Part shown: positions 1-64,000 of the stretch, one piece after another
How positions within the stretch are numbered: position 1 is the first letter of the stretch
Layout: every line of letters starts with the position of its first letter
Source: an uncultured virus (IMG/VR IMGVR_UViG_3300032229_000206)
Taxonomy: Duplodnaviria; Heunggongvirae; Uroviricota; Caudoviricetes
Direction: 5' to 3' (one strand)
Virus record (IMG/VR): IMGVR_UViG_3300032229_000206
DNA length: 64,000 nt
Position numbers and translations under genes: made by a program
Notes under the pieces: model-generated
Told to the model about the DNA's origin: nothing
The model's input: only the letters and a program-made list of their open reading frames with translations
Databases searched by the model: none

Positions 1-833
1 ACGTTACCGCTTCCCCAGTTTTCATTAATACCATTAGTGTCAACTGCTGTGTGGATAGGTGTTGCTCCTTGTGGTAATACTGGAGCATTATTTTGACCTT
101 GAACGTTATAAACCTTTACAACAAGACCAGGTGCGGTTGTAATAACGCCTGAGGCATCAGCAGCAGCCTGGGCTGTTGTTGCCTCTGTTTGAACTACTAC
201 AAGGGTTGTTTGAGCGTTAGTTAAATTAGTGGTTGCTACGGCAACGGCTTCAGTTGCAGTAGTAACGTCTTGCGTTACTACGGCTACTACTGCTGTTTGA
301 GACTCTACTGCTGCAACAGCAATTACTGCTACGGCTGTTGCTGACTCTGCCGCTGCAATTGCTGTAGTTGCCTCTGCAACAGCTGTTACAACAGCAGTAT
401 CAGAAGCCGCTGCTGTTGGTATAATTGTGTTAGCAACAATAGCTGTTGCTGTATCAATCTTCTCTTGTACGGAGGTAACTGTAGGTGTCAAAGGAACTGT
501 TGTGGTTGCTGGTGTTGCCTCTGGTGTGGTGGTTTGGCTGGGCGATGGCGTTCCACTGGATGAAGATTCGGTTACTGGTGGAGTTGAACCAGTTGAAGGA
601 GCAGACGTCTGAGGCTCAGAGGTTGGTGCAGGGTCTCCAGAAGACGCAGGAGGGTTGGTTACAACGGGAGTCTCGCCTTGCGATGGACCGCTCGTTGCAG
701 TCGCTCCGTCCACGGGAGCAGGACTAATCACCTGCTGTTCAGGGGCAGGGTCTTCGGCGTAAGCGGTTGGTTGACCTAGTAAGTATAGGAATGATGCAAG
801 GAATAATGCAGCGAATATTCGCTGTGGAAGAAT
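1..833 (-). CDS. Secreted Pro/Ser/Thr/Ala-rich protein entering a PA14-like domain (runs off the window edge)
   Basis: Own translation: ILPQRIFAALFLASFLYLLGQPTAYA-EDPAP (signal peptide with AxA site), long P/S/T then A/T/V-rich stretch, then GLVVKVYNVQGQNNAP...INENWGSG. In-frame TAG at 849-851; the only plausible start before the signal peptide is ATT at 833. Confidence 0.65.
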   Translation of the reverse strand, partial: MLPQRIFAALFLASFLYLLGQPTAYAEDPAPEQQVISPAPVDGATATSGPSQGETPVVTNPPASSGDPAPTSEPQTSAPSTGSTPPVTESSSSGTPSPSQTTTPEATPATTTVPLTPTVTSVQEKIDTATAIVANTIIPTAAASDTAVVTAVAEATTAIAAAESATAVAVIAVAAVESQTAVVAVVTQDVTTATEAVAVATTNLTNAQTTLVVVQTEATTAQAAADASGVITTAPGLVVKVYNVQGQNNAPVLPQGATPIHTAVDTNGINENWGSGN

Positions 834-862
834 GTTATCTTCTCTCTCCTAATAGGTTATAC

Positions 863-1063
863 CTATTCTACAACAGGAATGAAATTATTCGGGTCAAAGA
901 TAGTTACAGCTTTTAATTTTAAAGACTCAGATTTATCTTTTGCGTGATGACCGCAAAACATTAACTCTCCGTTAAGAAAAGTTACAATAACTTGTGCAGA
1001 AGCGCTGCAGGCGTCACAGCGGTCTTGCGCAGTTAGCTGGCGATTGACCTCTGTAGTTACCAT
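863..1063 (-). CDS. Small Zn-binding protein of a type common in Actinobacteria
   Basis: LTAQDRCDAC...GELMFCGHH, CxxC/CxHH ligands. Confidence 0.6.
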   Translation of the reverse strand: MVTTEVNRQLTAQDRCDACSASAQVIVTFLNGELMFCGHHAKDKSESLKLKAVTIFDPNNFIPVVE

Positions 1064-1065
1064 TG

Positions 1066-1931
1066 TTAGTTACCTTTCTTCTTACTTTCGTTTTCGTAGT
1101 GAGTTGCTATCTCATCTTGCTTTTCAGATGTCCAGTCCCAATTAGGGTCTTCTCCACCATCATATGGGTCTTTGTTGTCGTTTTTCTTTGCATAGTGTGA
1201 ACGGTCATAATTAGCAATAGTTCCACCAGCAGCTAAATGTGCACGACGACGAGACCTCTCATCAGGAAACTGAGTTTCATTTCTTTTATCTACATGTTCT
1301 TCAGCCATGTTACTTTTCCTTCGGTGGACGTTGCTCATCAGACAATGTAAAACCAGCGGCTTTCCATGGACCAGGATTCTTACGTTGCCAATGTAGAGCG
1401 TTAGCTCCCATACGCATGCCTTTAGCGCTAACTGGGCCTCCGCCCATGTCTTCGTACTCTTTAACGCTCATACGTGGATTTAAACCAATAATGTGACCAT
1501 TGCTGTCAGCTTCATTGTTTTTATGAGAAGCTTCTTGTTCTTTAGCGCGGTTCCATAATGGGAACTGGTCATCGCCTTTACGATAAATAGGCATTAGTAA
1601 CCTTTCTTTTCCATACGTTCGCGCTCAGCCTCGTGCTGCTCACTATCTTTACGAGCTTTTTCAATTTCAGGAGCATACTTAGATTGCATCTTAGATTGCA
1701 TTTCAGACTTAATGTCTTCTTGGCTCATGCCAAACTGGTCACCATTATGTTTCATTACATGCCTCCTAGATACTTCTTACGGTTTTCTGCAAAATTTGCT
1801 TGACGAGTAGCTGCTTCTCTTACTTCTGGAGTAGCTTTTTCCATACCACCAGGAGTCTGACGCGCTTGCTGAACTTGGAATTGAAATTCCTCTTCACGCT
1901 TAGACGCTGGGTCCTGATGGCGGTTAATCAC
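1066..1931 (-). CDS. Four coupled small hypothetical ORFs (1066-1308, 1310-1594, 1594-1755, 1755-1931)
   Basis: ORF track plus own translation (MKHNGDQFG..., MINRHQDP...); stop/start overlaps such as TAATG. Confidence 0.6.
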
Positions 1932-2221
1932 TTTTCGTTCTCTTTCTTACCTGCACGACGCTTATTCTCTTTAGCAGTGTTCTTGCTACGAGAAATAGCT
2001 CTTAGGTTTCCCTTGGAGTCATTATTGTGGTTGTTGTCCTTGTGGTCAACCGTCGTGTCTTTAGATTTAATTTTACCGTTTTCTGACTCATAGTCAGCGC
2101 GAGCTTTGTTTTTAGATGTAGTAACCCATTTACCGCCTACCTTCTTCTTGTAGACGTAGATAGGGCGTCCGCCATTTTCTTTAGAGCCCTTATAGGGTCC
2201 AAACTTCTTTGCTTCAGCCAT
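1928..2221 (-). CDS. HNH-motif protein
   Basis: TVDHKDNNHNNDSKGNLRAISRSKN matches the HNH pattern (DH...N...NL...N). Confidence 0.6.
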   Translation of the reverse strand: MAEAKKFGPYKGSKENGGRPIYVYKKKVGGKWVTTSKNKARADYESENGKIKSKDTTVDHKDNNHNNDSKGNLRAISRSKNTAKENKRRAGKKENEK

Positions 2222-2224
2222 TAT

Positions 2225-2618
2225 TTACCACTGGCTTTCTGTTCGTTTGTCCCAACCTAATGTTTTACCAATTTTACTGTTATCAATGCGTTCCATAATT
2301 ACATGCTGGTCGTAAGCGACGCCACCCATACCGCCAGGATAACGTTTTCCTGTTTTTTTAACTTGTTTAGCGGCGCGGTGCATTGCAACTTCTCCAGCGC
2401 CTCTTTCAACAACTTTGCGAACTTTATCTAACGCCATTTTTATTATGCCAATCTTTAGTAGCCTTTACGCCCGCCTTAACGGTCTTAGCGCCAGCTTTCT
2501 TCGTAAGATTAATCTTATCGTACTTTCCTTTTTTGCCAGCGTGGTCGACAATAATGTCGCCTTTTTTATCTTTCTTAATGGTGTGCTTCTCACCAGCTGC
2601 TTTAATAACCTTAGCCAT
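2225..2618 (-). CDS. Two small basic hypothetical proteins (2225-2437, 2424-2618)
   Basis: ORF track; Lys-rich; second start moved to the ATG at 2618 (MAKVIK). Confidence 0.55.
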
Positions 2619-2784
2619 GTGGCTTCTCCCGTCTTTCCCCTTTAGTAGGGGCAGACGCGCATCCGTGCGCATCTTTGTGAAAACTTTGACTTCCACCATG
2701 TTTTAAACTCACGGTCATTGATTCTCCACGAATTTCACGACCACAGCTATCACATGTTGGAAACTGGTCAGAGCTTTTTTTAAT
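2611..2784 (-). CDS. Small Cys/His (Zn-finger-like) protein, probable ATT start
   Basis: Own translation IKKSSDQFPTCDSCGREIRGESM...FHKDAHGC...; ATT overlaps the upstream TAA (TAATT). Confidence 0.5.
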   Translation of the reverse strand: MKKSSDQFPTCDSCGREIRGESMTVSLKHGGSQSFHKDAHGCASAPTKGERREKPHG

Positions 2785-3286
2785 TAGTAACCGCCACGAC
2801 CAGGGAAGTAACCTTGCATATTTTCACGTGACTGACCATCTTGCTGGCCCTGTGCTAAGTTCGCGTTGCGACCTGCAACATATCCTCCGATAGCTGCCAT
2901 GCCTGGCTTTGAAAGAGCTGCTTTTGCAACTGTTCCTACTGCTTTCTTTGTTACTGCAGGGCCTGCGATTCGTGCGGCTGCTGCAAGTAGAGGTAACATG
3001 AACGGCATTATTTGGTTCCTTTCCTATTGATTGAACGATTTAGAATATCTTGTGCTTGTTCAGATACATTGTACTTCCCATAGGATGGGCGTGGTCCGTC
3101 AAACATACCAGAAGAAACTTTACGAACTTCTTTTGCTTTATTAATCTGCTTCTTTGACGCGGGGGCCTTTTTGGTGTTTACACCCGTGGTTGCCTTCTTT
3201 GCAACGGTAGCGTTAACAGCTCTCTTTGGTGCATCTTTACCAAATGCACGTTGAGCTTTGCTGCGTCCTAGTGCTGGGTCTTGCAT
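2784..3286 (-). CDS. Two small hypothetical proteins (2784-3008, 3008-3286)
   Basis: ORF track; TAATG coupling. Confidence 0.55.
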
Positions 3287-3549
3287 TAGCAATCCCATTT
3301 TCTACGCGCTTTGTTTAAACGACTGTTAGGGTCTTTTGCTGCCTTAGGAAAATCTTTTGCTTGTCCAGCAGAACGTGCACAGTATGACTTACGTCGTGCT
3401 GCAGACTTAGGGGATTTCTTTGCTTGTTCTTTACTTACAGGCGGTTTAAGGTTGTGACCTTCTTTTTTAGCTGAAGCACGGCCCTTTGCGTTTAGTCCGC
3501 CTTCTTTGTTCTGTCCCTCTTTACGTTGCCAAGCTGGAGTCTTTGCCAT
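3286..3549 (-). CDS. Small basic phage protein (DUF6321-like)
   Basis: PAWQRKEG...GGLNAKGRAS...RRKSYCAR...DPNSRLNKARRKWDC is a widespread phage motif. Confidence 0.65.
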   Translation of the reverse strand: MAKTPAWQRKEGQNKEGGLNAKGRASAKKEGHNLKPPVSKEQAKKSPKSAARRKSYCARSAGQAKDFPKAAKDPNSRLNKARRKWDC

Positions 3550-4021
3550 TAGTATCCCTCTGGTTTCCTTGAATCTTTATTTCTTTTAAACGCTGCCATG
3601 GAGACCACATTCGGTGCGATTGCTGAATCTGTACCTGAGTAGTGTGCATTCTGTACATTGTTCTCTGTGTCAGATAAGTTCTGGTCAAAGAATGCGTGAC
3701 GACGATTCTCTCCTCCGCCACGATTGCGAATTCCGCGATGGGCTGGATGGTTAGGTCCTGGTGTTGTCATATCGTCCATAATGAAAGTATCTCCTATTTT
3801 GCTTTTATAGTAAGGACATACGAGCTATAAGCAACTAAGAGTAAATCAATCAATTGTCCTGATTTTTCACTATGTTTCTCGATGAAATGGGCTTTCCATG
3901 CAATCGCATCGAACCTAGAGGAGCCACATCCGTTAGAAATATCCTGAAATACAACGTAGGCAAATTTAGCCACACGACCATCAAAGTCCTGGGCTTCCTC
4001 TAGATAATCTATAAAACTCAC
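3549..4021 (-). CDS. Two hypothetical proteins (3549-3779; 3794-4021, weakly YozE-like)
   Basis: ORF track; the second has a leaderless -10 CATGAT 6 nt before its GTG. Confidence 0.5.
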
Positions 4022-4399
4022 AGACGTATCATGACAGAAAGGCTACTGCCTAAACGGGTGAATCTAAAATTTCATCAACGGCATCATCAATCGTCCTACC
4101 GCCATGTTCGGCTGCACAGTTACCGCAGTTCTTGCACATCTTCTATTTTTCGGACTTCCACTGGAAAGTCATACTTACGGATTTTAATAGGATGGAGCTT
4201 TCCGCCAACCCGCATCACGGAGCTACCAGCTCGGCGCTTCTTCCGCTTCGATGGGCTATTCGCACTTTTGTACATATCACCAGCCTACCACAGGCTACTG
4301 CCTCCTCCACTATATGCTACAGGTGTGCCTGGTACCTGGTGGCCTACTCGCCAGTAACTTGGTTTAAGGGTGGGGGGGAGAGCAGAGGGCATGAGTGCC

Positions 4400-4453
4400 T
4401 GTGGATAACTAAGTAAACAGCCTGTTGCATGGGGTAGGGCTATCGCATATGGT
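4400..4453 (+). promoter_or_regulatory. Module promoter 1: DnaA box pair + -35 TTGCAT / -10 TATGGT
   Basis: TGTGGATAA 4400-4408 (reverse complement of TTATCCACA), CTA, AGTAAACAG; -35 at 4425, 17-nt spacer, -10 at 4448. Confidence 0.75.
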
Positions 4454-4501
4454 TATCTCACTAGGTAATCAGACGGGTTACCTACCTAACGGGGAGTAAA
4501 T

Positions 4502-4923
4502 ATGAAGCGCAACTACCATTCAGTAATGGAAATCCGTATTCCTGAAAACGCAAAACTAGAGGACGTATATCTTTACACAGGATACGGACACCAATCAGGC
4601 GAAGGTGTGGACACCCATATCAGTATCGCCCTTGAATCTAGCGTGGCTAATAACCTACGCGACGAGCGAGCATGGAATAAGTATAAGTTCCAACTATCAC
4701 TAGACCAAGCGCGGGCGCTAGTCGAGCACCTAACCACAGCACTAAACACCGAAGCACCTGAGGAAGGCAAGGTTGCGTGGGTAATGATTGACGGCAAACT
4801 AGAAGCATTAGTAGCATGAAGTGCTTCGACTGTGACGGCACTATGACAGTGCTAGCAGAAGGAACTCGCGGAACCAGTTGGGTCTGCAATAAGTGTGAAC
4901 ATATCTCTATAGTAAGTAAGTAG
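4502..4923 (+). CDS. Hypothetical protein (4502-4819) plus 35-aa Zn-ribbon ORF (4816-4923)
   Basis: SD GGGGAG; second ORF MKCFDC...WVCNKC overlaps by ATGA. Confidence 0.65.
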
Positions 4924-4926
4924 GAC

Positions 4927-4961
4927 AGAGGCTGGGACTTCCCCCCCAGCCTCTTTACTTT
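4927..4961 (+). terminator. Intrinsic terminator
   Basis: AGAGGCTGGG/CCCAGCCTCT stem followed by a T-rich tail. Confidence 0.75.
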
Positions 4962-5054
4962 ACTCCCTTAGACGGCATTGGGTTAGGCATTCAACACAAA
5001 CAATATAGAACGGCATAGGGACTGGCAAAAGAACCCCAAGAACATAAGAGAGCC

Positions 5055-5108
5055 TGTGGATAACTAGGTTAACGGGCTGTTGCTTCTAATAGGGCTCTGC
5101 TATAAGTT
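5055..5108 (+). promoter_or_regulatory. Module promoter 2: DnaA box pair + TTGCTT / TAAGTT
   Basis: TGTGGATAA 5055-5063, CTA, GGTTAACGG; -35 at 5080, -10 at 5103. Confidence 0.7.
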
Positions 5109-5154
5109 TATACCAGTGAGCAAGGGGCTCACTAAATGACGGAAGGGCAACAAA

Positions 5155-5775
5155 ATGTGTTCAATATGTGGAACTAAGGAAAATATCGTGTTTAGTGGCG
5201 TAGACGCGTTTCTCCTAGAATGTATGGATAGAATCGAAAAAATCTGCTATCCATGCGCTAACGAGGAAAAGGTGAAGGTAAATGCATAATGAAATTATCT
5301 TCTACAACGGATTTAATCTCCTTGTTGACATCATTATCGGCGCAACAGTATTTTTCTTCACAGCCCGTTTCTACTGGTCTAAAGGTTACAGTGAGGGTTA
5401 CGCAGACTGTCAAGACCATGCAGAACAAGCAGGGGAAAGTTACTACAATAACTACCGAGAAAGTGACGCGCTATGAAACTAAATGTTAATCAAAAGGAAG
5501 CCATGGAGCGCATCGCAAATCGCGAGCCATTCGAGGCTTCAAGCCTAAGCGGTAAGTTTATGAACTACACACCTAGCGCAGGGCGCCTAGGTGATGAATA
5601 TAATAAGCTTATTGCAGACTTCAAGACTGGCGCCTATGTAGTCTTCTCATACGCTACGCCTATCGCATGGTTTGGCGCAAATGGTTGGTATGTAGTAGAA
5701 CAAAAGTTCTCCTCTACTACAAGCAAGACACAGACTTATGTGCGACGTGCGATTGCTGAAAGGCAAGCCGCATAG
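5155..5775 (+). CDS. Three coupled small ORFs: CxxC protein (5155-5289), membrane protein (5282-5476), conserved actinophage-type hypothetical (5473-5775)
   Basis: MCSICG...CYPC; hydrophobic LLVDIIIGATVFFF; YVVFSYATPIAW...FSSTTSKTQ motif. Confidence 0.65.
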
Positions 5776-5787
5776 AAACCCCCTAAG

Positions 5788-5823
5788 CAAGAAGCCCCCG
5801 TGCCGTCACACGGGGGCTTCTTG
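5788..5823 (+). terminator. Intrinsic terminator
   Basis: 15-bp perfect stem CAAGAAGCCCCCGTG/CACGGGGGCTTCTTG. Confidence 0.8.
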
Positions 5824-5901
5824 TTTGTGTTGGGGCGTGTGGGTGTGTATGTATGTATGGCTTTAAAGCTTCTTTATATATACACACGCCCCAACACAAA
5901 C
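5823..5901. repeat. Hairpin element A (19-bp perfect arms)
   Basis: GTTTGTGTTGGGGCGTGTG 5823-5841 / CACACGCCCCAACACAAAC 5883-5901. Confidence 0.95.
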
Positions 5902-5907
5902 TCTGCC

Positions 5908-5961
5908 TGTGGATAACTACATGAACGAGATGGAATAAGAATTGGAATAATTGGTTATAGT
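5908..5961 (+). promoter_or_regulatory. Module promoter 3: DnaA box pair + -10 TATAGT
   Basis: TGTGGATAA 5908-5916, CTA, CATGAACGA; -10 at 5956. Confidence 0.7.
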
Positions 5962-6073
5962 TACTACATGAGCAACACCGCTCATATTAGATAGATAGGA
6001 GACACACCATGACGAGATTCGTCGGACTCCATATCAGGGAGACACACTAACTATGCAAGAGGGGGGTGATAAT

Positions 6074-6475
6074 ATGCAATTTACACGCAAAAACGCAATT
6101 CTGTGTCAGCGTGACACAGTACCAAATCCAATGCGCACAGGCACTTTCTTTAGCAACATGGTGCAACTAACATGGCTCGAAGAAGACAACAATATCCTTG
6201 TCTCATTCGGTTGCCTACAATGTGGCGAACAGACTCTAAGTCGTCCACAAATGTCAATCCATGTCGGGACACACAATCCCGACAATGCTAAGCCTAAGGT
6301 ACGCGGTAAGTATAAGACCAAATCAGCCAAGAAGGCTGACGCGGTTACTACTGTTAGTAAGATGATTGACGACCTTACAGCAGAACGCGACCTATACAAG
6401 GCGCAAGCCCGCAAGTATCAAAAGCAACTTCAGGCGCTACGCGACCTGTTCAAAATTGACGATAATCTCGTCTAA
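6074..6475 (+). CDS. C2H2-like Zn-finger / coiled-coil hypothetical protein
   Basis: CLQC...HVGTH followed by a C-terminal coiled coil; SD GGGGGTG before 6074. Confidence 0.6.
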   Translation: MQFTRKNAILCQRDTVPNPMRTGTFFSNMVQLTWLEEDNNILVSFGCLQCGEQTLSRPQMSIHVGTHNPDNAKPKVRGKYKTKSAKKADAVTTVSKMIDDLTAERDLYKAQARKYQKQLQALRDLFKIDDNLV

Positions 6476-6505
6476 GGGTTTTACACCCCCCGTGTAAAGG
6501 CAACG

Positions 6506-6533
6506 AGCCCCCGCAGAGATGCGGGGGCTTTTT
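6506..6533 (+). terminator. Intrinsic terminator
   Basis: AGCCCCCGCA-GAGA-TGCGGGGGCT + TTTT. Confidence 0.85.
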
Positions 6534-6622
6534 GTTTGTGTTGGGCTTGTTGTTAATGGTTGATGTGTGTGTGAATAGCTTTCCATCTTTTATTAACTAC
6601 TAGCAACAAGCCCAACACAAAC
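6534..6622. repeat. Hairpin element B (19-bp perfect arms, extended by G-T pairs)
   Basis: GTTTGTGTTGGGCTTGTTG 6534-6552 / CAACAAGCCCAACACAAAC 6604-6622. Confidence 0.95.
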
Positions 6623-6635
6623 AACCAGGGCGCCC

Positions 6636-6701
6636 TGTGGATAACTAGGTAAACAAATAGAGATAGCCTTATTGCATGAGAGCGAGAGATAAGCCTAAGA
6701 T
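6636..6701 (+). promoter_or_regulatory. Module promoter 4: DnaA box pair + TTGCAT / TAAGAT
   Basis: TGTGGATAA 6636-6644, CTA, GGTAAACAA; -35 at 6672, -10 at 6696. Confidence 0.7.
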
Positions 6702-6748
6702 AAGCACACGCGAGACCGTCTCGCGCTATTTACCGAAGGGGGACTCTC

Positions 6749-7756
6749 GTGGCTCATGCGCTCGAGGTTCAAAATGGTGAAGTAGCCTTTGCTCTACGCG
6801 GTGCACCCGCGTGGCATGGGTTGGCTAACCGCACTTTCGGCATTGACGAGCATGTCACAACCGCTGACATGCTAGAAAGTGCCAAATTGGCTGGCTGGGG
6901 TGTAGACCTCGAGCCTGTCCAATATCCGAGCGATTATCGCTCATCATCTGACCTATTCATGGTCACACGCACCAATCCATTCGACGCTGGCAAGGATGTC
7001 CTTGCGGTCGTTGGTAAGCGTTACCGCGTATTCCAAAATGAGGATTTATTCGCGTTCGGGGATAACATCCTCGACGGCGGTGCCTCATGGGAATCTGCTG
7101 GCTCAATCAAGGATGGCAAGGTTGTCTTTGGCTCCCTAGTTGTCCCTCGTGAGTTCATCCTCGACCCACAAGGTGCGAACGATAAGACTACGACTTACCT
7201 CTTGGTCTCATCTTCACATGACGGGTCTGCAAGTGTTACCGCGTCAATCACGCCTGTGCGTGTTGTCTGCCAAAACACTCTCAACATGGCGTTGCGTGGC
7301 GTTAAGCAATCTTTCAAGTTGCGCCACACTCTCAAGGCTGGCGAGCGCACTGCTGAGGCTCGTCGCGTATTGGGACTCACTTTCAATCACATGGACACTT
7401 TCGAGACTCTCGCTCGTGACCTGTTCCAGACCTCAATGGACGCCAAGGGTTGGGATACTCTCGTGAACGCGGTTTATCCTAAGCCTGACGCACAATCAGC
7501 GCCTCAGTCACTCACCAAGTGGCAAGCCAAGCGCGACCTACTGGATGATATTTATTTCCAGTCTCCTACCCAGACCAACATCAAGGGTAATTACTGGGGA
7601 GCGCTAAACGCTCTCACTGAGCGCCTAGATTATTTCCGCTCATCACGCACCGCTAACGGCGAGGCTTTAATCGGTGCTGCTGCTGGTTTCGACCCTACTG
7701 TGAACGCTGAGAAGGCTCGTATCCTACGCGCCGTCCGCGAACTCGCTAGCGTCTAA
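6749..7756 (+). CDS. DUF932 / TIGR03299-type phage-plasmid protein
   Basis: MAHALE...PAWHGL, YRVFQN, ESAGSIKDGK, SSHDGS, TPVRVVCQNTL motifs. Confidence 0.85.
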   Translation: MAHALEVQNGEVAFALRGAPAWHGLANRTFGIDEHVTTADMLESAKLAGWGVDLEPVQYPSDYRSSSDLFMVTRTNPFDAGKDVLAVVGKRYRVFQNEDLFAFGDNILDGGASWESAGSIKDGKVVFGSLVVPREFILDPQGANDKTTTYLLVSSSHDGSASVTASITPVRVVCQNTLNMALRGVKQSFKLRHTLKAGERTAEARRVLGLTFNHMDTFETLARDLFQTSMDAKGWDTLVNAVYPKPDAQSAPQSLTKWQAKRDLLDDIYFQSPTQTNIKGNYWGALNALTERLDYFRSSRTANGEALIGAAAGFDPTVNAEKARILRAVRELASV

Positions 7757-7766
7757 CAAGCCTAGC

Positions 7767-7800
7767 AATCAGCCCCTAGCCAATCGGCTAGGGGCTGATT
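7767..7800 (+). terminator. Intrinsic terminator
   Basis: AATCAGCCCCTAGCC/GGCTAGGGGCTGATT 15-bp stem. Confidence 0.8.
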
Positions 7801-7801
7801 T

Positions 7802-7892
7802 GTTTGTGCTGGGGCTATATGGCTAGTAGTTAATACTCAGGGAAAGCTTATTCTCTCAAAATAGCCAGTAACCATATAGCCCCAGCACAAAC
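7802..7892. repeat. Hairpin element C (21-bp perfect arms, compensatory C-G variant)
   Basis: GTTTGTGCTGGGGCTATATGG 7802-7822 / CCATATAGCCCCAGCACAAAC 7872-7892. Confidence 0.95.
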
Positions 7893-7899
7893 ATTTGCC

Positions 7900-7954
7900 T
7901 GTGGATAAGTAAGTGAACTCGGTCTAGTAAGAGAATTAAAAGTGTGATTATACT
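7900..7954 (+). promoter_or_regulatory. Module promoter 5: DnaA box pair + -10 TATACT
   Basis: TGTGGATAA 7900-7908, GTA, AGTGAACTC; -10 at 7949. Confidence 0.7.
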
Positions 7955-8000
7955 TGGGGGCTCGCACCAAGCGAGAGAACTACTACCAAAGGGGTATCAC

Positions 8001-8480
8001 ATGGGTCTAGATATGTATCTAAAGGCAACAACTTACATCAACAAGATTGACTACAACGCACAAGGCGATAGCGACGCTTGGGTTACTATGGAACAATTTG
8101 ATAAGGTTGTTTCAGAGGCTGGCTTAGAAGCAGTCCACACCGACATCTATGGTGCAGAGGTTTCAGTTACCTGCGCCTACTGGCGCAAGGTCAATGCCGT
8201 TCATGGTTGGTTCGTACAGAACGTTCAGGGTGGCAACGACGATTGTGGTAACTACTACGTTCCTAAGGCTAAGTTAGAGGAACTACGTGAAGCATGCCGT
8301 CAGGCTATCTTCCACAAAAATCCGTTGTTAATCAAGCCTATGGAAGGGTTCTTCTTCGGTACTACAGATATTGACGAGTGGTACTGGAACGGGCTAAAAA
8401 GCACTATTAAACAGATTGACCGCGTACTTGCCTTGCCTAATATCGACGACTTGAGTTTCTACTATCAGTCGTCTTGGTAA
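8001..8480 (+). CDS. Conserved phage hypothetical protein (MGLDMYL...YWRK.N..HGWF family)
   Basis: Recurrent phage motifs MGLDMYL, YWRKVNAVHGWFV, GFFFG, FYYQSSW. Confidence 0.75.
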   Translation: MGLDMYLKATTYINKIDYNAQGDSDAWVTMEQFDKVVSEAGLEAVHTDIYGAEVSVTCAYWRKVNAVHGWFVQNVQGGNDDCGNYYVPKAKLEELREACRQAIFHKNPLLIKPMEGFFFGTTDIDEWYWNGLKSTIKQIDRVLALPNIDDLSFYYQSSW

Positions 8481-8490
8481 GACTATTAAG

Positions 8491-8517
8491 AAGCCCCGCA
8501 GAAATGCGGGGCTTTTT
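8491..8517 (+). terminator. Intrinsic terminator
   Basis: AAGCCCCGCA-GAAA-TGCGGGGCTT + TTT. Confidence 0.85.
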
Positions 8518-8597
8518 GTTTGTGCTGGGCTTGGGGATGGGTATATTTAAAAGTAGTATTAATGCATCTCTTATTTATACCCAAGCCCAGCACAAAC
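8518..8597. repeat. Hairpin element D (18-bp perfect arms)
   Basis: GTTTGTGCTGGGCTTGGG 8518-8535 / CCCAAGCCCAGCACAAAC 8580-8597. Confidence 0.95.
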
Positions 8598-8619
8598 ATT
8601 ACTCGCCAGTAACATAGCC

Positions 8620-8674
8620 TGTGGATAACCAGGTGAACAAGAGTTTGAGAGGTGTCTGTTAGATAGTCTAATAT
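8620..8674 (+). promoter_or_regulatory. Module promoter 6: DnaA box pair + TTGAGA / TAATAT
   Basis: TGTGGATAA 8620-8628, CCA, GGTGAACAA; -35 at 8645, -10 at 8669. Confidence 0.75.
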
Positions 8675-8719
8675 AAAGCCATGAGCACAAGGGGTGCTCA
8701 TATGAGAGAAAGAGCGGGT

Positions 8720-9202
8720 ATGTTCACACTCAACGACATCACCTACTATGAGGAAAGCGACATCGCTGACCGCATAGCAAGTGAGCGCAGTACCGCAAGC
8801 GAGTGGGCTATAAATAGCCTACGCGCTGATAATCGCCATGAAACCTTGGCGATATTCAAAGCCGAGGTATCGGCTGGCTCAATGACGGAAGAAGATGCCG
8901 TCGAACTGTTTAATAAGATTGCTACAGCCTGTGGCTGGGAGCATGCTGAGGAGTCCGACTTACGGACACGATTTCGCGCAGAGGTTAGCCTCTTGGGTGA
9001 AGTTGTACTTGAACTTGACGATATTGAGGCGGACGACGAAGACGACGCCAAGCAAAAAGTTCTAGATGATATTTCCTTCGATAATATCGAAGTTCGCGGT
9101 GACCTATCAGTCTTAGGTGATAGCGGTTCGTTCCGTGCGGGTACATGGGACCTAGATGATTTCCTAAATGATAACCTCGAAGTCGAGATATACGAGGCTT
9201 AG
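8720..9202 (+). CDS. Highly acidic hypothetical protein
   Basis: About 42 D/E in 160 aa by hand count; start moved downstream of the predicted transcription start. Confidence 0.65.
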   Translation: MFTLNDITYYEESDIADRIASERSTASEWAINSLRADNRHETLAIFKAEVSAGSMTEEDAVELFNKIATACGWEHAEESDLRTRFRAEVSLLGEVVLELDDIEADDEDDAKQKVLDDISFDNIEVRGDLSVLGDSGSFRAGTWDLDDFLNDNLEVEIYEA

Positions 9203-9219
9203 CAGATACCCCTGCTAGG

Positions 9220-9248
9220 AAGCCCCCGCCGCAAGGTGGGGGCTTTTT
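9220..9248 (+). terminator. Intrinsic terminator
   Basis: AAGCCCCCGCC-GCAA-GGTGGGGGCTT + TTT. Confidence 0.85.
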
Positions 9249-9260
9249 CATGCCGTAAAA

Positions 9261-9352
9261 GTTTGTGTTGGGGCTATTAGATGGCTATTTAAGCTTTTAT
9301 TGCTTTAATAGATTCATCTATTAAAGCGCCATCTAATAGCCCCAACACAAAC
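9261..9352. repeat. Hairpin element E (25-bp perfect arms, nested inner hairpin)
   Basis: GTTTGTGTTGGGGCTATTAGATGGC 9261-9285 / GCCATCTAATAGCCCCAACACAAAC 9328-9352; inner GCTTTAATAGAT/ATCTATTAAAGC 9302-9327. Confidence 0.95.
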
Positions 9353-9354
9353 CC

Positions 9355-9409
9355 TGTGGATAAGTAGATGAACAGCCCTCTGTGCAGATGAGAGATGAGA
9401 GATTAGTAT
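9355..9409 (+). promoter_or_regulatory. Module promoter 7: DnaA box pair + -10 TAGTAT
   Basis: TGTGGATAA 9355-9363, GTA, GATGAACAG; -10 at 9404. Confidence 0.7.
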
Positions 9410-9438
9410 TACGCCTGTTACTTAGTAAAGGAGATACT

Positions 9439-10575
9439 ATGAACAAGACAGAACGCAGAGAGCGTTTTACAGAACTAATGACGACAATAGAGTTATTAGG
9501 TAATCAGCATGACGAGAACTACGACCCTAAGTTCCCACGGGGGTCTTATGGTCTATCAGACGGCAACCTTAAAACCGCAGTAATGGCACAGGCTATGAGA
9601 GAAGATGATGAGTTCGTTGGTAACCTTATTAACGCGCTCGCCAACACAGGTCTAGGTGCATGCCAAGAAGCACACGAACGCGACGAACAACCAAGCGAGG
9701 ACGACCTATCTTGCGCCACACTAGCAGTTCATGTGGCATGGGCTAAGGGCGCGTTTATGCCAATGGCGTTCCTAATGGGCACTATCGCCAAGATGATAGA
9801 TGTCTTTGATATGGAAGTACCTGAGGACTTAACACTTATCCTTCGCAGTAACTCAGGTATGCAGGACAAGGCAAATATGTTTGACCCGATAGCACTATTA
9901 GATATGACGACGAAAGACTTGAAGCGTTATATCGAGGAAGGATTGTCAAATGGCAACTAAGGTTATTAACGGCAAGAAAATGGTAGAAGTACCATTCACA
10001 GTTACCTTCAATGTGTGCGTAGAGGAACACGAATACCTGAAGTATGTAACTAGCGGTATCGTAGATGGGGCTATGGCACAAGCAGGTAAGGAAACCCTAT
10101 TAGATAGTATTAAGCCCGTAATGGACAAGGCTAATGAAAATTGGTCTTATATGATGATTGAGGTGGCGTAATGCAGATTAAAGACATGATGACACCTGCT
10201 ATGTGTAAGAGCACTATCGGTGGGTGGATATGGTATTGCGATAGTTGCGATACCCACGGCAACGCCAATTCCTCAGATGAGGCAGAGCATATGGCTGAGG
10301 CTCATGCGCTGTACCACTCATGGGATGAGGATGTGGAGTACGACGAGGAGAAAGACCCTGACGGGGAGAACATAACCTCATATATGGAACTACCCTATGA
10401 AGAACGGGAGTTCTCACTCGCTAACTGGAGTATGGAGTGCCTACAAGCAACCTACCTTATTAGCGTAGATGACAACATTACCTACAACTATGGTGATGAC
10501 TATGAAGATAAGACTATTAGACCGATAGATTTAGAAGTAGCCAACGAGATTAAGAAACGGATGGGATTAGCATAA
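9439..10575 (+). CDS. Three acidic hypothetical proteins (9439-9960, 9950-10171, 10171-10575)
   Basis: SD AAGGAG before 9439; coupled overlaps; the third has CxxC...HxxxH. Confidence 0.7.
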
Positions 10576-11090
10576 TGGGTATGGATGTATATGGAAATAA
10601 CCCTATTAGTGAGAAGGGTGAGTATTTCCGCAACAATGTATGGTGGTGGCGACCTTTGTGGGATTTCTGCGAGGAGATTGCCCCTGAACTGACACACGGA
10701 GTCCAAGGTCATACCAACGACGGAGATGGTCTAGATGAGGAAGGCGCTAAGGCGCTCGCTAATATCCTCACAATAAGCCTATCAGAAGGCGTTGTAGATA
10801 CCTATGAGCAGAAGCGTAATGAGTATCTAGCAAGCCTACCTAAAGAGCCGTGCAAATACTGTGAGGCAACAGGTATCCGTACTGATAGCGTGGGCGTGGA
10901 GCACGGCATGGATGTACAAGTCTTATCAGATGCCGAGGCGAGCGCACTAGGTAGGACTATTGGATACTGTAATGGGTGTCAAGGCAAGGGAGAAACAGAT
11001 AGTTGGGAGACACACTATCCGTTTAGTAGGACTAATGTACAAGAGTTTGCCGAGTTTCTAGCAGATAGTGGTGGTTTTAAAATCTGCTAG
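10575..11090 (+). CDS. Conserved phage protein (MGMDVYG...YFRNNVWWWRPLW) with a DnaJ-like CxxCxxxG insert
   Basis: Motifs visible: CKYCEATG, CNGCQGKG, terminal FLADSGGFKIC. Confidence 0.7.
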   Translation: MGMDVYGNNPISEKGEYFRNNVWWWRPLWDFCEEIAPELTHGVQGHTNDGDGLDEEGAKALANILTISLSEGVVDTYEQKRNEYLASLPKEPCKYCEATGIRTDSVGVEHGMDVQVLSDAEASALGRTIGYCNGCQGKGETDSWETHYPFSRTNVQEFAEFLADSGGFKIC

Positions 11091-11127
11091 GATGTAGTAT
11101 CTCCGCCCCCTTCGGGGATATACCACC

Positions 11128-11160
11128 AAAGCCCTCTGCTAGGACTAGCAGAGGGCTTTT
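11128..11160 (+). terminator. Intrinsic terminator
   Basis: AAAGCCCTCTGCTAG/CTAGCAGAGGGCTTT stem. Confidence 0.8.
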
Positions 11161-11177
11161 ATCTGCCGCCAGCCTGG

Positions 11178-11323
11178 AATGTTTGTGTTGGCCCACCCAT
11201 CGCATAAATGTATTCAATTATACATTTATGCTAACCCACCCTTTTTGCCAGCCTTTTTATATTAAAAAGGCTGGATTCCTCTGTTGAGCAATAAGCCGTA
11301 GGCTATTGCTCAACACAAACATT
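11178..11323. repeat. Hairpin element F (13-bp ends enclosing three internal hairpins)
   Basis: AATGTTTGTGTTG 11178-11190 / CAACACAAACATT 11311-11323; inner GCATAAATGTAT/ATACATTTATGC, CCAGCCTTTTTA/TAAAAAGGCTGG, TGTTGAGCAATA/TATTGCTCAACA. Confidence 0.9.
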
Positions 11324-11330
11324 TGCCGCC

Positions 11331-11361
11331 TGTGGATAACTAGATGAACGAGAGTTTGACA
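11331..11361 (+). promoter_or_regulatory. Module promoter 8: DnaA box pair + TTGACA (no ORF follows)
   Basis: TGTGGATAA 11331-11339, CTA, GATGAACGA; TTGACA at 11356; poor -10. Confidence 0.6.
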
Positions 11362-11566
11362 AGCAAAGAGAGCCAATGATAAGAGAGTGAGAGAGCGCGT
11401 CTAATAGGCTTATTTAGCCGTTAGGCTACTGCCACCGAGCCGAAGGGAGTGTGCAGGGATACGACCAGATGAGAGGCTATGGGATAGGCTTATTATGATG
11501 ATAGGTGGCGGTGGTGGCGGTAGAGAGGTTGTTCATAGGTTGTTCAGGGTAAAGAGAGGGAGAGGT

Positions 11567-11630
11567 TGTGGATAACTAGATGAACAGATTATAGAGCCGT
11601 CTTTAATATAGAGAGCCTATGCCCTAGTAT
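11567..11630 (+). promoter_or_regulatory. Module promoter 9: DnaA box pair + -10 TAGTAT
   Basis: TGTGGATAA 11567-11575, CTA, GATGAACAG; -10 at 11625. Confidence 0.7.
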
Positions 11631-11682
11631 CTGAGGGTGGGATACAGAAGGTATCTCCGTTACCGCACCGAAGGGTCACAAT

Positions 11683-13221
11683 ATGCTCGCACTACTCGTA
11701 GTGTCTGACACCGAACTAGAAGGAACACCTGCACAATCGCAGACTCTCCTAGTTGGTACAGATACAGAAGTTATCGGATACCACCGCGTATCCAATGGAC
11801 AGAAGGGGCGTGGTCAATCATGGCAACCCCTTACAGATAGCACTATCCCAACCGCCCCTATCACCAACGAGCCATGCGCCGTTGTCCTATCAGATAGGGA
11901 TATGGAGATGATGAAGTTAGGTCAAATTACCAATATCGGTATCAAAGCCCTATACGCCCTAGAAAGCGCACCTGCTATCCACGACGGCAACCCTCACAAT
12001 GAGGTAGTAGATAGTCTTATTACACGCCTAGAGTCAGGCGACCAATCCCTAACTAACCTTATTACCGACAAGCGCAGAACGACGGGTGTATCTATTAAGC
12101 CTATCGCGAAGGCAGAGGAAGTAACACAGGTCATGGAAGTATCCGTCGTACCTACTAAGGTTACTAACTACACCGAACTATCTAATAACCTCGTTACACA
12201 AATGGTATCCGTACCCGACAAGAAGTGGGCTAAGGAATATATCAACCGCAAGGTCGTTAATAACCTTACCGACTTTGAGATTTACGACTACGCCAACGCT
12301 AACGACATGAATATCCTTATTGAGGGTCACGCAGGGTCAGGTAAGACTATGAGCGTACAAGCGTTCGCTTCCGCTAGAGGCATGCGCTACTTCAATGTCG
12401 CGTGTCATATCGGGCTAGAAGCCTCACACCTAATCGGTCGTTGGATACCAACGGCAGACGGGCACTTCCGTTGGCAAGACGGCGCAGTTACAGAAATTGT
12501 CCGTAATGGTGGCGTACTCCTATTTAACGAGATTAACTTTGCACCTGAACGCTTCCTCACCTTTATCTTTAGCCTATTAGATTATCGCCGTGAGATACAG
12601 TTAATGGAAAATGGCGGAGAAGTTATCAAGGCTCACCCTGACCTACTAATCGTGGCAGACATGAACCCTGACTATCGTGGCACTCGCCCACTTAATCAAG
12701 CACTCGCCGACCGCTTCGCAGTACGCCTATCATTCCCATACGATAAGCCTATTGAGCAGAAGTTACTCGGTAACAAAGCCCTAGTAGATATGGCTAACCA
12801 ACTCCGTGATGAGTTTAATAAGGGTACGCTATTGACTCCCGTATCTACTAGAGCGTTGGTCGCGTTCGTAAAGCATGCTAAGCAGTTTGGCATGGACTTC
12901 GCTACTTACACCTATGTCAATAGTTTTGAGGGTGATGAGGAACGCTCGGCAGTACGCCTAGTAATCAACACCCACCGCGACAATATCGCAGAGGAACTAG
13001 GACTAGAAGTTACTAATAAGGCTAGTGTGTTTGGTAACTCTAACTTAGAACAGGCTATCGCTAATACAGAAATAGGCGCACAGGTCGCTTCATACGAAGC
13101 CGTAGTCGCACCTAGCGACCCTGACATTACCGCTAGTCAGGTCATGGAAGTAGAACTTAATAACATTATCAACGGCAACAACCCGAACCTCGTTGCTAAC
13201 CTTATTGTAGAGGGTAACTAA
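11683..13221 (+). CDS. MoxR/CbbQ/CobS-like AAA+ ATPase
   Basis: Walker A GHAGSGKT, Walker B LLFNE, MNPDYRGTRPLNQALADRF. Confidence 0.9.
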   Translation: MLALLVVSDTELEGTPAQSQTLLVGTDTEVIGYHRVSNGQKGRGQSWQPLTDSTIPTAPITNEPCAVVLSDRDMEMMKLGQITNIGIKALYALESAPAIHDGNPHNEVVDSLITRLESGDQSLTNLITDKRRTTGVSIKPIAKAEEVTQVMEVSVVPTKVTNYTELSNNLVTQMVSVPDKKWAKEYINRKVVNNLTDFEIYDYANANDMNILIEGHAGSGKTMSVQAFASARGMRYFNVACHIGLEASHLIGRWIPTADGHFRWQDGAVTEIVRNGGVLLFNEINFAPERFLTFIFSLLDYRREIQLMENGGEVIKAHPDLLIVADMNPDYRGTRPLNQALADRFAVRLSFPYDKPIEQKLLGNKALVDMANQLRDEFNKGTLLTPVSTRALVAFVKHAKQFGMDFATYTYVNSFEGDEERSAVRLVINTHRDNIAEELGLEVTNKASVFGNSNLEQAIANTEIGAQVASYEAVVAPSDPDITASQVMEVELNNIINGNNPNLVANLIVEGN

Positions 13222-13222
13222 T

Positions 13223-15094
13223 ATGCCTAAGGCTAATCAGAACGACATATTAGATAACCTTATTAACGAACTTCGTTACGGGGGAGAATATAACTCCCGT
13301 GATGAGGAAGGTAATTGGGTTACAGATTACGACGCTATTGAGGAACGACAGGAAGCCGTCGCAAAGCATATCGAAAAGTTACAATCGGTAGGCTTCGTGT
13401 ATAGCAAGGCAGATAGGATTATTACAGGCGACCCCGTAGAAGTACGGGTTGAGGATAACCCTGAAATGGATACTACCGCCTACAACGACGGCAAGAATAT
13501 CGTGTTCAACGCACACCTATTAGAGGACATAACCGACGAAAGTATCGTGAGCCTTCACGGGTTTAACTACCATGAAGTCGCGCATATCCTATGGACTCCG
13601 CGTGGTGGTAGTGAGTTTGGTACGACTATCAGACAGGAGAAGTTAGGCAGAGCCTTCAATATCCTAGAGGATAGCCGTATCGAACGACTACTAATCGCAA
13701 AGTATCCTGCAACCGCACCCTTCCTAGAAGCGTCTAGCCTAGAGTATATTCTTAAAGGCGACCCTAGTGAGTGGTGCGATTACTTCCCACTATTTACAGG
13801 TCGTAAGTATTTAGATATAGATTTACGACAAGAACTCGCAGATAGGTTTATTAAGAAGCATGGAGTAGCAACCGCACAGTTGCTATCCGTAATCGTGCAT
13901 GAATACCGCACCCTAGTATTCCCACGCGACTATGCGAGAGCGTTAGATATTCTCCGACAGTTTGCAGATATAGTCGGTAAAGACGACCAACCGACTAGCA
14001 ATATCCCACAAGACGGGGGCGGTCATGGCGACCGCAAGCCTATGGATAAGGGTCGCATGGAAGGTAACAAGGAACAACAGAAACTACAAGATAAGGCTAG
14101 TAGTCAGGAAAGCGGTAGTAACGCAGGTAATGAGAAGTTAGATGAACCTGCCGATAACAGTAACTCCAACGATACAACAGGCTTATCAGATGAGCAGAGC
14201 GCAGAGGATAAGGCACTTAAAGATAAGATTAACAATGACCTTACCGACCTACTAAAGCGTGAGGAAGTAAAGCGAGATACACAGGAAGTCCGTAAGGCTA
14301 TCCGTGATAACTCTAACTCTCATAGTGCTATTAAGCAGGGCGCATACACTAATAGCGTTGTGAAGCCACAGTTACAGGCTAACGCTCGTAACTTCGCCGT
14401 GGCTATGGAACGCCTACGGATAGATAACGACCCACAATGGGAGTTAGAAGTAGAAAGCGGTCGCTTAAATATAGGTCGCGCTATGAAGGCAGATATTAAC
14501 GACATTAACCGCCTATTCGATAGGTGGAGTGAAGGTAATAGCAACAACGACATAGAAGCGGTAGTCCTAGTAGATACTAGCGGTAGCATGGGTTGGCAGA
14601 TACAACGCACTATGGAAAGCGCATGGACTATCAAGCGCGGTATTGAACGCATTAACGGGCGTGTATCCGTCTATAAGTTTAACCATGACTCTCGCCTAGT
14701 TTATAGTGGAGATGAGAAGGCTAAGCCTACGGAGTACCGCTTCGTAAATAGTAGCGGTGGCACTAACCCATACAAAGCCCTATTAGAAGCGCAACGCATA
14801 CTTCGCACTAGCCGTAAAGGTATCAAGATACTATTTATCGTTACCGACGGCTCATGGGATATGACAGAGCAGAACGATAGGGTTATTAAAGATTTATCTA
14901 GCGAAGGCGTTATGACTAGCGTAGCCTTCCTCGGTGACTTTGAGTGGATAAAGGCTAACGACCATGAACGCTACAAGGCGTATATGAAAGAAGTACGCCA
15001 CGAAGCACAGGTAATGCGTGTAGTATCAGAGCCACGCGACCTAGTAGATATTGCTAAAGACCTAGTTAAGTTGGTAATGGGTAAGAAGCACTAA
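13223..15094 (+). CDS. VWA-domain protein with N-terminal HExxH metallopeptidase-like domain (CobT-like partner)
   Basis: YHEVAH, FNILEDSRIE, MIDAS DTSGSM, VTDG. Confidence 0.85.
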   Translation: MPKANQNDILDNLINELRYGGEYNSRDEEGNWVTDYDAIEERQEAVAKHIEKLQSVGFVYSKADRIITGDPVEVRVEDNPEMDTTAYNDGKNIVFNAHLLEDITDESIVSLHGFNYHEVAHILWTPRGGSEFGTTIRQEKLGRAFNILEDSRIERLLIAKYPATAPFLEASSLEYILKGDPSEWCDYFPLFTGRKYLDIDLRQELADRFIKKHGVATAQLLSVIVHEYRTLVFPRDYARALDILRQFADIVGKDDQPTSNIPQDGGGHGDRKPMDKGRMEGNKEQQKLQDKASSQESGSNAGNEKLDEPADNSNSNDTTGLSDEQSAEDKALKDKINNDLTDLLKREEVKRDTQEVRKAIRDNSNSHSAIKQGAYTNSVVKPQLQANARNFAVAMERLRIDNDPQWELEVESGRLNIGRAMKADINDINRLFDRWSEGNSNNDIEAVVLVDTSGSMGWQIQRTMESAWTIKRGIERINGRVSVYKFNHDSRLVYSGDEKAKPTEYRFVNSSGGTNPYKALLEAQRILRTSRKGIKILFIVTDGSWDMTEQNDRVIKDLSSEGVMTSVAFLGDFEWIKANDHERYKAYMKEVRHEAQVMRVVSEPRDLVDIAKDLVKLVMGKKH

Positions 15095-15167
15095 GGTAGG
15101 GAAGTAGCAATCGAACAGGCGTTCGCACCTACCGCGACCGCCCACCACAAACAGAAGGGATATAACT

Positions 15168-17420
15168 ATGGAATACCAAGACCCAAATATAGATTACAAA
15201 GAACTACTAAAAGAAGTATTAACCCGATTAAAGGCGCATGAGGAAGTCGAAGGCGACGAGTACGGGGTCAATGCGTGTGATACCGCGCTAGATTATTTAT
15301 TCTACCTAGAGGACAGAAGCAAATGAACCCACAATACCTAACCCTATTTAATAAATATATAAATGGTGATGAGAAGGCAATAAGCCTATTAGATACCGCA
15401 CTAGATGTAGCACTAGACACCGCATACCTACGCGGTAGCCATGACGAGCGCATAGATAACCTTGACTACCTTGACGAGCGCATGGTGCTAGACGAGATGA
15501 ACGACAGTATCTATGACCTAATGGTGGAGTTAAATATAGAAGCACCTATCGTGGGCTACCTAAGCCTATTAGAAACAGAAAGCGAGCAAGCGTAATGGAA
15601 TACACAAAGGAAAACCTATACTCTATGGTAAATGCGGTAGAGGAAGCACGATACGCAGTAACCGACCCTAAGTTAAAGGGTCGGCTAGGAGATGTAGCAG
15701 ACCTATTAGATAGCCTTATTGTAGAAGGCGTTATTGAGCGAGAGGTAGAGGAATATGCCTAAGTACGAAGTAAGAGTTGTAGCAGATATATCAACCGCGT
15801 GGGATACAGATACAAGCGCGGAAGCCCTAGCGTTAGCAGATGAGTGGGTGCGACAGGAATATGGCGACCTTATCCACAAGGCTAACCTTATTGTAAAGGA
15901 GATAGCATGAGCGTAACAGAGTTATTAGATGAGTTAGATAGGCTTATTGAAGGACACCCGTTAGCATGCGGTTGTGCTAATTGTCTTACTAGGGATACAA
16001 TTACAGAAGTTATGTATCAAAGAAACCTAAGAACGGGAGTGTCTTACCATGTCTGATGAGTTTATCGGATACGACCATGAAGGTCACGAAGTATATGAAG
16101 GCGAAATTATAGAGAACTTAGACGACGACCTAGACGACGCGTTAGAGGAAGTTAGCGACTATTGGAAGTTGGTCGCGTACCACTTACAGAATAATCTTAA
16201 CCCACCCGTACCCCTTGCTATGGTAGAAACATGTATTGAGGCTATCGAACACGCCAATAAAGAGGAGTGGGATAGCCTTATTACACTACCCGAAGGAATT
16301 AAATATAAAGGAGAGAGTGAAGCCACAGTAGAAACTATTGTTGATGGTCACTACCTACAAGATTTTATTACAACAGCAAGAGAAGTTGTTACAATTACCG
16401 ATAATGAAGGAACAGTAATTTACAAGGGTTATGGTACGGAATATAAATTAGAACCTCACTCCACTATTACAGATGAGAACCTAGAGGACTTCGGTATCGA
16501 GAAATGAGATGCGCCCGTTGTTTTATTGAGTATGATAACGGAGAGTTAATCGCACCCGAAGGCATGGATATTGAGCAAGCCGTAGCGGTTGGGTTAGCCT
16601 TTTGCGTGATGTGTATAGTACCGCAGGGTAGTCCTGCGTCTATTTGAGAGAGAGAGAGAGAGAGAATTATGTCCGAAGAAAGAGAGAATAAATGTGGCTG
16701 CGGGAATTGCAGTTGCGGAGAGAGTAACGAAGGATTAAAGATAGAAAAGAGAGTCGTTTCGGAAATGGACGGCGTTAGTTAGTTTGTGTTGGCGCACTAG
16801 ACAAGTTTGTTATATAGCAGTACCCTTTTCACGCCTACCCTAAGGAGAAATTAAATGGCTAAGAAAGTAAATGTAGTATTTGACGCTACGCTAAAGAAGA
16901 ACCCTGAGAAGGGTGGCGCATGGTTAGCCCGTGTTACCACCTATGATGAGGGCATTGACGAAGGTAATGTAATCGTATCAACCGCATGGTCTAACGCGAG
17001 CGCAGGTAAGCGTTGGATTAAAGAAATGGTTATTAAGATGACTACCAAGAAGTCTGTAAAGATGATTGCTGGTACTGACCTTGACGCTAAGGGTAAGCCT
17101 ATGGCGTTTGAGGGCAAAGTATTGTTTAAGAGAGAGATTTAATAGTTAAATGGCAACCTTTGGTTACTCGTTTGACCCTATCGTACCTGACCCAGAGTGG
17201 GGCAGACCTTCACCTGATATTCCAGATGAAGAAATTTATGATGATGATGAGTTAGAAGATGATGATTAAAGATATAAGAGTCCGTAACCCGTTTTATATT
17301 AAAGAGAGTAAGTTCGGGGATAGTTCTACTGTGCAAGTTCTATGCTTTCACTGTGGTAGCACTTACCGCACACACCCTAATAATCTAAGAGTTCCTAATT
17401 ACTGTAGTAACTGTAAGTAA
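15168..17420 (+). CDS. String of short, mostly acidic hypothetical ORFs (e.g. 15168-15326, 15323-15595, 16049-16507, 16855-17142 and several under 60 aa)
   Basis: ORF track plus own reading; coupled starts and SD sequences. Confidence 0.55.
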
Positions 17421-17523
17421 AATTTAATATAGGCGTCAAAGAGAGGCTTTTCTACTTTTCAACTCTCTAAGGCTATTCATGACCCACCCCTTCGGATAGA
17501 TAGACCTGCGCCTTCCGCAATAG

Positions 17524-17566
17524 AGAGAGCCCCTAGTTTTCGGGTAACTAGGGGCTCTCTACTTTT
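17524..17566. terminator. Terminator at the convergence of the + and - blocks
   Basis: AGAGAGCCCCTAGTT/AACTAGGGGCTCTCT 15-bp stem. Confidence 0.8.
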
Positions 17567-17574
17567 ATATTAGT

Positions 17575-19623
17575 TTATTGTTTAGGTACTTCGCAGTAGT
17601 CTGTTGAGCAGTATTTCTCACCGATTGCATCCGCTGCCATTCCCGCATAGACATCAGTAAAGTCAATAGGCAGTAACTTCATAGTAGATTTATCGTATTC
17701 TTCTTTAGTTATCTGTGTGTATGGCATTTGCGGGTAAGTCGCGTTCCCCATAGGTAGGAAGGAAACGGTTTTGAGTTGCCCGTCAAACATGTGTAACACT
17801 GTTCCCACGGCATCCTTTTCTTTGTCCGCGTCAAACGATACTGTAACGCTTACGCTGTTGTCCGACCAATGGCGTTGAGCCATAGCGGCAAGAGAAGTTT
17901 TTTCATATATAGAAACATCTTTCTCACTGCGTAGTGCGGAGCTATGGATAGGGAAGAAGACTACAGAAGTTGTTTTTGGAGATTCCGAAGCCTTTTCTAC
18001 TTTATAACCCGACGCTCTAAAGAGAGGTAGCATAGGGTCATCATTAGAAAAGCGGATTGCACGGTTAAAGTACTCTCCACCTGGCGTCCAGTGCACTCCA
18101 GGAGATTCTCCAGCAAGGATAGACACAGTTCCGCTTGGCTTCACAGTAGTAGTCTTAATAGATTCGCGGATACCTAGCCACTCTGAGTATGTGCGGTCAT
18201 AGTCTTGGATAACTTTGTAACCAGAGTCCATCCACTCACGGAGAGTTGGCAAGCCCTTGCGGTCTGCAAAGTTAGCAACACCAGACATAGAAGTTCCAAT
18301 GCGACGATTGCGTTGCATGATTGCGTTAGTTTCTTCCCAGTGAGTAGGAAGCAATGTCACGGTCTTTGCATACAGGTAGGCAAACTTTAGTGTGCGCTTG
18401 TAATCTTCAATAGAGTCGTGGCGGTTGAGGTAAGTTTCAACCAGAGTACAGCACTCAAAAGACTCCAATGATTGTTCGGCACACGGATTGTAACCAGATG
18501 CTCGATGGTCTTTGTTGTTAATTGGGTCAATAAGGCGACCATACTGACGGGTAACATCCATCCAGATAACCCCAGGCTCTCCGTTGAGAGAGATTCCGTC
18601 AATGATTCCAGAGAAGTCGTCTCCAACCTTTACCTCAACAGAGTTGTTAGACATCCATGCCCAACCAGGAGAGGCAGGGTCATAGGAGTTGCGTTCAGGA
18701 TATACGGCAGGGTTCTTTAAGTTTAAGAAGTCCTTATCGTCCAAACGACCCATGAGAAGTTCTGCTGAGCGGCGGACGTTGCCAGAGACAACGCAGACAC
18801 CGATGAGATTGCCTATATCCGCAATATCTTTGCGAGTTAACTTTTGAGTAGCCCGACCTTCAAATAGGTTAGAAATATAGTCGTGTAATTTAACGAGAGG
18901 CCCTGGACCAGCTGCAGTGCCGCCGAAGGTCTTGATTGGCTCTCCTTCAGGACGGATAAGTGTGTAATCAAATACCCATCTAGGCTGTTCTGGTTTTAAG
19001 TAAGAGTTAATCAACATACCTACTGAGTCCACCCATCCCTCGCGGGTATCTGGGATTTCCCAGACTTGGTGGTTAGCCTCATCTTTGGAAGGTGAGTAGA
19101 TAAGGAAGTCCTTATCTGCACCCTTGTCATCAAAGCCAACACCTACTCCTAGCATTGACGCTTCCATTAGGAAGGTAAACGGTTTAGCAGGGTCTAACTT
19201 AGTCATAGAAGCAGTGGAGACAAAAGAGCAGTTCTGAAGAGCCGCTGAGTTCTTTTGTTCATTCACTAGCGGAGTACCCATTACCCAGAGTCCGCGACCT
19301 GGGGGAGTCCACTTTAAGTTAAACAAACGGTCAAAGGCTTCCTTAGCCGAAGCCTGAGCTCGTGAGTCATTCCATGGAAGACGCTGAGACTTGCAGTGGT
19401 CTTTCTGGATTGAGTACATGCCTTCGATTACTCGTTGGCAAACATCAGTCCATGTCTCCTTAGTTCCGTCAGCCTTTAGACGAGAGTAGGTGCGGAGAAA
19501 AGTAATTTCACCGACGGAATTACCGCCAGCATCTCTGTATCCCCAAGGCACTTGTTTAGCACGGTACTCCTTTAGAAAGTCTTCGGCTAGTCGGAAAGAT
19601 AGTGCCATGTGTTCTCCATTCAT
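17575..19623 (-). CDS. nrdJ: Class II (adenosylcobalamin-dependent) ribonucleotide reductase
   Basis: FLRTYSR, PPGRGLW, GNVRRSAE, NPCAEQSL, TTVKPSGT, C-terminal YCSTDYC. Confidence 0.92.
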   Translation of the reverse strand: MNGEHMALSFRLAEDFLKEYRAKQVPWGYRDAGGNSVGEITFLRTYSRLKADGTKETWTDVCQRVIEGMYSIQKDHCKSQRLPWNDSRAQASAKEAFDRLFNLKWTPPGRGLWVMGTPLVNEQKNSAALQNCSFVSTASMTKLDPAKPFTFLMEASMLGVGVGFDDKGADKDFLIYSPSKDEANHQVWEIPDTREGWVDSVGMLINSYLKPEQPRWVFDYTLIRPEGEPIKTFGGTAAGPGPLVKLHDYISNLFEGRATQKLTRKDIADIGNLIGVCVVSGNVRRSAELLMGRLDDKDFLNLKNPAVYPERNSYDPASPGWAWMSNNSVEVKVGDDFSGIIDGISLNGEPGVIWMDVTRQYGRLIDPINNKDHRASGYNPCAEQSLESFECCTLVETYLNRHDSIEDYKRTLKFAYLYAKTVTLLPTHWEETNAIMQRNRRIGTSMSGVANFADRKGLPTLREWMDSGYKVIQDYDRTYSEWLGIRESIKTTTVKPSGTVSILAGESPGVHWTPGGEYFNRAIRFSNDDPMLPLFRASGYKVEKASESPKTTSVVFFPIHSSALRSEKDVSIYEKTSLAAMAQRHWSDNSVSVTVSFDADKEKDAVGTVLHMFDGQLKTVSFLPMGNATYPQMPYTQITKEEYDKSTMKLLPIDFTDVYAGMAADAIGEKYCSTDYCEVPKQ

Positions 19624-19716
19624 AAGGGGGGTCGTATAGTTTAGCGATGCGTTACAGCCCTTTTCAGACTGTGTGATTCCGTGCCTATTTAGTTGTTATT
19701 ATCATGATAATAAAAC

Positions 19717-21171
19717 TTACTTATCTTCGGTTAAATCCTTGATAATCTTTGTAGTTTCAGTCTCATTTAGACCGCCGTCTGGCAGTTCTTTTAGTGCCTG
19801 AGCCTTGTCTCCGAAGATGGAAGATAGCACACCTGAAGACCCTTGGCGCTCTACGGTCATGCGAATAAACTCACGTGAGTCGTCCAATTCTTTGGTGGTT
19901 TTTATAAGTTTGAATAGGCGGTCTATCTCTTGAGAAACGTTCGGGTCAGCGTATCCACCGTTCATTTCTTCAGCAAAACGCATAAAAGCAACGCGTTGCC
20001 CCTGCATTTCGATGATTGAGTTAATAAGACTCTTAAGTTGGTCTTTGGTCTTTACCTCGATTGGCAACTTAAAAGCACACACACTTTGGGGCTTGTAAGC
20101 AGGGCAGTTAGAGGCAATAAAGCATGTATCGCATGACCTAATTGTGGTTGCTTGGGATGAGATATGTGTGGTGTCTGAGATGACTCCATCAGCATCAACT
20201 TCGGTCTTTATCTCGTATCCGAAGACTGGTAAATTGCCCATTTCTTCTGGATTTCGTGGCATAAGTTTCCGCATCTGGATACCCTTATTATCAGCATTGG
20301 TTGGGGTCAGTTCCGCGTTATCTGACATGTTAGTTTCATCGTTATTATCATGATAAGAATCGCCCACTTTATTTATCCTAACCTCAAATTGTTCGTACGA
20401 CCATACTGCAAGACGACACACTTCCTGTGGGTCATCTTCAGCAATTTTATCTGCATCTATGCCAGCCTTCTCATACACGTGAGTGTAGCGTGAGCGAGCC
20501 TGCTCTTTCATACGCTTGGGGTAGCGCATAAGCCTAGTACCGTCCCAGACAATAGTTTCCCCGTGCATCATTGGCGATAGCCATGAGAGGGTGCTAGCGG
20601 TCTCAAAAGGCACAGAGCGTAGGTTGTCTGGTTTGGCACAGCCTAGCGCATGGAAGCGGTTTCCATTGCGCTTAGCCATAAGTCTTGTGACTGAAGCTAG
20701 ACGGGTCTCTACCTCGATTACATCGCCTGGTATGCCTATATCTAGGTACTTATCTCCCATGGATTGTAGGGTTTCTAACTTAGACTCTGGGTTCCAGACT
20801 GGCAAGAACTTACCTGGTGGCACCTGGGACCAAGCTGTGCGACGCTGCTCCTCCACGAAATCTGGGCTAACAAATGAAGAATTAATCTCAGCAAATATAG
20901 ATATGCGGTCTATATTCATGGCAATCATATGTTCGTAGGCAGCAGCAAACTCCTCGAGCTCTACCCTCGACAGGTTGATGTTCTTGGGTAACCCTGGGTA
21001 TACATAAATATAGGAATCCTTAGAAAAGTAGTTCTCTAATAGATATTCCTTGGTTTTAGGTAATCCGCGTTTTACAAGACCGTAGAAGCTCAGGCCCACG
21101 TGGTTAGCTGTGGTTGACTCTAGCAGTGTGCGGTTACTTGGAATCTCACATCCCAAATATACAATCCGCAT
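19717..21171 (-). CDS. Protein with a TGT/DpdA-like barrel signature and a C-terminal Cys4 domain
   Basis: FLPVW, RFHALGC...VPFETASTLSW resembles the HxLG...PFxSxDSxSW motif; CDTC...C...C. Confidence 0.45.
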   Translation of the reverse strand: MRIVYLGCEIPSNRTLLESTTANHVGLSFYGLVKRGLPKTKEYLLENYFSKDSYIYVYPGLPKNINLSRVELEEFAAAYEHMIAMNIDRISIFAEINSSFVSPDFVEEQRRTAWSQVPPGKFLPVWNPESKLETLQSMGDKYLDIGIPGDVIEVETRLASVTRLMAKRNGNRFHALGCAKPDNLRSVPFETASTLSWLSPMMHGETIVWDGTRLMRYPKRMKEQARSRYTHVYEKAGIDADKIAEDDPQEVCRLAVWSYEQFEVRINKVGDSYHDNNDETNMSDNAELTPTNADNKGIQMRKLMPRNPEEMGNLPVFGYEIKTEVDADGVISDTTHISSQATTIRSCDTCFIASNCPAYKPQSVCAFKLPIEVKTKDQLKSLINSIIEMQGQRVAFMRFAEEMNGGYADPNVSQEIDRLFKLIKTTKELDDSREFIRMTVERQGSSGVLSSIFGDKAQALKELPDGGLNETETTKIIKDLTEDK

Positions 21172-21647
21172 TACAAGGTCTTTTCAAATACCAAAATGCG
21201 TCGTTCGCCTAGTTCAGTACCAGCAACAGCTGTCCATAGGCGGCGGGTGTAATACTCTTCATTGGATGCATCTGTCCAAATATAGGCTTTCTCATAGTTA
21301 AATTCCTCTTTTAATTTAACTAAAGCCATTTCCATTAAATAGTTGCCAATACCTTGACCCCTAAAATCTTCAGATACGTACAGATTGCTTACCCAAGGAC
21401 CAAAAGCCCAACCATCTACCGCAGGCTCAGATTCTATAGATACAGCTCCAGCTAATTCATTATTTAACTTTGCAATAAAGGTTCGTGGAAGCCCTTCGGT
21501 GCTCTTAGCGTGAGACTCAAATTCAGATTGAAAATCATCCCCATCAAAGATATCTGGATATTGACTACCCCAGTAAGCCTGGTTCCAACTAGCAACCGTG
21601 TAGATAGTCTTTGGGTCGTCTTGTAGCAATTCAAATGATAATTTCAT
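21171..21647 (-). CDS. GNAT-family acetyltransferase
   Basis: VSNLYVSEDFRGQGIG acetyl-CoA motif A. Confidence 0.85.
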   Translation of the reverse strand: MKLSFELLQDDPKTIYTVASWNQAYWGSQYPDIFDGDDFQSEFESHAKSTEGLPRTFIAKLNNELAGAVSIESEPAVDGWAFGPWVSNLYVSEDFRGQGIGNYLMEMALVKLKEEFNYEKAYIWTDASNEEYYTRRLWTAVAGTELGERRILVFEKTL

Positions 21648-22102
21648 ACTCTTTCATCCTCCTGATATTGGTCCTGTTGGCGCTCTAGTTCTGTGGTTAT
21701 ATCAGACCATGAGCGAACGCCTTTTCGACTATCTGGTCTAAACTCTTCTTTTGCATATGTAGGGTTAAGAAACACTAATGTTGTAATGCCCTTTTCTAAT
21801 AGTTTAACTGTTAAATCAGGGTCGGATGTTATCACGTACTCTACTGGTCCTTGGGACTTTACCCACTCTACCTGACGTAATTTAGGGAAGTCTCCAGGCG
21901 CAGGTACATCTGCAATATCAACCAAATCATCCATGTTATTAATACGATGTTGTCGTAGCCAGTGGTCGCTTTTTTCTTTGTCTTCACACATGACTAAAAC
22001 TCTATTTTTTTCTTTTAATATCCTATACAGAGCCATGCCATCAGCAATAGGAAATGCTTTGTCGTTGCGCAAAACACCTTCCATAAATAATAAAATTGCC
22101 AC
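21644..22102 (-). CDS. HAD-fold-like protein (catalytic DxD degenerate)
   Basis: ILLFMEGVLR resembles HAD motif I (hhhDhDGVL). Confidence 0.5.
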   Translation of the reverse strand: MAILLFMEGVLRNDKAFPIADGMALYRILKEKNRVLVMCEDKEKSDHWLRQHRINNMDDLVDIADVPAPGDFPKLRQVEWVKSQGPVEYVITSDPDLTVKLLEKGITTLVFLNPTYAKEEFRPDSRKGVRSWSDITTELERQQDQYQEDERV

Positions 22103-22123
22103 GATTAGTGCTCCTTATTGGTA

Positions 22124-23053
22124 TTAACGTTTATTACTTAATGCACGTCTAATTAGCGTATCGGCAGTTGGCAGTTGTTGTCCGTAGGTTTGCTCTTCAA
22201 ATTGTTGTTTAGTCATAGTAGCAATCTCTTTCAATTGCTTTAATGCCTGCACAGTACCAGATGCTTTGCCTGCTTGCCAACGGTAGTTATGAGCATCAGC
22301 ATATCCCTGTCCACTAGGGCTAAATGCGTATTTTCTACCTTGATGTATATCTTCAAATAAAGACGAGCCTTGTTCTACCGCTAGTTTTAATGCGGCTTCA
22401 GCATTACGACGTGCCGTATCTGTACTGGCTGCGCCAATATCACTTAACGCACGTGAGTATCGTGAAAGTATTTCTAACGCCAGTGACTTATCAGAATCTA
22501 CTTTTCTATCCCACTGCTTGTTAGATGGTGCACCTTTAAGTTCTGGCTGTACGGTCCAGTCATCGTTTGTTAATGAGTAGGCAGCGTATGGTTTGATGTT
22601 GCGAATGTCTGACTGAACATTAACATAGAATGTAAGTTCAAAAGAATCTAGGAAGTTGTTAGTTGTTGGGTGTAGCTCTTGAAAAGTTTCATTAAACAGC
22701 TGTGATATTTGTTTATCGCTTAGCGCTTTGTATTCTGAATTAGATTGACGGAATTGTAGATAATTTACGCCAATCAAACAGTCTAGGTCAGCTGGTTTAC
22801 GAGCTGCAGACCACTGATAGGACACGGCAGAGCCCGCTAACCAAATGTGGATATAGGCTTCTGGGCTATGAAAATGGTTTTTAAGGTGCTCTAGCAGTAT
22901 GCGAAACACCATTGAACGTACCGATGGAATCAACTTGCCATCGCGGAATAATCTAGGGTCTAACCCCGCGCCTGGTTTTGTAAAGTAAGAAGTCTCAGAT
23001 GGCTCTACGGATACAGGTCGCGCCTGCGCAACAAGGGCATCGTAGAAGTTCAT
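22124..23053 (-). CDS. Pol-beta-superfamily nucleotidyltransferase
   Basis: LAGSAVSYQWSAARKPADLDCLIG fits hG[GS]x9-13DhD; later ELTFYV. Confidence 0.7.
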   Translation of the reverse strand: MNFYDALVAQARPVSVEPSETSYFTKPGAGLDPRLFRDGKLIPSVRSMVFRILLEHLKNHFHSPEAYIHIWLAGSAVSYQWSAARKPADLDCLIGVNYLQFRQSNSEYKALSDKQISQLFNETFQELHPTTNNFLDSFELTFYVNVQSDIRNIKPYAAYSLTNDDWTVQPELKGAPSNKQWDRKVDSDKSLALEILSRYSRALSDIGAASTDTARRNAEAALKLAVEQGSSLFEDIHQGRKYAFSPSGQGYADAHNYRWQAGKASGTVQALKQLKEIATMTKQQFEEQTYGQQLPTADTLIRRALSNKR

Positions 23054-23060
23054 CTACGTA

Positions 23061-26000
23061 TTATAGTTCTTTTTCCTTCTTTTCCTTGTACATAACGTCG
23101 GTTTCAAACTCAAATTTACGATGCTTCTCTGGTGCATCCATGCGAACAGGGTTCATATACCCACATTGCTGGTGCGCACTAACAAATTGTTGAGCCCACA
23201 TAATGATGAGCGACTCATTAGCGGCATCAGAAACGTCCGCTTGAAAACTCGCTACACAATTACATGTCATCTCGATGAACGCCATGATTGCCGCCTATCC
23301 CTAGTATGTAGTTACAGTATAGCCTGAGTTACAGCCAACTGTAAGGGTTACTTAGGCTGGGTATCTTGGGAAGAAAGCACGTCTTTGACCATAAGAAGCA
23401 CTTGATGGGCAATATCGGTGTTATTCATGCTGTCGGTGATGTCTCTACACCCATGCTTGATGTCTTCCATCTCGGCTGGACGCTCAATCTTAGGTCGAAG
23501 GTTAAGGTTAGCGGTTGCATACCACCCAGCGTTGTTAGGGCGTTTAATAACTAGGAAGGCTGTTGTGCCTTCTTCTGGGGTACCCAATACCTGCTCTGGA
23601 GTAAGTTCGATGTTGATATCTTCTGCGTCGATAATTTCTTCGTGGTTTGACATTAGTTGTATAGTCCTCTCGATTGATATGCTCGCTTTTGGTTGTACAT
23701 CTTAACAGGGCAAAAGTCACAAAGGTGAATCTTTGTATTAGTAGCAGCTAAGCCTGCTTCTTTTCTTTCTTTATTTGTATCTGGCTTTAATTCTTTGCGG
23801 TCTGACTTGTAGTCTGGGCATTGACCCTTAGGGCGGTTATGTATAGCGTAGCAACTCATAGCATCCGCTGAGTATGTGTCTTTAACGTTATAAAAATTAG
23901 TACCCAAGATGTCTAGTCCTTTAGAACCACCACCTAGAATCTGCTCTTTAATCTGGTTTAAAATCTGCTCTTTAAGTGGGGCATTACCCATCCATGCAAC
24001 AGTAAGGCAGTCAGTTAGTACACCAAAGTGCCCTGCTTGTTGGCAGTCACCAATATACATATCAATAAAAGGATTATCGGATTGGTCATAGCGACCCTCA
24101 CCCAATGCTTTACCAGTCTTGGTATATGGAATTTCTTGGATAGTCTTACACTGCTTACATACAAGCAGGTTCATTCTATCTGGCTCTAGTTCGTCAATGA
24201 TGTTACCCATGACGGTAGCCTACCACACTAGATTAGTCTTCTGCCAGCCGTTCTTTACGTAATCTGGCTCTTTCGGCTTTATCCGCTGCCTCTGCGTCCG
24301 CCTTCTTTTTCTTCTCCATCTCAATAGACTCTGGAGTAATGCGGGCGTTACCACCAACAAATAAAGATGCAATCTCTGACTTAGGGTCTGATGTAATTCT
24401 ATCTGCTACGGCTTTAACAGGGCTGGCAGGCTTTGTAGGGCGTGGAGCCACTGGACGTACGCCAGGCTTCTTTGAGTCTTTTTCAGACGCACGTGGAGCA
24501 GGTATGACTGCTCCAGAAGGTTTTGGACCTTCGTAACGCTTTTTTCCCCCACCCATTTCAGCTGCTACTTCAAATTTTTTAGCATTTTCTGATTTATATG
24601 CAACATTTGCTGGCAAAGATACTGCGCCACCTTCATGAAAAGTTAAATCTCCAATACCGCCATTATCGTAAAGATGTTCTAGTAAGTCTTTATGAAAAGG
24701 GTTTTTCATGTCAAGCTTAAACCCTCTATGGCGAGAAACATTGTCAGGCTCACTTGTAAAAGGCTTAATAGTCTTTGACAATTCAGTTGTTTCTTTGCTA
24801 AATTGACGACCACCTACTTTTGGTTCTGGCAACGCTGCTACAGACTCACGCAAGCTATCGCGTTTTGCCGCATTAGCGGTAATCTTTCCAATATCTTTTA
24901 ATCCCATTACTTGCCCTTTGCTGGGTCTGTATTAATTTTAATAACTTCTTTTTTACGGGCAAACGCACCTGTTGAATTAAATTTATTACGCGTTTCACCA
25001 AAAGATGTGGAATCTTTTGCTGCTTCGCCAGACTTAGCGCGGTTGGTTAACGCCGTGCTTACTTCGTTATAGTCTGCTGGTGACTGTTCCCAGCGCCAAT
25101 TTCTACTTCCTGCTGGTGGCTCTGCTGGGCGTGTTCGTACACCGTTTTTAGCAGGTCCAGAAAAACCATGTAAAACGTTCATCTCTCTAAGACTGTCAGG
25201 CCCAGTACTACGACCAAAAGTTAATGCGCTATCTTTTAAACGTGCTTCTATTTGAGGTACACGACTAGGGTCGTATGCGCGGTCGTATGCTTCAGCCATT
25301 AACTTGGCTCTTTATCTGACATCACAGCTTTAGTTTTTCCTAGACGCGTACCACTTATAGGCATGCTAGTTGACTCGCCTCTTGATATTTGGTTACCATG
25401 ACCATCTGAAGCATATATATTTGTTAATCTTTTTCCGCCAGCTTCAACCTTAGTAGAAACACTATCTCCGCCTTTAACCATATCAAAGCCAGCCATGTCA
25501 GACACGTAGTCTGCGATATTCTTTGCTTTATCTTGATGTGGCTTTTGACGTCGTTCCTCTGCTCGTCTGTCAAGCTCTTCGTTACTTGCTTTATCGCCTT
25601 TATAAAAGATGTTTGGACGACGCTTAGGGTCGTACTCTCTACGTGGCGCAGCCATTAGTTGCTCCCTGGATTTACCTTTGCTGGTTCTTCAGAGTTAATG
25701 AAACCATAGTTCATGTATGGATGCAAGCCTGCGCGATTTTTCTGTACAAGCTCGTCACCAGATGCTGGGGCTACAGTTGTATTAGGGCGACGCTTACGGT
25801 ACTTACCGTCAGTTGCACCTTCATTTAGTTCAGCGTTCTGTGAACGTGAGATGTTAACTGTCATTGGGACATCCGTCCTTTCAATAGTTTTTGGGCCCGA
25901 CGGCGATTGCATGTAGGGCAATTGCTTTGGTCCTTTAGCGATTGTACTGGGTTCATAGTAGAACCACAGCCTTTACAAGTCTTAGAACCGTTATAAATGG

Positions 26001-27380
26001 TGTTTTTAAGCTGCTGTTGCGTACTTAAGGCCACGTCTGTAGCTCCAGCCATGCCTTCTCCTGTGCTATCGGTGAATAACCCTGGGTCTTTACTCATTAC
26101 TTGTTCTCCTCAAGAGGCCGACCAGCGGTTTCATTCATAAAAGCCTTTGCTCGGCTTTCAGCTTTAGTAACATTTTTATTAAAATTCTTTAATTTATTGC
26201 CTGGAACGGGGAAACTACGAATTTCTCCAATGTCGTCACTAGCTTCTATTGCAGGTTTTCTACCGTCTTTTACAAGTTTAGATGTTCCCTCATTAACCAT
26301 TACACCTTTTGCTCTATATTCAGGGTTAGGTGCTGGATAAGATTTTCCGTATGTTTTTTCAGGCGCAGACTCAATCTTTTTTTCTAATTTTTTTACACCA
26401 GCAGATGTTTTTGTAGACTTTTTACCCATTAGATTGTGTTTCCTAACGTGTTGCGGCTAGTGCTCTGATTACTAGCAGGGGCTTGTGAGAAGTCTGATTC
26501 TACACGCTGAGCGCTGCGAGCACCAGGCAACCCGATGACATCTTCAATAGTTAATTCTTGGTCTGTATAGCCATATCTATCTGGAAATAGGTTAATCTGA
26601 GGTAGATTAGGTCGAACTAATTCTTGTAGTTCCGCACCGCTCATAGTCCATGTTGCCAAAGACTGGTTAAGTAGGCGGTCTTGATTAGACTGAAATGGTC
26701 CTAGATATTCCTGTGGAGGAAATGCTGCTTCTTCTGGCGTGTTAATTCCAGGACGGTCTTTATCCCATGGCTTATGACCATAGCGACCATCTGCATATTT
26801 ACCTGGCATTTTACTTCCACGCTGGTTTCATACGAGCCATCTGGTCTTGACGAGCCTGATTGATTTGCATAGGCGAATCGCTCTTAACTGTTGGACCTGC
26901 TTTACCATCGTTAGGAAGGTGTGGAGCAGGAACTAACTTAGCAACTGGTGCGTGACGTGTTGAACGATACACATTGCCATCTAGTGCAGCTTTCATCTGA
27001 CGACTAATACCTGCGTATGGTTCTAAACCTTCTGGGTAATAATAACTTTGCATATCAATACGTTCACCTTTGTGAACGCCACGCTGATATGAGCGTTGAC
27101 CAATACGTACTTTAAGGCTATCTAATACATTTTCTGATTGACCGTTAGGACGACCGCGGTCATCACGACGTGTGCGGATAGTTCCTAAATAACCATCTGG
27201 ATATTCTGCAGAAGGTTGACGACCAACACCCATACGCAAGTGGTCAAGTTCACCACGTGCAACAGGAGTTCCACCTCCACCATAATTGGTGTAGGTTCCT
27301 GACATGCCATTGGCACCTAGGTTCTGGGTGTTTTGATTAGGATTTGCCATACCACTATGGTAAGCGGTTTTCTCCCGCAA
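23061..27380 (-). CDS. Block of about 11 hypothetical proteins (23061-23285, 23348-23653, 23653-24210 Cys-rich, 24233-24907, 24907-25299, 25299-25655, 25655-about 25864, 25861-26097 Zn ribbon, 26097-26429, 26429-26809, 26811-about 27350)
   Basis: ORF track; TAATG coupling; no family recognised. Confidence 0.6.
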
Positions 27381-28563
27381 GTACTGCTAAATCACGGCGT
27401 GGGTCATAACCTTCGCCTACTACTAAAGAAACAATACCTGTTGGTGATTCTAGCCCGCTCTTGTCACGGAACCAAGCACTTCCGCCATCCATGGCAGGCA
27501 CTTGAATCCATAAACGTGGGCCAACTTGGTCAGCGCGGAAGTGGTGGAAGTGACCAGTTAACAAAACATCAGCTGAACCTACTGGTGTACGACCAGTTGC
27601 CTGTCCTGCAATCCACTTACCCATGTCTTTAGCTTGGTGACCGTGTGCCAAACCAATAATAGTTCCACCTAAATCAATTGCAAGTGTTTGATGGTCTGGC
27701 TTTGGATACATAAATTTAACATGTGACAACGCTGGGTTTTCTGCACACGCATCTTGCACAGCAGCTACAACCTCAATCTGCCATGAGTCAGTTGGGTCAA
27801 TCATCATGATGCGATGTGGCTCATCATGGTTTCCAGGAACAACTGGAACAATTAATTCTTCACATAGTGGGGCAAACGCCTTTACCCATGCCATAAGGAT
27901 GCGTCGACCAAGGCGAACCTGTTGAGTAACACCTAAATCACTGCGCCCAATTACCATTCCTTTTTGTGAACTTGTACCCTCAATGCAGTCACCTAATTGT
28001 GGGAGTACAACTGTGCCAATCTTACGACCAAGCTTTAGTAGCTCTTTGTGACGTGCCACAGACTCTTCAATACCAAGCATAACTCGTGCAACTGTTGCTT
28101 CTGTTCCACCGCCTGCATCCTTGCCATACTGTGTGTCACCAATTGCATAAATAGCGTACAAAGGACCAGTCGTTGTTTCTGTTTTTCCTGGCTTCCACTT
28201 ACTAATATCTGCAACTAATGCGTCGTAATCTAAATCTTTACCGTTAATAAATTGGTCTGCTGGCTTTACGTTAACTCGTGCAGCCTCTAACCACTCTCCG
28301 TCATAACGTTGCCAACGACTCTTACGAATACTTACAACTGTCCATACTGCTGGGTCTAAATCAAAATCTTTAAATAACTCTACTGCATCTGGTAGCTCTC
28401 CTGCTGTACGTGGTGTGGATACAAAAAATCCACCATCTGTACCAATGTCCATACGCGCTCTAAACTCTGGTGGCGTATTGGCTCTCTTTACTTCTTCTTC
28501 TGCGCCGTTTAATTCGGCATTAATTAATGCTTTAGTAATAGCGTTTAATTTCGACATGTGCAA
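27355..28563 (-). CDS. Calcineurin-like metallophosphoesterase / nuclease
   Basis: GDTQ, LGDCIEG, PGNHDE, AHGH, GHFHH motifs. Confidence 0.85.
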   Translation of the reverse strand: MHMSKLNAITKALINAELNGAEEEVKRANTPPEFRARMDIGTDGGFFVSTPRTAGELPDAVELFKDFDLDPAVWTVVSIRKSRWQRYDGEWLEAARVNVKPADQFINGKDLDYDALVADISKWKPGKTETTTGPLYAIYAIGDTQYGKDAGGGTEATVARVMLGIEESVARHKELLKLGRKIGTVVLPQLGDCIEGTSSQKGMVIGRSDLGVTQQVRLGRRILMAWVKAFAPLCEELIVPVVPGNHDEPHRIMMIDPTDSWQIEVVAAVQDACAENPALSHVKFMYPKPDHQTLAIDLGGTIIGLAHGHQAKDMGKWIAGQATGRTPVGSADVLLTGHFHHFRADQVGPRLWIQVPAMDGGSAWFRDKSGLESPTGIVSLVVGEGYDPRRDLAVLAGENRLP

Positions 28564-28775
28564 TAGTTCCTTAGGTGTGAGCGGAAAGCGGTTAGTTTAA
28601 ATGGCAATTCAATTTCTTTGTTTAAATCCTTATATAAAGATGCAACTACTACTTTATTGTTATTACGCAGTTCAATAAATGCATCTTGTTCTTCTTGAGG
28701 TAACTCGCTTATCCACTGATTTACAACGCATATAACGGGTTTTGTTGTTAAGTGTTTATTTAATACGTCTAGCAC
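28545..28775 (-). CDS. Hypothetical protein coupled to the phosphoesterase
   Basis: C...HLRNYCTC; overlaps the next start. Confidence 0.55.
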   Translation of the reverse strand: MLDVLNKHLTTKPVICVVNQWISELPQEEQDAFIELRNNNKVVVASLYKDLNKEIELPFKLTAFRSHLRNYCTCRN

Positions 28776-28845
28776 GAGCTCTCCTTGTCGTCATCGTGAT
28801 TTAAGCAATACCAGCCTAACACAGTATTTGAGTATGCACAATGAA

Positions 28846-28874
28846 AAACCCCCACCTAAATTAGGTGGGGGTTC
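28846..28874. terminator. Intrinsic terminator after hsp20
   Basis: AACCCCCACCTAA/TTAGGTGGGGGTT with an A-run on the left (U tract on the minus strand). Confidence 0.8.
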
Positions 28875-28887
28875 TTGGTTGACAGCC

Positions 28888-29406
28888 TTATTTAATTTTG
28901 ATTGTCTTTTCTTTCTTGCCTTCTGGAAGGATGCGCTGCAGCTCAATGGTCAAAAAGCCATCAGATAGCTTTGCGTCTCCTACAATTACGTCGTCTGCAA
29001 CTGCAAACTTTTGTACGAAATTACGTGCTGCAATACCCTTATATGAGTATTCTGCAGTATCTTCGCCGCGGTTGCCTTCAACGGTAATGATGTTTTCCTT
29101 GTAAGTAATGGTGACATCATCTTTCTTAAACCCAGCAATAGCAAGCTCAATCTCAGCTTTATCATTGGGTAGTGTCTTGATGTTGTATGGGGGATAGTTG
29201 GACTTAATACGGACATCATCTAGGTTCTGCATGAACTCTAAATGACGCTCAAACCCAAAAGTCCACGGGTCTAGCATATTGTGTAGCGCCTTGAATGGGT
29301 CCGTAATTGTTAACGTAGTAGTGTGTGGGATTTGCTTTGGCGGGTGGGGCCACTGATTTCTTTCATGTGGTGAACCCATTGGATAGCCATTAATACCTGA
29401 AGCCAT
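28888..29406 (-). CDS. Small heat-shock protein (Hsp20/IbpA)
   Basis: NYPPYNI, IELAIAGF, YKGIAARNF, AKLSDGFLTI. Confidence 0.92.
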   Translation of the reverse strand: MASGINGYPMGSPHERNQWPHPPKQIPHTTTLTITDPFKALHNMLDPWTFGFERHLEFMQNLDDVRIKSNYPPYNIKTLPNDKAEIELAIAGFKKDDVTITYKENIITVEGNRGEDTAEYSYKGIAARNFVQKFAVADDVIVGDAKLSDGFLTIELQRILPEGKKEKTIKIK

Positions 29407-29547
29407 AATATATCTCCTTAGACGATATAACTTTTTGTGACCCTCCTAGTGAGCGGTCATCAATAGTATACAACAATCTAATTTAGAATATATTCCTGAA
29501 ATGCCAAAGCCCCGCATACAGCGGGGCTTTGCGCTATTTAGTTGTAA

Positions 29548-29877
29548 CTACCCAGCCATGCCATCTTTGAAGTTAGGCGCTGAGCGTTTTACCGCTGAAG
29601 AAAGGATACGTCCGTTGCTCTGTGTAGAGCCAGCTTCTGGAGCTGTGGACTTTTGGAACTTAACACGAATACCGTATCGTGCTCCACCTGTAGCAGTAAT
29701 CTTAGTACGTGACGGCTTTGCCTGTGTGTATGGGTCTGTTCCACCCTTAGCATTACCAGTTTTCTTTATAAGCTTGCCTTTAAGAGGCTTAGCAACTTGT
29801 GGTTTTGCACCTGCAGCATTTGATGGCTCGGCAGATGTCGGAGCAATCGGTGCTGAGTTCTTTGTTGAATCTTTCAT
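29548..29877 (-). CDS. Basic hypothetical protein, followed by a terminator at about 29505-29531
   Basis: ORF track; CAAAGCCCCGC/GCGGGGCTTTG. Confidence 0.6.
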   Translation of the reverse strand: MKDSTKNSAPIAPTSAEPSNAAGAKPQVAKPLKGKLIKKTGNAKGGTDPYTQAKPSRTKITATGGARYGIRVKFQKSTAPEAGSTQSNGRILSSAVKRSAPNFKDGMAG

Positions 29878-29938
29878 TTGTTTTCCTTTGGCCTAGGATT
29901 ACCTAATAGATTAGGCTATTAAATGGATAAATACAGTC

Positions 29939-30223
29939 TTAAGTCGCCTTGACATCAAAAATAATGGCAGAAATCTGCCCATCATGGCTTTCAATACTGG
30001 TAAAACCTGGGATGCAAGTTAGGTCTAGACCGCGTGGAGCTGTGTAGCCACGTGCGATAGCAATAGCCTTTACTGCTTGGTTAATAGCGCCTGCGCCAAC
30101 TGCACGAATCTTACAAGTGCGAGTTTCGTAGATGCTATGGGCAATGGCAGATGCCACGGCCTGGGGGTTACTGCCCGCGCTGACACGCAGGATGTGTTCT
30201 TCTTGTGGTTGTTGCTCGGTCAT
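29939..30223 (-). CDS. spoVS: SpoVS (Alba-like) protein
   Basis: LRVSAGSNPQAVASAIA...AVGAGAINQAVKAIAIARGY...CIPGF. Confidence 0.9.
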   Translation of the reverse strand: MTEQQPQEEHILRVSAGSNPQAVASAIAHSIYETRTCKIRAVGAGAINQAVKAIAIARGYTAPRGLDLTCIPGFTSIESHDGQISAIIFDVKAT

Positions 30224-30273
30224 GTGTACCTCGGTTTACGTATAGTGGAGCCCCGTAGGTACAATTATGAAGG

Positions 30274-31056
30274 CTATATTAAATTAGGTCTGTCTAAAGG
30301 CGTAGGAGCCTTGGCATAGCTGCCACAGATAGAGCACTCCATATCCAATAAATACTGGGATATCTCATAGTCCTGAAAACTAGCTTTTACATTCCACAAT
30401 GTGGACTCACAATGAGGGCACTCATGGCAAACCTCGTTGGCATACGCCATAGTGCCTGTGTAATCAGGCTTTAACTCTCTAATTCCCTTTGCCATGGTGG
30501 CAACCGCCAAAATCTGCAATAACTCTGTATGCAACTTCCATATAAATAGAAGCTGTTGTGGCTAGGTCCTCTGGGTGGTGAAGCTCGCCTTTAGCGTGAC
30601 CCCAGTTAGAGTTTAAGTATTCTTTAAGACCTAAGGATAGGCGGTCTACAAACTCATCAGATGTCATCCAACCGTCTTCTATTAGATGCTTATCCTTATG
30701 CTTCAACGTTCTCAGCTTCCCAATCAAGCCACTCAAAAACTAACTCGTCTATATCAATAGTTTCGCTAAAACCGTTTTCGTGCAGGTGTTCAATGAAATC
30801 ATCATCTGCAACTAATATAGGTAAATCAAGCATCCCACTTATCCTTCCACTCTTCAATAAGCTTACGGTTCTTTTCAATCTCTTCTTCTACCTGTGCGAT
30901 TTCTTCTGGGCTCATCTTGTCCTTGTTAGACTCAAAAAACTCCATGCCAACTTTAAAATTAGACTCAAATATAGCTAGTTGTACCTGACGACGCTCTTTA
31001 ATAAAGGCATCGCGTTCTGCAGCACGGCGAGCGCGTTTTTCCTGTGTCTTACTCAT
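30274..31056 (-). CDS. Several small hypothetical proteins (Zn ribbon from 30274, 30479-about 30709, 30696-about 30833, 30826-31056)
   Basis: ORF track; CPHC...CSIC in the first. Confidence 0.5.
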
Positions 31057-31223
31057 CCTTGGCCTCCCCAACCGCCACCCTTAAACTGTACAGATGGTGG
31101 TGTGTAACTTTTGACCATAAATTCTCCGCAACCTTCGCAAGCGGGACGCTGTGTGGCATCAAATGCAAAATGCATTTCTACTGTGCGGTCGCACTTCATA
31201 CATGTGAAGTCGTATTTAGGCAT
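31053..31223 (-). CDS. FmdB-family Zn-ribbon protein
   Basis: Own translation MPKYDFTCMKC...ACEGCG...VQFKGGGW. Confidence 0.75.
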   Translation of the reverse strand: MPKYDFTCMKCDRTVEMHFAFDATQRPACEGCGEFMVKSYTPPSVQFKGGGWGGQG

Positions 31224-31512
31224 TATCTTCTTCCTTTAACTGTTGCTTGGCTGTAGTTGCAGCTAAATCTAATCTGTATTCGTATGTATTCCCTACTCTA
31301 CGGCGGTTAATAATATATCCGCCATGTTTTTCTTTACGTAGGTTGCGAATTTGAGCTGATACCGATGGTTCAGGAGCAGAAATATCAACAGCTATATCTT
31401 GCATCGTATGCCATTGTTGGTCTAACAATATATTTAATACATCGTTAATTTGAGTGGATAAACGACCATAATCTAAATCTTCGTCGTAAGTTGCCCCTTC
31501 AAAACTTGCCAT
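31216..31512 (-). CDS. Winged-HTH DNA-binding protein
   Basis: WHTMQDIA...EPSVSAQIRNLRK...YEYRL. Confidence 0.7.
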   Translation of the reverse strand: MASFEGATYDEDLDYGRLSTQINDVLNILLDQQWHTMQDIAVDISAPEPSVSAQIRNLRKEKHGGYIINRRRVGNTYEYRLDLAATTAKQQLKEEDNA

Positions 31513-32076
31513 TTAAATCTCCCGATAGTCTGGATTTTGTACCTGCTGGTAAATAGCCTTTTCATATGCAAGCGTACCATCCCCTGAGCATAGCCTTGCA
31601 AGTCCATATGCGTCACAGGCGTTATCGTCAGTAAAAGTCTGTCCCCACTTTTTGTAGGTATGCAAAATCATCTGATTCTTTTGTCCCGTGCCTGCACCTG
31701 TTACATACTTCTTTAGCGTACTTGGTGGGATTATCAACGGGTACTTGTCAATATCTGCCAACTCCATCTTAACTAGGCCGCCAAGCTCACCTAGGTGGAA
31801 TACCTTGCCCTTAGCCCCCATTGCATAGCCTTCCATGGCTACATCAATAATTTCTGCTCTAGATAACCAATCACGAATAAACGCACGTATATCTAACATA
31901 CGTGGCATTCCTTTATTTTGTGATTTATACACTTCCGCGTAATAAGAGTTATTGCTATACGCACATATGGCAAAGCCAGTAAATGATTGGTCTATACCTA
32001 AGTAAACTGGGCTACTGCCAGTCAGGGACAGACCTCCTTCAATTTTTTTAAGGGACATATCTGTTAAACGAACCAC
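31513..32076 (-). CDS. RuvC-like Holliday junction resolvase
   Basis: LGIDQS, AMEGY, PSTLKKYVTG, DNACDAY. Confidence 0.85.
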   Translation of the reverse strand: MVRLTDMSLKKIEGGLSLTGSSPVYLGIDQSFTGFAICAYSNNSYYAEVYKSQNKGMPRMLDIRAFIRDWLSRAEIIDVAMEGYAMGAKGKVFHLGELGGLVKMELADIDKYPLIIPPSTLKKYVTGAGTGQKNQMILHTYKKWGQTFTDDNACDAYGLARLCSGDGTLAYEKAIYQQVQNPDYREI

Positions 32077-32542
32077 TACGAGCGTTTGAGGTACGACGCG
32101 TCAACTCACGGCTAGTGAGTGAGTAGTAGCGCTCTAAGTTCTCTAGGTGGGTCTCTAACAGCTTACGATAAGCATAAGCAAAATCTTTAGCCTTAGCTAG
32201 CTCAACAACCTCAGGCTCTGTTACAACGGCTGCCTTAAGCATCACAGACTTCTCTGTGCTCTTGCCTGTTGTTTTACCTAGTAAACCTTTGGCTACAGTC
32301 ATGTCATATGCGCTGTCAGCCTCGGCCTCTGCAAGGGTAGCGCATGCTACCTGTGTACGAATGAAGTTTAAGTTCTCCATGTACTTGCTAGCCATAATCA
32401 TTAACTGTTGCTCATCAATTGCTGTGATGTCTTCTGGAAAATCTGGTAGTTCTAACTTCATAGAACGCTTGATAGGAAGACCCTGGTTTTCCAATACCTT
32501 TAGTACTTCTTCGCTAATACCTGTTGCTACTAAATCAGTCAT
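32048..32542 (-). CDS. Helical hypothetical protein (UvsY-like position and character)
   Basis: Coiled-coil character, ends SRELTRR; lies among recombination genes. Confidence 0.45.
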   Translation of the reverse strand: MTDLVATGISEEVLKVLENQGLPIKRSMKLELPDFPEDITAIDEQQLMIMASKYMENLNFIRTQVACATLAEAEADSAYDMTVAKGLLGKTTGKSTEKSVMLKAAVVTEPEVVELAKAKDFAYAYRKLLETHLENLERYYSLTSRELTRRTSNARSGSFNRYVP

Positions 32543-33392
32543 CGTATCCTCCGCATCTTGAACACTGTCCCCAGGCATCAATATTACATGTTGGTGGAGT
32601 GTCATTTTTAACTGCTTCTACAATCATAGCAGCAGCCTCGAACAGTGGCGCAATAGCAAAATCAGATTTAGGTACTACAAATTCTTTAGCAGATTGGTCT
32701 GCCTTGTTCTCGTAAATAAGAACAGCCTCCTGTGGAACATCTGGGTACCCAATTAGCTCTGCTAACTTCATATAAATCTGTACTTGATTAACGTGCTTTT
32801 CAAATGGCGCTTTAATATCAGGCCATACCTTAGTCATGTCCCCACCATGCTGAGCCATTAACTGTGGCGCTTCCCAACGAATAGTTCCTGCACCAATTGA
32901 CTTAATCTCTAACATCAATGGGTCGCCTAGGTTAACTAGCCAACCATCTGAGTGACCTGAGATGCGCAATGGCTCATAAAACAAAGGTACTTCTCGGTAT
33001 TCCAATGGGCCATCGTGACAATCAGAACCGCCCCAGAACTCTTCTTCACACTCAATGCAGTACCACTTACCGTATAGCGTTCCCATTTCTTGGAACCACT
33101 TCTGCCACTTAGCGTGGATAGCATGACCTTCAGCAAAGACAGAGTGTGTCTGTAGTCGCATAACACGGTTGCTTATTGGTGCATGACCTTTTAGGTGAAA
33201 GTAAGAAGCGCGGTAACACCACTCATCACTGACCATATCAGATGGATGTAGAACATCTGTTCTACGGCTCATATCACGAGGCTTAGAAATTAGATGGCGC
33301 TCTACAGAACCTATTACTCTACTGTTCTTTTTAGCCACGTCGACAAATGCTTTCAGGGAGCCAGTAATTTGCTGGGGTTTGTTTGCTTTCAT
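32535..33392 (-). CDS. Cas4-like / PD-(D/E)XK exonuclease
   Basis: HPS..C.R, GHSDG, LEIKS, QVQIYM, terminal C..C..C. Confidence 0.8.
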   Translation of the reverse strand: MKANKPQQITGSLKAFVDVAKKNSRVIGSVERHLISKPRDMSRRTDVLHPSDMVSDEWCYRASYFHLKGHAPISNRVMRLQTHSVFAEGHAIHAKWQKWFQEMGTLYGKWYCIECEEEFWGGSDCHDGPLEYREVPLFYEPLRISGHSDGWLVNLGDPLMLEIKSIGAGTIRWEAPQLMAQHGGDMTKVWPDIKAPFEKHVNQVQIYMKLAELIGYPDVPQEAVLIYENKADQSAKEFVVPKSDFAIAPLFEAAAMIVEAVKNDTPPTCNIDAWGQCSRCGGYDD

Positions 33393-33404
33393 TGCAGCAA
33401 CCTA

Positions 33405-33722
33405 TCACAACTTCTCCTCTGATACCCATTCTCTAAAAGTTTTTCCTTCTTTATTTGCTTTACGTTTTAACGCGTTGCGTTCACGGTGTGACATGCCACC
33501 CCAAATACCATGCTGTTCGTCCATGCTATCTGCGTACAAAAGACACTGCTTACGAACAGGACACTCTGGCAACCCGTCTTTCCCATAGCATGTAGCTTTA
33601 GAAATGGTTGCTATTTTTTTATATTTTGCTTTGTCTCTTGGTGGAAACCAAAGCTCGGTATCCATGCCACGGCACTTAGCGTTATGACGCCATCCTTCTA
33701 CGTGCCCGATGTCTTCGTACAA
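33405..33722 (-). CDS. whiB: WhiB-family transcription factor
   Basis: W...AKC...C...CPVRKQCL...GIWGG.S.RER. Confidence 0.92.
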   Translation of the reverse strand: MYEDIGHVEGWRHNAKCRGMDTELWFPPRDKAKYKKIATISKATCYGKDGLPECPVRKQCLLYADSMDEQHGIWGGMSHRERNALKRKANKEGKTFREWVSEEKL

Positions 33723-34039
33723 TTACACTCCTGGAGGTATTGGCGCAGCTCCAGGAAATCGTCTTCGGTTAACATTACGTAGTTTTCACCATCAAGGTGA
33801 AAGCCGAGGACAGGCATCCGACTCTCAACAATTGCTTCGTTGACAATCTTTTTTAGAACCGCAGCCTTAATGGTTACGGAGGTTTTGCCAGTCCACTTAT
33901 GCTCTACGAGCAAATCGTCAGACCTAACATCACCTTTACGACTCCAAAAGGCACCGCTTCCAGCTGAACGCTGTCCACCAATTGCCTTTGCAAGTCTGTC
34001 CTCGTGCTTCTTAGATTCTTTCTGTCCTTTAGTCCTCAT
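33698..34039 (-). CDS. Hjc-like PD-(D/E)XK nuclease / resolvase
   Basis: HE...SGAF...KGDV...LVEHK. Confidence 0.7.
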   Translation of the reverse strand: MRTKGQKESKKHEDRLAKAIGGQRSAGSGAFWSRKGDVRSDDLLVEHKWTGKTSVTIKAAVLKKIVNEAIVESRMPVLGFHLDGENYVMLTEDDFLELRQYLQECNCTKTSGT

Positions 34040-35090
34040 CGGATGCTACAAACTTAGACCCTGCTTTAATAGAGTCCAGCACGTCGCGTTCTAAAGTTTC
34101 TTTAAGGTCTAACTCTTCCCGTATGGAGGCAAGCATAGCATCCTGACCCATCCACTGTCGAGTCTCGCCTTGGAAGTCATAACGGTAGTAAGCACCAGCA
34201 CGGGTAATAACCTTGTTAAGGATACCCATAGCCATAATCTCTTTACCAAAGTCAATCTCTCCAGCAGGGATTTCTCCACCATCTGCAAAGTAAAAATCAA
34301 AGACGGCAACCTGTGATGGTGGGGCTGACTTGTTCTTAATAACTCTGGCTTTAATACTCTGTCCTACACGGCGTTTATCTTGTCCAGTACCAGCCTCAAT
34401 CCACTCATCACGACGCACCTCCATGCGAGTAAAGAAAGCGTAATCCTTGCCTAGACCACCTGGGGTAGTGCGAGGGTCGCCATACATAACACCAATCTTT
34501 GAACGCCACTGGTTGATTAGAATGCCAATGAACGGGCGCTCAGCCTCAATAAGGGAGCGCTTAGACGCCTTACCTACCTTACGAAAGAACTTGTTAGTAA
34601 GAAGCGCTGAGCGTCCTACAGTAGATTCCTCCATCTCCTTATCGTCTTCTGCTGAAGGGACCAAGGCAGGTAACGAATCAATAACAATACAATCAACCGT
34701 TTTAGACCCAGTAATCTCGATGACGGTTTCATAAGCTTCCTCCATGATGTTAGTAGAAACTACATATAGACGGGATACATCTACACCGCAAAGCTCTGCA
34801 TACTCTGGAACCCACTGCTCTGCTGCAATCCATACCGCAGTAAAGTTAGGGTCTTTCTTTTGATTAGCAGCAATAGTCTTTAATGCAATAGCGGTCTTGC
34901 CGTTGCTAGCCTCACCAATAATCTCATGCCACTGATTGGTAGGCCACCCACCACCTAGGGCTACATCTAATGACACCGAGCCAGTAGTCAAACGACCAAT
35001 GCCTTCGGTAATCTCTGAACCAATAACTATGGTGTCAGAGCCGTACTTCTTATTAATCTTTGTTATTAGTTTAGTTAATTCAGCATTCAT
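34029..35090 (-). CDS. recA: RecA recombinase
   Basis: TGSVSLDVALGGG, GEASNGKT, IVIDSLPALVP, INQWR, GDPRTTPGG. Confidence 0.95.
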   Translation of the reverse strand: MNAELTKLITKINKKYGSDTIVIGSEITEGIGRLTTGSVSLDVALGGGWPTNQWHEIIGEASNGKTAIALKTIAANQKKDPNFTAVWIAAEQWVPEYAELCGVDVSRLYVVSTNIMEEAYETVIEITGSKTVDCIVIDSLPALVPSAEDDKEMEESTVGRSALLTNKFFRKVGKASKRSLIEAERPFIGILINQWRSKIGVMYGDPRTTPGGLGKDYAFFTRMEVRRDEWIEAGTGQDKRRVGQSIKARVIKNKSAPPSQVAVFDFYFADGGEIPAGEIDFGKEIMAMGILNKVITRAGAYYRYDFQGETRQWMGQDAMLASIREELDLKETLERDVLDSIKAGSKFVASDED

Positions 35091-35927
35091 TAAATGTGTC
35101 CAATGATTGTAGTTGGGTTAAATCCACCAGATGAAACTTGCTTTGCTGCTTGAGTAGGTCCTCCACCTTGATTACCTACAACACCTTTACCCATACCTGA
35201 ACCACTTTGAGTAATTGGGTATCCGCAATCGTAGCATCGCTTACGTGACTCGGGTGTTGCACCACCGTAGTTTCCGCTGCCACATCCTGGGCAACGCTCT
35301 GCTTGCGGCGTTGCTTGCTGTGTAGGTGGATACTGTGGTTGAGAAGGCTGCACATATGTAGCAGGTTGTGGCGCTACGTACTGTGGTGTTGGGGCTGCTT
35401 GCTGTGGTGCTTGTGTGCCTAACTTATTTGCCCACCAATTACTGCTCATCTAGTACTCGATTCTCCCACTCGGTCTTCTGTATATCGCCTGGCTCAATTA
35501 AACCTATTTCCATAGCCGAAGCGAAGGCTCCCATGATAGCGGATAAGCTGACAACTTTATACAGCACCCGCATAGTGTCTAATTCACGCTCAATTTCTTC
35601 AGAGTTATTGGGGTTGTCTTTAGTAATCTCGTCTACTTGTAAGCCTGTAATAACATCCGCTGCTATATCAGCCATAGCGTTTAAGTAGGAAAGTAGGTAG
35701 GCGATGTTATCCATGCGCTTATCAGAGTCTTCACGCTCTTTCTCGTCACCTTCTTCACTAGCCCTATTAAGGCCCATGATTTCTACAACCTCGTTAGGTT
35801 CTCCTAACTCTGTGTCATAGATATACCAACGAAGTATGGTGCTAAGAGGAATATCTCTAGTAAATATCTCAAAGTTATCTTCTCTTTTTTTAAAACGGTC
35901 AAAGAAACTCACTTGGCTTCTCCCCAC
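35090..35927 (-). CDS. Two hypothetical proteins (35090-35449 Pro/Gln-rich Zn ribbon; 35439-about 35912)
   Basis: ORF track; CPGC...CYDC. Confidence 0.6.
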
Positions 35928-37882
35928 CGTTGTACGACCTTAACGTCTGCAATCAACGGTACGTCTAGCATATTGATTCCTTCCATCGCTTCTCTAATAG
36001 CTTCTTTTGTTTCATCAACTAGATGGTCAGGTGTAATGGTGACCAGTTCGTCGTGCACTGTCAATAGGATGTGTGATTCTTTTGGAATCATCTGATGTGC
36101 CCTAATCATAGCAAGCTTCATGATGTCAGCAGCAGAGCCTTGAATACGTGTATTAAACGCCTGACGCTCAGCACTACCCCTCTCCCCAAAGTTCCTAGAG
36201 TTAATCTCAGGGATATAGCGCTTACGACCCATAATAGTGGTGACATAGTTCTTGACCTTGGTAGCGCCAATAACTTTAATCCTGTACCGATTAATGTTTG
36301 CAAACTTAACAGCAAAGTCACTGAGCAGATTCTTAGCCTCTGTAATAGAACACCCGATAGAACGAGCAATCTTTTCTGGGCCTACGCCATACGCCATAGC
36401 AAGAACTAATGTCTTACCGCCCTGACGGTTAACACCCATAACATCACCAACAGTTGTATAGATGTCGCTACCATCCCTGTAGTTCTTTAACATAATAGGG
36501 TCTTGAGACATAGACGCAATGATTCGTGGCTCAATCTGTGAGTAATCAGCAACTACTAACTTGTAACCTTCTGGAGCGTAGAAGAGGTTTCGGATAGCTT
36601 TTCCGTGAGCTGTGGCTGGATTTGGTACGTTCTGTAAGTTTGGGTTACGGCTAGAGAAACGACCCGTCTCTGCCCCATGTTGTATGAAGTCGCAGTGTAA
36701 ACGGCCTTCGACGAGGAGGCTGTCTTTAACTTCAATCTTAGATTTTCCACCTGTTGTTCGTACAACTTCTCCTCCTAAATATGGAATTACGTATGTGCTT
36801 AATAACTTGTTAAGGTCTGCGTACTCTAGCAACGCTTTTACTAATGGGTCTTTCTCACGGTAAGGCTCAAGCGCCTCTGCTGATACAGAAAAGTCAGATA
36901 CTTCTAACTCTCTACCTTCCATGTCTTTCTTAATACCCTTGCCTGTAAGAACCTTAGGCTTTAATCCACGACCACCCATATCCTTAGAGGTATACAACAA
37001 CTCTTGCTTCTCTGGATTAGAGTTAAGGTTAAATACACGACCAGCAACTGAGTAGATAGTCTCCCTTGTTGCTTCAATATCTTTTTCTAATTGCTGATGT
37101 AACTCAGATAACGCGTTCTCATCAATAGGAGCACCCGCTAACTTCATATGACAAAGGACCTCTAACACGTCCATCTCTAGCTTCATAATGTTATCTACAT
37201 CTGCAGCATTAATCTTTTCTTTTACTACCTTCCATAGAGCAAAGGTGTACTTAGCATCTAAGTAAGCATACTTAGCAACAATGTCAAAGGCGTGTATCTC
37301 CACCTGTGCTCCGACACCCTTAGTCATCTTGTAGCCAAGCTCACGCTCTAGGCAATCATCTAAACCACACTTGTTCTTATTGCGATTGTCGTAGATAAAC
37401 GAACCAACCATTGTGTCAAAGTAAGGACCTGCGGGTATACGTCCACCTAGGTATTTTGCTACAGATGTAAGGTCAAAGACTAAGTTGTGACCTATAGTTA
37501 AAATCTCTTCATTAAAAAACAATGGCTCTAAAGCCTTAAATACCTCTGTTGGGTATAGCTGTTGTGGGGCTGGGCCAAAAACCTGCGTGGCTTTCTTATC
37601 GTCAGCAGAATAATCCGCATCGCGTACTTCTAAACCTTTATCTTTGCGCTTCTGTCCTTGTCCTGTAAGCGGACGTATAGTTTCAATAAACTCACCGTTG
37701 GGATGCCCCATTGGGATTACATCTCCACGACCATGTGTAGCAAAGCTTAACCACAGCACTTCATTAACTACTGTAACTCCACGGCGTGGACCTACTGTTT
37801 CGCAGTCATACGCATAAGCGTCCTGCTTAAGATAGTAAGCCACCATCTCATCTAACTGTTCTTTAGTCGTAATAATGTTCAT
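35909..37882 (-). CDS. polA: Family A DNA polymerase with 3'-5' exonuclease
   Basis: YDCET, GHNLVFD, TGRFSSRNPNLQN, DYSQIE, KTLVLAMAYG, IQGSAAD, TVHDE. Confidence 0.95.
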   Translation of the reverse strand: MNIITTKEQLDEMVAYYLKQDAYAYDCETVGPRRGVTVVNEVLWLSFATHGRGDVIPMGHPNGEFIETIRPLTGQGQKRKDKGLEVRDADYSADDKKATQVFGPAPQQLYPTEVFKALEPLFFNEEILTIGHNLVFDLTSVAKYLGGRIPAGPYFDTMVGSFIYDNRNKNKCGLDDCLERELGYKMTKGVGAQVEIHAFDIVAKYAYLDAKYTFALWKVVKEKINAADVDNIMKLEMDVLEVLCHMKLAGAPIDENALSELHQQLEKDIEATRETIYSVAGRVFNLNSNPEKQELLYTSKDMGGRGLKPKVLTGKGIKKDMEGRELEVSDFSVSAEALEPYREKDPLVKALLEYADLNKLLSTYVIPYLGGEVVRTTGGKSKIEVKDSLLVEGRLHCDFIQHGAETGRFSSRNPNLQNVPNPATAHGKAIRNLFYAPEGYKLVVADYSQIEPRIIASMSQDPIMLKNYRDGSDIYTTVGDVMGVNRQGGKTLVLAMAYGVGPEKIARSIGCSITEAKNLLSDFAVKFANINRYRIKVIGATKVKNYVTTIMGRKRYIPEINSRNFGERGSAERQAFNTRIQGSAADIMKLAMIRAHQMIPKESHILLTVHDELVTITPDHLVDETKEAIREAMEGINMLDVPLIADVKVVQRWGEAK

Positions 37883-37947
37883 GGGTTCCTTAAATAGAAG
37901 AAGGCTGGGGGTCTTAGCACGTGTTGCCCCCAGCCTACTACTAGAAA

Positions 37948-38613
37948 TTAGAGAAGGGAGTTGGCAATTTCTTCAAGCTCTTCCCAAGTGTGCTCTTTAA
38001 TTACAGAGCGCTCGAAAGGCTTGATAGCTGCTACGCCATCTTCTGCCATCTTCTCATCAATGCCCCAGTCCTCTAGGAGGTCGCGTGGCTTGATTGAGTT
38101 AAGGTTGTAAACAGTCTGTTGCATCTTGCCTGTACGGCTGATTGCCCAGTAGTTCTTGGTCAATGGACCTTGTGGTGAAAACTCTGCAGAGTGAAGTGTC
38201 TTATACAGACGTGGGCTTGCAATTAACATCTGACGTTGTACACCTGAGGGTGTAATAACGGCAATTGTAAATGCTCGCTTGTCTTCAGGCTTGCTGCCAA
38301 GCTTTGTGCACAGTGGGTCGTTAGCCCCAAGAGAAACGTATGAACGCTTACCAACAGTTTTTTGCTGTAGGAAGTGTTGTTTGTAAATTGCGAAGGGACC
38401 GTTTTGGTCGATGAACTTAATTACTGTGAACTCACCATCAGTGAACTTAAACTCTGTTGGGAAATCACCTGAAGAAGTTGAGAGCTTATCTGCTGCGTCC
38501 CAACCTGATTGTACTGCTGAAGATGTTGCTTGCTCTGGACGACCCTCGACAACTGCGTCGATTGTAAAGTCATCAGTAGCAGGCATGTATTCATCTGTTC
38601 TATTGATAGCCAT
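37948..38613 (-). CDS. Putative ssDNA-binding protein (gp32-like)
   Basis: Adjacent to the polymerase; IKFID..P...YKQHF...ISRTG...Y pattern. Confidence 0.6.
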   Translation of the reverse strand: MAINRTDEYMPATDDFTIDAVVEGRPEQATSSAVQSGWDAADKLSTSSGDFPTEFKFTDGEFTVIKFIDQNGPFAIYKQHFLQQKTVGKRSYVSLGANDPLCTKLGSKPEDKRAFTIAVITPSGVQRQMLIASPRLYKTLHSAEFSPQGPLTKNYWAISRTGKMQQTVYNLNSIKPRDLLEDWGIDEKMAEDGVAAIKPFERSVIKEHTWEELEEIANSLL

Positions 38614-38637
38614 TTGTTTCCTTTGTTTTAGTGGTTT

Positions 38638-39093
38638 TTATTTAGTTTCTTCTGCGCGGATGTTACTCCACGCCTCTGCAATTGCATCAGTCAATTGCTG
38701 GTTAGGCCACTTTATCCTAGTTTTATCTAGGGCGCCAGCCTTTCCAAACAATGTAACTGCTGCGTCAATCTGGGACCGTGAATATAACCTACGGCCTTTG
38801 ATTTCCTTTCCCGTGGCATCTTTCTTATCACCTAAGCGATAAGAGGGAGCAGGTAGGTAGCCCTCTTTCATCCAGTAACGGATAGTAACAAGTGGGCGAC
38901 CTAGCGCTACCGCTAACGCACCAATGGTGTAGAACTCCATGTCCCTACCATTAGGTAACGTCTTCTTAATTGGATTGATGGTCCAATCAGAATCTTTTTT
39001 ATTTACCTTCTCTTCTTTTACGCGACGCTTGCGTTTGCTGTTTGGATAATACTCATCCAAATCAGATAAGAAGTTGTCAATCTTATCAGTCAT
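38638..39093 (-). CDS. MerR-like HTH DNA-binding protein
   Basis: YTIGALAVALGRPLVTIRYW...RLYS. Confidence 0.75.
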   Translation of the reverse strand: MTDKIDNFLSDLDEYYPNSKRKRRVKEEKVNKKDSDWTINPIKKTLPNGRDMEFYTIGALAVALGRPLVTIRYWMKEGYLPAPSYRLGDKKDATGKEIKGRRLYSRSQIDAAVTLFGKAGALDKTRIKWPNQQLTDAIAEAWSNIRAEETK

Positions 39094-39486
39094 TTACTTT
39101 CCTACGATGAACGCGTAACTTACCTTAGATGGGAACATCGTATCAATGTCTTCTTCTGACAGGTGACCGTTATAAAACGCAGCCATGATTGCTGACTCAT
39201 CAAGAGTGGGAATCATTTTGATGCAGGTATCTTTAATACCTTTTTTGTTAAGAATAATTTCTGCAGCAGCAAGGTCTAAGTTTTTAGATACACGACGTTG
39301 CTTCATTATCTGCTGGTCTTCATTGTAGTTAAGAACAATGTGACCCTTTTCGTCTTCTACACCAAACTCATCAATGGTTTCGGTGAGACGCTTTTTAATA
39401 ATTGTCTGACGTTCTGTCAGCTGTGTAATTTGGTCTTTGAGAACTGTAAACTGTTTTACATCTTCTACTACGGCATCTTGATTCAT
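39094..39486 (-). CDS. Hypothetical protein
   Basis: ORF track; directly downstream of a consensus promoter. Confidence 0.6.
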   Translation of the reverse strand: MNQDAVVEDVKQFTVLKDQITQLTERQTIIKKRLTETIDEFGVEDEKGHIVLNYNEDQQIMKQRRVSKNLDLAAAEIILNKKGIKDTCIKMIPTLDESAIMAAFYNGHLSEEDIDTMFPSKVSYAFIVGK

Positions 39487-39516
39487 AAGTTTCCTAACGT
39501 TTAGGTTGTTAGGTCT

Positions 39517-39545
39517 AACTTAGTGGGTGCCTATAAGGCTGTCAA
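39517..39545 (-). promoter_or_regulatory. SigmaA-type promoter for the SSB/PolA operon
   Basis: TTGACA-17nt-TAAGTT on the minus strand. Confidence 0.75.
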
Positions 39546-39694
39546 GTTATTTAGCGCTCTTGGCGCGTTGACCTCTGTAACCTGTTTTCTTTTTATTCAT
39601 AGAACCTGGCTTCTTGTAGCCAGCTCCGTTAGGAGTAGCTGCCTGGCGTTGTTCTAAAGCCTTAGCAATCTTATCGTGGTGTTTTCCCATTTGA

Positions 39695-39841
39695 TTAGTC
39701 TTCTTTAATATAGGTTTCTAGCGCCTCAATAATGATGCTAGTAACCGTAATCTTCTCAGCTGCAGCTTTCTTTTGGACAGCAGTCCATAGCTGGTCTGAT
39801 ACGCGGATGGTACGCGTTGGAGTCTTAGGTGCGTTTGGCAT
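39695..39841 (-). CDS. Ribbon-helix-helix protein (leaderless)
   Basis: MPNAPKTPTRTIRVSDQLW...SIIIEALE; TACACT 6 nt upstream. Confidence 0.7.
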   Translation of the reverse strand: MPNAPKTPTRTIRVSDQLWTAVQKKAAAEKITVTSIIIEALETYIKED

Positions 39842-39884
39842 TGTATAAGTGTACACACCCAACGGGAGATGTTGGGTGTAAAAG

Positions 39885-39956
39885 CTCCCCACCAAGGACT
39901 CGAACCTCGACTCGCTGAACCAGAATCAGCTGTCCTGCCAATTAGACGAATGGGGA
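39885..39956 (-). tRNA. tRNA-Gln(CTG)
   Basis: TCCCCA..TGGGGA acceptor, GCTGA-TTCTGGT-TCAGC anticodon arm, GGTTCGAGTCC. Confidence 0.92.
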
Positions 39957-39957
39957 A

Positions 39958-40033
39958 TGGAGCGGTTGACGAGGCTCGAACTCGCGACCTGCACCTTGGC
40001 AAGGTGCCGCTCTACCAACTGAGCTACAACCGC
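39958..40033 (-). tRNA. tRNA-Gly(GCC), CCA encoded
   Basis: GCGGTTG..CAACCGC-T-CCA, anticodon loop TTGCCAA, GTTCGAG. Confidence 0.95.
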
Positions 40034-40037
40034 ATAG

Positions 40038-40110
40038 CTGCCCCACCTGGACTCGAACCAGGGACACTCGCATTAACAGTGCGATGCTCTGCCAACTGAG
40101 CTATGGGGCA
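40038..40110 (-). tRNA. tRNA-Asn(GTT)
   Basis: TGCCCCA..TGGGGCA, TCGCA-CTGTTAA-TGCGA, GGTTCGAGTCC. Confidence 0.92.
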
Positions 40111-41703
40111 CTAAACATCTGATGACTGTAAGAAAGTTTTTAAACTTCCTACAGACATTGACACCTTAGTTTCATCATCATCTACGCCTTCGCCATCAAT
40201 GATGGCATTAGCAATAGAACTCTTTTGTTGTAGGGCTTCCCATTGACGCTCTTCAATAGACCCTGAGATAACTATATCTTGGATTACAATTGAAGGCCAT
40301 GTTGAAGACGCACGTTTAATACGACCGTTACGCTGTGTGGCTGTTCCTGATGACCATGGTAGGTCATAGTTAACCAGCATGTTGGCTGCAGGTAGGTCTA
40401 CACCATAACCGCCAGCATCGGAAGAAATAAGAACACGAACAGTAGGGTCGTTATTAAAAGCAACTTTGTTATCTTCTTTAGTCTTAGCATCTAGTTTCCC
40501 TGAATATAGTCGGCACTGCTCTGGCCCTAGAGCCTCGGCAATCTTGTCAAGCATGTCTACATAGGTGGCAAATATAACTACTTTGTTTTCTTGATTCTGG
40601 TCCAGGAAGTCTTTAACGTACTGAGTAAGATAGTCAAGCTTAGGCGAGTTACCAACACTATCAAGAAGACCCCCATCAACCAGTTCAGTGACATAAGCAG
40701 AACCCTCTCCTGACATTAATTTAAATTTTGCAGCGCTACTTTTTAATAGCTCTGGATGTGAACAGAGCATTTTAAGTGCTCCAATCTTAGACATAATCTT
40801 TCCACGCATCTCGTCTTGTGGTCCGCCACGCGTAGACTCCATGCCATAGTGCGCCATAACATTAAAGTTAGAACCAAACAAATCTTGCGCTTCGTCAAGG
40901 TCAGCTAATAGGTCCTGTGAAATACGTGTATACAACTTTGAAGACGCTCTATCAAATACAATTTTGATTGGGTCTTTGTGAATAGTGTCAGGAAGATACG
41001 GCGCTACGTCTGGGTCTTTCTGTGCTTTACGTACGCAGACCTCTTTCATCCTAGTGTGTAGGGTAGAAAGATTACGGTAGTACTGTGGTGCGCCCCACGA
41101 GTTTCTTACAATAAAAGCAGAGTCAAAGATGTCAAACCTACCAAGTACGCTGGCGTCAACAAACTGCATAATGCTATACAGCTCTTCAGGCTTGCCATTT
41201 TCAATCGGAGTACCAGTGAGTGCATATCTATATTTAGCATTGATTAACCTCTTTACTGCTTTGGAGCGTTTGGATTTAAAAGATTTAATGGCTGTGGCTT
41301 CGTCAAGGACAACAAATCCTCGTGGTAGTTCTTTGATGGTATCCCAGTCATTAACAACCTGCTCATAGTTAAGAATGATGTAATCGACCCCCGAGTTGTG
41401 CCAGTCCATGGCTTTAGCATATTGCTCTGCTCTTTTCTTCGGCGTTCCATCAATGACCAAAGCTTTAGAAGTTCCATCGGTAAATTTCTCAATCTGATTA
41501 GCCCACTGATACTTCAATGAGGATAGACAGATTATAAGACCTGGCTCTGTAACTTTGTTCTCATCCATCAAACGTTCTATGGCTGCAATAGTAATAACAG
41601 TCTTGCCAAGACCTAGGTCATAGGCGACTAGCACCTTGTGGCGTTCAACCATACGGTCTACAGCCTCAGGTTGATATGGAAGTAGGGTCCCTTTAAAAGT
41701 CAC
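40111..41703 (-). CDS. SNF2-family helicase
   Basis: DLGLGKT, VLDEA, ALTGTPIEN, GGYGVDL, QRNGRIKR. Confidence 0.92.
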   Translation of the reverse strand: MTFKGTLLPYQPEAVDRMVERHKVLVAYDLGLGKTVITIAAIERLMDENKVTEPGLIICLSSLKYQWANQIEKFTDGTSKALVIDGTPKKRAEQYAKAMDWHNSGVDYIILNYEQVVNDWDTIKELPRGFVVLDEATAIKSFKSKRSKAVKRLINAKYRYALTGTPIENGKPEELYSIMQFVDASVLGRFDIFDSAFIVRNSWGAPQYYRNLSTLHTRMKEVCVRKAQKDPDVAPYLPDTIHKDPIKIVFDRASSKLYTRISQDLLADLDEAQDLFGSNFNVMAHYGMESTRGGPQDEMRGKIMSKIGALKMLCSHPELLKSSAAKFKLMSGEGSAYVTELVDGGLLDSVGNSPKLDYLTQYVKDFLDQNQENKVVIFATYVDMLDKIAEALGPEQCRLYSGKLDAKTKEDNKVAFNNDPTVRVLISSDAGGYGVDLPAANMLVNYDLPWSSGTATQRNGRIKRASSTWPSIVIQDIVISGSIEERQWEALQQKSSIANAIIDGEGVDDDETKVSMSVGSLKTFLQSSDV

Positions 41704-41939
41704 AGTGGTATCTCGTTAACTCTATCTTTAGACCAATGAATGTAAGACCTAATATAGACAAGAGCGTAGGCAAGAGCAGAAAAGATAAATCCATACTGGT
41801 CAGTAGTTAACGCGTAACCAATCCACAAAACCTCGTTAAAAAGAAGAACTAGCCAGCCCCAAATAGTTTTACGTCCAACAAAGTAAATTCCCCCGACACC
41901 TATAACAGCAAGGACCCAGGACCCATACTCCATAATCAT
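41700..41939 (-). CDS. Small PnuC-like membrane protein
   Basis: Three hydrophobic segments, GRKTIWGW. Confidence 0.55.
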   Translation of the reverse strand: MIMEYGSWVLAVIGVGGIYFVGRKTIWGWLVLLFNEVLWIGYALTTDQYGFIFSALAYALVYIRSYIHWSKDRVNEIPL

Positions 41940-42478
41940 ATGTATGCTCTCATTCTTGTATTAATTAAAACTTTAAGGTCATCAAGGGTACCGTTGTTAA
42001 GGAATATTTGGTCAACCTTTTCCCCATCCATGGCTGTCTCTGATGCATGGGCGTTTACTGGGATAACCCCACTGCGCTTTATGCGCCAAATCTGTGAGTT
42101 ATCATAATCTCTAATAGCCTTAGCTTCGTTTGGATACCTAACGTCAGTAATAACATAGTTAACTTCTCCAAACAATTGAAGCTCACTTAAAGCCTGCTTT
42201 ACCCAAAACATATCTCCAAAAGTTTTGCGAGCGCCAACTCCTAGGCTCTGTAACATATTACGAACCTCTGGAAAAGCAGTCTTAGCAACGTCCCAACCGT
42301 AACCATCAACAACTCCTTGAACTCTATACCCACCATCTTTAACTGTAGGGTTCATCTCATAAAGAAGTTTGCGAATAGGGTCTGCAAAAGCAATACGTTT
42401 GTATCCGTAATTTTCTACAAGAATGTTAGCAACTGAGTCTTTACCTGATTGTGCGTATCCAGTTAATCCGATAATCAT
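41936..42478 (-). CDS. Deoxynucleoside monophosphate kinase
   Basis: IIGLTGYAQSGKD, AFADPIR, ITDVRYPNE, HASE. Confidence 0.9.
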   Translation of the reverse strand: MIIGLTGYAQSGKDSVANILVENYGYKRIAFADPIRKLLYEMNPTVKDGGYRVQGVVDGYGWDVAKTAFPEVRNMLQSLGVGARKTFGDMFWVKQALSELQLFGEVNYVITDVRYPNEAKAIRDYDNSQIWRIKRSGVIPVNAHASETAMDGEKVDQIFLNNGTLDDLKVLINTRMRAYI

Positions 42479-42479
42479 C

Positions 42480-43394
42480 TCAACTCCTTAACATGTGGGT
42501 AGCGTTCTCAAGTCCCCAGACTATCTCAGCTTGAGACATTCCGCCAACGTCTTTCATATCTGTCTGAGAATAGTTAAATAACCAGCATTCAAGACCGTAC
42601 TCTTTTGCCCTCTTAAGCAGGTCACGGGTAGCCTCATTACCAGCCTTATCATTGTCCATTGCAAAAATTACACGTTCCCCACCGCGAATTAAATTAAACT
42701 GCACATTAGAGACTATGCATCCATAGACCGCTACGCCCCCTGGGAAGCCCACAGAAGCTAAGCGAATGACATCTAGTGGTGACTCAACAACAATCATGTC
42801 TCCGCCTTCGTACAGGTCGTAGCCAAATAAAGCATCGCCCTTCTTTACACGAGCAGTGTTCTTAAAGATGCGTCGGTCATGACCCTTCTCCTGCCATCCC
42901 ATAAGCTTATTAGTTAGCGGGTCTCTAATAGGAATAATCCAAGACTTGTCAGTGGAGTTCCAACGTACGCCATACTTCCAAACTAAATCTGGTAACAATC
43001 CTCTAGTCAAACATGTAGCGCCAGGCACTCCTTTAAATGCACTGAGCATAGACTCGTGGATAATAACTGGCTCTTCTTGCTTTTGGTCTTTGAGGTTTGT
43101 AAGACGTTGAAAACGAGAACGCAAAGATGACTCAACTTTTGCTGCTAAATCTAAATTACCACCACCAGCTACACCACCAACCTGCTCTATAAGTGTGTAG
43201 ATGTTTCCTTTCCACTGACAAGAGAAACATATGAACGCGCCACTATCAGCATTTATCCATAACGATGGGTTCCTATCCTCTTTGCCTGTGCGCTCTTTAT
43301 GAGCAGGACAGTTAATCTGAATCTCATCGCCACGAGTATCGTTGACGTTAAGACCTAAACTAACAAGGGTGTCTTTCATCTCCTCTATGGTCAT
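42480..43394 (-). CDS. DNA primase (CHC2 Zn finger + TOPRIM)
   Basis: CPAH..D..PS..CFSC; VVESPLD; MDNDKAG. Confidence 0.9.
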   Translation of the reverse strand: MTIEEMKDTLVSLGLNVNDTRGDEIQINCPAHKERTGKEDRNPSLWINADSGAFICFSCQWKGNIYTLIEQVGGVAGGGNLDLAAKVESSLRSRFQRLTNLKDQKQEEPVIIHESMLSAFKGVPGATCLTRGLLPDLVWKYGVRWNSTDKSWIIPIRDPLTNKLMGWQEKGHDRRIFKNTARVKKGDALFGYDLYEGGDMIVVESPLDVIRLASVGFPGGVAVYGCIVSNVQFNLIRGGERVIFAMDNDKAGNEATRDLLKRAKEYGLECWLFNYSQTDMKDVGGMSQAEIVWGLENATHMLRS

Positions 43395-44620
43395 TAGATA
43401 TCACTTGCATCAATCTCTCTAAACGTACCTGTGCCCCAGTCCCATAGGAGTGATACGTCTACGCGACCAGAGTTACGTGAGTCAAGAATCTTAAGTACAC
43501 GGGTGTCATCTACATTCTCGTCTTCTCGCTGTAAACCAAAGATAACGTCAGCGTCCTGATGGAAAGAAGATGAGTAACCAATAGAGTCAGCAGTTACCTG
43601 CCCCTTCTTCATCTTCCAATTAAGTACCTGAGTAGAGATAACTACTGGAACTTTGTAACGCTGCGCCATGCGCTTTAACGAACGGGTGATGTTAGTGATT
43701 GCCTGTGGGGTGTTCTGCTCTCCAGACTGCTCATCAATCATAAGGTAAGTACCGTCAATGAACACGATGTCTGGGTGTAGAACCTGAATCTTGTTAGCAA
43801 TACCAGAGACTGTAGAACCGTTAGCGGAGTCCACTAACCAGAACTTCTTACGCATGTTCTCTAATGATTTAAGCTTCTGCTTGTATCTTGCTTCGTCTTC
43901 TGCAGATAAAGTACCAGTTAACAAACGTGTGTGTGATACGCGTGAACGCATAGCATCGTAACGAGTTTGCTGTTCATGGTTACTCATTTCAAATGACTGG
44001 AACATTACGCACTTATCCTGCATGTGGATGTTCTGTGCAACCTGCAAAGCAAGAGTTGATTTACCTGTCTTAGGTGGAGCAACGATAACAATTAGCTGAC
44101 CATCTTGTAAGCCGTTAGTCGCTTGGTCCATAGTAGGAAAACCAGTAGGAACGCCAAGCATGCCTGGGTTGTTCTTTCTAAACTCGTACTCATTGAAACG
44201 CTCTAGTGCGTTATCAGTAAGGTCTAGGTCGCTGGTCTTACTAAGGCCGTCTTCTTCTAGCTTGGCTAGGTTACCTTGAATAACAAGTAAAGCCTTTTCA
44301 TGGTCTTTTTCTTTTTCCAAAATATTGATGGTTTCATCCATCATATTAATGGTCGCAGCCTTACGTCGGTCTGAGATTACAGTGTCAATTAAATAATCAA
44401 CGCTGTCATTTACTTCCAACAACTTATAAGCAGGGAAGTTACCCGAGATAACATCAAGGCTTGGGCACTCTGCATAGTTAAAGAAATGCTGTCGTGTAAA
44501 TATCCATACACGTTTTACATCAGGGTCAACAAACCAACTGTCGTTTACGCCTCTATCAAATAATGGGGCTAGGTTGCGGTCTGCAAGTACTTTACTTAGT
44601 AACTTTGCTTCATTGTTCAT
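43394..44620 (-). CDS. DnaB-like replicative helicase
   Basis: GVPTGF, APPKTGKS, SFEM, VFIDG, HQDAD. Confidence 0.92.
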   Translation of the reverse strand: MNNEAKLLSKVLADRNLAPLFDRGVNDSWFVDPDVKRVWIFTRQHFFNYAECPSLDVISGNFPAYKLLEVNDSVDYLIDTVISDRRKAATINMMDETINILEKEKDHEKALLVIQGNLAKLEEDGLSKTSDLDLTDNALERFNEYEFRKNNPGMLGVPTGFPTMDQATNGLQDGQLIVIVAPPKTGKSTLALQVAQNIHMQDKCVMFQSFEMSNHEQQTRYDAMRSRVSHTRLLTGTLSAEDEARYKQKLKSLENMRKKFWLVDSANGSTVSGIANKIQVLHPDIVFIDGTYLMIDEQSGEQNTPQAITNITRSLKRMAQRYKVPVVISTQVLNWKMKKGQVTADSIGYSSSFHQDADVIFGLQREDENVDDTRVLKILDSRNSGRVDVSLLWDWGTGTFREIDASDI

Positions 44621-45333
44621 AGTTCCTTAAATGTCCTTCCCCATCGACCGTATTGTAAGAGGCGCGAGTCTACATCAACAACGCCAACAACTTCAGGTCT
44701 ATAGGGAAGTTCGCTGACCAAATGATTAACCGATTCGTATGCCGTAAAGTATCTAAAGGGATTGGTACCCATCTTGTCAAGTAGGTCCATAGCTTCAGAT
44801 AAATTTTCTTCGTCTAAGTTGTAAGACACAAGTTCAAGCGTCACCCCTGCACGGGATGTATATAAATATAGATAGCTTAAAATATCGCGTCTAAACTTTT
44901 TATTTATTTTTACTGATGGGATTATTAAAAGCTTCCGCTTAACGGAAACTTCTACATCCATAATCAGGTCTGTTGTAACTAACAACCTTTTGGGGAGTTC
45001 GTTACTGATATCCCCGTGCTTCATTTAAAAGACTTCTATCTTACCGAAGCGAATTACAAAGTCACGGAAGTCTTCCTTGGACTGTTTAGCTTTAAACACA
45101 TCGTCTTTAGTAGCACGACTAGAGAACTCTAGTGGGTAATTGTCTCCACCGTTAGATTTAACACGGGCTTGTACAAACTTAACATGCTTACATGTACTAC
45201 GACCTTTGTAGCCTTGGCATGTGCAATAAAACTTGTTGTCGTCATCGACAGATACTTCAAAGATTCCTGGACCAGGGGTCTGGGATTGACTTAGAAATAC
45301 TTGTACAAGTTTAGTATCCATTACCTTGCTCAT
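44617..45333 (-). CDS. Hypothetical protein (44617-45024) and SWIM Zn-finger protein (45025-45333)
   Basis: CTC....CKH in the second. Confidence 0.65.
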
Positions 45334-46019
45334 TCTCGTAGGTCTCCTTTGTTAGTAACCATTTCATAATATAAGAATGCTTCCTTGGCAAAACTTTCGG
45401 TAGCGTCTCCGTAAAGACTACTCCAATCGTCAAGCAAGACGTTAGTGGTCACTATGGTTGGCAGCCCTTGATTGAACCGTGTACGTAGTACGTGGTGCAA
45501 CACATTCTTCTGCCATCCGCTTAGGCTAGCGTGTTCCTTACCTACATCGTCTATCACTAGGACTCGGATGTTATAGGAGTCATGCGCTTCGCCTAAGACA
45601 CCATAGTAGAGGACCTCCTCCCAGTCTGTCGGGCTATCCATCATGCGACCTTGTAGGGCCAAAACGTCATTAAAGGTCATAAAGTAGCAAGGACGTATTA
45701 AAACGCCACCCTCCTCAACATCAAAAGCTTCGATAGGGGAGTTGAGCATGATGGTCTGGATAATAGATGCAGCCACTGTTGACTTTCCACGACCAGGCTT
45801 TCCAGCTAGCAACAACCCCTTACCGCAATCCTTACTAGAAGAAGCACGGACGTTCTCACCTTTGTTAAAAGTTTTAAGCCAACTTTTAATATCTGCAATA
45901 TCGTCTTTGTCAGTGTCTTTGCAATCATCCACTGTCCAACCTAGACGAGCCTTTGGTATGCCAGCAGCTTTAATCCATGAACGACGACGAACCTTTTGGT
46001 CTTCAAGTTTGTACATCAC
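45330..46019 (-). CDS. DnaC/IstB-like AAA+ helicase loader
   Basis: GLLLAGKPGRGKS, LVIDDVGKE, R...LPTIVTTN. Confidence 0.85.
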   Translation of the reverse strand: MMYKLEDQKVRRRSWIKAAGIPKARLGWTVDDCKDTDKDDIADIKSWLKTFNKGENVRASSSKDCGKGLLLAGKPGRGKSTVAASIIQTIMLNSPIEAFDVEEGGVLIRPCYFMTFNDVLALQGRMMDSPTDWEEVLYYGVLGEAHDSYNIRVLVIDDVGKEHASLSGWQKNVLHHVLRTRFNQGLPTIVTTNVLLDDWSSLYGDATESFAKEAFLYYEMVTNKGDLRE

Positions 46020-46954
46020 TCAACCCCTAACTGTGCACGACGCTTTGCTTTAACAGACTCTACACGTGATAAGTCTTCTGGCGCCAGTGCACGTTTTGCT
46101 TCTTCCAACATTGTGGGAGCATACTTTATAAAACCAAAGAAGAGAGCATCAGGGCTTCGCTTATCTGTATCGTGCTTCTGACTATCAATCCAACGGTCAA
46201 GAATTTCTTTTTCAATATCGCCAGTAGTACCAAAATCTGCACGGAAATTTTTCATAGCGCTAATAAACGCGGGACGCTGGTTGGTAGTAACCTCACTAAT
46301 GTGCCACACATTCTTAACCAGTTCCGCAAAGTAATTAACTACATCCGTAGGTGTCCACTTCTCAACGGGACGTGAAGCTCTAATCTTTTGGCGGTCAGTG
46401 TGCTTCTTCTTCTTAGCCTCTGTGCGTTCCTCAGCCTTGCGCTTAAGGTCTTTTTCTATCTCTGCTGCTAAGTCATCTGGGTCTAGCCACATGTCGACTC
46501 CTTCGATAAATTCTTCTGTTTCTTTATGGGACGCATGGAGTGCGTCCCCTTGGTTAATAGAATATGCCTCTATGCTATTAGGATAATTAGCTAGAGAGCT
46601 ATTCTGTGATATAGAGGGACGGGTTTTCCGCAACGGTACCGTTGCGGGTTTTCCGCTACGGTTCTTCCCATCCTTCATATGTTTCTTGAGGATGTCAATA
46701 CCCTTTTGGGTAATCTCCACAGTGGACCAAAAGTTCCCGTTGTAATTCCCTTTAGTCAAGGCTACAAGGTCGTTAGAGCGTAGTTCTATCAAACCTGATA
46801 GAACGTAGTCCTTACCCACCCCAAGAGCCTCTGAGAGGCCTTTGGAGCCTCCTGAGGCCCCTTGTGCGTACACGTGTAGGAGTAGCCCCAAAGCCTTAGG
46901 GCTTAGGTGTATCTGTGTCATTACGGCCAAATTCCTCCTTGAAAGCGCGGGCAA
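46016..46954 (-). CDS. Putative replication initiator (N-terminal wHTH)
   Basis: LSPKALGLLL...LSEALGVGK..V...L.EL; directly upstream of loader and helicase; internal repeats. Confidence 0.6.
   Translation of the reverse strand: MPALSRRNLAVMTQIHLSPKALGLLLHVYAQGASGGSKGLSEALGVGKDYVLSGLIELRSNDLVALTKGNYNGNFWSTVEITQKGIDILKKHMKDGKNRSGKPATVPLRKTRPSISQNSSLANYPNSIEAYSINQGDALHASHKETEEFIEGVDMWLDPDDLAAEIEKDLKRKAEERTEAKKKKHTDRQKIRASRPVEKWTPTDVVNYFAELVKNVWHISEVTTNQRPAFISAMKNFRADFGTTGDIEKEILDRWIDSQKHDTDKRSPDALFFGFIKYAPTMLEEAKRALAPEDLSRVESVKAKRRAQLGVE
46620..46662. repeat. Iteron-like direct repeats plus 20-bp palindrome (candidate origin)
   Basis: CGGGTTTTCCGC(A/T)ACGGT at 46620 and 46645; CCGCAACGGTACCGTTGCGG 46628-46647. 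Confidence 0.7.
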
Positions 46955-47881
46955 AGATGCGGGCTATCTCTTCGACCCCCGCGTAGAGATTCTCAAGACC
47001 TTCGTCGTCGTCTTCTTCTTCGTCTTCGTACTCTTCGTCATCTTCTTCTTCACTGCCTTCTTCTTCCTCCGCGGCATCTTCCTCTATCTCCTTTGCGGTC
47101 ACTTGTTCTTTCTCTGGGAAGTTAATCACCTCTGCCTTTTTAATATCAGCAGATGGATTGATTGGGACTAGGCCATCGGTAAGGTCAAAGCATTTAATCT
47201 CAGCTTTCTTACATGCAACTAGGATGTCTAGAGAAGTATTATCTTCATCAGACCATAGAAGAAGCGCCGTTGCCTTTTCTCCCACAATTATTTCAACAGC
47301 CTTGTTAATTGGGTCTGGGTCATTAATCATAGAACCAGCGGGAAGGTTAGTTAGGTTAGCGCCTTCCGATGCTATGTAAACAACCTCTTTGTTTTTTTCT
47401 TTTGCATACTGTGCAGCAAAAACTTGGGAAGGCGTTGGGTTACCAAAGATTGGCATAACAACAATGCCATCTGCACCATTGGCATAGTAATGGTCTTCCA
47501 TTAGTGCCTCAATGTTTGCGCGACTTGTCGCACCGTTTCCTGCTACCAGTACATAGTACTTGTCCATGTGGACCTCCTTAGGTGGCCCACATACTACACC
47601 TATTCGTCGCGGGCGCTATTAATTACGGCAGGTCTATAGGTGGCTACCCTCTCTACAAGGGCTAGTAAAGCTGCCCCTAGGAATGCTCCCGCTATGGTGT
47701 AGAGGATGTAGCTTTTAGTAGTTGAAACTTCAACTAAATACACAGCTACTGCTGAGAACAAAATAGAGAATCCAGCATTTAATATTTGAATGCCAATAAA
47801 AATACTAAGCACATCTAACAAGGAACGTATAGAAGCTAGGAAGAACCCTGTAAAGCATCCAATAAGAAGTAGCTCAAGCAT
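46896..47881 (-). CDS. Hypothetical protein with acidic tail (46896-47567) and 3-TM holin-like membrane protein (47600-47881)
   Basis: EEEEGSEEEDDEE tract; hydrophobic segments. Confidence 0.55.
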
Positions 47882-47893
47882 GAGCCTATCCTA

Positions 47894-50443
47894 CTACGTA
47901 TTTGGCTGTGCTAGGTATATCGCGTAGGTGGAGCCGCTAGTAATCCACTCTTCCAAAGCTCCCTTGGTTATACGAACCTGGATAGCCACGCGATTCTTGT
48001 AGTAGTGGCTACGCCCTTGGTTAGGGGTTGAGCCTTCCCAGAACAGGTCCTGCCCTGGGATGATGCGACCGTTAGTGCCATCAAAGTAATCTAGTACTAA
48101 ACCAGAGTTTTCAAAAAGTGCTTCTTTAACCAAAACAGTTCTAGAAGATGCGCTTGCTGTCCAAGTTAAACTAACAGTTGCGTAGGCTGCCGTAGCTGGG
48201 GCTAAGGCAGAAACACTTGGACGCGAGTAGTCAGCGTTGGTAAATGTCATAGCTTGAGTGCTAGTAGACAATAGAGTCTTTGATGAGTCGTACCATAAGA
48301 TGTTTACAGAACCACTACCGCTAGTTTGAGTTCCACCCTTAACGTATAAGCTAAATGTGTAAGAAGAGCTAGGGTAGAAAATCTTCATGTATTGAGTGTT
48401 GTTAGTAAAAGACCTAAGAGTTACAAGACCAGCTGCTGTTGATGTAACTGTTGGTATATCAGATGGTCGTGTAATAGTTCCGTTAACTAATGACCAAGGT
48501 TGAAAAGTACTGCTTACATTAAAGAACGTAGGATTAACTAGCTCGTTTATACGATTAGCTTTAAGAGTAATGTGAGCTTGACGAGCTTCATCAAAGTCAG
48601 TAACACTGCTAGCCTGTTCAAATTGACAGTTGTCAAAGTAGTGATGTTCGTTAGATGCGGCGTTTGCTACGTTAGACACTGTAAGAACAGGTACAGCGTA
48701 GTAAGACTCTTGAACAAGTTTAGTTGTAACAAGGAATCCAGAACCAGTAGCGCTTCCAATATCTGTTTTATTTAAAGTAAATACTGTAGTTGTATCAGCG
48801 CCTTTACCACCGTTAATAACGGCAATAGATATCACAGCTCCATTAAAGATAGTAACGTTAACTCGTGGAAGAGTTGAGGGTTGTTTTCCAGACACATAAG
48901 TTAAAGGAACGTTTGCGTATGTACCATCTACATACCCTGTTCCAGCAGTGCTGTTATATGGGTTAAAGGTAATATTACATGGAGCATTTGCTGAAACTGT
49001 TCCTCTTGCAGAGAAAGAGCCTGCAACGTTAGATACAGAGCTACCTGTAGTTGTAGCCATAAAAGTGCCGAGGCGGTCGTACCAGCTAATGCCTGCGGTA
49101 AAAGTTCTAGAAGTTACGCTAGCCGCCGAATAGGCGCTAAACGTGTATTGGTCTCCAGAGGTTACTGGAATTCCATAGACAATAGGATTAGACGAACCGC
49201 AGTTAATAGTAACAACTGCAGCACTAGAACCAGCGTTACCTAATGAAAGATACCCATTTTGCTTGTTTGGGTATAAAGCAGGGGCAGTGGGTTCATTACG
49301 GGCTTCTGGGTACGGGGTAACAATTGGGTAGCTTTGAGTATCTGGATTAAACGCAGAAACTAATGCGATATTAGGAGCCACAATATTTACGTCAATACCT
49401 GTAGGGTCTGAGCCCGTAATAGCAACAGGAGTTATAGAATTAAACTTAGGAATTTTAAAGCCACTCAAAGTTACAAAGTCACCTACGGTATACCCGTTTA
49501 CTCCAATGTTTAAGTGAACAGTATTAGAGTTTACAAAGAAAGAGTTAACAATATCTTTTTTAATATGACGCAAGGTTCCGCTACCGTCACTAGAAGCCCA
49601 ACGCCCGACCCCCTCTTCAAATGAGGAGTCGTTGTAATCAAGCATAAGGTTGTGACTTGTTTTGATACCTTCTACTACAGGGTGAACAGACCCATCAATT
49701 GGGGAAGGGCATGCCCATCCCGTAAACGCTTTAACGTATTGTCTAATGCCCTGAGATGAACCTTTTTCTTTTGATAACTGTAATGAGTCACGTACTAAAA
49801 CTCTAGAGTTTTGAAACCCAATTTCAGGTTCAAAAGTAACTCCAAATTGATTTAATAAAAGGGGAATGACTGTATTAGACATTTGTTCAAAGTTATATCG
49901 TTCAAACAATGTTTCAACAGTTCCCTTAATGTAGTCAAACTGATAGCCAAATAAAGATAAGAACTCTTTTAAATCATTGTTTTCATCAGGAATAGATGCT
50001 ACGTAGGGAGTTGTTAATTTTGTAATTTTTGGCATTAAGTCATAGAGGCGAGTTCCACCACCGTAGTTAGGTACAGCAAACCCAATTACTTTACCTGCTA
50101 ACACCCACGTATTTTGAGTTGTTTCACGTACAAATAAAGAATAGTAGTAAAACTTTGGTTTTTCTAAAGTTGCTCTATCAACATAGGAATCATCATTCTC
50201 TATCTTTAAAGTAGAGAATACATTTATACCATCTGTTATGTTTACTGGAAATCCGTAAGGACTTCTCATAATTTTCATCTGGTCCCAGTCACCAATTGGT
50301 ACAGACCATTTAAGGGTTATCTCTAAATAATTAGAGGACGTGGCTGTAACTGGAGAGGCATCAAACGTTAAGGGGTTATCACTACCGTAGTAGCTTAAAG
50401 GAAAACTGGGAGAGCTATAGTAATCAAGGCCGTAACGTGACAT
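47894..50443 (-). CDS. Baseplate wedge / tail protein with carbohydrate-binding-like repeats
   Basis: LYDLMP..DLKEFL..FG, KEKGS..G; SSFEEG / NPTF CBM-like starts; follows baseplate J. Confidence 0.7.
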   Translation of the reverse strand: MSRYGLDYYSSPSFPLSYYGSDNPLTFDASPVTATSSNYLEITLKWSVPIGDWDQMKIMRSPYGFPVNITDGINVFSTLKIENDDSYVDRATLEKPKFYYYSLFVRETTQNTWVLAGKVIGFAVPNYGGGTRLYDLMPKITKLTTPYVASIPDENNDLKEFLSLFGYQFDYIKGTVETLFERYNFEQMSNTVIPLLLNQFGVTFEPEIGFQNSRVLVRDSLQLSKEKGSSQGIRQYVKAFTGWACPSPIDGSVHPVVEGIKTSHNLMLDYNDSSFEEGVGRWASSDGSGTLRHIKKDIVNSFFVNSNTVHLNIGVNGYTVGDFVTLSGFKIPKFNSITPVAITGSDPTGIDVNIVAPNIALVSAFNPDTQSYPIVTPYPEARNEPTAPALYPNKQNGYLSLGNAGSSAAVVTINCGSSNPIVYGIPVTSGDQYTFSAYSAASVTSRTFTAGISWYDRLGTFMATTTGSSVSNVAGSFSARGTVSANAPCNITFNPYNSTAGTGYVDGTYANVPLTYVSGKQPSTLPRVNVTIFNGAVISIAVINGGKGADTTTVFTLNKTDIGSATGSGFLVTTKLVQESYYAVPVLTVSNVANAASNEHHYFDNCQFEQASSVTDFDEARQAHITLKANRINELVNPTFFNVSSTFQPWSLVNGTITRPSDIPTVTSTAAGLVTLRSFTNNTQYMKIFYPSSSYTFSLYVKGGTQTSGSGSVNILWYDSSKTLLSTSTQAMTFTNADYSRPSVSALAPATAAYATVSLTWTASASSRTVLVKEALFENSGLVLDYFDGTNGRIIPGQDLFWEGSTPNQGRSHYYKNRVAIQVRITKGALEEWITSGSTYAIYLAQPNT

Positions 50444-50444
50444 C

Positions 50445-52160
50445 TTATTCGATGCCTCCAGTTGTAGTTAATTCTAGAGTACCTAATTGAGGCAACTCAT
50501 TAGTAGAGCAGATGATGTCTCTAACTGTAAGAACTGTGACTTTTGCAGTCGACCCACCAACAGCTGTAGTAGGAACTGCAGTTGCAATACATACATAGCT
50601 GAACGTTGTTGGAGCAGTAGCTGTAATAACATATGTGCCATTAAATGTGGCATCTACATTTGTAATCAACACAGTCTGACCAACAGATAAATTGTGGGTA
50701 GCTGAAGTAGTAAGTGTTGCTACGTTACTTGTAAGCACTTTGTTGTTAATAGTAAAAGTTTGCTCTTCATCTGAACGTACTAGCTTAGACACAGCTACTC
50801 TTGACACGCCAGGCACAGCATTAACAGAGCTTAGTAAATCTTGTAAGTTAATTCGGTCGTTAAAAGCCACGTTATCAAAATCAAATAGGCTTTCAATAGC
50901 AGATTGAATATCAGCTGTAACCTTAGCTTTAACGTATTGAGGAAGTAACACACAATCAAGTTTAACTTGCGCTGGTACATACTTAGGAGGTTGGAAAGTA
51001 AGGGTTGTTCCTGGAGGAGTTTTATCCGAGAAGAACGCATAGACTTTTTCAACTAGGTTATTAAAAACTGTTGATGCAGTTAAGCCATCGGATTGAAGTC
51101 CAGAGTCTCCGTAAGGAGCCAAATAGATAGTAATACTGCTGTAGACCTCAGCAATAGAAATAGCTTTAGCTACTCCTTGTACCTGTACAGCTAAAGAAGA
51201 ATAGTCTGCTAAAGATACAGCGCGACTTAATGCTCTAATACTTAGCGGAGCATTTATTCTAATAGAATCTGTTGTTTCTGGGTCAGCGCCACCAGTAGCA
51301 GCTCCTGATACTTGTCCAACAGTTTGATTAACAACAGTTAATCCTGTTGTTTGATTAGTAAGAATAAACTTAATAGTGTTAGCTGATACGTTGCCTTGAA
51401 CGCCGCCACCTACACGATAGGTAGCAACAATTTGAGCTCCATTAGGTGGAACTCGACCACTGATACCGTCTCCAAATGTTACAAATGTAACGTCTTCAGC
51501 GTCAGCCTCTGCTGTAAATACGGGGTCAAATTCCTGATAGTCAATTAGATATGAAACTTGTGAGTAGTTAACTCCAGAAACAACTATTGAAACGCTACCA
51601 TTGATAACAGGACTTTGTGCTAACTCAAAAATTTGATTAGGTCCGCCGTCAGAAACTCCAATAACTTCGTTAACTACTGTCTCACCTTGAGTTGCTCTAA
51701 CCGTTTGAGAACCATTTATTGTTCCAGCTTTTGCTGGAACTGTTATAGCAGCGTCAGTTTCAAACACTACCTGAGTTCTTTGACCATTGTTTACTACGCT
51801 TGTTGCTACCTGTGTGCTTTTTGGTACAGTAATTGGGTTAGCAGTTGAGTTTTGAAAAGTAAGAAGGACGGTAGAAGGTGACGCTGACGTAGGAATGTAA
51901 CCAAGAATTTTTGCAATTTGAAGTACGCTAGCTTTTTGACTGGCTGTAGATAAGAAAGACTCGTTAAGAGAGCGGTCAATATAAAAGTTTAGTTCGTCTC
52001 CAATGTATGAAAACAGCTCAATCATAACCATGCCAAAGTCTGCAGGGTCGCGGTTAGTCCACTTAGGTGCAAAGTTAGGAATAAGACTTATTAAATCTGC
52101 TCTTATAGCTTCATAGTCTCTAGAGGTGTAGTCCACCTGAGGTACAAAATTATCAGCCAT
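50445..52160 (-). CDS. Baseplate J / wedge subunit
   Basis: DYTSRDYEAIR, WT..DPADFG, GGADPET, RAVSLADY. Confidence 0.9.
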   Translation of the reverse strand: MADNFVPQVDYTSRDYEAIRADLISLIPNFAPKWTNRDPADFGMVMIELFSYIGDELNFYIDRSLNESFLSTASQKASVLQIAKILGYIPTSASPSTVLLTFQNSTANPITVPKSTQVATSVVNNGQRTQVVFETDAAITVPAKAGTINGSQTVRATQGETVVNEVIGVSDGGPNQIFELAQSPVINGSVSIVVSGVNYSQVSYLIDYQEFDPVFTAEADAEDVTFVTFGDGISGRVPPNGAQIVATYRVGGGVQGNVSANTIKFILTNQTTGLTVVNQTVGQVSGAATGGADPETTDSIRINAPLSIRALSRAVSLADYSSLAVQVQGVAKAISIAEVYSSITIYLAPYGDSGLQSDGLTASTVFNNLVEKVYAFFSDKTPPGTTLTFQPPKYVPAQVKLDCVLLPQYVKAKVTADIQSAIESLFDFDNVAFNDRINLQDLLSSVNAVPGVSRVAVSKLVRSDEEQTFTINNKVLTSNVATLTTSATHNLSVGQTVLITNVDATFNGTYVITATAPTTFSYVCIATAVPTTAVGGSTAKVTVLTVRDIICSTNELPQLGTLELTTTGGIE

Positions 52161-52161
52161 T

Positions 52162-52563
52162 TTATCTTATCTCCCTTATAAGTTCCCCTGCTCGTGTAAG
52201 CAGTTGTGTTTTTATATTTAATGAATCAATAATGCCTTCTCCATTTTTATTATAAAAAATAGTACATTCTAATGCATCATTAACAACGTTTGCAGTTACC
52301 CTTATTAAAGTAAGGTACGAAAACCAAGTGCTAAAACATCCAGCAACTGATTCAGATACAAGTTCTATAGCATCATTTTCATTTTCAAAAGCTGCTTTTT
52401 GCGCGTCCGTACCAAAGTTAGGTCGCATTACACGCTCGTCAAAGCTAGTCATTACAGCTAATACAACTCGGTCTTGAATAATTTTTCTAAGGTCTGTTGT
52501 GTATGCAATTTCCCCAGCACTGTTAAAAGAAAAGGGTAGAGATATAGCGCGTTGTTCAGCCAT
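52162..52563 (-). CDS. gp25-like baseplate protein
   Basis: ISLPFSF, T...ERVMRPNFG. Confidence 0.85.
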   Translation of the reverse strand: MAEQRAISLPFSFNSAGEIAYTTDLRKIIQDRVVLAVMTSFDERVMRPNFGTDAQKAAFENENDAIELVSESVAGCFSTWFSYLTLIRVTANVVNDALECTIFYNKNGEGIIDSLNIKTQLLTRAGELIREIR

Positions 52564-53089
52564 CTAACTCAACTCCCATCCACACTGGATAATTAGGGTC
52601 TCCACCTATAAACATAACCCACACCTTTTGACCAACTCTAGGTACAAGTCTATGGGGTGTATGCTCAGGAGTCTGGTTTGTCTCCTGGTCATCATTCCAT
52701 TTTTCATCTTTATCAGCATCCGTTTCATGCTCATGGTCAAGGCTAAGGTTGTTACCTGTGTGATTATTAGTATGAGTTAAAGTCTGGGTAGCACTAAAGG
52801 TGTGGGTGTGGGAACCAAAGGTGCTGACTGTGGCTGGTCCAGAGGTACCTGATACAGATACAGCGTGGTCTCCATGGGCATTAAGCAAAGCAGCTACCTC
52901 AGCTGCTAAGTGCTTCTTATGGTCAGGGTGGTTAGAGTTAGCAATTACTGGAAGGCATGGTCTAGCCCACTCTGTAACCTCTTGCCCCATAACTTGAGGA
53001 ACCTGAAGTTTAATACGGCTATCGTTTTCTGGGTCGTCAACGTCAGCGCAGATACCTTGATAGATACCATAGAACTTTAACTCATCCAT
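52556..53089 (-). CDS. Baseplate spike (gp5/VgrG OB-fold) with His-rich insert
   Basis: FYGIYQG...DPE..RIKLQVP...WA.PC; P.VGQKVWVMFIGGDPNYPVW. Confidence 0.85.
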   Translation of the reverse strand: MDELKFYGIYQGICADVDDPENDSRIKLQVPQVMGQEVTEWARPCLPVIANSNHPDHKKHLAAEVAALLNAHGDHAVSVSGTSGPATVSTFGSHTHTFSATQTLTHTNNHTGNNLSLDHEHETDADKDEKWNDDQETNQTPEHTPHRLVPRVGQKVWVMFIGGDPNYPVWMGVELDG

Positions 53090-54420
53090 TAACTAGCCTT
53101 TTTCTGCAATCGTTTAGTGACCTGAAGTGGCCTTCTTTTTTCTACAAACGTTACTTTTTTAATAGGAGTTGTTGTTTTCCATAAAGATGGCGCTGCTACT
53201 TTAGCTGCTGGTTTTGTTCGGTTTCCTATCTTACCAAAGCTTACCGTGTTTCGTTTATTTGATGGAACACTGTTTCTAATGATTTTAGACCTTGGGACTT
53301 TTTTAGTTTGTTTAATTCCAGGGGTAACTTTTCTTATCTTTGTTGATGGAGGGCGGCTTACTAAAGTTCCACCAAAACTTATAGCCTTACCTAGAGAATC
53401 AGCACCTAGATATAACTCAGTTACATAAGAAAATACGTCGCGTTCTGTTTCAATGACCTTATGTTGGGTTCCTAAGATTACCCAATATCCGCTATAGGTT
53501 GAGCCAATGCCGTCTAGGTATATAGGCATGTTAGGTCTTAGGTCTGGCTCACCAAGTACAGTGGCTGAAGCTCTATACGGAAAAGAAGCACGTAGGTCTG
53601 CAGCCTCTGCTTCATATGCAGCTACCTCAGGGTTAGGAGCAACAATCCCAGTATTAAAACGGTCAAACATTTCGTATTGAGATATTGACTTTGTTTTAGG
53701 AGGTCTCTTTTGTTTAGTAACAGACATAGGTGCTTTGGCAAGTCTATCTACGCCTTGCACAGCATGGGCAGCTTTCATGTCATCCCCATCAAAAGACAAG
53801 GACTCACTGATAATAGGTTTAAAACTATAAAGTGTAGAACCAGCAGGGTTGCCTTCTTCTCTCATCATGAAGACGCTAGCTTCGTCCCTATAGTTTTTAA
53901 AGTCTTCCATTGTAGGCTCAAAGTAAATCTCAGTATTTTGAGTTCTAATTGTGTAGCCAATTTGTTTAGCTAGACGTACTAGCATTTGCCAATCAGTTGT
54001 TCCCGCATGAGAGATTTGTTCAAATATGCGTGGGTGCGGTATTCCATAATAGGTAAGGCCGTGTTTTGATGCAAGGTCTCTCACTACTTGGTCAGCTGTA
54101 TGGTCCCTGTAAACTTTTTGAGAAGCCTGCTTTAAAGGAAAAGAACCTCCTATTAAAACAACTTCTGTAAATGCTTTTCCAGGAGTTCTATTAGGTTCAA
54201 TGTGGTGCACATACCCATAAAAATTTCTTTTAGATGTTGTTCCTCTAATCTGTACAGAAACAGGAAGACCTGGTTTTATTGAGTCATAGCTCATGTCCCA
54301 GTCTTTAAACATGATGCTCATCATTTCATGTTCATAGTTTTTTTGATACAAAGTAGCGCTGTAAACTCTGTTAGGAGTATTTACAGCGTCTTCAAATGTA
54401 ACTGTTATAAATTTAAACAT
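53089..54420 (-). CDS. Baseplate hub (gpD/gp27-like)
   Basis: TDWQMLVRLAKQIG, GEPDLRP..IYLDGIG..SGYW. Confidence 0.8.
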   Translation of the reverse strand: MFKFITVTFEDAVNTPNRVYSATLYQKNYEHEMMSIMFKDWDMSYDSIKPGLPVSVQIRGTTSKRNFYGYVHHIEPNRTPGKAFTEVVLIGGSFPLKQASQKVYRDHTADQVVRDLASKHGLTYYGIPHPRIFEQISHAGTTDWQMLVRLAKQIGYTIRTQNTEIYFEPTMEDFKNYRDEASVFMMREEGNPAGSTLYSFKPIISESLSFDGDDMKAAHAVQGVDRLAKAPMSVTKQKRPPKTKSISQYEMFDRFNTGIVAPNPEVAAYEAEAADLRASFPYRASATVLGEPDLRPNMPIYLDGIGSTYSGYWVILGTQHKVIETERDVFSYVTELYLGADSLGKAISFGGTLVSRPPSTKIRKVTPGIKQTKKVPRSKIIRNSVPSNKRNTVSFGKIGNRTKPAAKVAAPSLWKTTTPIKKVTFVEKRRPLQVTKRLQKKAS

Positions 54421-54694
54421 TAGGAATCCTAAGAATTGTCCCAGATGGAATATTAGTAAAGTCTTTTATTTCTGGATTATATTCAGCAATTACCCACCAA
54501 AAAGATGGGGCCTTGTAGTATTTATAAGCTAAGGTATCTAAGCGCTCCCCCATAGAATATGTGTGTTCAAAGTATGTAACTCTGCCTAGGTCGGTCATAG
54601 AATAAAAAACTGCAGGGTTTTCATCACCGTTTTCTTTTGTTGAAAAGAAATCAATAAGAGAGTACTCGTATCTGGAACCTGAATAAATAGTCAT
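54413..54694 (-). CDS. LysM / tail-X-like baseplate protein
   Basis: GERLDTLAYKYY...WWVIAEYNP...GTILRIP. Confidence 0.85.
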   Translation of the reverse strand: MTIYSGSRYEYSLIDFFSTKENGDENPAVFYSMTDLGRVTYFEHTYSMGERLDTLAYKYYKAPSFWWVIAEYNPEIKDFTNIPSGTILRIPNV

Positions 54695-54702
54695 AGTGTC
54701 TC

Positions 54703-55824
54703 CTAAATAAGTGTTGAACCAGCAAAGCAGTCAATGCTAAAGCTGACCGATGTTCGCAAAGGAATCATTTCTTCTGTAAACATGGTGTGGTTAATGCTTA
54801 AAGACGTAGCCCAACCTACATAAGAAAGGGACTCTTTTGCACTTGGTCCAAGTCTAATAGCTAATAAGTTTGGAGCTAAGAATCCTATGTTTGAAGTTTC
54901 TTTATTTAAAAGGGTTGTCCAACTACCCCCAACAGTTCCAGAACCGTTGATGCACTTAAACAAGTACTCTAAGTCAGCCATAGTACCAAGCCTTGATAAA
55001 TCATAAAGTTTTTTTTCAATTGATTCGCCAGAGTTTTCATCTAACCCGTGTTTATAAGAATTTTTAATTGCATCATTAAAAGATGGGTATGGGCCCTTTT
55101 GAGTCTTTGATGCTCCAGCAACGCTTCTAAGCATTGCAAAGTCATTAACCCTATCTAGTACGATGCTAAAAGAAACAGATTCTTGTCCAGGAAACGCTCC
55201 AGAGACTCCTCGAAGACGGTCAGCATTAGACGGTGTTACATCCATGTTTCTAGAAACAGAGGTTGAAATCTGGTCTGGGTTCCATAAAAATTGAAACCCA
55301 TAATTGTAAGAGCTTGCCAAAACTTTGTTCGGGTCGTCCTTAGCAATTTTTTCTTGATTTATTTGTTTATCTTTATACGCTTTTGCTACTTGGTTTCCAG
55401 TTGATTCAACTACACCAGCATCATCTACGGTACTTACATTTGCACCAGTATCGTAATACCAGATAGCTCCTCTACGAGTTCTATGTAAGCTGTCCTGGTC
55501 ATTGCTATATAAGCTTTCAGTACCAATAACATCTCTTGCTCTTACTGGCAGGCTTGAAACGTGTGGTGGAAGATTCCATTTGCATCCATCTTTAGGCCTA
55601 GCTTTTTTTTCTCTATCACTTAAAATTTGAGTTCTTGTAGGAACTGGCGGCTTGTATGGGGTAGGGTTTTGACTTGCATTAACAAACTTTTTTATACCTT
55701 GATTAGTTGTAGTTGCACCAACAAGAGACAAGCCTATATTTTTAACCCATCTAACAATTGCATTTTCATTAGCTGCATTTTTTTTAACAGCAGAGGTGTT
55801 TTTATTTGGAGTTGACATTGACAT
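54703..55824 (-). CDS. Tail tube initiator-like protein
   Basis: FQFLWNP..IS, SFSIVLDR, HTMF..MIP.R; between tape measure and LysM genes. Confidence 0.6.
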   Translation of the reverse strand: MSMSTPNKNTSAVKKNAANENAIVRWVKNIGLSLVGATTTNQGIKKFVNASQNPTPYKPPVPTRTQILSDREKKARPKDGCKWNLPPHVSSLPVRARDVIGTESLYSNDQDSLHRTRRGAIWYYDTGANVSTVDDAGVVESTGNQVAKAYKDKQINQEKIAKDDPNKVLASSYNYGFQFLWNPDQISTSVSRNMDVTPSNADRLRGVSGAFPGQESVSFSIVLDRVNDFAMLRSVAGASKTQKGPYPSFNDAIKNSYKHGLDENSGESIEKKLYDLSRLGTMADLEYLFKCINGSGTVGGSWTTLLNKETSNIGFLAPNLLAIRLGPSAKESLSYVGWATSLSINHTMFTEEMIPLRTSVSFSIDCFAGSTLI

Positions 55825-58028
55825 TATGATTTAGCCGCCTTTGCAATAGTGTCTTGACTTGTTAAAGCAGCTTTTAAAGCCGCCACAGTGTCATTAGGGT
55901 TGTTGCTTCCATCAATTTTAATGTTGACTCCGCCGTAGTTATAAGTGTGTCCAGTTTCTGGCTTTGAACTTTTTGCAAATTCACCCATGCTTTTTGTTAA
56001 ATTAGAAAGCAAAGACTTTGTACTATCTGGGTCTTTCTCCAACAAAGAGCGCATAGTAACTCTTCCTGAGTCGCTATTAAATACGGCAGAGGATTTTCCT
56101 CCGTATTTTGTGCCACTGTAGTTTGCTGAAGACCCATCAAACTTGTAGTTACTTGCTTTATTTTCTCCGTTTACCCACGCAGATTTATTTACAGCAGCAA
56201 GAATATCATCTTTACTTGCACCCTTACGAAGAGCCTCAACAATTGCAGTGTAGCCACGCTCCTCAGCTCTGTTTCCTGTAAGAGTAGCAGCAGTTGCTTT
56301 TAATCCATCTTCCCAAGATGCGTAAGCTTTTACACCAATCTTGTTCATACTCTTAGCACCAGACATTGTGTAAGTAGTGTTCAAAGGGTTGTAGGCAGCA
56401 GTGTTTCTAAAGTGCCCGCCTTCAAATCGTGCCCAGGTCTTTAATGCATCAATCGAGTCTTCTTTTATTGGAGCACCTAAAGCTTTTAGCATTGCTTTAG
56501 CCCACTCTTCTGGGCTAGATTTTTCTCCCAATCCGTATCCGCCAGCTTTCACGCCTCCGCCACCATCACGGAATGGGTAGTTTGCTAGCTCGTGATTAGG
56601 AACAATCTTTCCGTCAGTTTTAGGAACAAAGAGCTCAGGTCCACGCTCACCTACAATGTATGGGGACTTTCCTGCTACTGGACCTCCCTCGGCTTTAAAC
56701 AATCCACCAAGAGCACTAACAACACCAGCTGGTCCAGCAAACGCAAAATTTCCAGCGCTTGCAATACTGTCTATAAAACCTTTAAAGAGTCCGCTTACCT
56801 TTAGTATTCCAGCAATTCTATCAAAAAGGTTTACAATTCCAGTTATAGTTTTAATAACATTGTTACCTTGAGTAAACCCAGCAGCGTTAGCATCAGCTGT
56901 TTGACCAAGTGTCTTAGATGCTTCGGCAGTTCTATTGGACAAAGATGATACAGCAGCAGTAGTAGCACCAGCTTGTTCAGCTGCTCGTTTACCTTCCGCA
57001 CCGCTCTTGATGGCTCCGCCACCAGTACGAGCTTTAAAAATAAGACCATCTTCTACTTGCTTACGAAGTAGTGGGTCTCCACCAAAGTATTGGTCAAGCA
57101 TAGACGCAAGAGCATTACCTGGCTGTAAAGAAATACGTACATCTTCTACGCTAAGGGCGCCACCACCAATTTTTTCACGGTTAATCTTGCGCCAAATTTC
57201 ATCAATAATTTGTGGCATAGGTTTCATAGAACCATCTTCACCACGAATACGAATACCAATGCCGCGAAGCATGTTAACGCTACGAGCTTGTTGTACAGCT
57301 CCATAGGCACGTGTAGCACCTTCAAGCCCAATACCAGGAGTTAAATTAGACATGGCAGCATTGCCCATCATCATTTGCTGCATGTTAGGACCAGACAATC
57401 CGTACTGTGCAGCTGTTGCATAGGCGTTAACTGCGTCAAATTTATTAGTTGCAGTGCCAGCAGCCATTAGATTTTCTGCAGCTTGACGAGCACCAGCTCT
57501 TCCTGGGTCTCCTTTACCTATTCCAAGGCGACTAAAAATACTTCCACTACCAGCAGTTGCATTAGGAGTTTGCTGGTAAAAAACCATACGACTAAGAGCA
57601 AGCTGATAATCAACAGATTCTTTTGTACCAGGCATTGCCTGTATACCACCAAGTGCTCCCGCAGCCATTGCGGCTCGGTAATCACCACCACCACCTGCAG
57701 GGGTTCTTGGTGTGTTAGGTGGTACAGCATGTGTTGGAGTTATATAAGGTTGTAAAGCATTTTGATTAAATACTAAACCCTTATTACCGCTTGTTGTTCC
57801 CTGGTAATTAACAACGCCGTCAGAGTCAACGCTAAATTTTGGGTAAGGAGCCACTTGGTTGCTTGTAGCACCAGAGGCTCCTCCCATTTTAGAGGTAGCA
57901 GTGCCAAGGGTGTTTACCCATCCACCAGTGTCTTGTCTAAGACCCTGCATCTGTTGTCTAAGTTGAGATATACCAGACGCAATGTCAGAGATTACTGAGG
58001 TTGCTTTACCGCTTGGCAAATTAAGCAA
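55824..58028 (-). CDS. Tape measure protein with C-terminal lysozyme-like domain
   Basis: Ala/Gly-rich; GGPV...VGERGPELFVP; W..FEGG...YNPLNTT...YASWEDG. Confidence 0.85.
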   Translation of the reverse strand: MLNLPSGKATSVISDIASGISQLRQQMQGLRQDTGGWVNTLGTATSKMGGASGATSNQVAPYPKFSVDSDGVVNYQGTTSGNKGLVFNQNALQPYITPTHAVPPNTPRTPAGGGGDYRAAMAAGALGGIQAMPGTKESVDYQLALSRMVFYQQTPNATAGSGSIFSRLGIGKGDPGRAGARQAAENLMAAGTATNKFDAVNAYATAAQYGLSGPNMQQMMMGNAAMSNLTPGIGLEGATRAYGAVQQARSVNMLRGIGIRIRGEDGSMKPMPQIIDEIWRKINREKIGGGALSVEDVRISLQPGNALASMLDQYFGGDPLLRKQVEDGLIFKARTGGGAIKSGAEGKRAAEQAGATTAAVSSLSNRTAEASKTLGQTADANAAGFTQGNNVIKTITGIVNLFDRIAGILKVSGLFKGFIDSIASAGNFAFAGPAGVVSALGGLFKAEGGPVAGKSPYIVGERGPELFVPKTDGKIVPNHELANYPFRDGGGGVKAGGYGLGEKSSPEEWAKAMLKALGAPIKEDSIDALKTWARFEGGHFRNTAAYNPLNTTYTMSGAKSMNKIGVKAYASWEDGLKATAATLTGNRAEERGYTAIVEALRKGASKDDILAAVNKSAWVNGENKASNYKFDGSSANYSGTKYGGKSSAVFNSDSGRVTMRSLLEKDPDSTKSLLSNLTKSMGEFAKSSKPETGHTYNYGGVNIKIDGSNNPNDTVAALKAALTSQDTIAKAAKS

Positions 58029-58033
58029 CTGTC

Positions 58034-58180
58034 TTACCTCCTAACCGTTCTCTTAGAGCGCTCCATCCAGTTAGCTCTTTCTCTAACTGATAATGCACGT
58101 ATGTCTGAAAGTGTCCAACCCGTAAAAGTTCTTGTAAGAACTTCAAACTGGTCTAACAGTTCTTCGTAATCTGCTTCGCT
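58034..58180 (-). CDS. Start-less ORF, probable frameshift extension of the tail chaperone
   Basis: SEADYEELLDQFEVLTRTFTGWTLSDIRALSVRERANWME; +1 frame relative to the upstream gene. Confidence 0.65.
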   Translation of the reverse strand, partial: SEADYEELLDQFEVLTRTFTGWTLSDIRALSVRERANWMERSKRTVRR

Positions 58181-58973
58181 ATAGACGAAACAAATCTAAC
58201 AAGGACAGTGGTAGGAAGATATCTTCTCCACATGCCTTACAAGCCTTGGTCACCTCCCCAAGGCGAGGGCCTGGGTTACGCTTAAGAATTTCATCTACAA
58301 TCTTGTTTCTATCAGCCATGCCTAAAGACAAAGCTGTTCCTGAACCTACTGATGGATATCCGTCTAGTGAAACAATGCATCCAGATAGTAACAAGGTGTT
58401 AAGCTCAGCTGGAGTCTTGTCATAGTTCTCCATCAATCGCTTTTGTGTAATACCGTTAGGTAAAGACACTGTTACTACACCAGCTTTGGTTTCCATATTC
58501 CATTCTCTATCTTGAATTGGGTCAGATAGTGTTGGAGTTGGAACATCAGAAGTTAGGTCTAAAGTTGTAATGTGTTCATCTGAGCAGTTGCTGCAACGAA
58601 CCATTAGCTCTGTAGTTTGACCAAAAGTTACTCTTCTAATACCTAAAAGAATTGCGTCTCTGTCTCCAGATAGCAAAGTGTCTAGGTCGTCGCTAGTAGC
58701 TTTGTTAGGGCCAATCTTTACTAACCCTCTTTGCAAGAGAACATTAAGAGCTTTGCCTGAAGAACCAGCTTTAGCAACTGCCTCTTCGTCAGCTCCAGTG
58801 AGCTCTCTAACTTCTGCTGTAGTGTGCAACTCACCATTTTGGTCAATATGCCCACCAGGTAGTTTTACTTCTGACTCTGAAGGGGCCCGCGTCTTAATGA
58901 CTTGTGCGGGCTCCTCCATCGCCTTTGCTGCAAACTGTTCGATAAGTTGTGCGTCGGTAATGATGTCGGACAT
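58179..58973 (-). CDS. Tail assembly chaperone / baseplate hub assembly protein (T4 gp26-like)
   Basis: VRELTGADEE, GDRDAILLGIR..TFG, two CxxC; between tube and tape measure. Confidence 0.75.
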   Translation of the reverse strand: MSDIITDAQLIEQFAAKAMEEPAQVIKTRAPSESEVKLPGGHIDQNGELHTTAEVRELTGADEEAVAKAGSSGKALNVLLQRGLVKIGPNKATSDDLDTLLSGDRDAILLGIRRVTFGQTTELMVRCSNCSDEHITTLDLTSDVPTPTLSDPIQDREWNMETKAGVVTVSLPNGITQKRLMENYDKTPAELNTLLLSGCIVSLDGYPSVGSGTALSLGMADRNKIVDEILKRNPGPRLGEVTKACKACGEDIFLPLSLLDLFRL

Positions 58974-59004
58974 ATTATTCTCCTTTTAATATTTAGTAGT
59001 CGTA

Positions 59005-59649
59005 TTATACAGGCTTGTAAGCGTCTGAACCAGTTCCACCCTTTGTGAATGCAACTGACAAACCTTCGTGTACAACTGACATAGATTCAAAAAGAATCGC
59101 TCCGTCAGCAGCATTTAGGTCTGTGTAATTAAGTGTAGAAATCCACGCATTGTGAACAGTGAATACCATCTTCTCTACGTTCTTATCAGATGCACCTGGG
59201 GAACTTAAGTGGTCCATAACATAGATGTTGATGTCTACACGGAAGCTCTTTGCATTTGTAGCACTACGAAGACCTTCTCCAGATACTGCGCCAAATAGGC
59301 CGCGCATCCATGTTTGAGCCTGGTCATTTCCGTAAAGAACACCACGCTGGAAAGTGATAGGTGTGAAAGTTGTCATTCCAGGAATCTGGTGAACAGTGGT
59401 GTTGTAGCCACCTTCACGATACTGGATAGACTGAGTGTTAATGCTTAGCCCAGAAATTTGGCTAAAGCCACCTTGCCAACCTTTAGACTTACCTGTAGTA
59501 GGAAGTGTCTTGTCGTCTGTGGTAGTAATTCGGTCGTCAAATACAGCGTTGCTTCCACGAACTACAAAGTCCGCGTAGAACCTAAACGAGCGAAGCGGGT
59601 CAGACGCTAATGTGGAAAAGCGATTTATGATACTAGCTTGATTTGGCAT
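59005..59649 (-). CDS. Tail tube protein (T4 gp19-like)
   Basis: DPLRSFRF, GFSQISGL, YREGG, PG.T.F.PITFQRG, NAW. Confidence 0.92.
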   Translation of the reverse strand: MPNQASIINRFSTLASDPLRSFRFYADFVVRGSNAVFDDRITTTDDKTLPTTGKSKGWQGGFSQISGLSINTQSIQYREGGYNTTVHQIPGMTTFTPITFQRGVLYGNDQAQTWMRGLFGAVSGEGLRSATNAKSFRVDINIYVMDHLSSPGASDKNVEKMVFTVHNAWISTLNYTDLNAADGAILFESMSVVHEGLSVAFTKGGTGSDAYKPV

Positions 59650-59663
59650 TTATTGGGTCTCCT

Positions 59664-61166
59664 TTACGCCACAGTAACGGTGGTTCCACCGTCAAACTGA
59701 CCAATTTTAATTACAACAAATTCAGCTGGACGCTGTAGAGCAACGCCAACTTCAATGTTAACTTCTCCGTTATCGATAGAGTATTGAGGATTATTCTCAT
59801 TATCTACCTTTACAAAGAATGCTTGGCTTGGGGTAGCGCCACGTAAGCCACCTTGTGACCAAAACTCTGTTAAGAAGCTAGAGACTGCTGCGTCAATTCG
59901 ACGCCATAGAGCTTCATCATTTGGCTCAAAAATTGCAAACTGTGTAAGGTCTGTAAGAGACTTACGTAGATAAATAAGTGTGCGACGTACTGGGACGTAC
60001 TTATCTACATACCCTGTCTTAAGGGTACGTGAACCCATAACTACATAGCCAGAACCAGGTACAAATTTAATTGCGTTTACTGGTGCTGCTGCTGAGTTAA
60101 GTGCATCAAGGTTTGCATTTGTAAGCTGACGTGTTGATACAACACCAGCAAGACGTGCAGTCAAACCAGCAGGGGCTTTGTAGACTCCACGAGAAGCATC
60201 TGTTGAAGCAATTAGACCTGCTACAGCAGCGCCCGCTCCAACTGTTAGTGTCTGTCCAGAACCAGCTCCAATAGCTAGAGTTGGGTCAGCAATTACTAAT
60301 GGTGGGTAATACACAGCTGCAAGTGATGAAGCTGTATATGTTGCTGTAAGTGATAGTTGATTTAATGGGGTCTGGTCTTGACCATCAACAAGTACAAATA
60401 CATCTTCACGGCTAGCCGCATATGAAATCATTGCATTAACAGTAGCTGCTGATGTTTGACCAGGTGCGTTAAGTACTAGAGATGCAAGAACAGTATCTAG
60501 TGATGTAACTGCAGTAGAGTAGTTAGAAGTTGAAACTGCTCCACCGTTACTTCCAGAAGTTAAAGTCTGGTTAGCTACAACAGCAGGGTTACGTGTAGCA
60601 CCTGTGTTACCTGAGTTAAGGTCTACAAGTCCTACATACTGTGATGCTGAATTTACAGTTGCAATTGCATAACGACTATCTGTAAACGTCATGTTAAGGT
60701 CTGTAAAACGTTCAACAATATTAGCATCTGTAACTCCACCGTAGTAGACAGTTAAATCAAAATAACCTGTTTGAATAGAGTTGGTGATACTGATGTTAAT
60801 ACCATTTCCCCACACACCTTCAGTTTTAGCTGCAATAGCTAAAGTAGCAGATGGAGAAACTGCGCGGTCATTTAAAGAACGAGCAGCTGAAGTTGCAGTG
60901 TTAGCTACACGTACAATATACGCTTGACTTCCACCATTTGAAAAATACATGTAAACAGCAAGAGGAAGTGCATCATCTGCTGTTGTGTTCCAAGAACCAA
61001 ATTTTGAAACATATTGGCTCCAAGATGTTACTAGAGTTGGAGTGCTTACTGGTCCTCTATCGTTTACTCCAATAAAAGCAGCAATAGAGTCAGAGTTAGG
61101 TCCAACAACTGGCTGGATAGGGTTTAGGGTCTCTTCGACGTACACCCCAGGGCGTTGAAATGCCAT
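59664..61166 (-). CDS. Tail sheath protein
   Basis: RPGVYVEE, YFSNGG, RGVYKAPAG, YVPVRR, FEPND, PAEFVV. Confidence 0.95.
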   Translation of the reverse strand: MAFQRPGVYVEETLNPIQPVVGPNSDSIAAFIGVNDRGPVSTPTLVTSWSQYVSKFGSWNTTADDALPLAVYMYFSNGGSQAYIVRVANTATSAARSLNDRAVSPSATLAIAAKTEGVWGNGINISITNSIQTGYFDLTVYYGGVTDANIVERFTDLNMTFTDSRYAIATVNSASQYVGLVDLNSGNTGATRNPAVVANQTLTSGSNGGAVSTSNYSTAVTSLDTVLASLVLNAPGQTSAATVNAMISYAASREDVFVLVDGQDQTPLNQLSLTATYTASSLAAVYYPPLVIADPTLAIGAGSGQTLTVGAGAAVAGLIASTDASRGVYKAPAGLTARLAGVVSTRQLTNANLDALNSAAAPVNAIKFVPGSGYVVMGSRTLKTGYVDKYVPVRRTLIYLRKSLTDLTQFAIFEPNDEALWRRIDAAVSSFLTEFWSQGGLRGATPSQAFFVKVDNENNPQYSIDNGEVNIEVGVALQRPAEFVVIKIGQFDGGTTVTVA

Positions 61167-61205
61167 TTAGATTATCTCCTTTAGATTAGACTGTATAAAC
61201 ATTTA

Positions 61206-61838
61206 TTACAAGATTTGGTAGGCGGAAGGGATATACGTATTGTTTTGAGGAATGTTAATGTTGACAGAAGTAACAGCAAGTATTGCGTTAGCTGCTGTTG
61301 CTGGTGACATCTCACTAACAACCCTTATTGTGTAAACGTTACGAAGCGTACGGCGATTACCTGTCTCTCCGTCTACTGCGTCACGTTTTACAAACCCATC
61401 TAGAAACATTGAACGGTAGCCAACCTCTGTGCCTAATTCATTTGGCACAGCCAGCTTTCCGAACTTAGATGGAAACTTATTAGCCATTTGATAAAGCAAT
61501 GCTCTATCGTGGCGTGGGTTACGGGCATAGGTAGCTACTTGGTATACCAAGTCATATGCAATAGGCATTTCGTACCTGTAAGAAACATTATTTGCTGGAG
61601 CAATAGTTCCTTGATAATCAGTGTCCGACCAGTACCCAGAGTTTTGACGGTCGTTAGCGGGTACGATATCGATTAGGTCTATGGTTGCAAATGGGAACTC
61701 CTGTGCGCGTACTTCAACATCAGGGTATCCAAACCACACTTTTACTGGGCGTGAGGCAACCTTTTCATCCCCTACGGTCATTCCTTGAAGTAAGGTTTTT
61801 AAAGCAAGGTCTTCAGCAACAATAAATGGGTTACCCAT
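61206..61838 (-). CDS. Tail terminator / sheath-proximal protein
   Basis: Immediately upstream of the sheath gene; P.AYDLVYQV. Confidence 0.55.
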   Translation of the reverse strand: MGNPFIVAEDLALKTLLQGMTVGDEKVASRPVKVWFGYPDVEVRAQEFPFATIDLIDIVPANDRQNSGYWSDTDYQGTIAPANNVSYRYEMPIAYDLVYQVATYARNPRHDRALLYQMANKFPSKFGKLAVPNELGTEVGYRSMFLDGFVKRDAVDGETGNRRTLRNVYTIRVVSEMSPATAANAILAVTSVNINIPQNNTYIPSAYQIL

Positions 61839-62310
61839 TAAAACACCTCTGCTTCCATAATAAGATTATCTAGAACTTCTCCGCCTAGAATTTTTGAAGC
61901 GATGCCTTCTGTGCGATACATAAACTTTCTAAGGACAGTCTTAGGAGGAGTAGCGGCATTGCCGTACTCTAAATCTTGAATTTTTTTATCCATATTTTCT
62001 GGGTAGTCTATATTTAAACTGCCTTCAGATAAGGTAACAGATAGGGAATTAGCTACGTCAGCAGGCCATCCTGCAGCTACAGCTAGCTCTCGTAGCTCCA
62101 AAGTAAGCTCTTTGGCAGCAGACTGAGCGTATGATAACGCGAGCTCTTCAGAGCTACTTGTGTCTTTTTCCACGAAGCTTCTTCCTTATAACGTACGCTG
62201 CTAAAGCTCCAGTCCACACTATACGACTGGCAAGTTCTCCAGGAATGTTTTCTGTTATCTGCTCGCGGAATTCGATATCAGACGCTTTGTCTATTTTCTT
62301 ATTCTCGGGC
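61838..62310 (-). CDS. Two small hypothetical (neck-region) proteins (61838-62173, 62154-62310)
   Basis: ORF track; LEYG..PP motif typical of neck/tail completion proteins. Confidence 0.5.
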
Positions 62311-62420
62311 ATGACATCTCCATAGAAGTAGCAAGGTACATCGCAAGGGTAGAGCTTTGAGTCCCGCATGGACTCAATACTAGGATAAAGCAAAGAGGGG
62401 CCTTTCGGCCCCTCAACTAC

Positions 62421-63107
62421 TTACTTCTTTTTGTCATCCTTATCGGACTTCTTAATCTTCTTAATAATCTTGGCGTCAATCTTCTTATCTTCCGCCATAG
62501 TCTTAGGCTTCTTCTTAGCTCCGTGAGCCTTGTCAGCCTTTTCAAACTTAGCCTTTTCGTCCTTGTCAAAGCCAGCCTTCTTAAGCATCTTAGAGTCCTT
62601 TTTCTTATCCTTAGACTCTGTGTACTTGCCCTTCATAAATCCTGCAGCCATTACATGCCCTTCTTTCTTACCATTGAAGACTTCTTACCTTTAGCAGGTG
62701 CAGTCTTTTTAGCGAACTTCTTGTTAGCCGCTTGCAGGGTCTTCATACCGTGCTTGTCTTTTGGCTTACCGCAGCCACAGGTGGCGCACATTACTTCTTC
62801 TTCTTTCGTAGGGCAGCAAAGTCTGAGCCTTCTAGCTTGCCGTCTTTATCAACATCAAGTTTCTTCTGCTTTGGAGACATACCCTTTGGGGCCGCCTTCT
62901 TAGCTACTTTCTTAGCAGCCTTCTTCTTCTTTCCCATACATCCGCATGTAGCACACATTATTTTTTACCAGCTTTCTTTGTAGTAGGTTTTGCAACTTTC
63001 TTCTTGCCAGAGCCTGCAGGGACGCAGTTCGGAACTTTCTTGCCACCCTTATTCTTCATGCCTACTTGAACGTAGCCATCCCAGCAAGGGTTAGTGTCTT
63101 TAGCCAT
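62421..63107 (-). CDS. Four coupled very Lys-rich small proteins (62421-62651, 62651-62791, 62791-62958, 62958-63107)
   Basis: Own translation: MCATCGCGKPK..., MCATCGCMGKKKK...LDVDKDGKLEGSDF, MAKDTNPCWDGY...KVPNCVP; TAATG overlaps. Confidence 0.7.
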
Positions 63108-63109
63108 TA

Positions 63110-63924
63110 TCAAATAACCTTAGAGTAAAGAACAGTTAATGCATTTGCTGGGCTAGTTGTAGCCGCTACAGCGTATAGCTTATCTTCAGCGTTTAAAGTA
63201 ACTGTGTATATGTAGTCTTTATATGCAGGCATGCCTTTATCTGCTCCTGAAGTCGCAAGGGAAGCATCACCAATATAAATTGTGTGGTTTGCATCATTAA
63301 ATACAGTAATCACTGTTGCAGGATTTCCTTCAGGAAGGTTAACAATTAAAGTTGGGGTCGTTCCTACAGTAAAAGATTCGTGTACAAGCGCCATGGTGTC
63401 TCCTAGGATGCGTATTGGGAAAACTGAGGGTCGTTGACCATCTCTTCAGGCATCAACTGAATACATTCTACGCTGAGGATGGTGAACCTGTCTGCCACAA
63501 TGCCACGCTCTTGGATAGCAAACGGGCGATATACCTGACCACGCCAGACCACACGGTCACGGTTGTTAGTATCTGGGCGAAAGATGATGTTAGGAGCAAA
63601 CTTCTGTACATCTTCAATGTTGAAAGTTAAGTGCAAAGTATCAGCGTTGTAGTAACCAACTGCTGAGGTTTTAGCCTCACCCTGCTTAATAACCGCTCTT
63701 ACTACTGGCACTGGGTATGGACCAGTCCAAACCTTGCCACCTACAGAGGATGAGATATCTTGACCAACATCGTAGATAGGGTCTACTGTGGTATTGATTG
63801 CATCAAAAATCCACCACTCAGCATTTGTTCCTACTGGATGCTTTAGGTCTGTGTCAACGCCTTTAAGGATAGCGGTAGTCTCAAAGTCTGCGTCAAAGCG
63901 ACCGCCTGGAGAATGGGCTCTCAT
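63110..63924 (-). CDS. Hypothetical virion protein (63110-63394) and probable head-tail adaptor/neck protein (63403-63924)
   Basis: ORF track; DPIYDVG...DRVVWRGQVY. Confidence 0.55.
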
Positions 63925-64000
63925 TAGACTCCCTGTTTGTAGAACTCTAGGTTACTAAGTAATCTCTCATCTGTAGGGCTAAGCTCTACCGCCTTTTCCC
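63924..64000 (-). CDS. C-terminus of a TPR-type protein (often a glycosyltransferase), partial
   Basis: EKAVELSPTDERLLSNLEFYKQGV*. Confidence 0.45.
   Translation of the reverse strand, partial: EKAVELSPTDERLLSNLEFYKQGV

Follow-up and report, generated by a model that had tools for sequence, protein, structure and literature searches.

The closest described system to the locus reported here is the promoter-early stem-loop (PeSL) cassette of T4-type phages, a promoter–terminator module that supports modular shuffling (Arbiol et al. 2010, PMC2839356; Comeau et al. 2014, PMC4122927). In the available text of these reports, PeSLs are small composite modules repeated in hyperplastic regions, mostly ahead of ORFans, and recombination between copies inserts, deletes and replaces genes among close relatives with no dedicated recombinase, all features shared with the present locus. 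Among actinophages, Cluster A mycobacteriophages carry operators or 'stoperators', which resemble the site described below in being short, asymmetric, largely intergenic, present in many copies that face the same way relative to transcription, and variable in motif between related phages; according to the text available, most are not associated with promoters and serve a prophage repressor by blocking elongation (PMC6550527).

The locus belongs to an uncultured virus of the Caudoviricetes (IMG/VR record IMGVR_UViG_3300032229_000206), of which a stretch of 64,000 nt (the window) was analysed. This is a contractile-tailed freshwater phage of roughly 96 kb (the metagenome runs containing the sequence are freshwater), and its host is probably a low-GC actinobacterium, as suggested by a WhiB protein encoded in the window (Pfam) and by best matches of PolA and DUF932 to actinophages. 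We consider it probable that one reusable composite module of five parts flanks each transcription unit, and that its copies are shuffled by recombination. Compared with PeSLs as described, the module occurs in an actinophage-like myovirus rather than a T4-type phage, adds two fixed parts (a palindrome of 70–140 nt whose termini are invariant, and a DnaA-box-like site of 22 nt in phase with the −10), keeps terminator and promoter separate instead of interleaved, and has a −10-dominated promoter in place of a strong sigma-70 consensus. Unlike stoperators as described, the site keeps a constant distance ahead of a −10, its 9-mer is the host DnaA box, and no integrase or repressor was seen. The preliminary description had held that no described phage system combines these parts; this was overstated, modular shuffling being already described for PeSLs, which, in the text available, have neither palindrome nor box. 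The units are laid out as follows.

4397–4418, +, unit 1 upstream motif (box 4400–4408)
4425–4430, 4448–4453 and 4462–4484, +, unit 1 −35-like TTGCAT, −10 TATGGT and leader hairpin
4502–4923, +, unit 1 genes (105 aa and a 34-aa Cys-rich ORF)
4927–5001, +, terminator (4927–4954), followed by a degenerate palindrome that retains the right terminus alone (4992–5001)
5052–5133, +, unit 2 module (box 5055–5063, −10 TAAGTT 5103–5108, leader hairpin 5115–5133)
5155–5775, +, unit 2 genes (44, 66 and 100 aa)
5784–5901, +, terminator (5784–5826) overlapping palindrome 1 (5823–5901, 79 nt)
5905–5985, +, unit 3 module (box 5908–5916, −10 TATAGT 5956–5961, leader hairpin 5968–5985)
6053–6475, +, unit 3 gene (140 aa)
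6505–6622, +, terminator (6505–6530) and palindrome 2 (6534–6622, 89 nt)
6633–6725, +, unit 4 module (box 6636–6644, −10 TAAGAT 6696–6701, leader hairpin 6709–6725)
6749–7756, +, unit 4 gene, DUF932/TIGR03299 (335 aa)
7765–7892, +, terminator (7765–7803) and palindrome 3 (7802–7892, 91 nt)
7897–7975, +, unit 5 module (box 7900–7908, −10 TATACT 7949–7954, leader hairpin 7961–7975)
8001–8480, +, unit 5 gene (probable start 8001; the listed GTG at 7944 falls upstream of the −10)
8487–8597, +, terminator (8487–8518) and palindrome 4 (8518–8597, 80 nt)
8617–8702, +, unit 6 module (box 8620–8628, TTGAGA 8645–8650, TAATAT 8669–8674, leader hairpin 8680–8702)
8681–9202, +, unit 6 gene (about 165–173 aa)
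9217–9352, +, terminator (9217–9248) and palindrome 5 (9261–9352, 92 nt)
9352–9409, +, unit 7 module (box 9355–9363, −10 TAGTAT 9404–9409)
9439–11090, +, unit 7 genes (probable start 9439; then 9950–10171, 10171–10575 and 10575–11090)
11128–11320, +, terminator (11128–11160) and palindrome 6 (11181–11320, 140 nt, branched, same closing termini)
11328–11566, +, unit 8 (box 11331–11339, TTGACA 11356–11361, then a conserved ORF-free stretch)
11564–11657, +, unit 9 module (box 11567–11575, −10 TAGTAT 11625–11630, leader hairpin 11639–11657)
11683–17420, +, unit 9 long operon (AAA_5, CobS-like, 11683–13221; VWA, CobT-like, 13223–15094; small ORFs to 17420)
17524–17560, +, terminator ending the + strand block and facing a − strand RNR gene

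The array had been placed at 4390–16800; its modules cover only 4.4–11.7 kb, and 11683–17420 is a single long unit with no further modules. In complete relatives of 96.9 and 98.0 kb, all terminus motifs and all but 1–2 boxes are confined to one block of about 17 kb. We regard this block as a hyperplastic accessory region, probably early in predicted timing. Most of its proteins, for which a role in host takeover or anti-defence had been conjectured, lack a recognizable family (no NCBIfam model match for 22 of 25, no Pfam match for 20 of 23), and the ORFs unique to each of two complete relatives lie mostly within it (about 15 of 22 and 16 of 29, by coordinates).

Terminators and promoters were likewise predicted from sequence. 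The putative terminators between units, from 4927–4954 to 11128–11160, have stems of −20 to −35 kcal/mol followed by T runs. A −10 at fixed distance, as had been claimed, is found in six of the nine units, in which TAnnnT begins 39 or 40 nt past the box; in the other three it lies at about 49–51 nt or is weak. Across 58 distinct box-downstream sequences from eight genomes (orthologues, hence not independent), TAnnnT starts 39–40 nt past the box in 25, versus about one per other offset, and roughly 10 of these 25 have, on reading of the rows, a TTG-type −35 lying 16–17 nt ahead of the −10. Promoters were assigned from the −10 alone, because a sigma-70 consensus scan showed no enrichment in the block (17 found versus 22 ± 5.5 expected) and was passed by only one of the nine box-linked promoters. 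Leader hairpins, also claimed for every unit, are clear in seven of nine, weak in the unit with the box at 9355 and unclear in that at 11331; double changes preserve pairing of the unit 4 hairpin in orthologues. Other spacings vary, from 2 to 22 nt between palindrome and box and from −4 to 20 nt between terminator and palindrome.

Comparison with nine related IMG/VR genomes bore out the proposal of separate cassettes in a hypervariable block: whole units have been gained or lost, substituted or rearranged in order, and homology ends in palindrome termini or in the box region, as had been predicted. The window and L011 have the unit 5 cassette, which is missing in its entirety from L009 and L010; at this joint, window positions 7823–8585 correspond to 8452–8495 of L010, with both breaks inside palindrome termini. 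The unit 6 cassette is missing from L012 and L013, L011 and L012 have another in place of that of unit 1, and the unit 3 gene precedes the DUF932 gene in the window, L010 and L011 and follows it in L012, L013, L014 and L020. The gene at 10171–10575 alone is missing in L012, L013, L014, L020 and a contig of run X2. Contigs from another sample contain the joints 4419>5102, 7908>8668 and 10168>10573 (88% likeness, short sides of 22–31 nt), which probably stem from related strains and not from variants of this genome.

The six full palindromes (79–140 nt) agree with the number of inverted-repeat elements first reported, and their termini are invariant; including relatives, copies span 68–143 nt. 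The terminus CCARCACAAAC occurs 12 times in the window (0.06 expected; none of 100 shuffles reached this), and partial copies consist of the lone right terminus at 4992–5001 and a lone left terminus at 16782–16792. Every palindrome follows a strong predicted terminator. Among 54 distinct copies, mirror positions 13–19 are paired in 81–93%, with 3–5 pair types, compared with 37–56% when arms are randomly re-paired, and mirror position 8 is T–A in 45, C–G in 9 and broken in none (a further count gave U–A 15, C–G 7, broken 0). Mismatches among 880 cells compared comprise 58 G:T and 52 A:C, that is, no wobble bias towards an RNA strand. This co-variation of the stem without RNA-type bias indicates that the palindromes probably act on DNA. 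Orthologous copies in L012, L013 and L014 are 95–97.5% identical, with neighbouring genes at 67–84%.

Two other roles for the palindromes were weighed. Terminator read-through could bring them into RNA, to be processed by RNase III or to protect 3′ ends as hairpins, comparable to the inter-cistronic sites of the T7 early region. Their location between genes on the transcribed strand is compatible with this, as are stem lengths of 19–33 bp, sufficient for RNase III, and the high stability of 12 of 12 copies when folded as RNA (−39 to −58 kcal/mol, z −7.7 to −13.4). We nevertheless regard it as unlikely: the elements lie downstream of strong terminators and upstream of the next promoter, the near-equal G:T and A:C counts argue against selection for wobble on one strand, orthologous copies are 95–97% conserved throughout their interiors, the AT-rich loops included, and Rfam returned no family at gathering score over the palindromes, only sub-threshold matches to unspecific hairpin or leader models, miRNA precursors among them. 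A dedicated mobile system, MITE-like or akin to the attC sites of integrons, in which a site-specific recombinase or transposase would act on the palindromes as its ends or attachment sites, is very unlikely. attC sites are structured recombination sites, located between the gene cassettes of an array, in which conserved inverted ends enclose a variable paired interior; the palindromes share this partial anatomy, including the self-complementary interior and a similar length, and cassette exchange does occur at them. Yet their termini do not appear to fit attC core sites, each cassette has its own promoter and terminator, the elements occupy a constant slot of the module, joints also fall in the box region, and no target-site duplications appeared on reading the flanks. 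An integrase or transposase had been reported as not visible in the window, and Pfam detected neither, nor an RNA polymerase or sigma factor, in its 33 + 69 ORFs or in 62 further ORFs of the complete 98-kb relative (G004); neither the window nor the rest of G004 yielded a tyrosine or serine recombinase or an HUH or DDE transposase.

The motif TGTGGATAA matches 10 times in the 64 kb (0.65 expected; that number was reached in 0 of 100 shuffles). Nine perfect sites are on the + strand (4400, 5055, 5908, 6636, 7900, 8620, 9355, 11331 and 11567), as originally counted, and one lies on the − strand within a gene at 15870. The conserved site is about 22 nt long (motif family D1), not 9 nt. In the close group the 9-mer is nearly invariant (62 perfect copies, with single-mismatch variants around background), and in distant relatives both it (51 observed versus 4.5 expected) and TTTTCCACA (21 versus 5.4) are enriched, the boxes often pairing in inverted orientation with variants, TTATGCACA and TTGTCCACA among them, that match the DnaA consensus TTWTNCACA. 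DnaA boxes serve as transcription-factor sites in bacteria. By sequence match, the 9-mer is exactly TTATCCACA, described as the highest-affinity DnaA box in the source text available (PMC8287927), and the variants in relatives (TTTTCCACA, TTATGCACA, TTATACACA and TTGTCCACA) also fit. It differs from bacterial boxes in sitting within a longer conserved motif that is used nine times, and in being dispensed with by a sister lineage (G003 and L231–L233), which keeps gene order and palindromes and has every box swapped for another motif (12–14 copies, + strand only), boxes remaining there only in decayed form. Host DnaA is the best named candidate reader of the box, but this exchange would fit a lineage-specific reader at least as well. 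The 22-nt length of the site also counts against DnaA, as does the near-invariance of the 9-mer, which contrasts with the degenerate boxes of origins.

The box may instead be the operator of a co-evolving, lineage-specific regulator encoded by the phage, its likeness to a DnaA box being coincidence or mimicry; we hold this to be a tentative possibility of some weight. The sister lineage's own + strand motif, the shared prefix CCTGTG of both motif types, the nearly invariant 22-nt site and the Cluster A precedent, in which one-orientation sites vary together with the repressor according to the available text (PMC6550527), speak for it. However, no candidate regulator emerged, helix-turn-helix proteins in the window are limited to WhiB and a weak MerR/HTH_17 match (Pfam), the 17 lineage-specific ORFs of G003 and G004 gave only weak WYL_2 matches in Pfam, the 9-mer and TTTTCCACA are enriched in distant relatives with variants fitting the DnaA consensus, and a reader of first-wave promoters, if boxes mark these, must pre-exist in the cell. 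That the array represents phage replication origins, with boxes and AT-rich palindrome loops opening DNA for a DnaB/DnaC-like loader, or a sink titrating DnaA off the host origin, is very unlikely. The high affinity described for the box and the gene content (a DnaB-like helicase, an IstB/DnaC-like ATPase and a primase, with no recognizable replication initiator among window ORFs in Pfam) would suit it, but box distance is fixed to the −10 and not to the palindrome, nine sites in one orientation, one per gene unit, are not an origin layout, the box-less sister lineage retains the same replication genes, and by-eye inspection found no clear NAN-repeat past the box of the kind described for the DnaA-trio in the text available (PMC8287927).

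Under the composite-module explanation that we favour, the order is terminator, palindrome, 22-nt box site, promoter and leader stem-loop. The intrinsic terminator would close the upstream unit, leaving the palindrome, with its invariant 11–12-bp termini, in an untranscribed gap as a protein-marked or cruciform-capable DNA boundary. The 22-nt site with its perfect DnaA-box 9-mer would then bind a transcription factor touching RNA polymerase, at about −61 to −53 if transcription starts around 7 nt past the −10, to which its distance is fixed. A host-type promoter would come next (−10 TAnnnT, often with a TTGcat −35), and the stem-loop at the predicted transcript start may stabilize the mRNA ahead of the Shine–Dalgarno site. 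The phage encodes RecA (34029–35090); termini of 11–12 bp are short for RecA-type homology. Exchange between module copies may proceed through phage RecA-type machinery with no site-specific recombinase and, because the module is repeated in one orientation, such recombination would delete, insert, replace and relocate whole promoter–gene–terminator units.

The expression signals of the block recur as modules, each comprising a terminator, a palindrome, a box, a −10 element and a leader hairpin; a module together with its gene or genes is termed a cassette or unit. The preliminary description had claimed such a grammar, and it is present, with box and palindrome-terminus counts above expectation. 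TGTGGATAA occurs ten times in the window (0.65 expected; 0 of 100 shuffles reached ten), nine times on the plus strand between 4400 and 11567, and its copies form the core of a ~22-nt conserved motif (family D1) that contains a DnaA-box-like 9-mer, here called the box. The 9-mer fits TTATCCACA/TTWTNCACA, with nine perfect copies in the window. Six full palindromes (79–140 nt) have common termini (GTTTGTGYTGG and CCARCACAAAC); the terminus occurs 12 times (0.06 expected), always within 5.8–16.8 kb. Terminator-like hairpins (−20 to −35 kcal/mol plus a T run) are predicted before every full palindrome, and another before a degenerate palindrome at 4992; these seven G+C-rich stems stand one ahead of each module, the T run is often fused with the left terminus of the palindrome, and terminator and palindrome lie −4 to 20 nt apart. 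Both in the window and in complete relatives the motifs are restricted to one block, which is the sole long plus-strand block of the window (~4.0–17.4 kb) and is flanked by two minus-strand blocks. An array extent of 4390–16800 had been proposed; this holds up to ~11.7 kb and not beyond, since 11683–17420 forms a single long unit, with an AAA_5/CobS-like gene, a VWA/CobT-like gene and small ORFs, that has no internal modules and contains a single orphan left terminus at 16782. The features referred to here are as follows.

4400–11567 (plus strand): nine boxes, one in each of units 1–9
6749–7756 (plus strand): DUF932 gene of unit 4
11331–11682: ORF-free unit of ~240 nt, bounded by two boxes and located ahead of the AAA_5 (CobS-like) gene
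11683–17420 (plus strand): long operon of unit 9
17575–19623 (minus strand): class II (B12-dependent) ribonucleotide reductase, adjoining the CobS/CobT-like AAA_5 and VWA pair (11683–15094, plus strand)
19717–21171 (minus strand): TGT/DpdA-like protein (PHROG 'queuine tRNA-ribosyltransferase')
28888–29406 (minus strand): Hsp20 homologue
29939–30223 (minus strand): SpoVS homologue
33405–33722 (minus strand): WhiB homologue

Pfam and PHROGs assignments showed that the window represents most of one phage genome, with structural genes (tail sheath, tail tube, baseplate J and gp25-like), replication genes (family A DNA polymerase, SNF2 helicase, DnaB-like helicase, primase and an IstB/DnaC-like ATPase), RecA, a class II ribonucleotide reductase, a TGT-like enzyme, Hsp20, SpoVS and a WhiB regulator; three tRNAs are also present. 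The best matches of the polymerase are Streptomyces phages (~40% identity), and the DUF932 matches (546 records) include 217 from Mycobacterium, 116 from Streptomyces and 50 from Arthrobacter; together with WhiB, these matches indicate an actinobacterial host. The runs containing the window sequence are freshwater and lake metagenomes, and the hosts of these uncultured phages are probably freshwater actinobacteria. When the block was compared at the DNA level with 50,697 deposited phage records, no close match was found. Through the DUF932 protein we gathered 32 related loci from IMG/VR, nine of which carry the same scaffold (protein identity 93% to 59%), and used the near-identical record G001 and relatives for genome comparisons; complete IMG/VR relatives measure 96–98 kb. 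A strict palindrome-plus-box pattern was found in 47 stretches on 19 viral contigs; a looser pattern was discarded, most contigs among the matches listed being absent from the stricter scan. In one relative (G004; L217 14305–17522), the protein after a 934-amino-acid collagen-repeat protein has an Mtd_N (major tropism determinant) domain; both are presumably tail fibre parts.

All-against-all ORF comparison and blastn between genomes revealed at least six cassette-level events among nine genomes, with homology ending either within palindrome termini or in the region of the box. The unit with gene 8001–8480 is found in the window and L011 and is missing from L009 and L010; in L010, collinearity ends at window position 7822 and resumes at 8586, both within palindrome termini, leaving 44 nt where the window has 763 nt. 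The 140-amino-acid gene at 6053 lies before the DUF932 unit in three genomes (the window, L010 and L011) and after DUF932 in L012, L013, L014 and L020; the terminator and palindrome downstream of it move along. L012 and L013 lack the unit at 8681, unrelated genes take the place of the first unit (4502) in L011 and L012 from the box region to the next terminator, and a single gene inside a unit (10171–10575) is absent from four genomes. In two complete relatives, 22 of 141 and 29 of 152 ORFs have no counterpart, and these are concentrated in this block. Contigs from a second sample show joints from 4419 to 5102 and from 7908 to 8668, one cassette being lost at each, in which the ends adjoin two boxes with 27 or 37 other letters between them, and a third joint (10168 to 10573) at which one gene is lost; with 88% likeness and short sides, these probably represent further relatives rather than variants of the same genome. 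A joint from 4015 to 9303 in the probable source run was set aside (21-nt side). The relatives therefore differ by whole units with breaks at the elements, as had been predicted for autonomous cassettes in a hypervariable block, rather than keeping a fixed gene order without the elements, and this outcome supports the cassette interpretation.

The palindromes are under strong constraint. MAFFT/RNAalifold aligned just the 12 terminal pairs, and interiors were analysed by mirror positions: positions 13–19 are paired in 81–93% of 54 distinct copies with 3–5 pair types (37–56% after random re-pairing of the arms), and pairing falls to the background level near position 30. At position 8, 45 copies have T-A and nine have C-G, and the pair is never broken (15 and 7, with none broken, in a second alignment); the z-scores of the 12 folded copies all lie between −7.7 and −13.4. 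Copies of the 140-nt class are branched and are closed by the same termini. G:T-type mismatches (58 among 880 cells) are not commoner than A:C-type mismatches (52), giving no sign of selection on one RNA strand; this, with the place of the palindromes between a terminator and the next promoter, favours a role at the DNA level. Rfam gave no family at gathering score, and over the palindromes only generic hairpin and leader models. Orthologous palindromes of L012, L013 and L014 are 95–97.5% identical, loops included, beside neighbouring genes at 67–84%, so that the interior is either constrained or swapped as a unit; one palindrome 'allele' occupies different slots (L010 8432 resembles L013 9777 and L014 9815). 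We read the palindromes as boundary elements and preferred joints of cassette exchange.

Integrase and transposase had been reported as not visible, which holds for the 102 window ORFs and the 62 ORFs of the rest of G004: Pfam detected no integrase, resolvase, transposase, sigma factor or RNA polymerase among them. The left block of G004 has one small HNH_3 match, and RecA and an Mre11-like exonuclease are encoded. Given that no mobility enzyme was found and that these two proteins are present, general recombination between repeated modules is the simplest mechanism; cassettes would be exchanged between module copies, as proposed for the PeSLs of T4-type phages.

The claim that such a system has no precedent was overstated, as PeSL cassettes are a described system. 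In the sections of the PeSL literature considered here (PMC2839356, PMC4122927), PeSLs are composite early promoter and stem-loop terminator motifs concentrated in hyperplastic regions ahead of ORFans, and they recombine with one another, which accounts for indels and replacements among close relatives; they also form mini-circles. As far as those sections describe PeSLs, the array works alike, with a hyperplastic block, ORFans, indels, replacements and shuffling with breakpoints at cassettes, and a predicted stem-loop terminator for upstream transcription in each module; it differs in phage lineage, in its separate long palindrome with fixed termini, in its phased DnaA-box-like site and in its leader hairpin. 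By sequence, the array falls outside the PeSL family, and the best relatives of the phage's PolA and DUF932 are actinophages. Integrons, by contrast, have an integrase and promoterless cassettes served by one common promoter, whereas here no Phage_integrase or other recombinase family was found and each unit has its own box, −10 and predicted terminator. A reading of the palindromes as integron attC sites or MITEs was rejected on the lack of a detected recombinase, the separate promoter of each cassette and the constant slot of the element; no target duplications were seen by eye at the palindrome flanks. The stoperator system, to the extent that its published account covers these points, has a repressor gene and sites mostly off promoters, unlike the array, in which no repressor or integrase was found and the sites are phased to the −10. 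Novel here are a DnaA-box-like site in fixed phase, a family of constrained palindromes and the replacement of the entire set of motifs in a sister lineage.

The −10 element had been placed at a fixed distance from the box, which applies to six of the nine units (39 or 40 nt after the box); in the other three it lies at ~49–51 nt or is weak. Of 58 distinct box-downstream sequences from eight genomes, 25 have a TAnnnT beginning at offset 39 or 40, and each other offset accounts for about 0–4, although the 25 are not independent events because orthologues are included. About ten of them, in rows read by eye, have TTGCAT, TTGAGA, TTGCAC or the like 16–17 nt before the −10. A sigma-70 consensus scan was not enriched in the block (17 found; 22 ± 5.5 expected) and passed one of the nine box-linked promoters, which fits the −10-dominated promoters of actinobacteria; the promoters are thus predictions. 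With a start assumed ~7 nt after the −10, the box would lie at about −61 to −53. The box keeps a fixed distance to the −10, and the gap between palindrome and box is loose (2–22 nt), which indicates that the box is part of the promoter and the palindrome is not. A short hairpin lies 4–9 nt after the −10 in seven of the nine units (8680–8702 included), followed by a purine-rich ribosome-binding site, and the pairing of the DUF932 leader hairpin is kept through different stem sequences in L010, L012 and L020. Two metatranscriptome libraries (X19 and X20) yielded contigs over 21 and 16 of 30 block bins, with DNA carry-over possible and no strand or end information; many of the pieces are 88–95% alike and so derive from relatives.

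Several units have runs of GAGAG repeats immediately before the −10 (6680–6695, 9390–9403 and 11370–11395), as do relatives, and these runs may be a second promoter-proximal signal; a (GA)n run is also found at 16649–16667. In the ORF-free unit, short blocks (GGCTACTGCC and GCCAGAT) that follow a TAGGCT-like −10 are kept in all eight aligned relatives, and Rfam gave no family match over 11331–11682; the unit may encode a small RNA or serve as a long leader subject to regulation.

DnaA may read the box, a possibility that we entertain tentatively from sequence comparison. The 9-mer is the highest-affinity DnaA box in the portion of the literature that we cite for it (PMC8287927), and perfect copies number 62 in eight close loci (1.14 expected). 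Inspection by eye showed no clear DnaA-trio pattern (PMC8287927) after the box, and an origin reading was set aside. In distant relatives, which lack palindromes, terminators are directly followed by pairs, inverted or tandem, of TTATCCACA, TTTTCCACA and TTATGCACA ahead of good TTGTCA/TAGACA-18-TATAAT promoters, and L037 has head-to-head pairs in which the second half is TTGTCCACA, TTATACACA or TTATGCACA; this placement speaks for DnaA, as does the enrichment in the distant group of the consensus (51 observed, 4.5 expected) and of TTTTCCACA (21 versus 5.4). However, C>T variants at position 8, outside the two positions (3 and 5) at which the consensus allows variation, are also somewhat raised in that group (18 versus 7.6), the site of the close group is 22 nt long, and its 9-mer is nearly invariant, with single-mismatch variants near background. 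The sister lineage (L013 7367–14368 in record G003, and L231–L233) likewise argues against DnaA: genes, gene order and palindromes are kept, yet the box sites are replaced by a composite motif (CTGTGAGTTT, ~10 nt, GGCGTGTCG; 12–14 copies, all on the plus strand), with just one decayed box pair left.

A reading of the box by another host or phage factor is, in our estimate, about as probable as one by DnaA. The replacement resembles co-evolving repressor sites, as reported for Cluster A mycobacteriophages in the part of that study relevant here (PMC6550527), but no candidate for a phage regulator appeared among the window ORFs, the rest of G004 or the lineage-specific ORFs scanned. Lineage-specific ORFs number 22 in the box-type and 29 in the other-motif genomes, and a Pfam search of 17 such ORFs gave weak WYL_2 matches only. 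The literature on phage DnaA-box promoters and actinophage intergenic repeats did not describe the module, among the matches listed. The fuller scheme we consider unlikely: a whole group of abundant freshwater phages would couple exchangeable cassettes to the replication initiator of the host, with DnaA at a fixed position upstream of each cassette promoter as a common switch, the palindromes would be protein-marked, integrase-free joints, and the switch itself would be modular, given that one lineage has traded all its sites for those of another factor. The short motif of the sister lineage also occurs beside boxes of distant relatives. These relatives (L017–L040; DUF932 identity 56–59%) have inverted DnaA-box-like pairs directly after terminators (for example, L034 9892–9923) and no palindromes of the array type; they carry near-consensus promoters and TGTGA-N6-TCACA palindromes, which we take to be CRP-like.

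Most proteins of the block (22 of 25) have no NCBIfam match, and the only named cassette genes in Pfam, PHROGs and NCBIfam are DUF932/TIGR03299, AAA_5 and VWA; among the matches listed, no literature on 'DUF932' points to a function. An anti-defence role of the cassettes and reading of the box by a host protein, both suggested in the preliminary description, are unproven. The listed GTG starts of two genes (7944 and 9382) lie upstream of their predicted −10, and in-frame ATGs at 8001 and 9439, each with a ribosome-binding site upstream, give lengths as in relatives (159 and 173 amino acids). Outside the array, the TGT/DpdA-like protein hints at possible 7-deazaguanine DNA modification. CYTATTAGAT occurs in four plus-strand copies within genes (10096, 12573, 15385 and 15702; 0.32 expected), with related words recurring among the window repeat families, and may reflect a peptide motif.

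The PeSL idea, by which repeated regulatory modules double as expression signals and recombination joints, comes from T4-like coliphages; these observations extend it to uncultured phages with probable freshwater actinobacterial hosts, in which the grammar is richer and stricter. The palindromes constitute an undescribed family of strongly constrained DNA elements, and the modules would be a compact and portable source of promoters, terminators and insulators for use in low-GC actinobacteria. The wholesale motif replacement in the sister lineage provides a natural experiment for finding the reader of the box. If DnaA is that reader, the phage would express its accessory genes according to the replication state of its host, a connection that we did not find described among the matches listed.

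Follow-up and report, generated by a model that had tools for sequence, protein, structure and literature searches.

Palindromic spacers with conserved ends between the early genes of an uncultured tailed phage: possible DNA-level junction modules at cassette boundaries

Background

The early regions of lytic phages show the fastest turnover of genes for host takeover and anti-defence, and the exchange of early genes without regulatory damage is, to our knowledge, known chiefly from the PeSL cassettes of T4-type phages. A set of palindromes lying between the early genes of an uncultured phage raises the question of what such elements are and what they might do at the boundaries of gene cassettes. 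The stretch of DNA analysed here, hereafter referred to as the window, comprises 64,000 nucleotides (64 kb) of a tailed double-strand DNA phage (IMG/VR record IMGVR_UViG_3300032229_000206), which is a contractile-tailed phage of ~95 kb, probably of Actinobacteria. A previous examination of the letters alone (hereafter the sequence-only reading) had described six long hairpin elements in the early region, with several candidate roles. A limited literature search gave no paper that describes palindromes or cruciforms in the intergenic regions of phage early genes, and on this basis the family is called undescribed.

Methods

Family statistics were obtained from 50 non-redundant copies of the element, using exact-end pattern scans and direct pair counts. 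Contigs from public runs covering 4300-12300 came from two RNA libraries (X13, X20), a doubtful library (X19) and a DNA run (X3). Streptomyces phage Jay2Jay and Gordonia phage Chidiebere were taken as the nearest cultured phages.

Results and Discussion

Six palindromes with conserved ends

Six palindromes with the conserved ends GTTTGTGYTGG and CCARCACAAAC are present in the window, at the positions given by the sequence-only reading, whose limits for F (11178-11323) correspond to 11181-11320 plus the AAT/ATT flanks. They are given below together with two lone half-sites.

5823..5901, no strand: palindromic spacer A, 79 bp, perfect stem of 19 bp
6534..6622, no strand: palindromic spacer B, 89 bp, perfect stem of 19 bp; its loop matches the C-type loop in reverse complement
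7802..7892, no strand: palindromic spacer C, 91 bp, perfect stem of 21 bp; C-G variant at stem position 8
8518..8597, no strand: palindromic spacer D, 80 bp, perfect stem of 18 bp; C-G variant at stem position 8
9261..9352, no strand: palindromic spacer E, 92 bp, perfect stem of 25 bp; an inner 11-bp hairpin adjoins the 3' arm
11181..11320, no strand: long-type spacer F, 140 bp; closing stem of 10 bp, 13 bp with the AAT/ATT flanks
4992..5001, no strand: lone right-end half-site CAACACAAAC, in the first early intergenic region
16782..16791, no strand: lone left-end half-site that shares bases with the stop codon of a Cys-rich ORF of 37 aa

The 10-mer GTTTGTGYTG occurs 14 times in the window against 0.38 expected, with a maximum of 2 in 100 shuffles, and the 14 matches are the 12 paired ends of A-F and the two half-sites, which had been missed earlier. 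In relatives, GGGGAGGGTGGGT stands immediately 5' of the lone right-end half-site. Spacers A-E are the top five among the 16 inverted-repeat pairs of the whole window. The anatomy described from the letters was borne out: the arms of A-E are specific to each copy yet perfectly complementary over 18-25 bp (19, 19, 21, 18 and 25 bp, against 10 bp in F), copies C and D carry a T>C change that is paired with A>G in the opposite arm, and nested hairpins occur in E and F. Spacer F contains three internal hairpins and two CCCACCC motifs, and spacers of the F type are kept in relatives, 5' of an AAA ATPase / VWA gene pair.

When folded as single-strand DNA, both strands of all six elements were more stable than 200 of 200 shuffles (z = -6.4 to -15.0). 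RNA folding favours the + strand over the - strand in A (-43.4 vs -34.4 kcal/mol) and B (-47.3 vs -35.8 kcal/mol); the proposal that G-T stem extension favours the + strand thus holds for these two copies by RNA energies, but not as a property of the whole family, as discussed below.

Organisation of the junctions

Each junction divides early-gene cassettes and follows the order intrinsic terminator, palindrome, CCTGTGGATAAC box (a perfect DnaA-box 9-mer) and host-type promoter. The upstream terminator, the downstream CCTGTGGATAAC box with its promoter and the enrichment of AGCT in the loops had gone unnoticed before.

5785..5826, + strand: intrinsic terminator upstream of A, with a T-rich tail reaching into the first bases of A
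6505..6533, + strand: intrinsic terminator upstream of B
7767..7801, + strand: intrinsic terminator upstream of C
8487..8518, + strand: intrinsic terminator upstream of D
9220..9248, + strand: intrinsic terminator upstream of E, with a 12 nt gap to E
11128..11163, + strand: intrinsic terminator upstream of F
5906..5926, + strand: CCTGTGGATAAC-TAnnTGAAC box, 3' of A and upstream of a host-type promoter
4400, 5055, 6636, 7900, 8620, 9355, 11331 and 11567, + strand: the eight other CCTGTGGATAAC-box 9-mers

A stable hairpin (-10 kcal/mol or lower) has its end within 30 nt upstream in 49 of the 50 non-redundant elements and within 8 nt in 46 of them, and the TGTGGATAA 9-mer is found within 40 nt downstream in 36 of the 50. 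The distance from element to box is 0-22 nt and the box precedes the -10 by ~50 nt: a -10-like hexamer starts 49-50 nt past the box in five of the nine box copies of the window and in two more one helical turn nearer or farther, at 38 and 61 nt, the remaining two having weaker -10 candidates only. Since a simple sigma-70 scan gave matches no more numerous than those in shuffles, the promoters were judged by their phasing with the conserved box. The palindromes were also considered as intrinsic terminators themselves and rejected, as they end in CACAAAC followed by the promoter box and the true terminators sit just upstream.

Across the window and its relatives, the boxes neighbouring the elements include the DnaA-box 9-mer, a parS-like site (none in the window) and, in relatives, GTTCACC repeats with a period of 11 nt. 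Records G006 and G007 retain the elements but have other motifs in place of the neighbouring DnaA boxes. The boxes next to the elements may bind host factors, and the pattern suggests that the early promoters of this lineage read host regulators.

Pairing, covariation and strand symmetry across the family

The same elements were identified in at least 12 related IMG/VR records, with lengths of 76-143 bp and loops of 36-51 nt. Stems are perfect at 18-25 bp in 37 of the 50 elements and measure 10-12 bp in the other 13, with nothing intermediate. At stem positions 1-18 of the 37 elements, all 666 of 666 pairs are Watson-Crick and none is G-T, with three to four pair types per position at positions 13-18; with shuffled partners (1000 trials) a mean of 44% and a maximum of 59% were paired, although the pairing statistics are inflated by kinship among the 50 copies. 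Elements sharing a loop differ at 46 stem positions, all of them Watson-Crick (21 transition-type, 22 transversion-type, three multi-type), and the lack of a transition excess indicates no bias to the G-U intermediate route expected of RNA. The homologous loci of relatives keep full arm complementarity through two-sided changes, which supports the proposed selection on the structure and on an end of 10-12 nt. Loss of this complementarity, or a match to a known Rfam family, had been named in advance as evidence to the contrary; the complementarity is retained and no Rfam family reaches threshold.

By RNA energies, 22 of the 50 elements fold better as the + strand, 20 as the - strand and eight equally well as either (mean difference -0.5 kcal/mol), the split becoming 21, 21 and eight after five elements are re-oriented. 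As DNA, the two strands fold equally well. The B-type and C-type loops match solely as reverse complements (score 52 vs 11). In many loop families all relatives share a single orientation, for which either a role tied to one strand or plain common descent could be the reason. Loops have a higher A+T content than arms (63% vs 50%), and AGCT occurs in 24 of 37 loops against ~2 expected.

The ends stay invariant while the identity of the DUF932 protein drops from 93% to 51%; record G008 retains them with little inner pairing, and lone half-sites are retained at syntenic places. The sister clades have the same layout with related but different palindrome ends of the form TTGTT-NN(N)-GTTGG. They include four copies in inverted polarity, each with a T-run after the stem, and five hybrids in which the two ends are of unlike variant and the inner arms are still perfect.

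Cassette variation and the gene content of the phage

According to cassette maps of 13 records, relatives differ in the order and content of their cassettes, and the elements lie at the cassette boundaries. Cassettes c13 and DUF932 occur in swapped order, c20 and c8 are each gained or missing jointly with one element, and in G005 two paralogous elements flank c8, the elements being intact upon cassette gain. Homology between the window and G010 stops at 7822, inside C, and restarts at 8586, inside D; comparison with G011 reveals mosaic boundaries also at gene ends without elements. The window encodes the following recombination genes.

31513-32076: RuvC-like resolvase
33698-34039: second resolvase
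34029-35090: UvsX-like recombinase
27355-28563 and 32535-33392: exonucleases

A DnaC-like loader, a DnaB-like helicase and a primase are also encoded, and an initiator was not recognised. Among the 90 ORFs of the window and another 65 from a complete relative, no transposase, integrase, tyrosine or serine recombinase or HUH protein was found, nor was any phage RNA polymerase family seen. The DUF932 protein was considered as a reader of the elements and set aside, as it has no solved relative at E <0.1 and the part of the DUF932 literature consulted offered nothing useful.

Database searches

An Rfam scan of 3500-18000 (E up to 1) gave 26 matches, all sub-threshold, to microRNA-precursor and leader models, which are generic long-hairpin models; the best was mir-297, scoring 41.3 bits where its threshold is 90. 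No match to 4300-12300 was obtained by megablast among 50,697 phage records, and sensitive blastn of 9180-9420 gave a single 25-nt match, inside the terminator and outside the element. Comparable palindromes were seen neither in the first 14 kb of Jay2Jay, including its DUF932 gene, nor in 19 kb around the AAA ATPase gene of Chidiebere. The RNA contigs from relatives fall inside genes, with none observed to span an element; such contigs are blind to ends, strands and levels, gaps in their coverage carry no weight, and nothing is concluded from them on transcription of the elements.

A scan of 185,579 species genomes for the two ends at 45-75 nt spacing returned just six unrelated single matches, and the idea of a host REP or MITE was dropped. 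The REPIN/MITE-like mobile element of the sequence-only reading is not supported, given these few unrelated matches, the syntenic positions of the elements and a search that found no transposase (RAYT or other); in addition, the arms differ between copies and the flanks carry no consistent direct repeats. Two further candidates of that reading, a Frpo/ssi-like single-strand promoter or priming signal and a DNA-entry pause signal, gain no support from these data; the phage is a tailed one with double-strand DNA.

Proposed role of the palindromes

We tentatively favour the reading that the elements are DNA-level hairpin- or cruciform-forming junction modules, which act as points of crossover and insulation. 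It builds on the anatomy and conservation observed above, on the covariation, strand symmetry and inverted loops, on cassette variation whose breakpoints fall at or within the elements and on the hybrid ends, and takes up the cruciform or single-strand recombination substrate proposed earlier, with extrusion in vivo and the action of enzymes as presumed steps. The palindrome would act as DNA and not as strand-specific RNA: unwinding of the junction, either by negative supercoiling behind a polymerase at the adjacent promoter or by the passage of a replication fork, would allow hairpins to form on both strands and give a cruciform. The T/G-rich ends of 11-14 bp and the AGCT-containing loop motif would be the parts constrained in sequence, the left end doubling as the U-tract of the upstream terminator, and the arms would merely pair. 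With its folded or four-way structure and its short conserved ends, each junction may be a favoured place of crossover for the phage's own recombination enzymes (candidates are the UvsX-like recombinase, the two Holliday-junction resolvases, an SbcD/Mre11-like nuclease and a RecB/Cas4-like nuclease), whereby cassettes could be swapped, inserted or lost without cuts in genes, with a putative selective benefit, and the spacer would separate adjacent transcription units. Perfect arms might be kept by arm-to-arm copying (template switching or conversion within the palindrome) along with selection. Several considerations weigh against this DNA-junction reading: a cruciform with loops of 36-51 nt is kinetically difficult to extrude; homologous shuffling would need no more than short conserved repeats, so that recombination alone does not account for the palindrome; some mosaic boundaries with G011 fall at gene ends without elements; many loop families keep one orientation; no protein reading the ends was found; and a duplex of 18-25 bp would also suit a double-strand RNA nuclease.

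It is rather improbable that the palindromes are deliberate regulatory or recombinogenic DNA hairpins, which early-transcription supercoiling would extrude and whose conserved stem base and AGCT loop motif a putative phage or host protein would read, gating the promoter or triggering a programmed break that the outward G/T-rich ends would steer into recombination-dependent replication and cassette exchange.

The early genes of T7 have RNase III sites in between, and an RNA hairpin in read-through transcripts, with a duplex cut by an RNase III-type nuclease or blocking an exonuclease and thereby uncoupling neighbouring messages, is an unlikely but credible explanation here. The elements lie in the sense path right after terminators, their stems measure ~two helical turns, A and B fold far better as + strand RNA and the early genes of relatives occur in RNA-library contigs. 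However, G-U pairs occupy 0 of 666 stem cells, there is no transition bias, and little RNA would be expected to include elements placed behind canonical strong terminators. The even strand split across the family, the inverted loops and the inverted-polarity copies in sister clades further weaken the structured + strand RNA that had been suggested from the letters, and the sequence conservation of the ends would be left unaccounted for. That conservation is the starting point of a decidedly improbable view in which the inverted 11-14 bp ends are the real feature, paired sites for a sequence-specific phage or host DNA-binding protein (for example in early-promoter shut-off or insulation), and the hairpin is incidental. 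It agrees with ends far more deeply conserved than arms, with lone half-sites persisting at syntenic positions, with the slight inner pairing and kept ends of G008, and with sister clades having their own end variants and hybrid ends that keep the motif without pairing; yet the copy-specific, perfect arms of 18-25 bp in 37 of 50 copies, as well as the nested hairpins, have no place in it.

Integron-like folded single-strand sites, one hairpin per cassette, at whose conserved ends a putative recombinase crosses over, would suit the conserved ends, the arms that vary but pair, the length of 76-143 bp, the single site per cassette, the arrays varying in content and order and the elements left intact on cassette gain (as in the paralogous pair around c8 in G005). 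We give this only a small chance, as the 90 window and 65 relative ORFs yielded no transposase, HUH protein or recombinase of the tyrosine or serine type, the cassettes bring their own promoters, and the stems are perfect and do not have the unpaired spacer and extrahelical bases which PMC5027507 describes for attC. The lowest probability among the explanations weighed is assigned to replication signals, in which an A+T-rich centre and a DnaA box form an unwinding or priming site for host DnaA and the phage loader, helicase and primase. Nine perfect DnaA-box 9-mers on one strand beside the elements, A+T-rich loops and the presence of helicase, loader and primase genes with no recognised initiator are in line with it, but the elements of G006 and G007 persist beside other motifs, the boxes are phased with promoters, and six to nine origins within 7 kb would be unusual.

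Comparison with known systems

REP/REPIN, Correia and ERIC sequences are intergenic hairpin repeats whose copies are near-identical within a genome and spread through host chromosomes. The present elements resemble them as intergenic hairpin-forming repeats 3' of gene ends, but have arms that differ fully between copies and syntenic positions, and are absent from the scanned bacterial genomes. The hairpin of phage N4 early promoters has a stem of 5-7 bp and a loop of 3 nt, whereas the elements described here have stems of 18-25 bp, loops of 36-51 nt and host-type promoters downstream, and a phage RNA polymerase was not found. An N4-type hairpin promoter was rejected given elements of 76-143 bp placed 0-22 nt before a box that itself lies ~50 nt before the -10, with the RNA polymerase family unseen. 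The likeness is that of a DNA hairpin ahead of early genes, with certain conserved bases being read and the rest of the stem having only to pair (PMC4496689); the same source describes three small hairpins per genome, flanking a GC-rich heptamer centred at -11, extruded by supercoiling and read by an injected virion RNA polymerase.

According to PMC5027507, integron attC sites likewise have short conserved ends, low sequence similarity with conserved folding and similar length, and occur as a single site per cassette in cassette arrays. The attC hairpin is imperfect, as its central spacer is unpaired and it carries extrahelical bases, and one of its strands is read by IntI (PMC5027507). In contrast, the stems here are strand-symmetric and perfect, no integrase was found and the cassettes have their own promoters; attC membership was rejected on the perfect 18-25 bp stems without strand bias and the absence of an IntI tyrosine recombinase from the window and the rest of G005.

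A close comparison is with the promoter-early stem-loop (PeSL) of T4-type phages (PMC4122927 and PMC2839356). In the former, a composite terminator/promoter motif is repeated between small early genes in plastic regions, is tied to the gain, loss and replacement of ORFs among close relatives and varies by phage group. Two of its hallmarks are found here: a terminator and an early host-type promoter between early ORFs (hairpin upstream in 49 of 50 elements, box and -10-like hexamers downstream) and an association with ORF gain, loss and replacement (the 13-record maps and the G010 breakpoints inside C and D). In the PeSL the stem-loop is the short terminator itself, whereas here terminator and promoter are separated by an additional palindrome of 76-143 bp, which has conserved ends, paired arms peculiar to each copy and a motif in the loop. 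The junction is thus more elaborate than a PeSL, with a strictly paired, strand-symmetric palindrome precisely where cassettes differ, and both palindrome and ends persist across phages with proteins down to ~50% identity. The palindromic spacers are an undescribed kind of gene-cassette boundary, one that probably acts as folded DNA. If functional as DNA, they would represent a rare regulatory or recombinogenic DNA hairpin in a phage other than N4 and provide a simple sequence signature for locating cassette boundaries in uncultured actinophages. Should they be deliberate hairpins, the N4 principle of conserved bases with any pairing stem would extend to a host-polymerase phage of Actinobacteria, and integron-like cassette exchange would be possible without an integrase.

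Palindromes of the early region

The six palindromic spacers proposed in the sequence-only reading are real, and were found together with two further occurrences of their end sequence:

5823-5901, element A, perfect stem of 19 bp
6534-6622, element B, perfect stem of 19 bp
7802-7892, element C, perfect stem of 21 bp
8518-8597, element D, perfect stem of 18 bp
9261-9352, element E, perfect stem of 25 bp
11181-11320, element F, perfect stem of 10 bp
4992-5001, lone half-site of GTTTGTGYTG
16782-16791, lone half-site of GTTTGTGYTG, left end

Elements A-E are the five strongest inverted repeats across the 64 kb, and each strand of every element A-F folds as DNA better than 200 of 200 shuffles (z -6.4 to -15). 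The 10-mer GTTTGTGYTG occurs 14 times in the window against 0.38 expected, and 12 of these copies are the paired ends of A-F. The family threshold was reached by none in an Rfam scan. The stretch 16647-16791 comprises a (GA)n run and, after it, a Cys-rich ORF of 37 aa (CGCGNCSCG), the stop codon of which overlaps the lone left-end half-site. In a contig from X19, a doubtful public library compared with 4300-12300, opposite strands are joined at 8535/8579 (within element D) and at 8517/8666 (next to it); the probable cause is fold-back at the palindrome during assembly.

Covariation among the relatives

Pattern scans of IMG/VR gave 50 non-redundant elements in the window and 12 related records (G002-G013). 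Perfect stems of 18-25 bp are present in 37 of them and stems of 10-12 bp in 13, with none in between. The short stems are of two kinds, namely the long F type, with its three inner hairpins and its two CCCACCC motifs, invariably placed in front of an AAA-ATPase/VWA gene pair, and the copies of the divergent record G008, in which pairing is weak. Positions 1-18 of the 37 long-stem copies are Watson-Crick paired in 666 of 666 cases with no G-T pair, and 46 of the 46 stem positions that vary within loop-sharing families are still paired, although these counts overstate the number of independent events because the copies are related. Three or four pair types occur at each of positions 13-18 of the long stems; when partners were shuffled between copies, the paired fraction had a mean of 44% and a maximum of 59% (1000 trials). 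The substitutions that separate homologous elements of G002 and G003 are matched across the arms (A>T with T>A, T>G with A>C). Arm complementarity, the loss of which at homologous loci had been named as an observation that would refute the sequence-only reading, is clearly kept. The ends remain invariant while the DUF932 protein encoded between the elements falls from 93% to 51% identity.

Lone ends were also observed at the first early cassette of some relatives (G009, locus L263, 5805 and 6497; G006, L260, 6513 and 7294; G011, L265, reverse strand, 6641). A lone right end follows GGGGAGGGTGGGT and, 700-800 bp on, a lone left end precedes GCCCGCCCACCCC; the two stretches are complementary over about 23 nt (20/23) and bracket whole genes.

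Indications of constraint on both strands

Several results from the sequence comparison point to constraint on both strands. RNA stems usually evolve through G-U intermediates; here, no wobble pairs were found, and the stem changes comprise 22 of transversion type and 21 of transition type, with three positions showing more than two types. Judged by RNA folding energy, the + strand is the better folder in 22 elements and the - strand in 20, with no preference in eight; after correcting the orientation of five elements the split becomes 21, 21 and eight. The earlier argument from G-T pairs for folding of the + strand is borne out in A and B (by 9 and 11.5 kcal/mol), not in the family as a whole. 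The B-type loop is the reverse complement of the C-type loop (score 52 against 11 for B of the window and C of G011; alignment score 32 against 12 inside the window), and loops have therefore been flipped between the arms. The A+T content is 63% in the loops, 50% in the arms and 53% over the regions as a whole, and 24 of 37 loops contain AGCT, for which random windows give an expectation of about 2 (maximum 6 in 500 draws); being self-complementary, AGCT survives loop inversion. The parts constrained in sequence appear to be the ends and an AGCT-containing motif of the loops.

Three-part junctions

The early genes lie on the + strand from about 4400, and their intergenic regions share the order of canonical intrinsic terminator, palindrome and conserved box. 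The palindrome usually starts a few bases from the terminator, its T/G-rich first bases lengthening the terminator T-run, and the box, CCTGTGGATAAC-TAnnTGAAC, follows after 2-22 nt. Nine boxes are present on the + strand in 4400-11575, and their core 9-mer was located as follows:

4400, 5055, 5908, 6636, 7900, 8620, 9355, 11331 and 11567, + strand, TGTGGATAA, each within a conserved 21-nt box upstream of an early promoter
15870, - strand, tenth copy of the 9-mer

We take this 9-mer to be a perfect DnaA box, and host DnaA may influence the early promoters, or these may titrate it. A -10-like hexamer begins 49-50 nt past the box in five of the nine copies; in two others the spacing is 38 and 61 nt, shorter or longer by one helical turn, and the remaining two have weaker candidates only. 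The box is read as the upstream site of host-type early promoters. Among the 50 elements, a stable hairpin ends within 30 nt upstream in 49 and within 8 nt in 46, and the box 9-mer lies within 40 nt downstream in 36. Palindrome and promoter box are separate modules, since G006 and G007 retain the palindromes with the box swapped for other motifs. Past F, about 340 nt (11340-11682) between two promoter-box copies are devoid of any ORF of at least 40 aa and rich in GGTGG repeats; this stretch may encode a small non-coding transcript.

Shuffling of the cassettes

Clustering of the ORFs of 13 records revealed an array that is syntenic but shuffled. With ORF clusters denoted by c, the order in the window is c12-A-c13-B-DUF932-C-c20-D-c8-E-c1...c9-F-AAA/VWA. 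The DUF932 gene precedes c13 in G005, G006 and G009; G010 lacks the c20 cassette and one element, G009 and G006 lack c8 and one element, and a c20 homologue is located elsewhere in G007. In G005, c8 stands between two elements with a common loop and different arms, each perfectly paired. Homology between the window and G010 ends 21 nt into C (7822) and restarts at 8586, where 12 nt of D are left. Not all mosaic boundaries fall at elements, as those between the window and G011 also occur at gene ends. One loop family follows different genes in different records, and recombination therefore separates the spacers from either flank.

Sister clades

With a profile built from five DUF932 proteins, 323 related loci were retrieved, and the best 80 were examined for palindromes having arms of 14 bp or more and loops of 20 nt or more. 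Such palindromes, 85 in total, were found in 26 of these loci and were absent from the other 54, mostly with below 60% DUF932 identity. The ends of the window are present in at least 44 of the 85; others show the same layout of terminator, palindrome (arms of 26-28 bp) and promoter-proximal repeats, with related but different ends:

Sister end variants: TTGTTGAGTTGG; TTGTTACGTTGG; TTGTTAGGTTGG or TTGTTGGGTTGG; TGTTTGGGT(C/T)GG

The pattern common to the ends is TTGTT, two or three free bases and GTTGG. Polarity is inverted in four copies, which start with the A-rich end and finish with the T-rich one. In five hybrids the two ends are different variants, the outermost bases being mismatched and the inner arms perfect; as these ends mismatch, the end motif is conserved in its own right and not merely as a pairing partner, and exchanges between ends and arms seem to have occurred.

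The promoter-proximal repeats are clade-specific: one sister clade has GTTCACC/GTTTACC at intervals of 11 nt (L295:6060-6110 and similar sites), a second has pairs of GTTATC/GTTACC, and the clade of the window has TGAAC repeats (e.g. boxes 8630-8640). The 11-nt GTTCACC repeats are reminiscent of actinobacterial PhoP boxes. A parS-like perfect 14-mer, GTTTCACGTGAAAC, occurs once each in an early intergenic region of G005 (L259), G007 (L261) and G008 (L262), in two of the three between terminator and palindrome; none was found in the window.

Gene content and probable host

The window covers part of the genome of an uncultured tailed phage. Structural and replication genes recognised in the window with PHROGs and Pfam encode a tail sheath, baseplate proteins, DNA polymerase I, a DnaB-like helicase, a DnaC-like loader and a primase; ribonucleotide reductase is also encoded, and the recombination genes are those of a UvsX-like recombinase, two Holliday-junction resolvases (31513-32076 and 33698-34039) and two exonucleases. 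Other features are:

19717-21171, queuine-tRNA-ribosyltransferase-like gene, auxiliary, its product possibly serving 7-deazaguanine DNA modification
28888-29406, Hsp20, auxiliary gene
29939-30223, SpoVS-like protein, auxiliary gene
33405-33722, WhiB family, auxiliary gene
39884-40110, - strand, three-tRNA cluster (Gln-CTG, Gly-GCC, Asn-GTT)

No near relative was found among 50,697 deposited phage records. The IMG/VR record G001 (62 kb, estimated 65% complete) is almost identical to the window, and complete relatives measure 95.5-98.0 kb. The polymerase and the sheath have their best cultured matches (about 40%) in Streptomyces myophages, and the 546 phage homologues of the DUF932 gene belong mostly to phages of Mycobacterium (217), Streptomyces (116), Arthrobacter (50), Gordonia (35) and Microbacterium (33). 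From these matches, this distribution and the WhiB gene, we infer an actinobacterial host.

Proposed role of the palindromes

The palindromes have been confirmed and extended as an observation, and their earlier interpretation is partly supported. A role at the DNA level, as foldable spacers at cassette junctions, is tentatively favoured. The conserved ends would double as the T-rich tail of the terminator, the arms would need pairing only, and the spacer would hold the terminator of one unit apart from the regulator sites of the next. The folded form and the short shared ends could make the junction a site of cassette exchange by the phage recombination machinery; extrusion, enzyme action and benefit are what we infer. 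The best account of the perfection of the arms would be that one arm is copied from its partner inside the palindrome and that selection acts as well; quasipalindrome correction is known from the literature.

An RNA hairpin acting in processing or as a barrier is an unlikely alternative, being opposed by the lack of wobble pairs alongside 22 transversion- and 21 transition-type changes, by the 21/21/8 split without a family-wide + strand preference and by the inversion of loops between B and C types; moreover, the elements stand behind strong terminators, so that little RNA should contain them. Paired protein sites are less probable still, an integrase-less analogue of attC is improbable, and replication signals rank marginally lower.

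Comparison with known systems

A host repeat was ruled out, since a scan of one genome per species (185,579 species) gave six unrelated single hits. The suggested REPIN/MITE-like mobile element was not borne out, there being no host copies in that scan, no transposase among the ORFs scanned and no consistent target duplications at the elements. No integrase, resolvase-type recombinase, transposase or HUH protein was found in the window ORFs (PHROGs 21 + 58; Pfam 69), nor any such protein among the 65 of 128 ORFs of the complete relative G005 lying beyond the region it has in common with the window, where a small HNH protein alone was seen. Transposon or integron identity was rejected on these grounds and on the stems, which are perfect, whereas attC is defined by an unpaired spacer and extrahelical bases (PMC5027507). 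N4-type promoters, small hairpins read by an injected polymerase (PMC4496689), were likewise rejected, as the palindromes are not small and no phage RNA polymerase was seen here. Comparable palindromes are absent from the nearest cultured phages examined, and a literature search on intergenic palindromes or cruciforms and phage early genes returned no description of the added element. The junction resembles the promoter-early stem-loop (PeSL) of T4-type phages (PMC4122927, PMC2839356), with a structured element added, and the family may be regarded as an elaborated kind of phage regulatory and recombination cassette.
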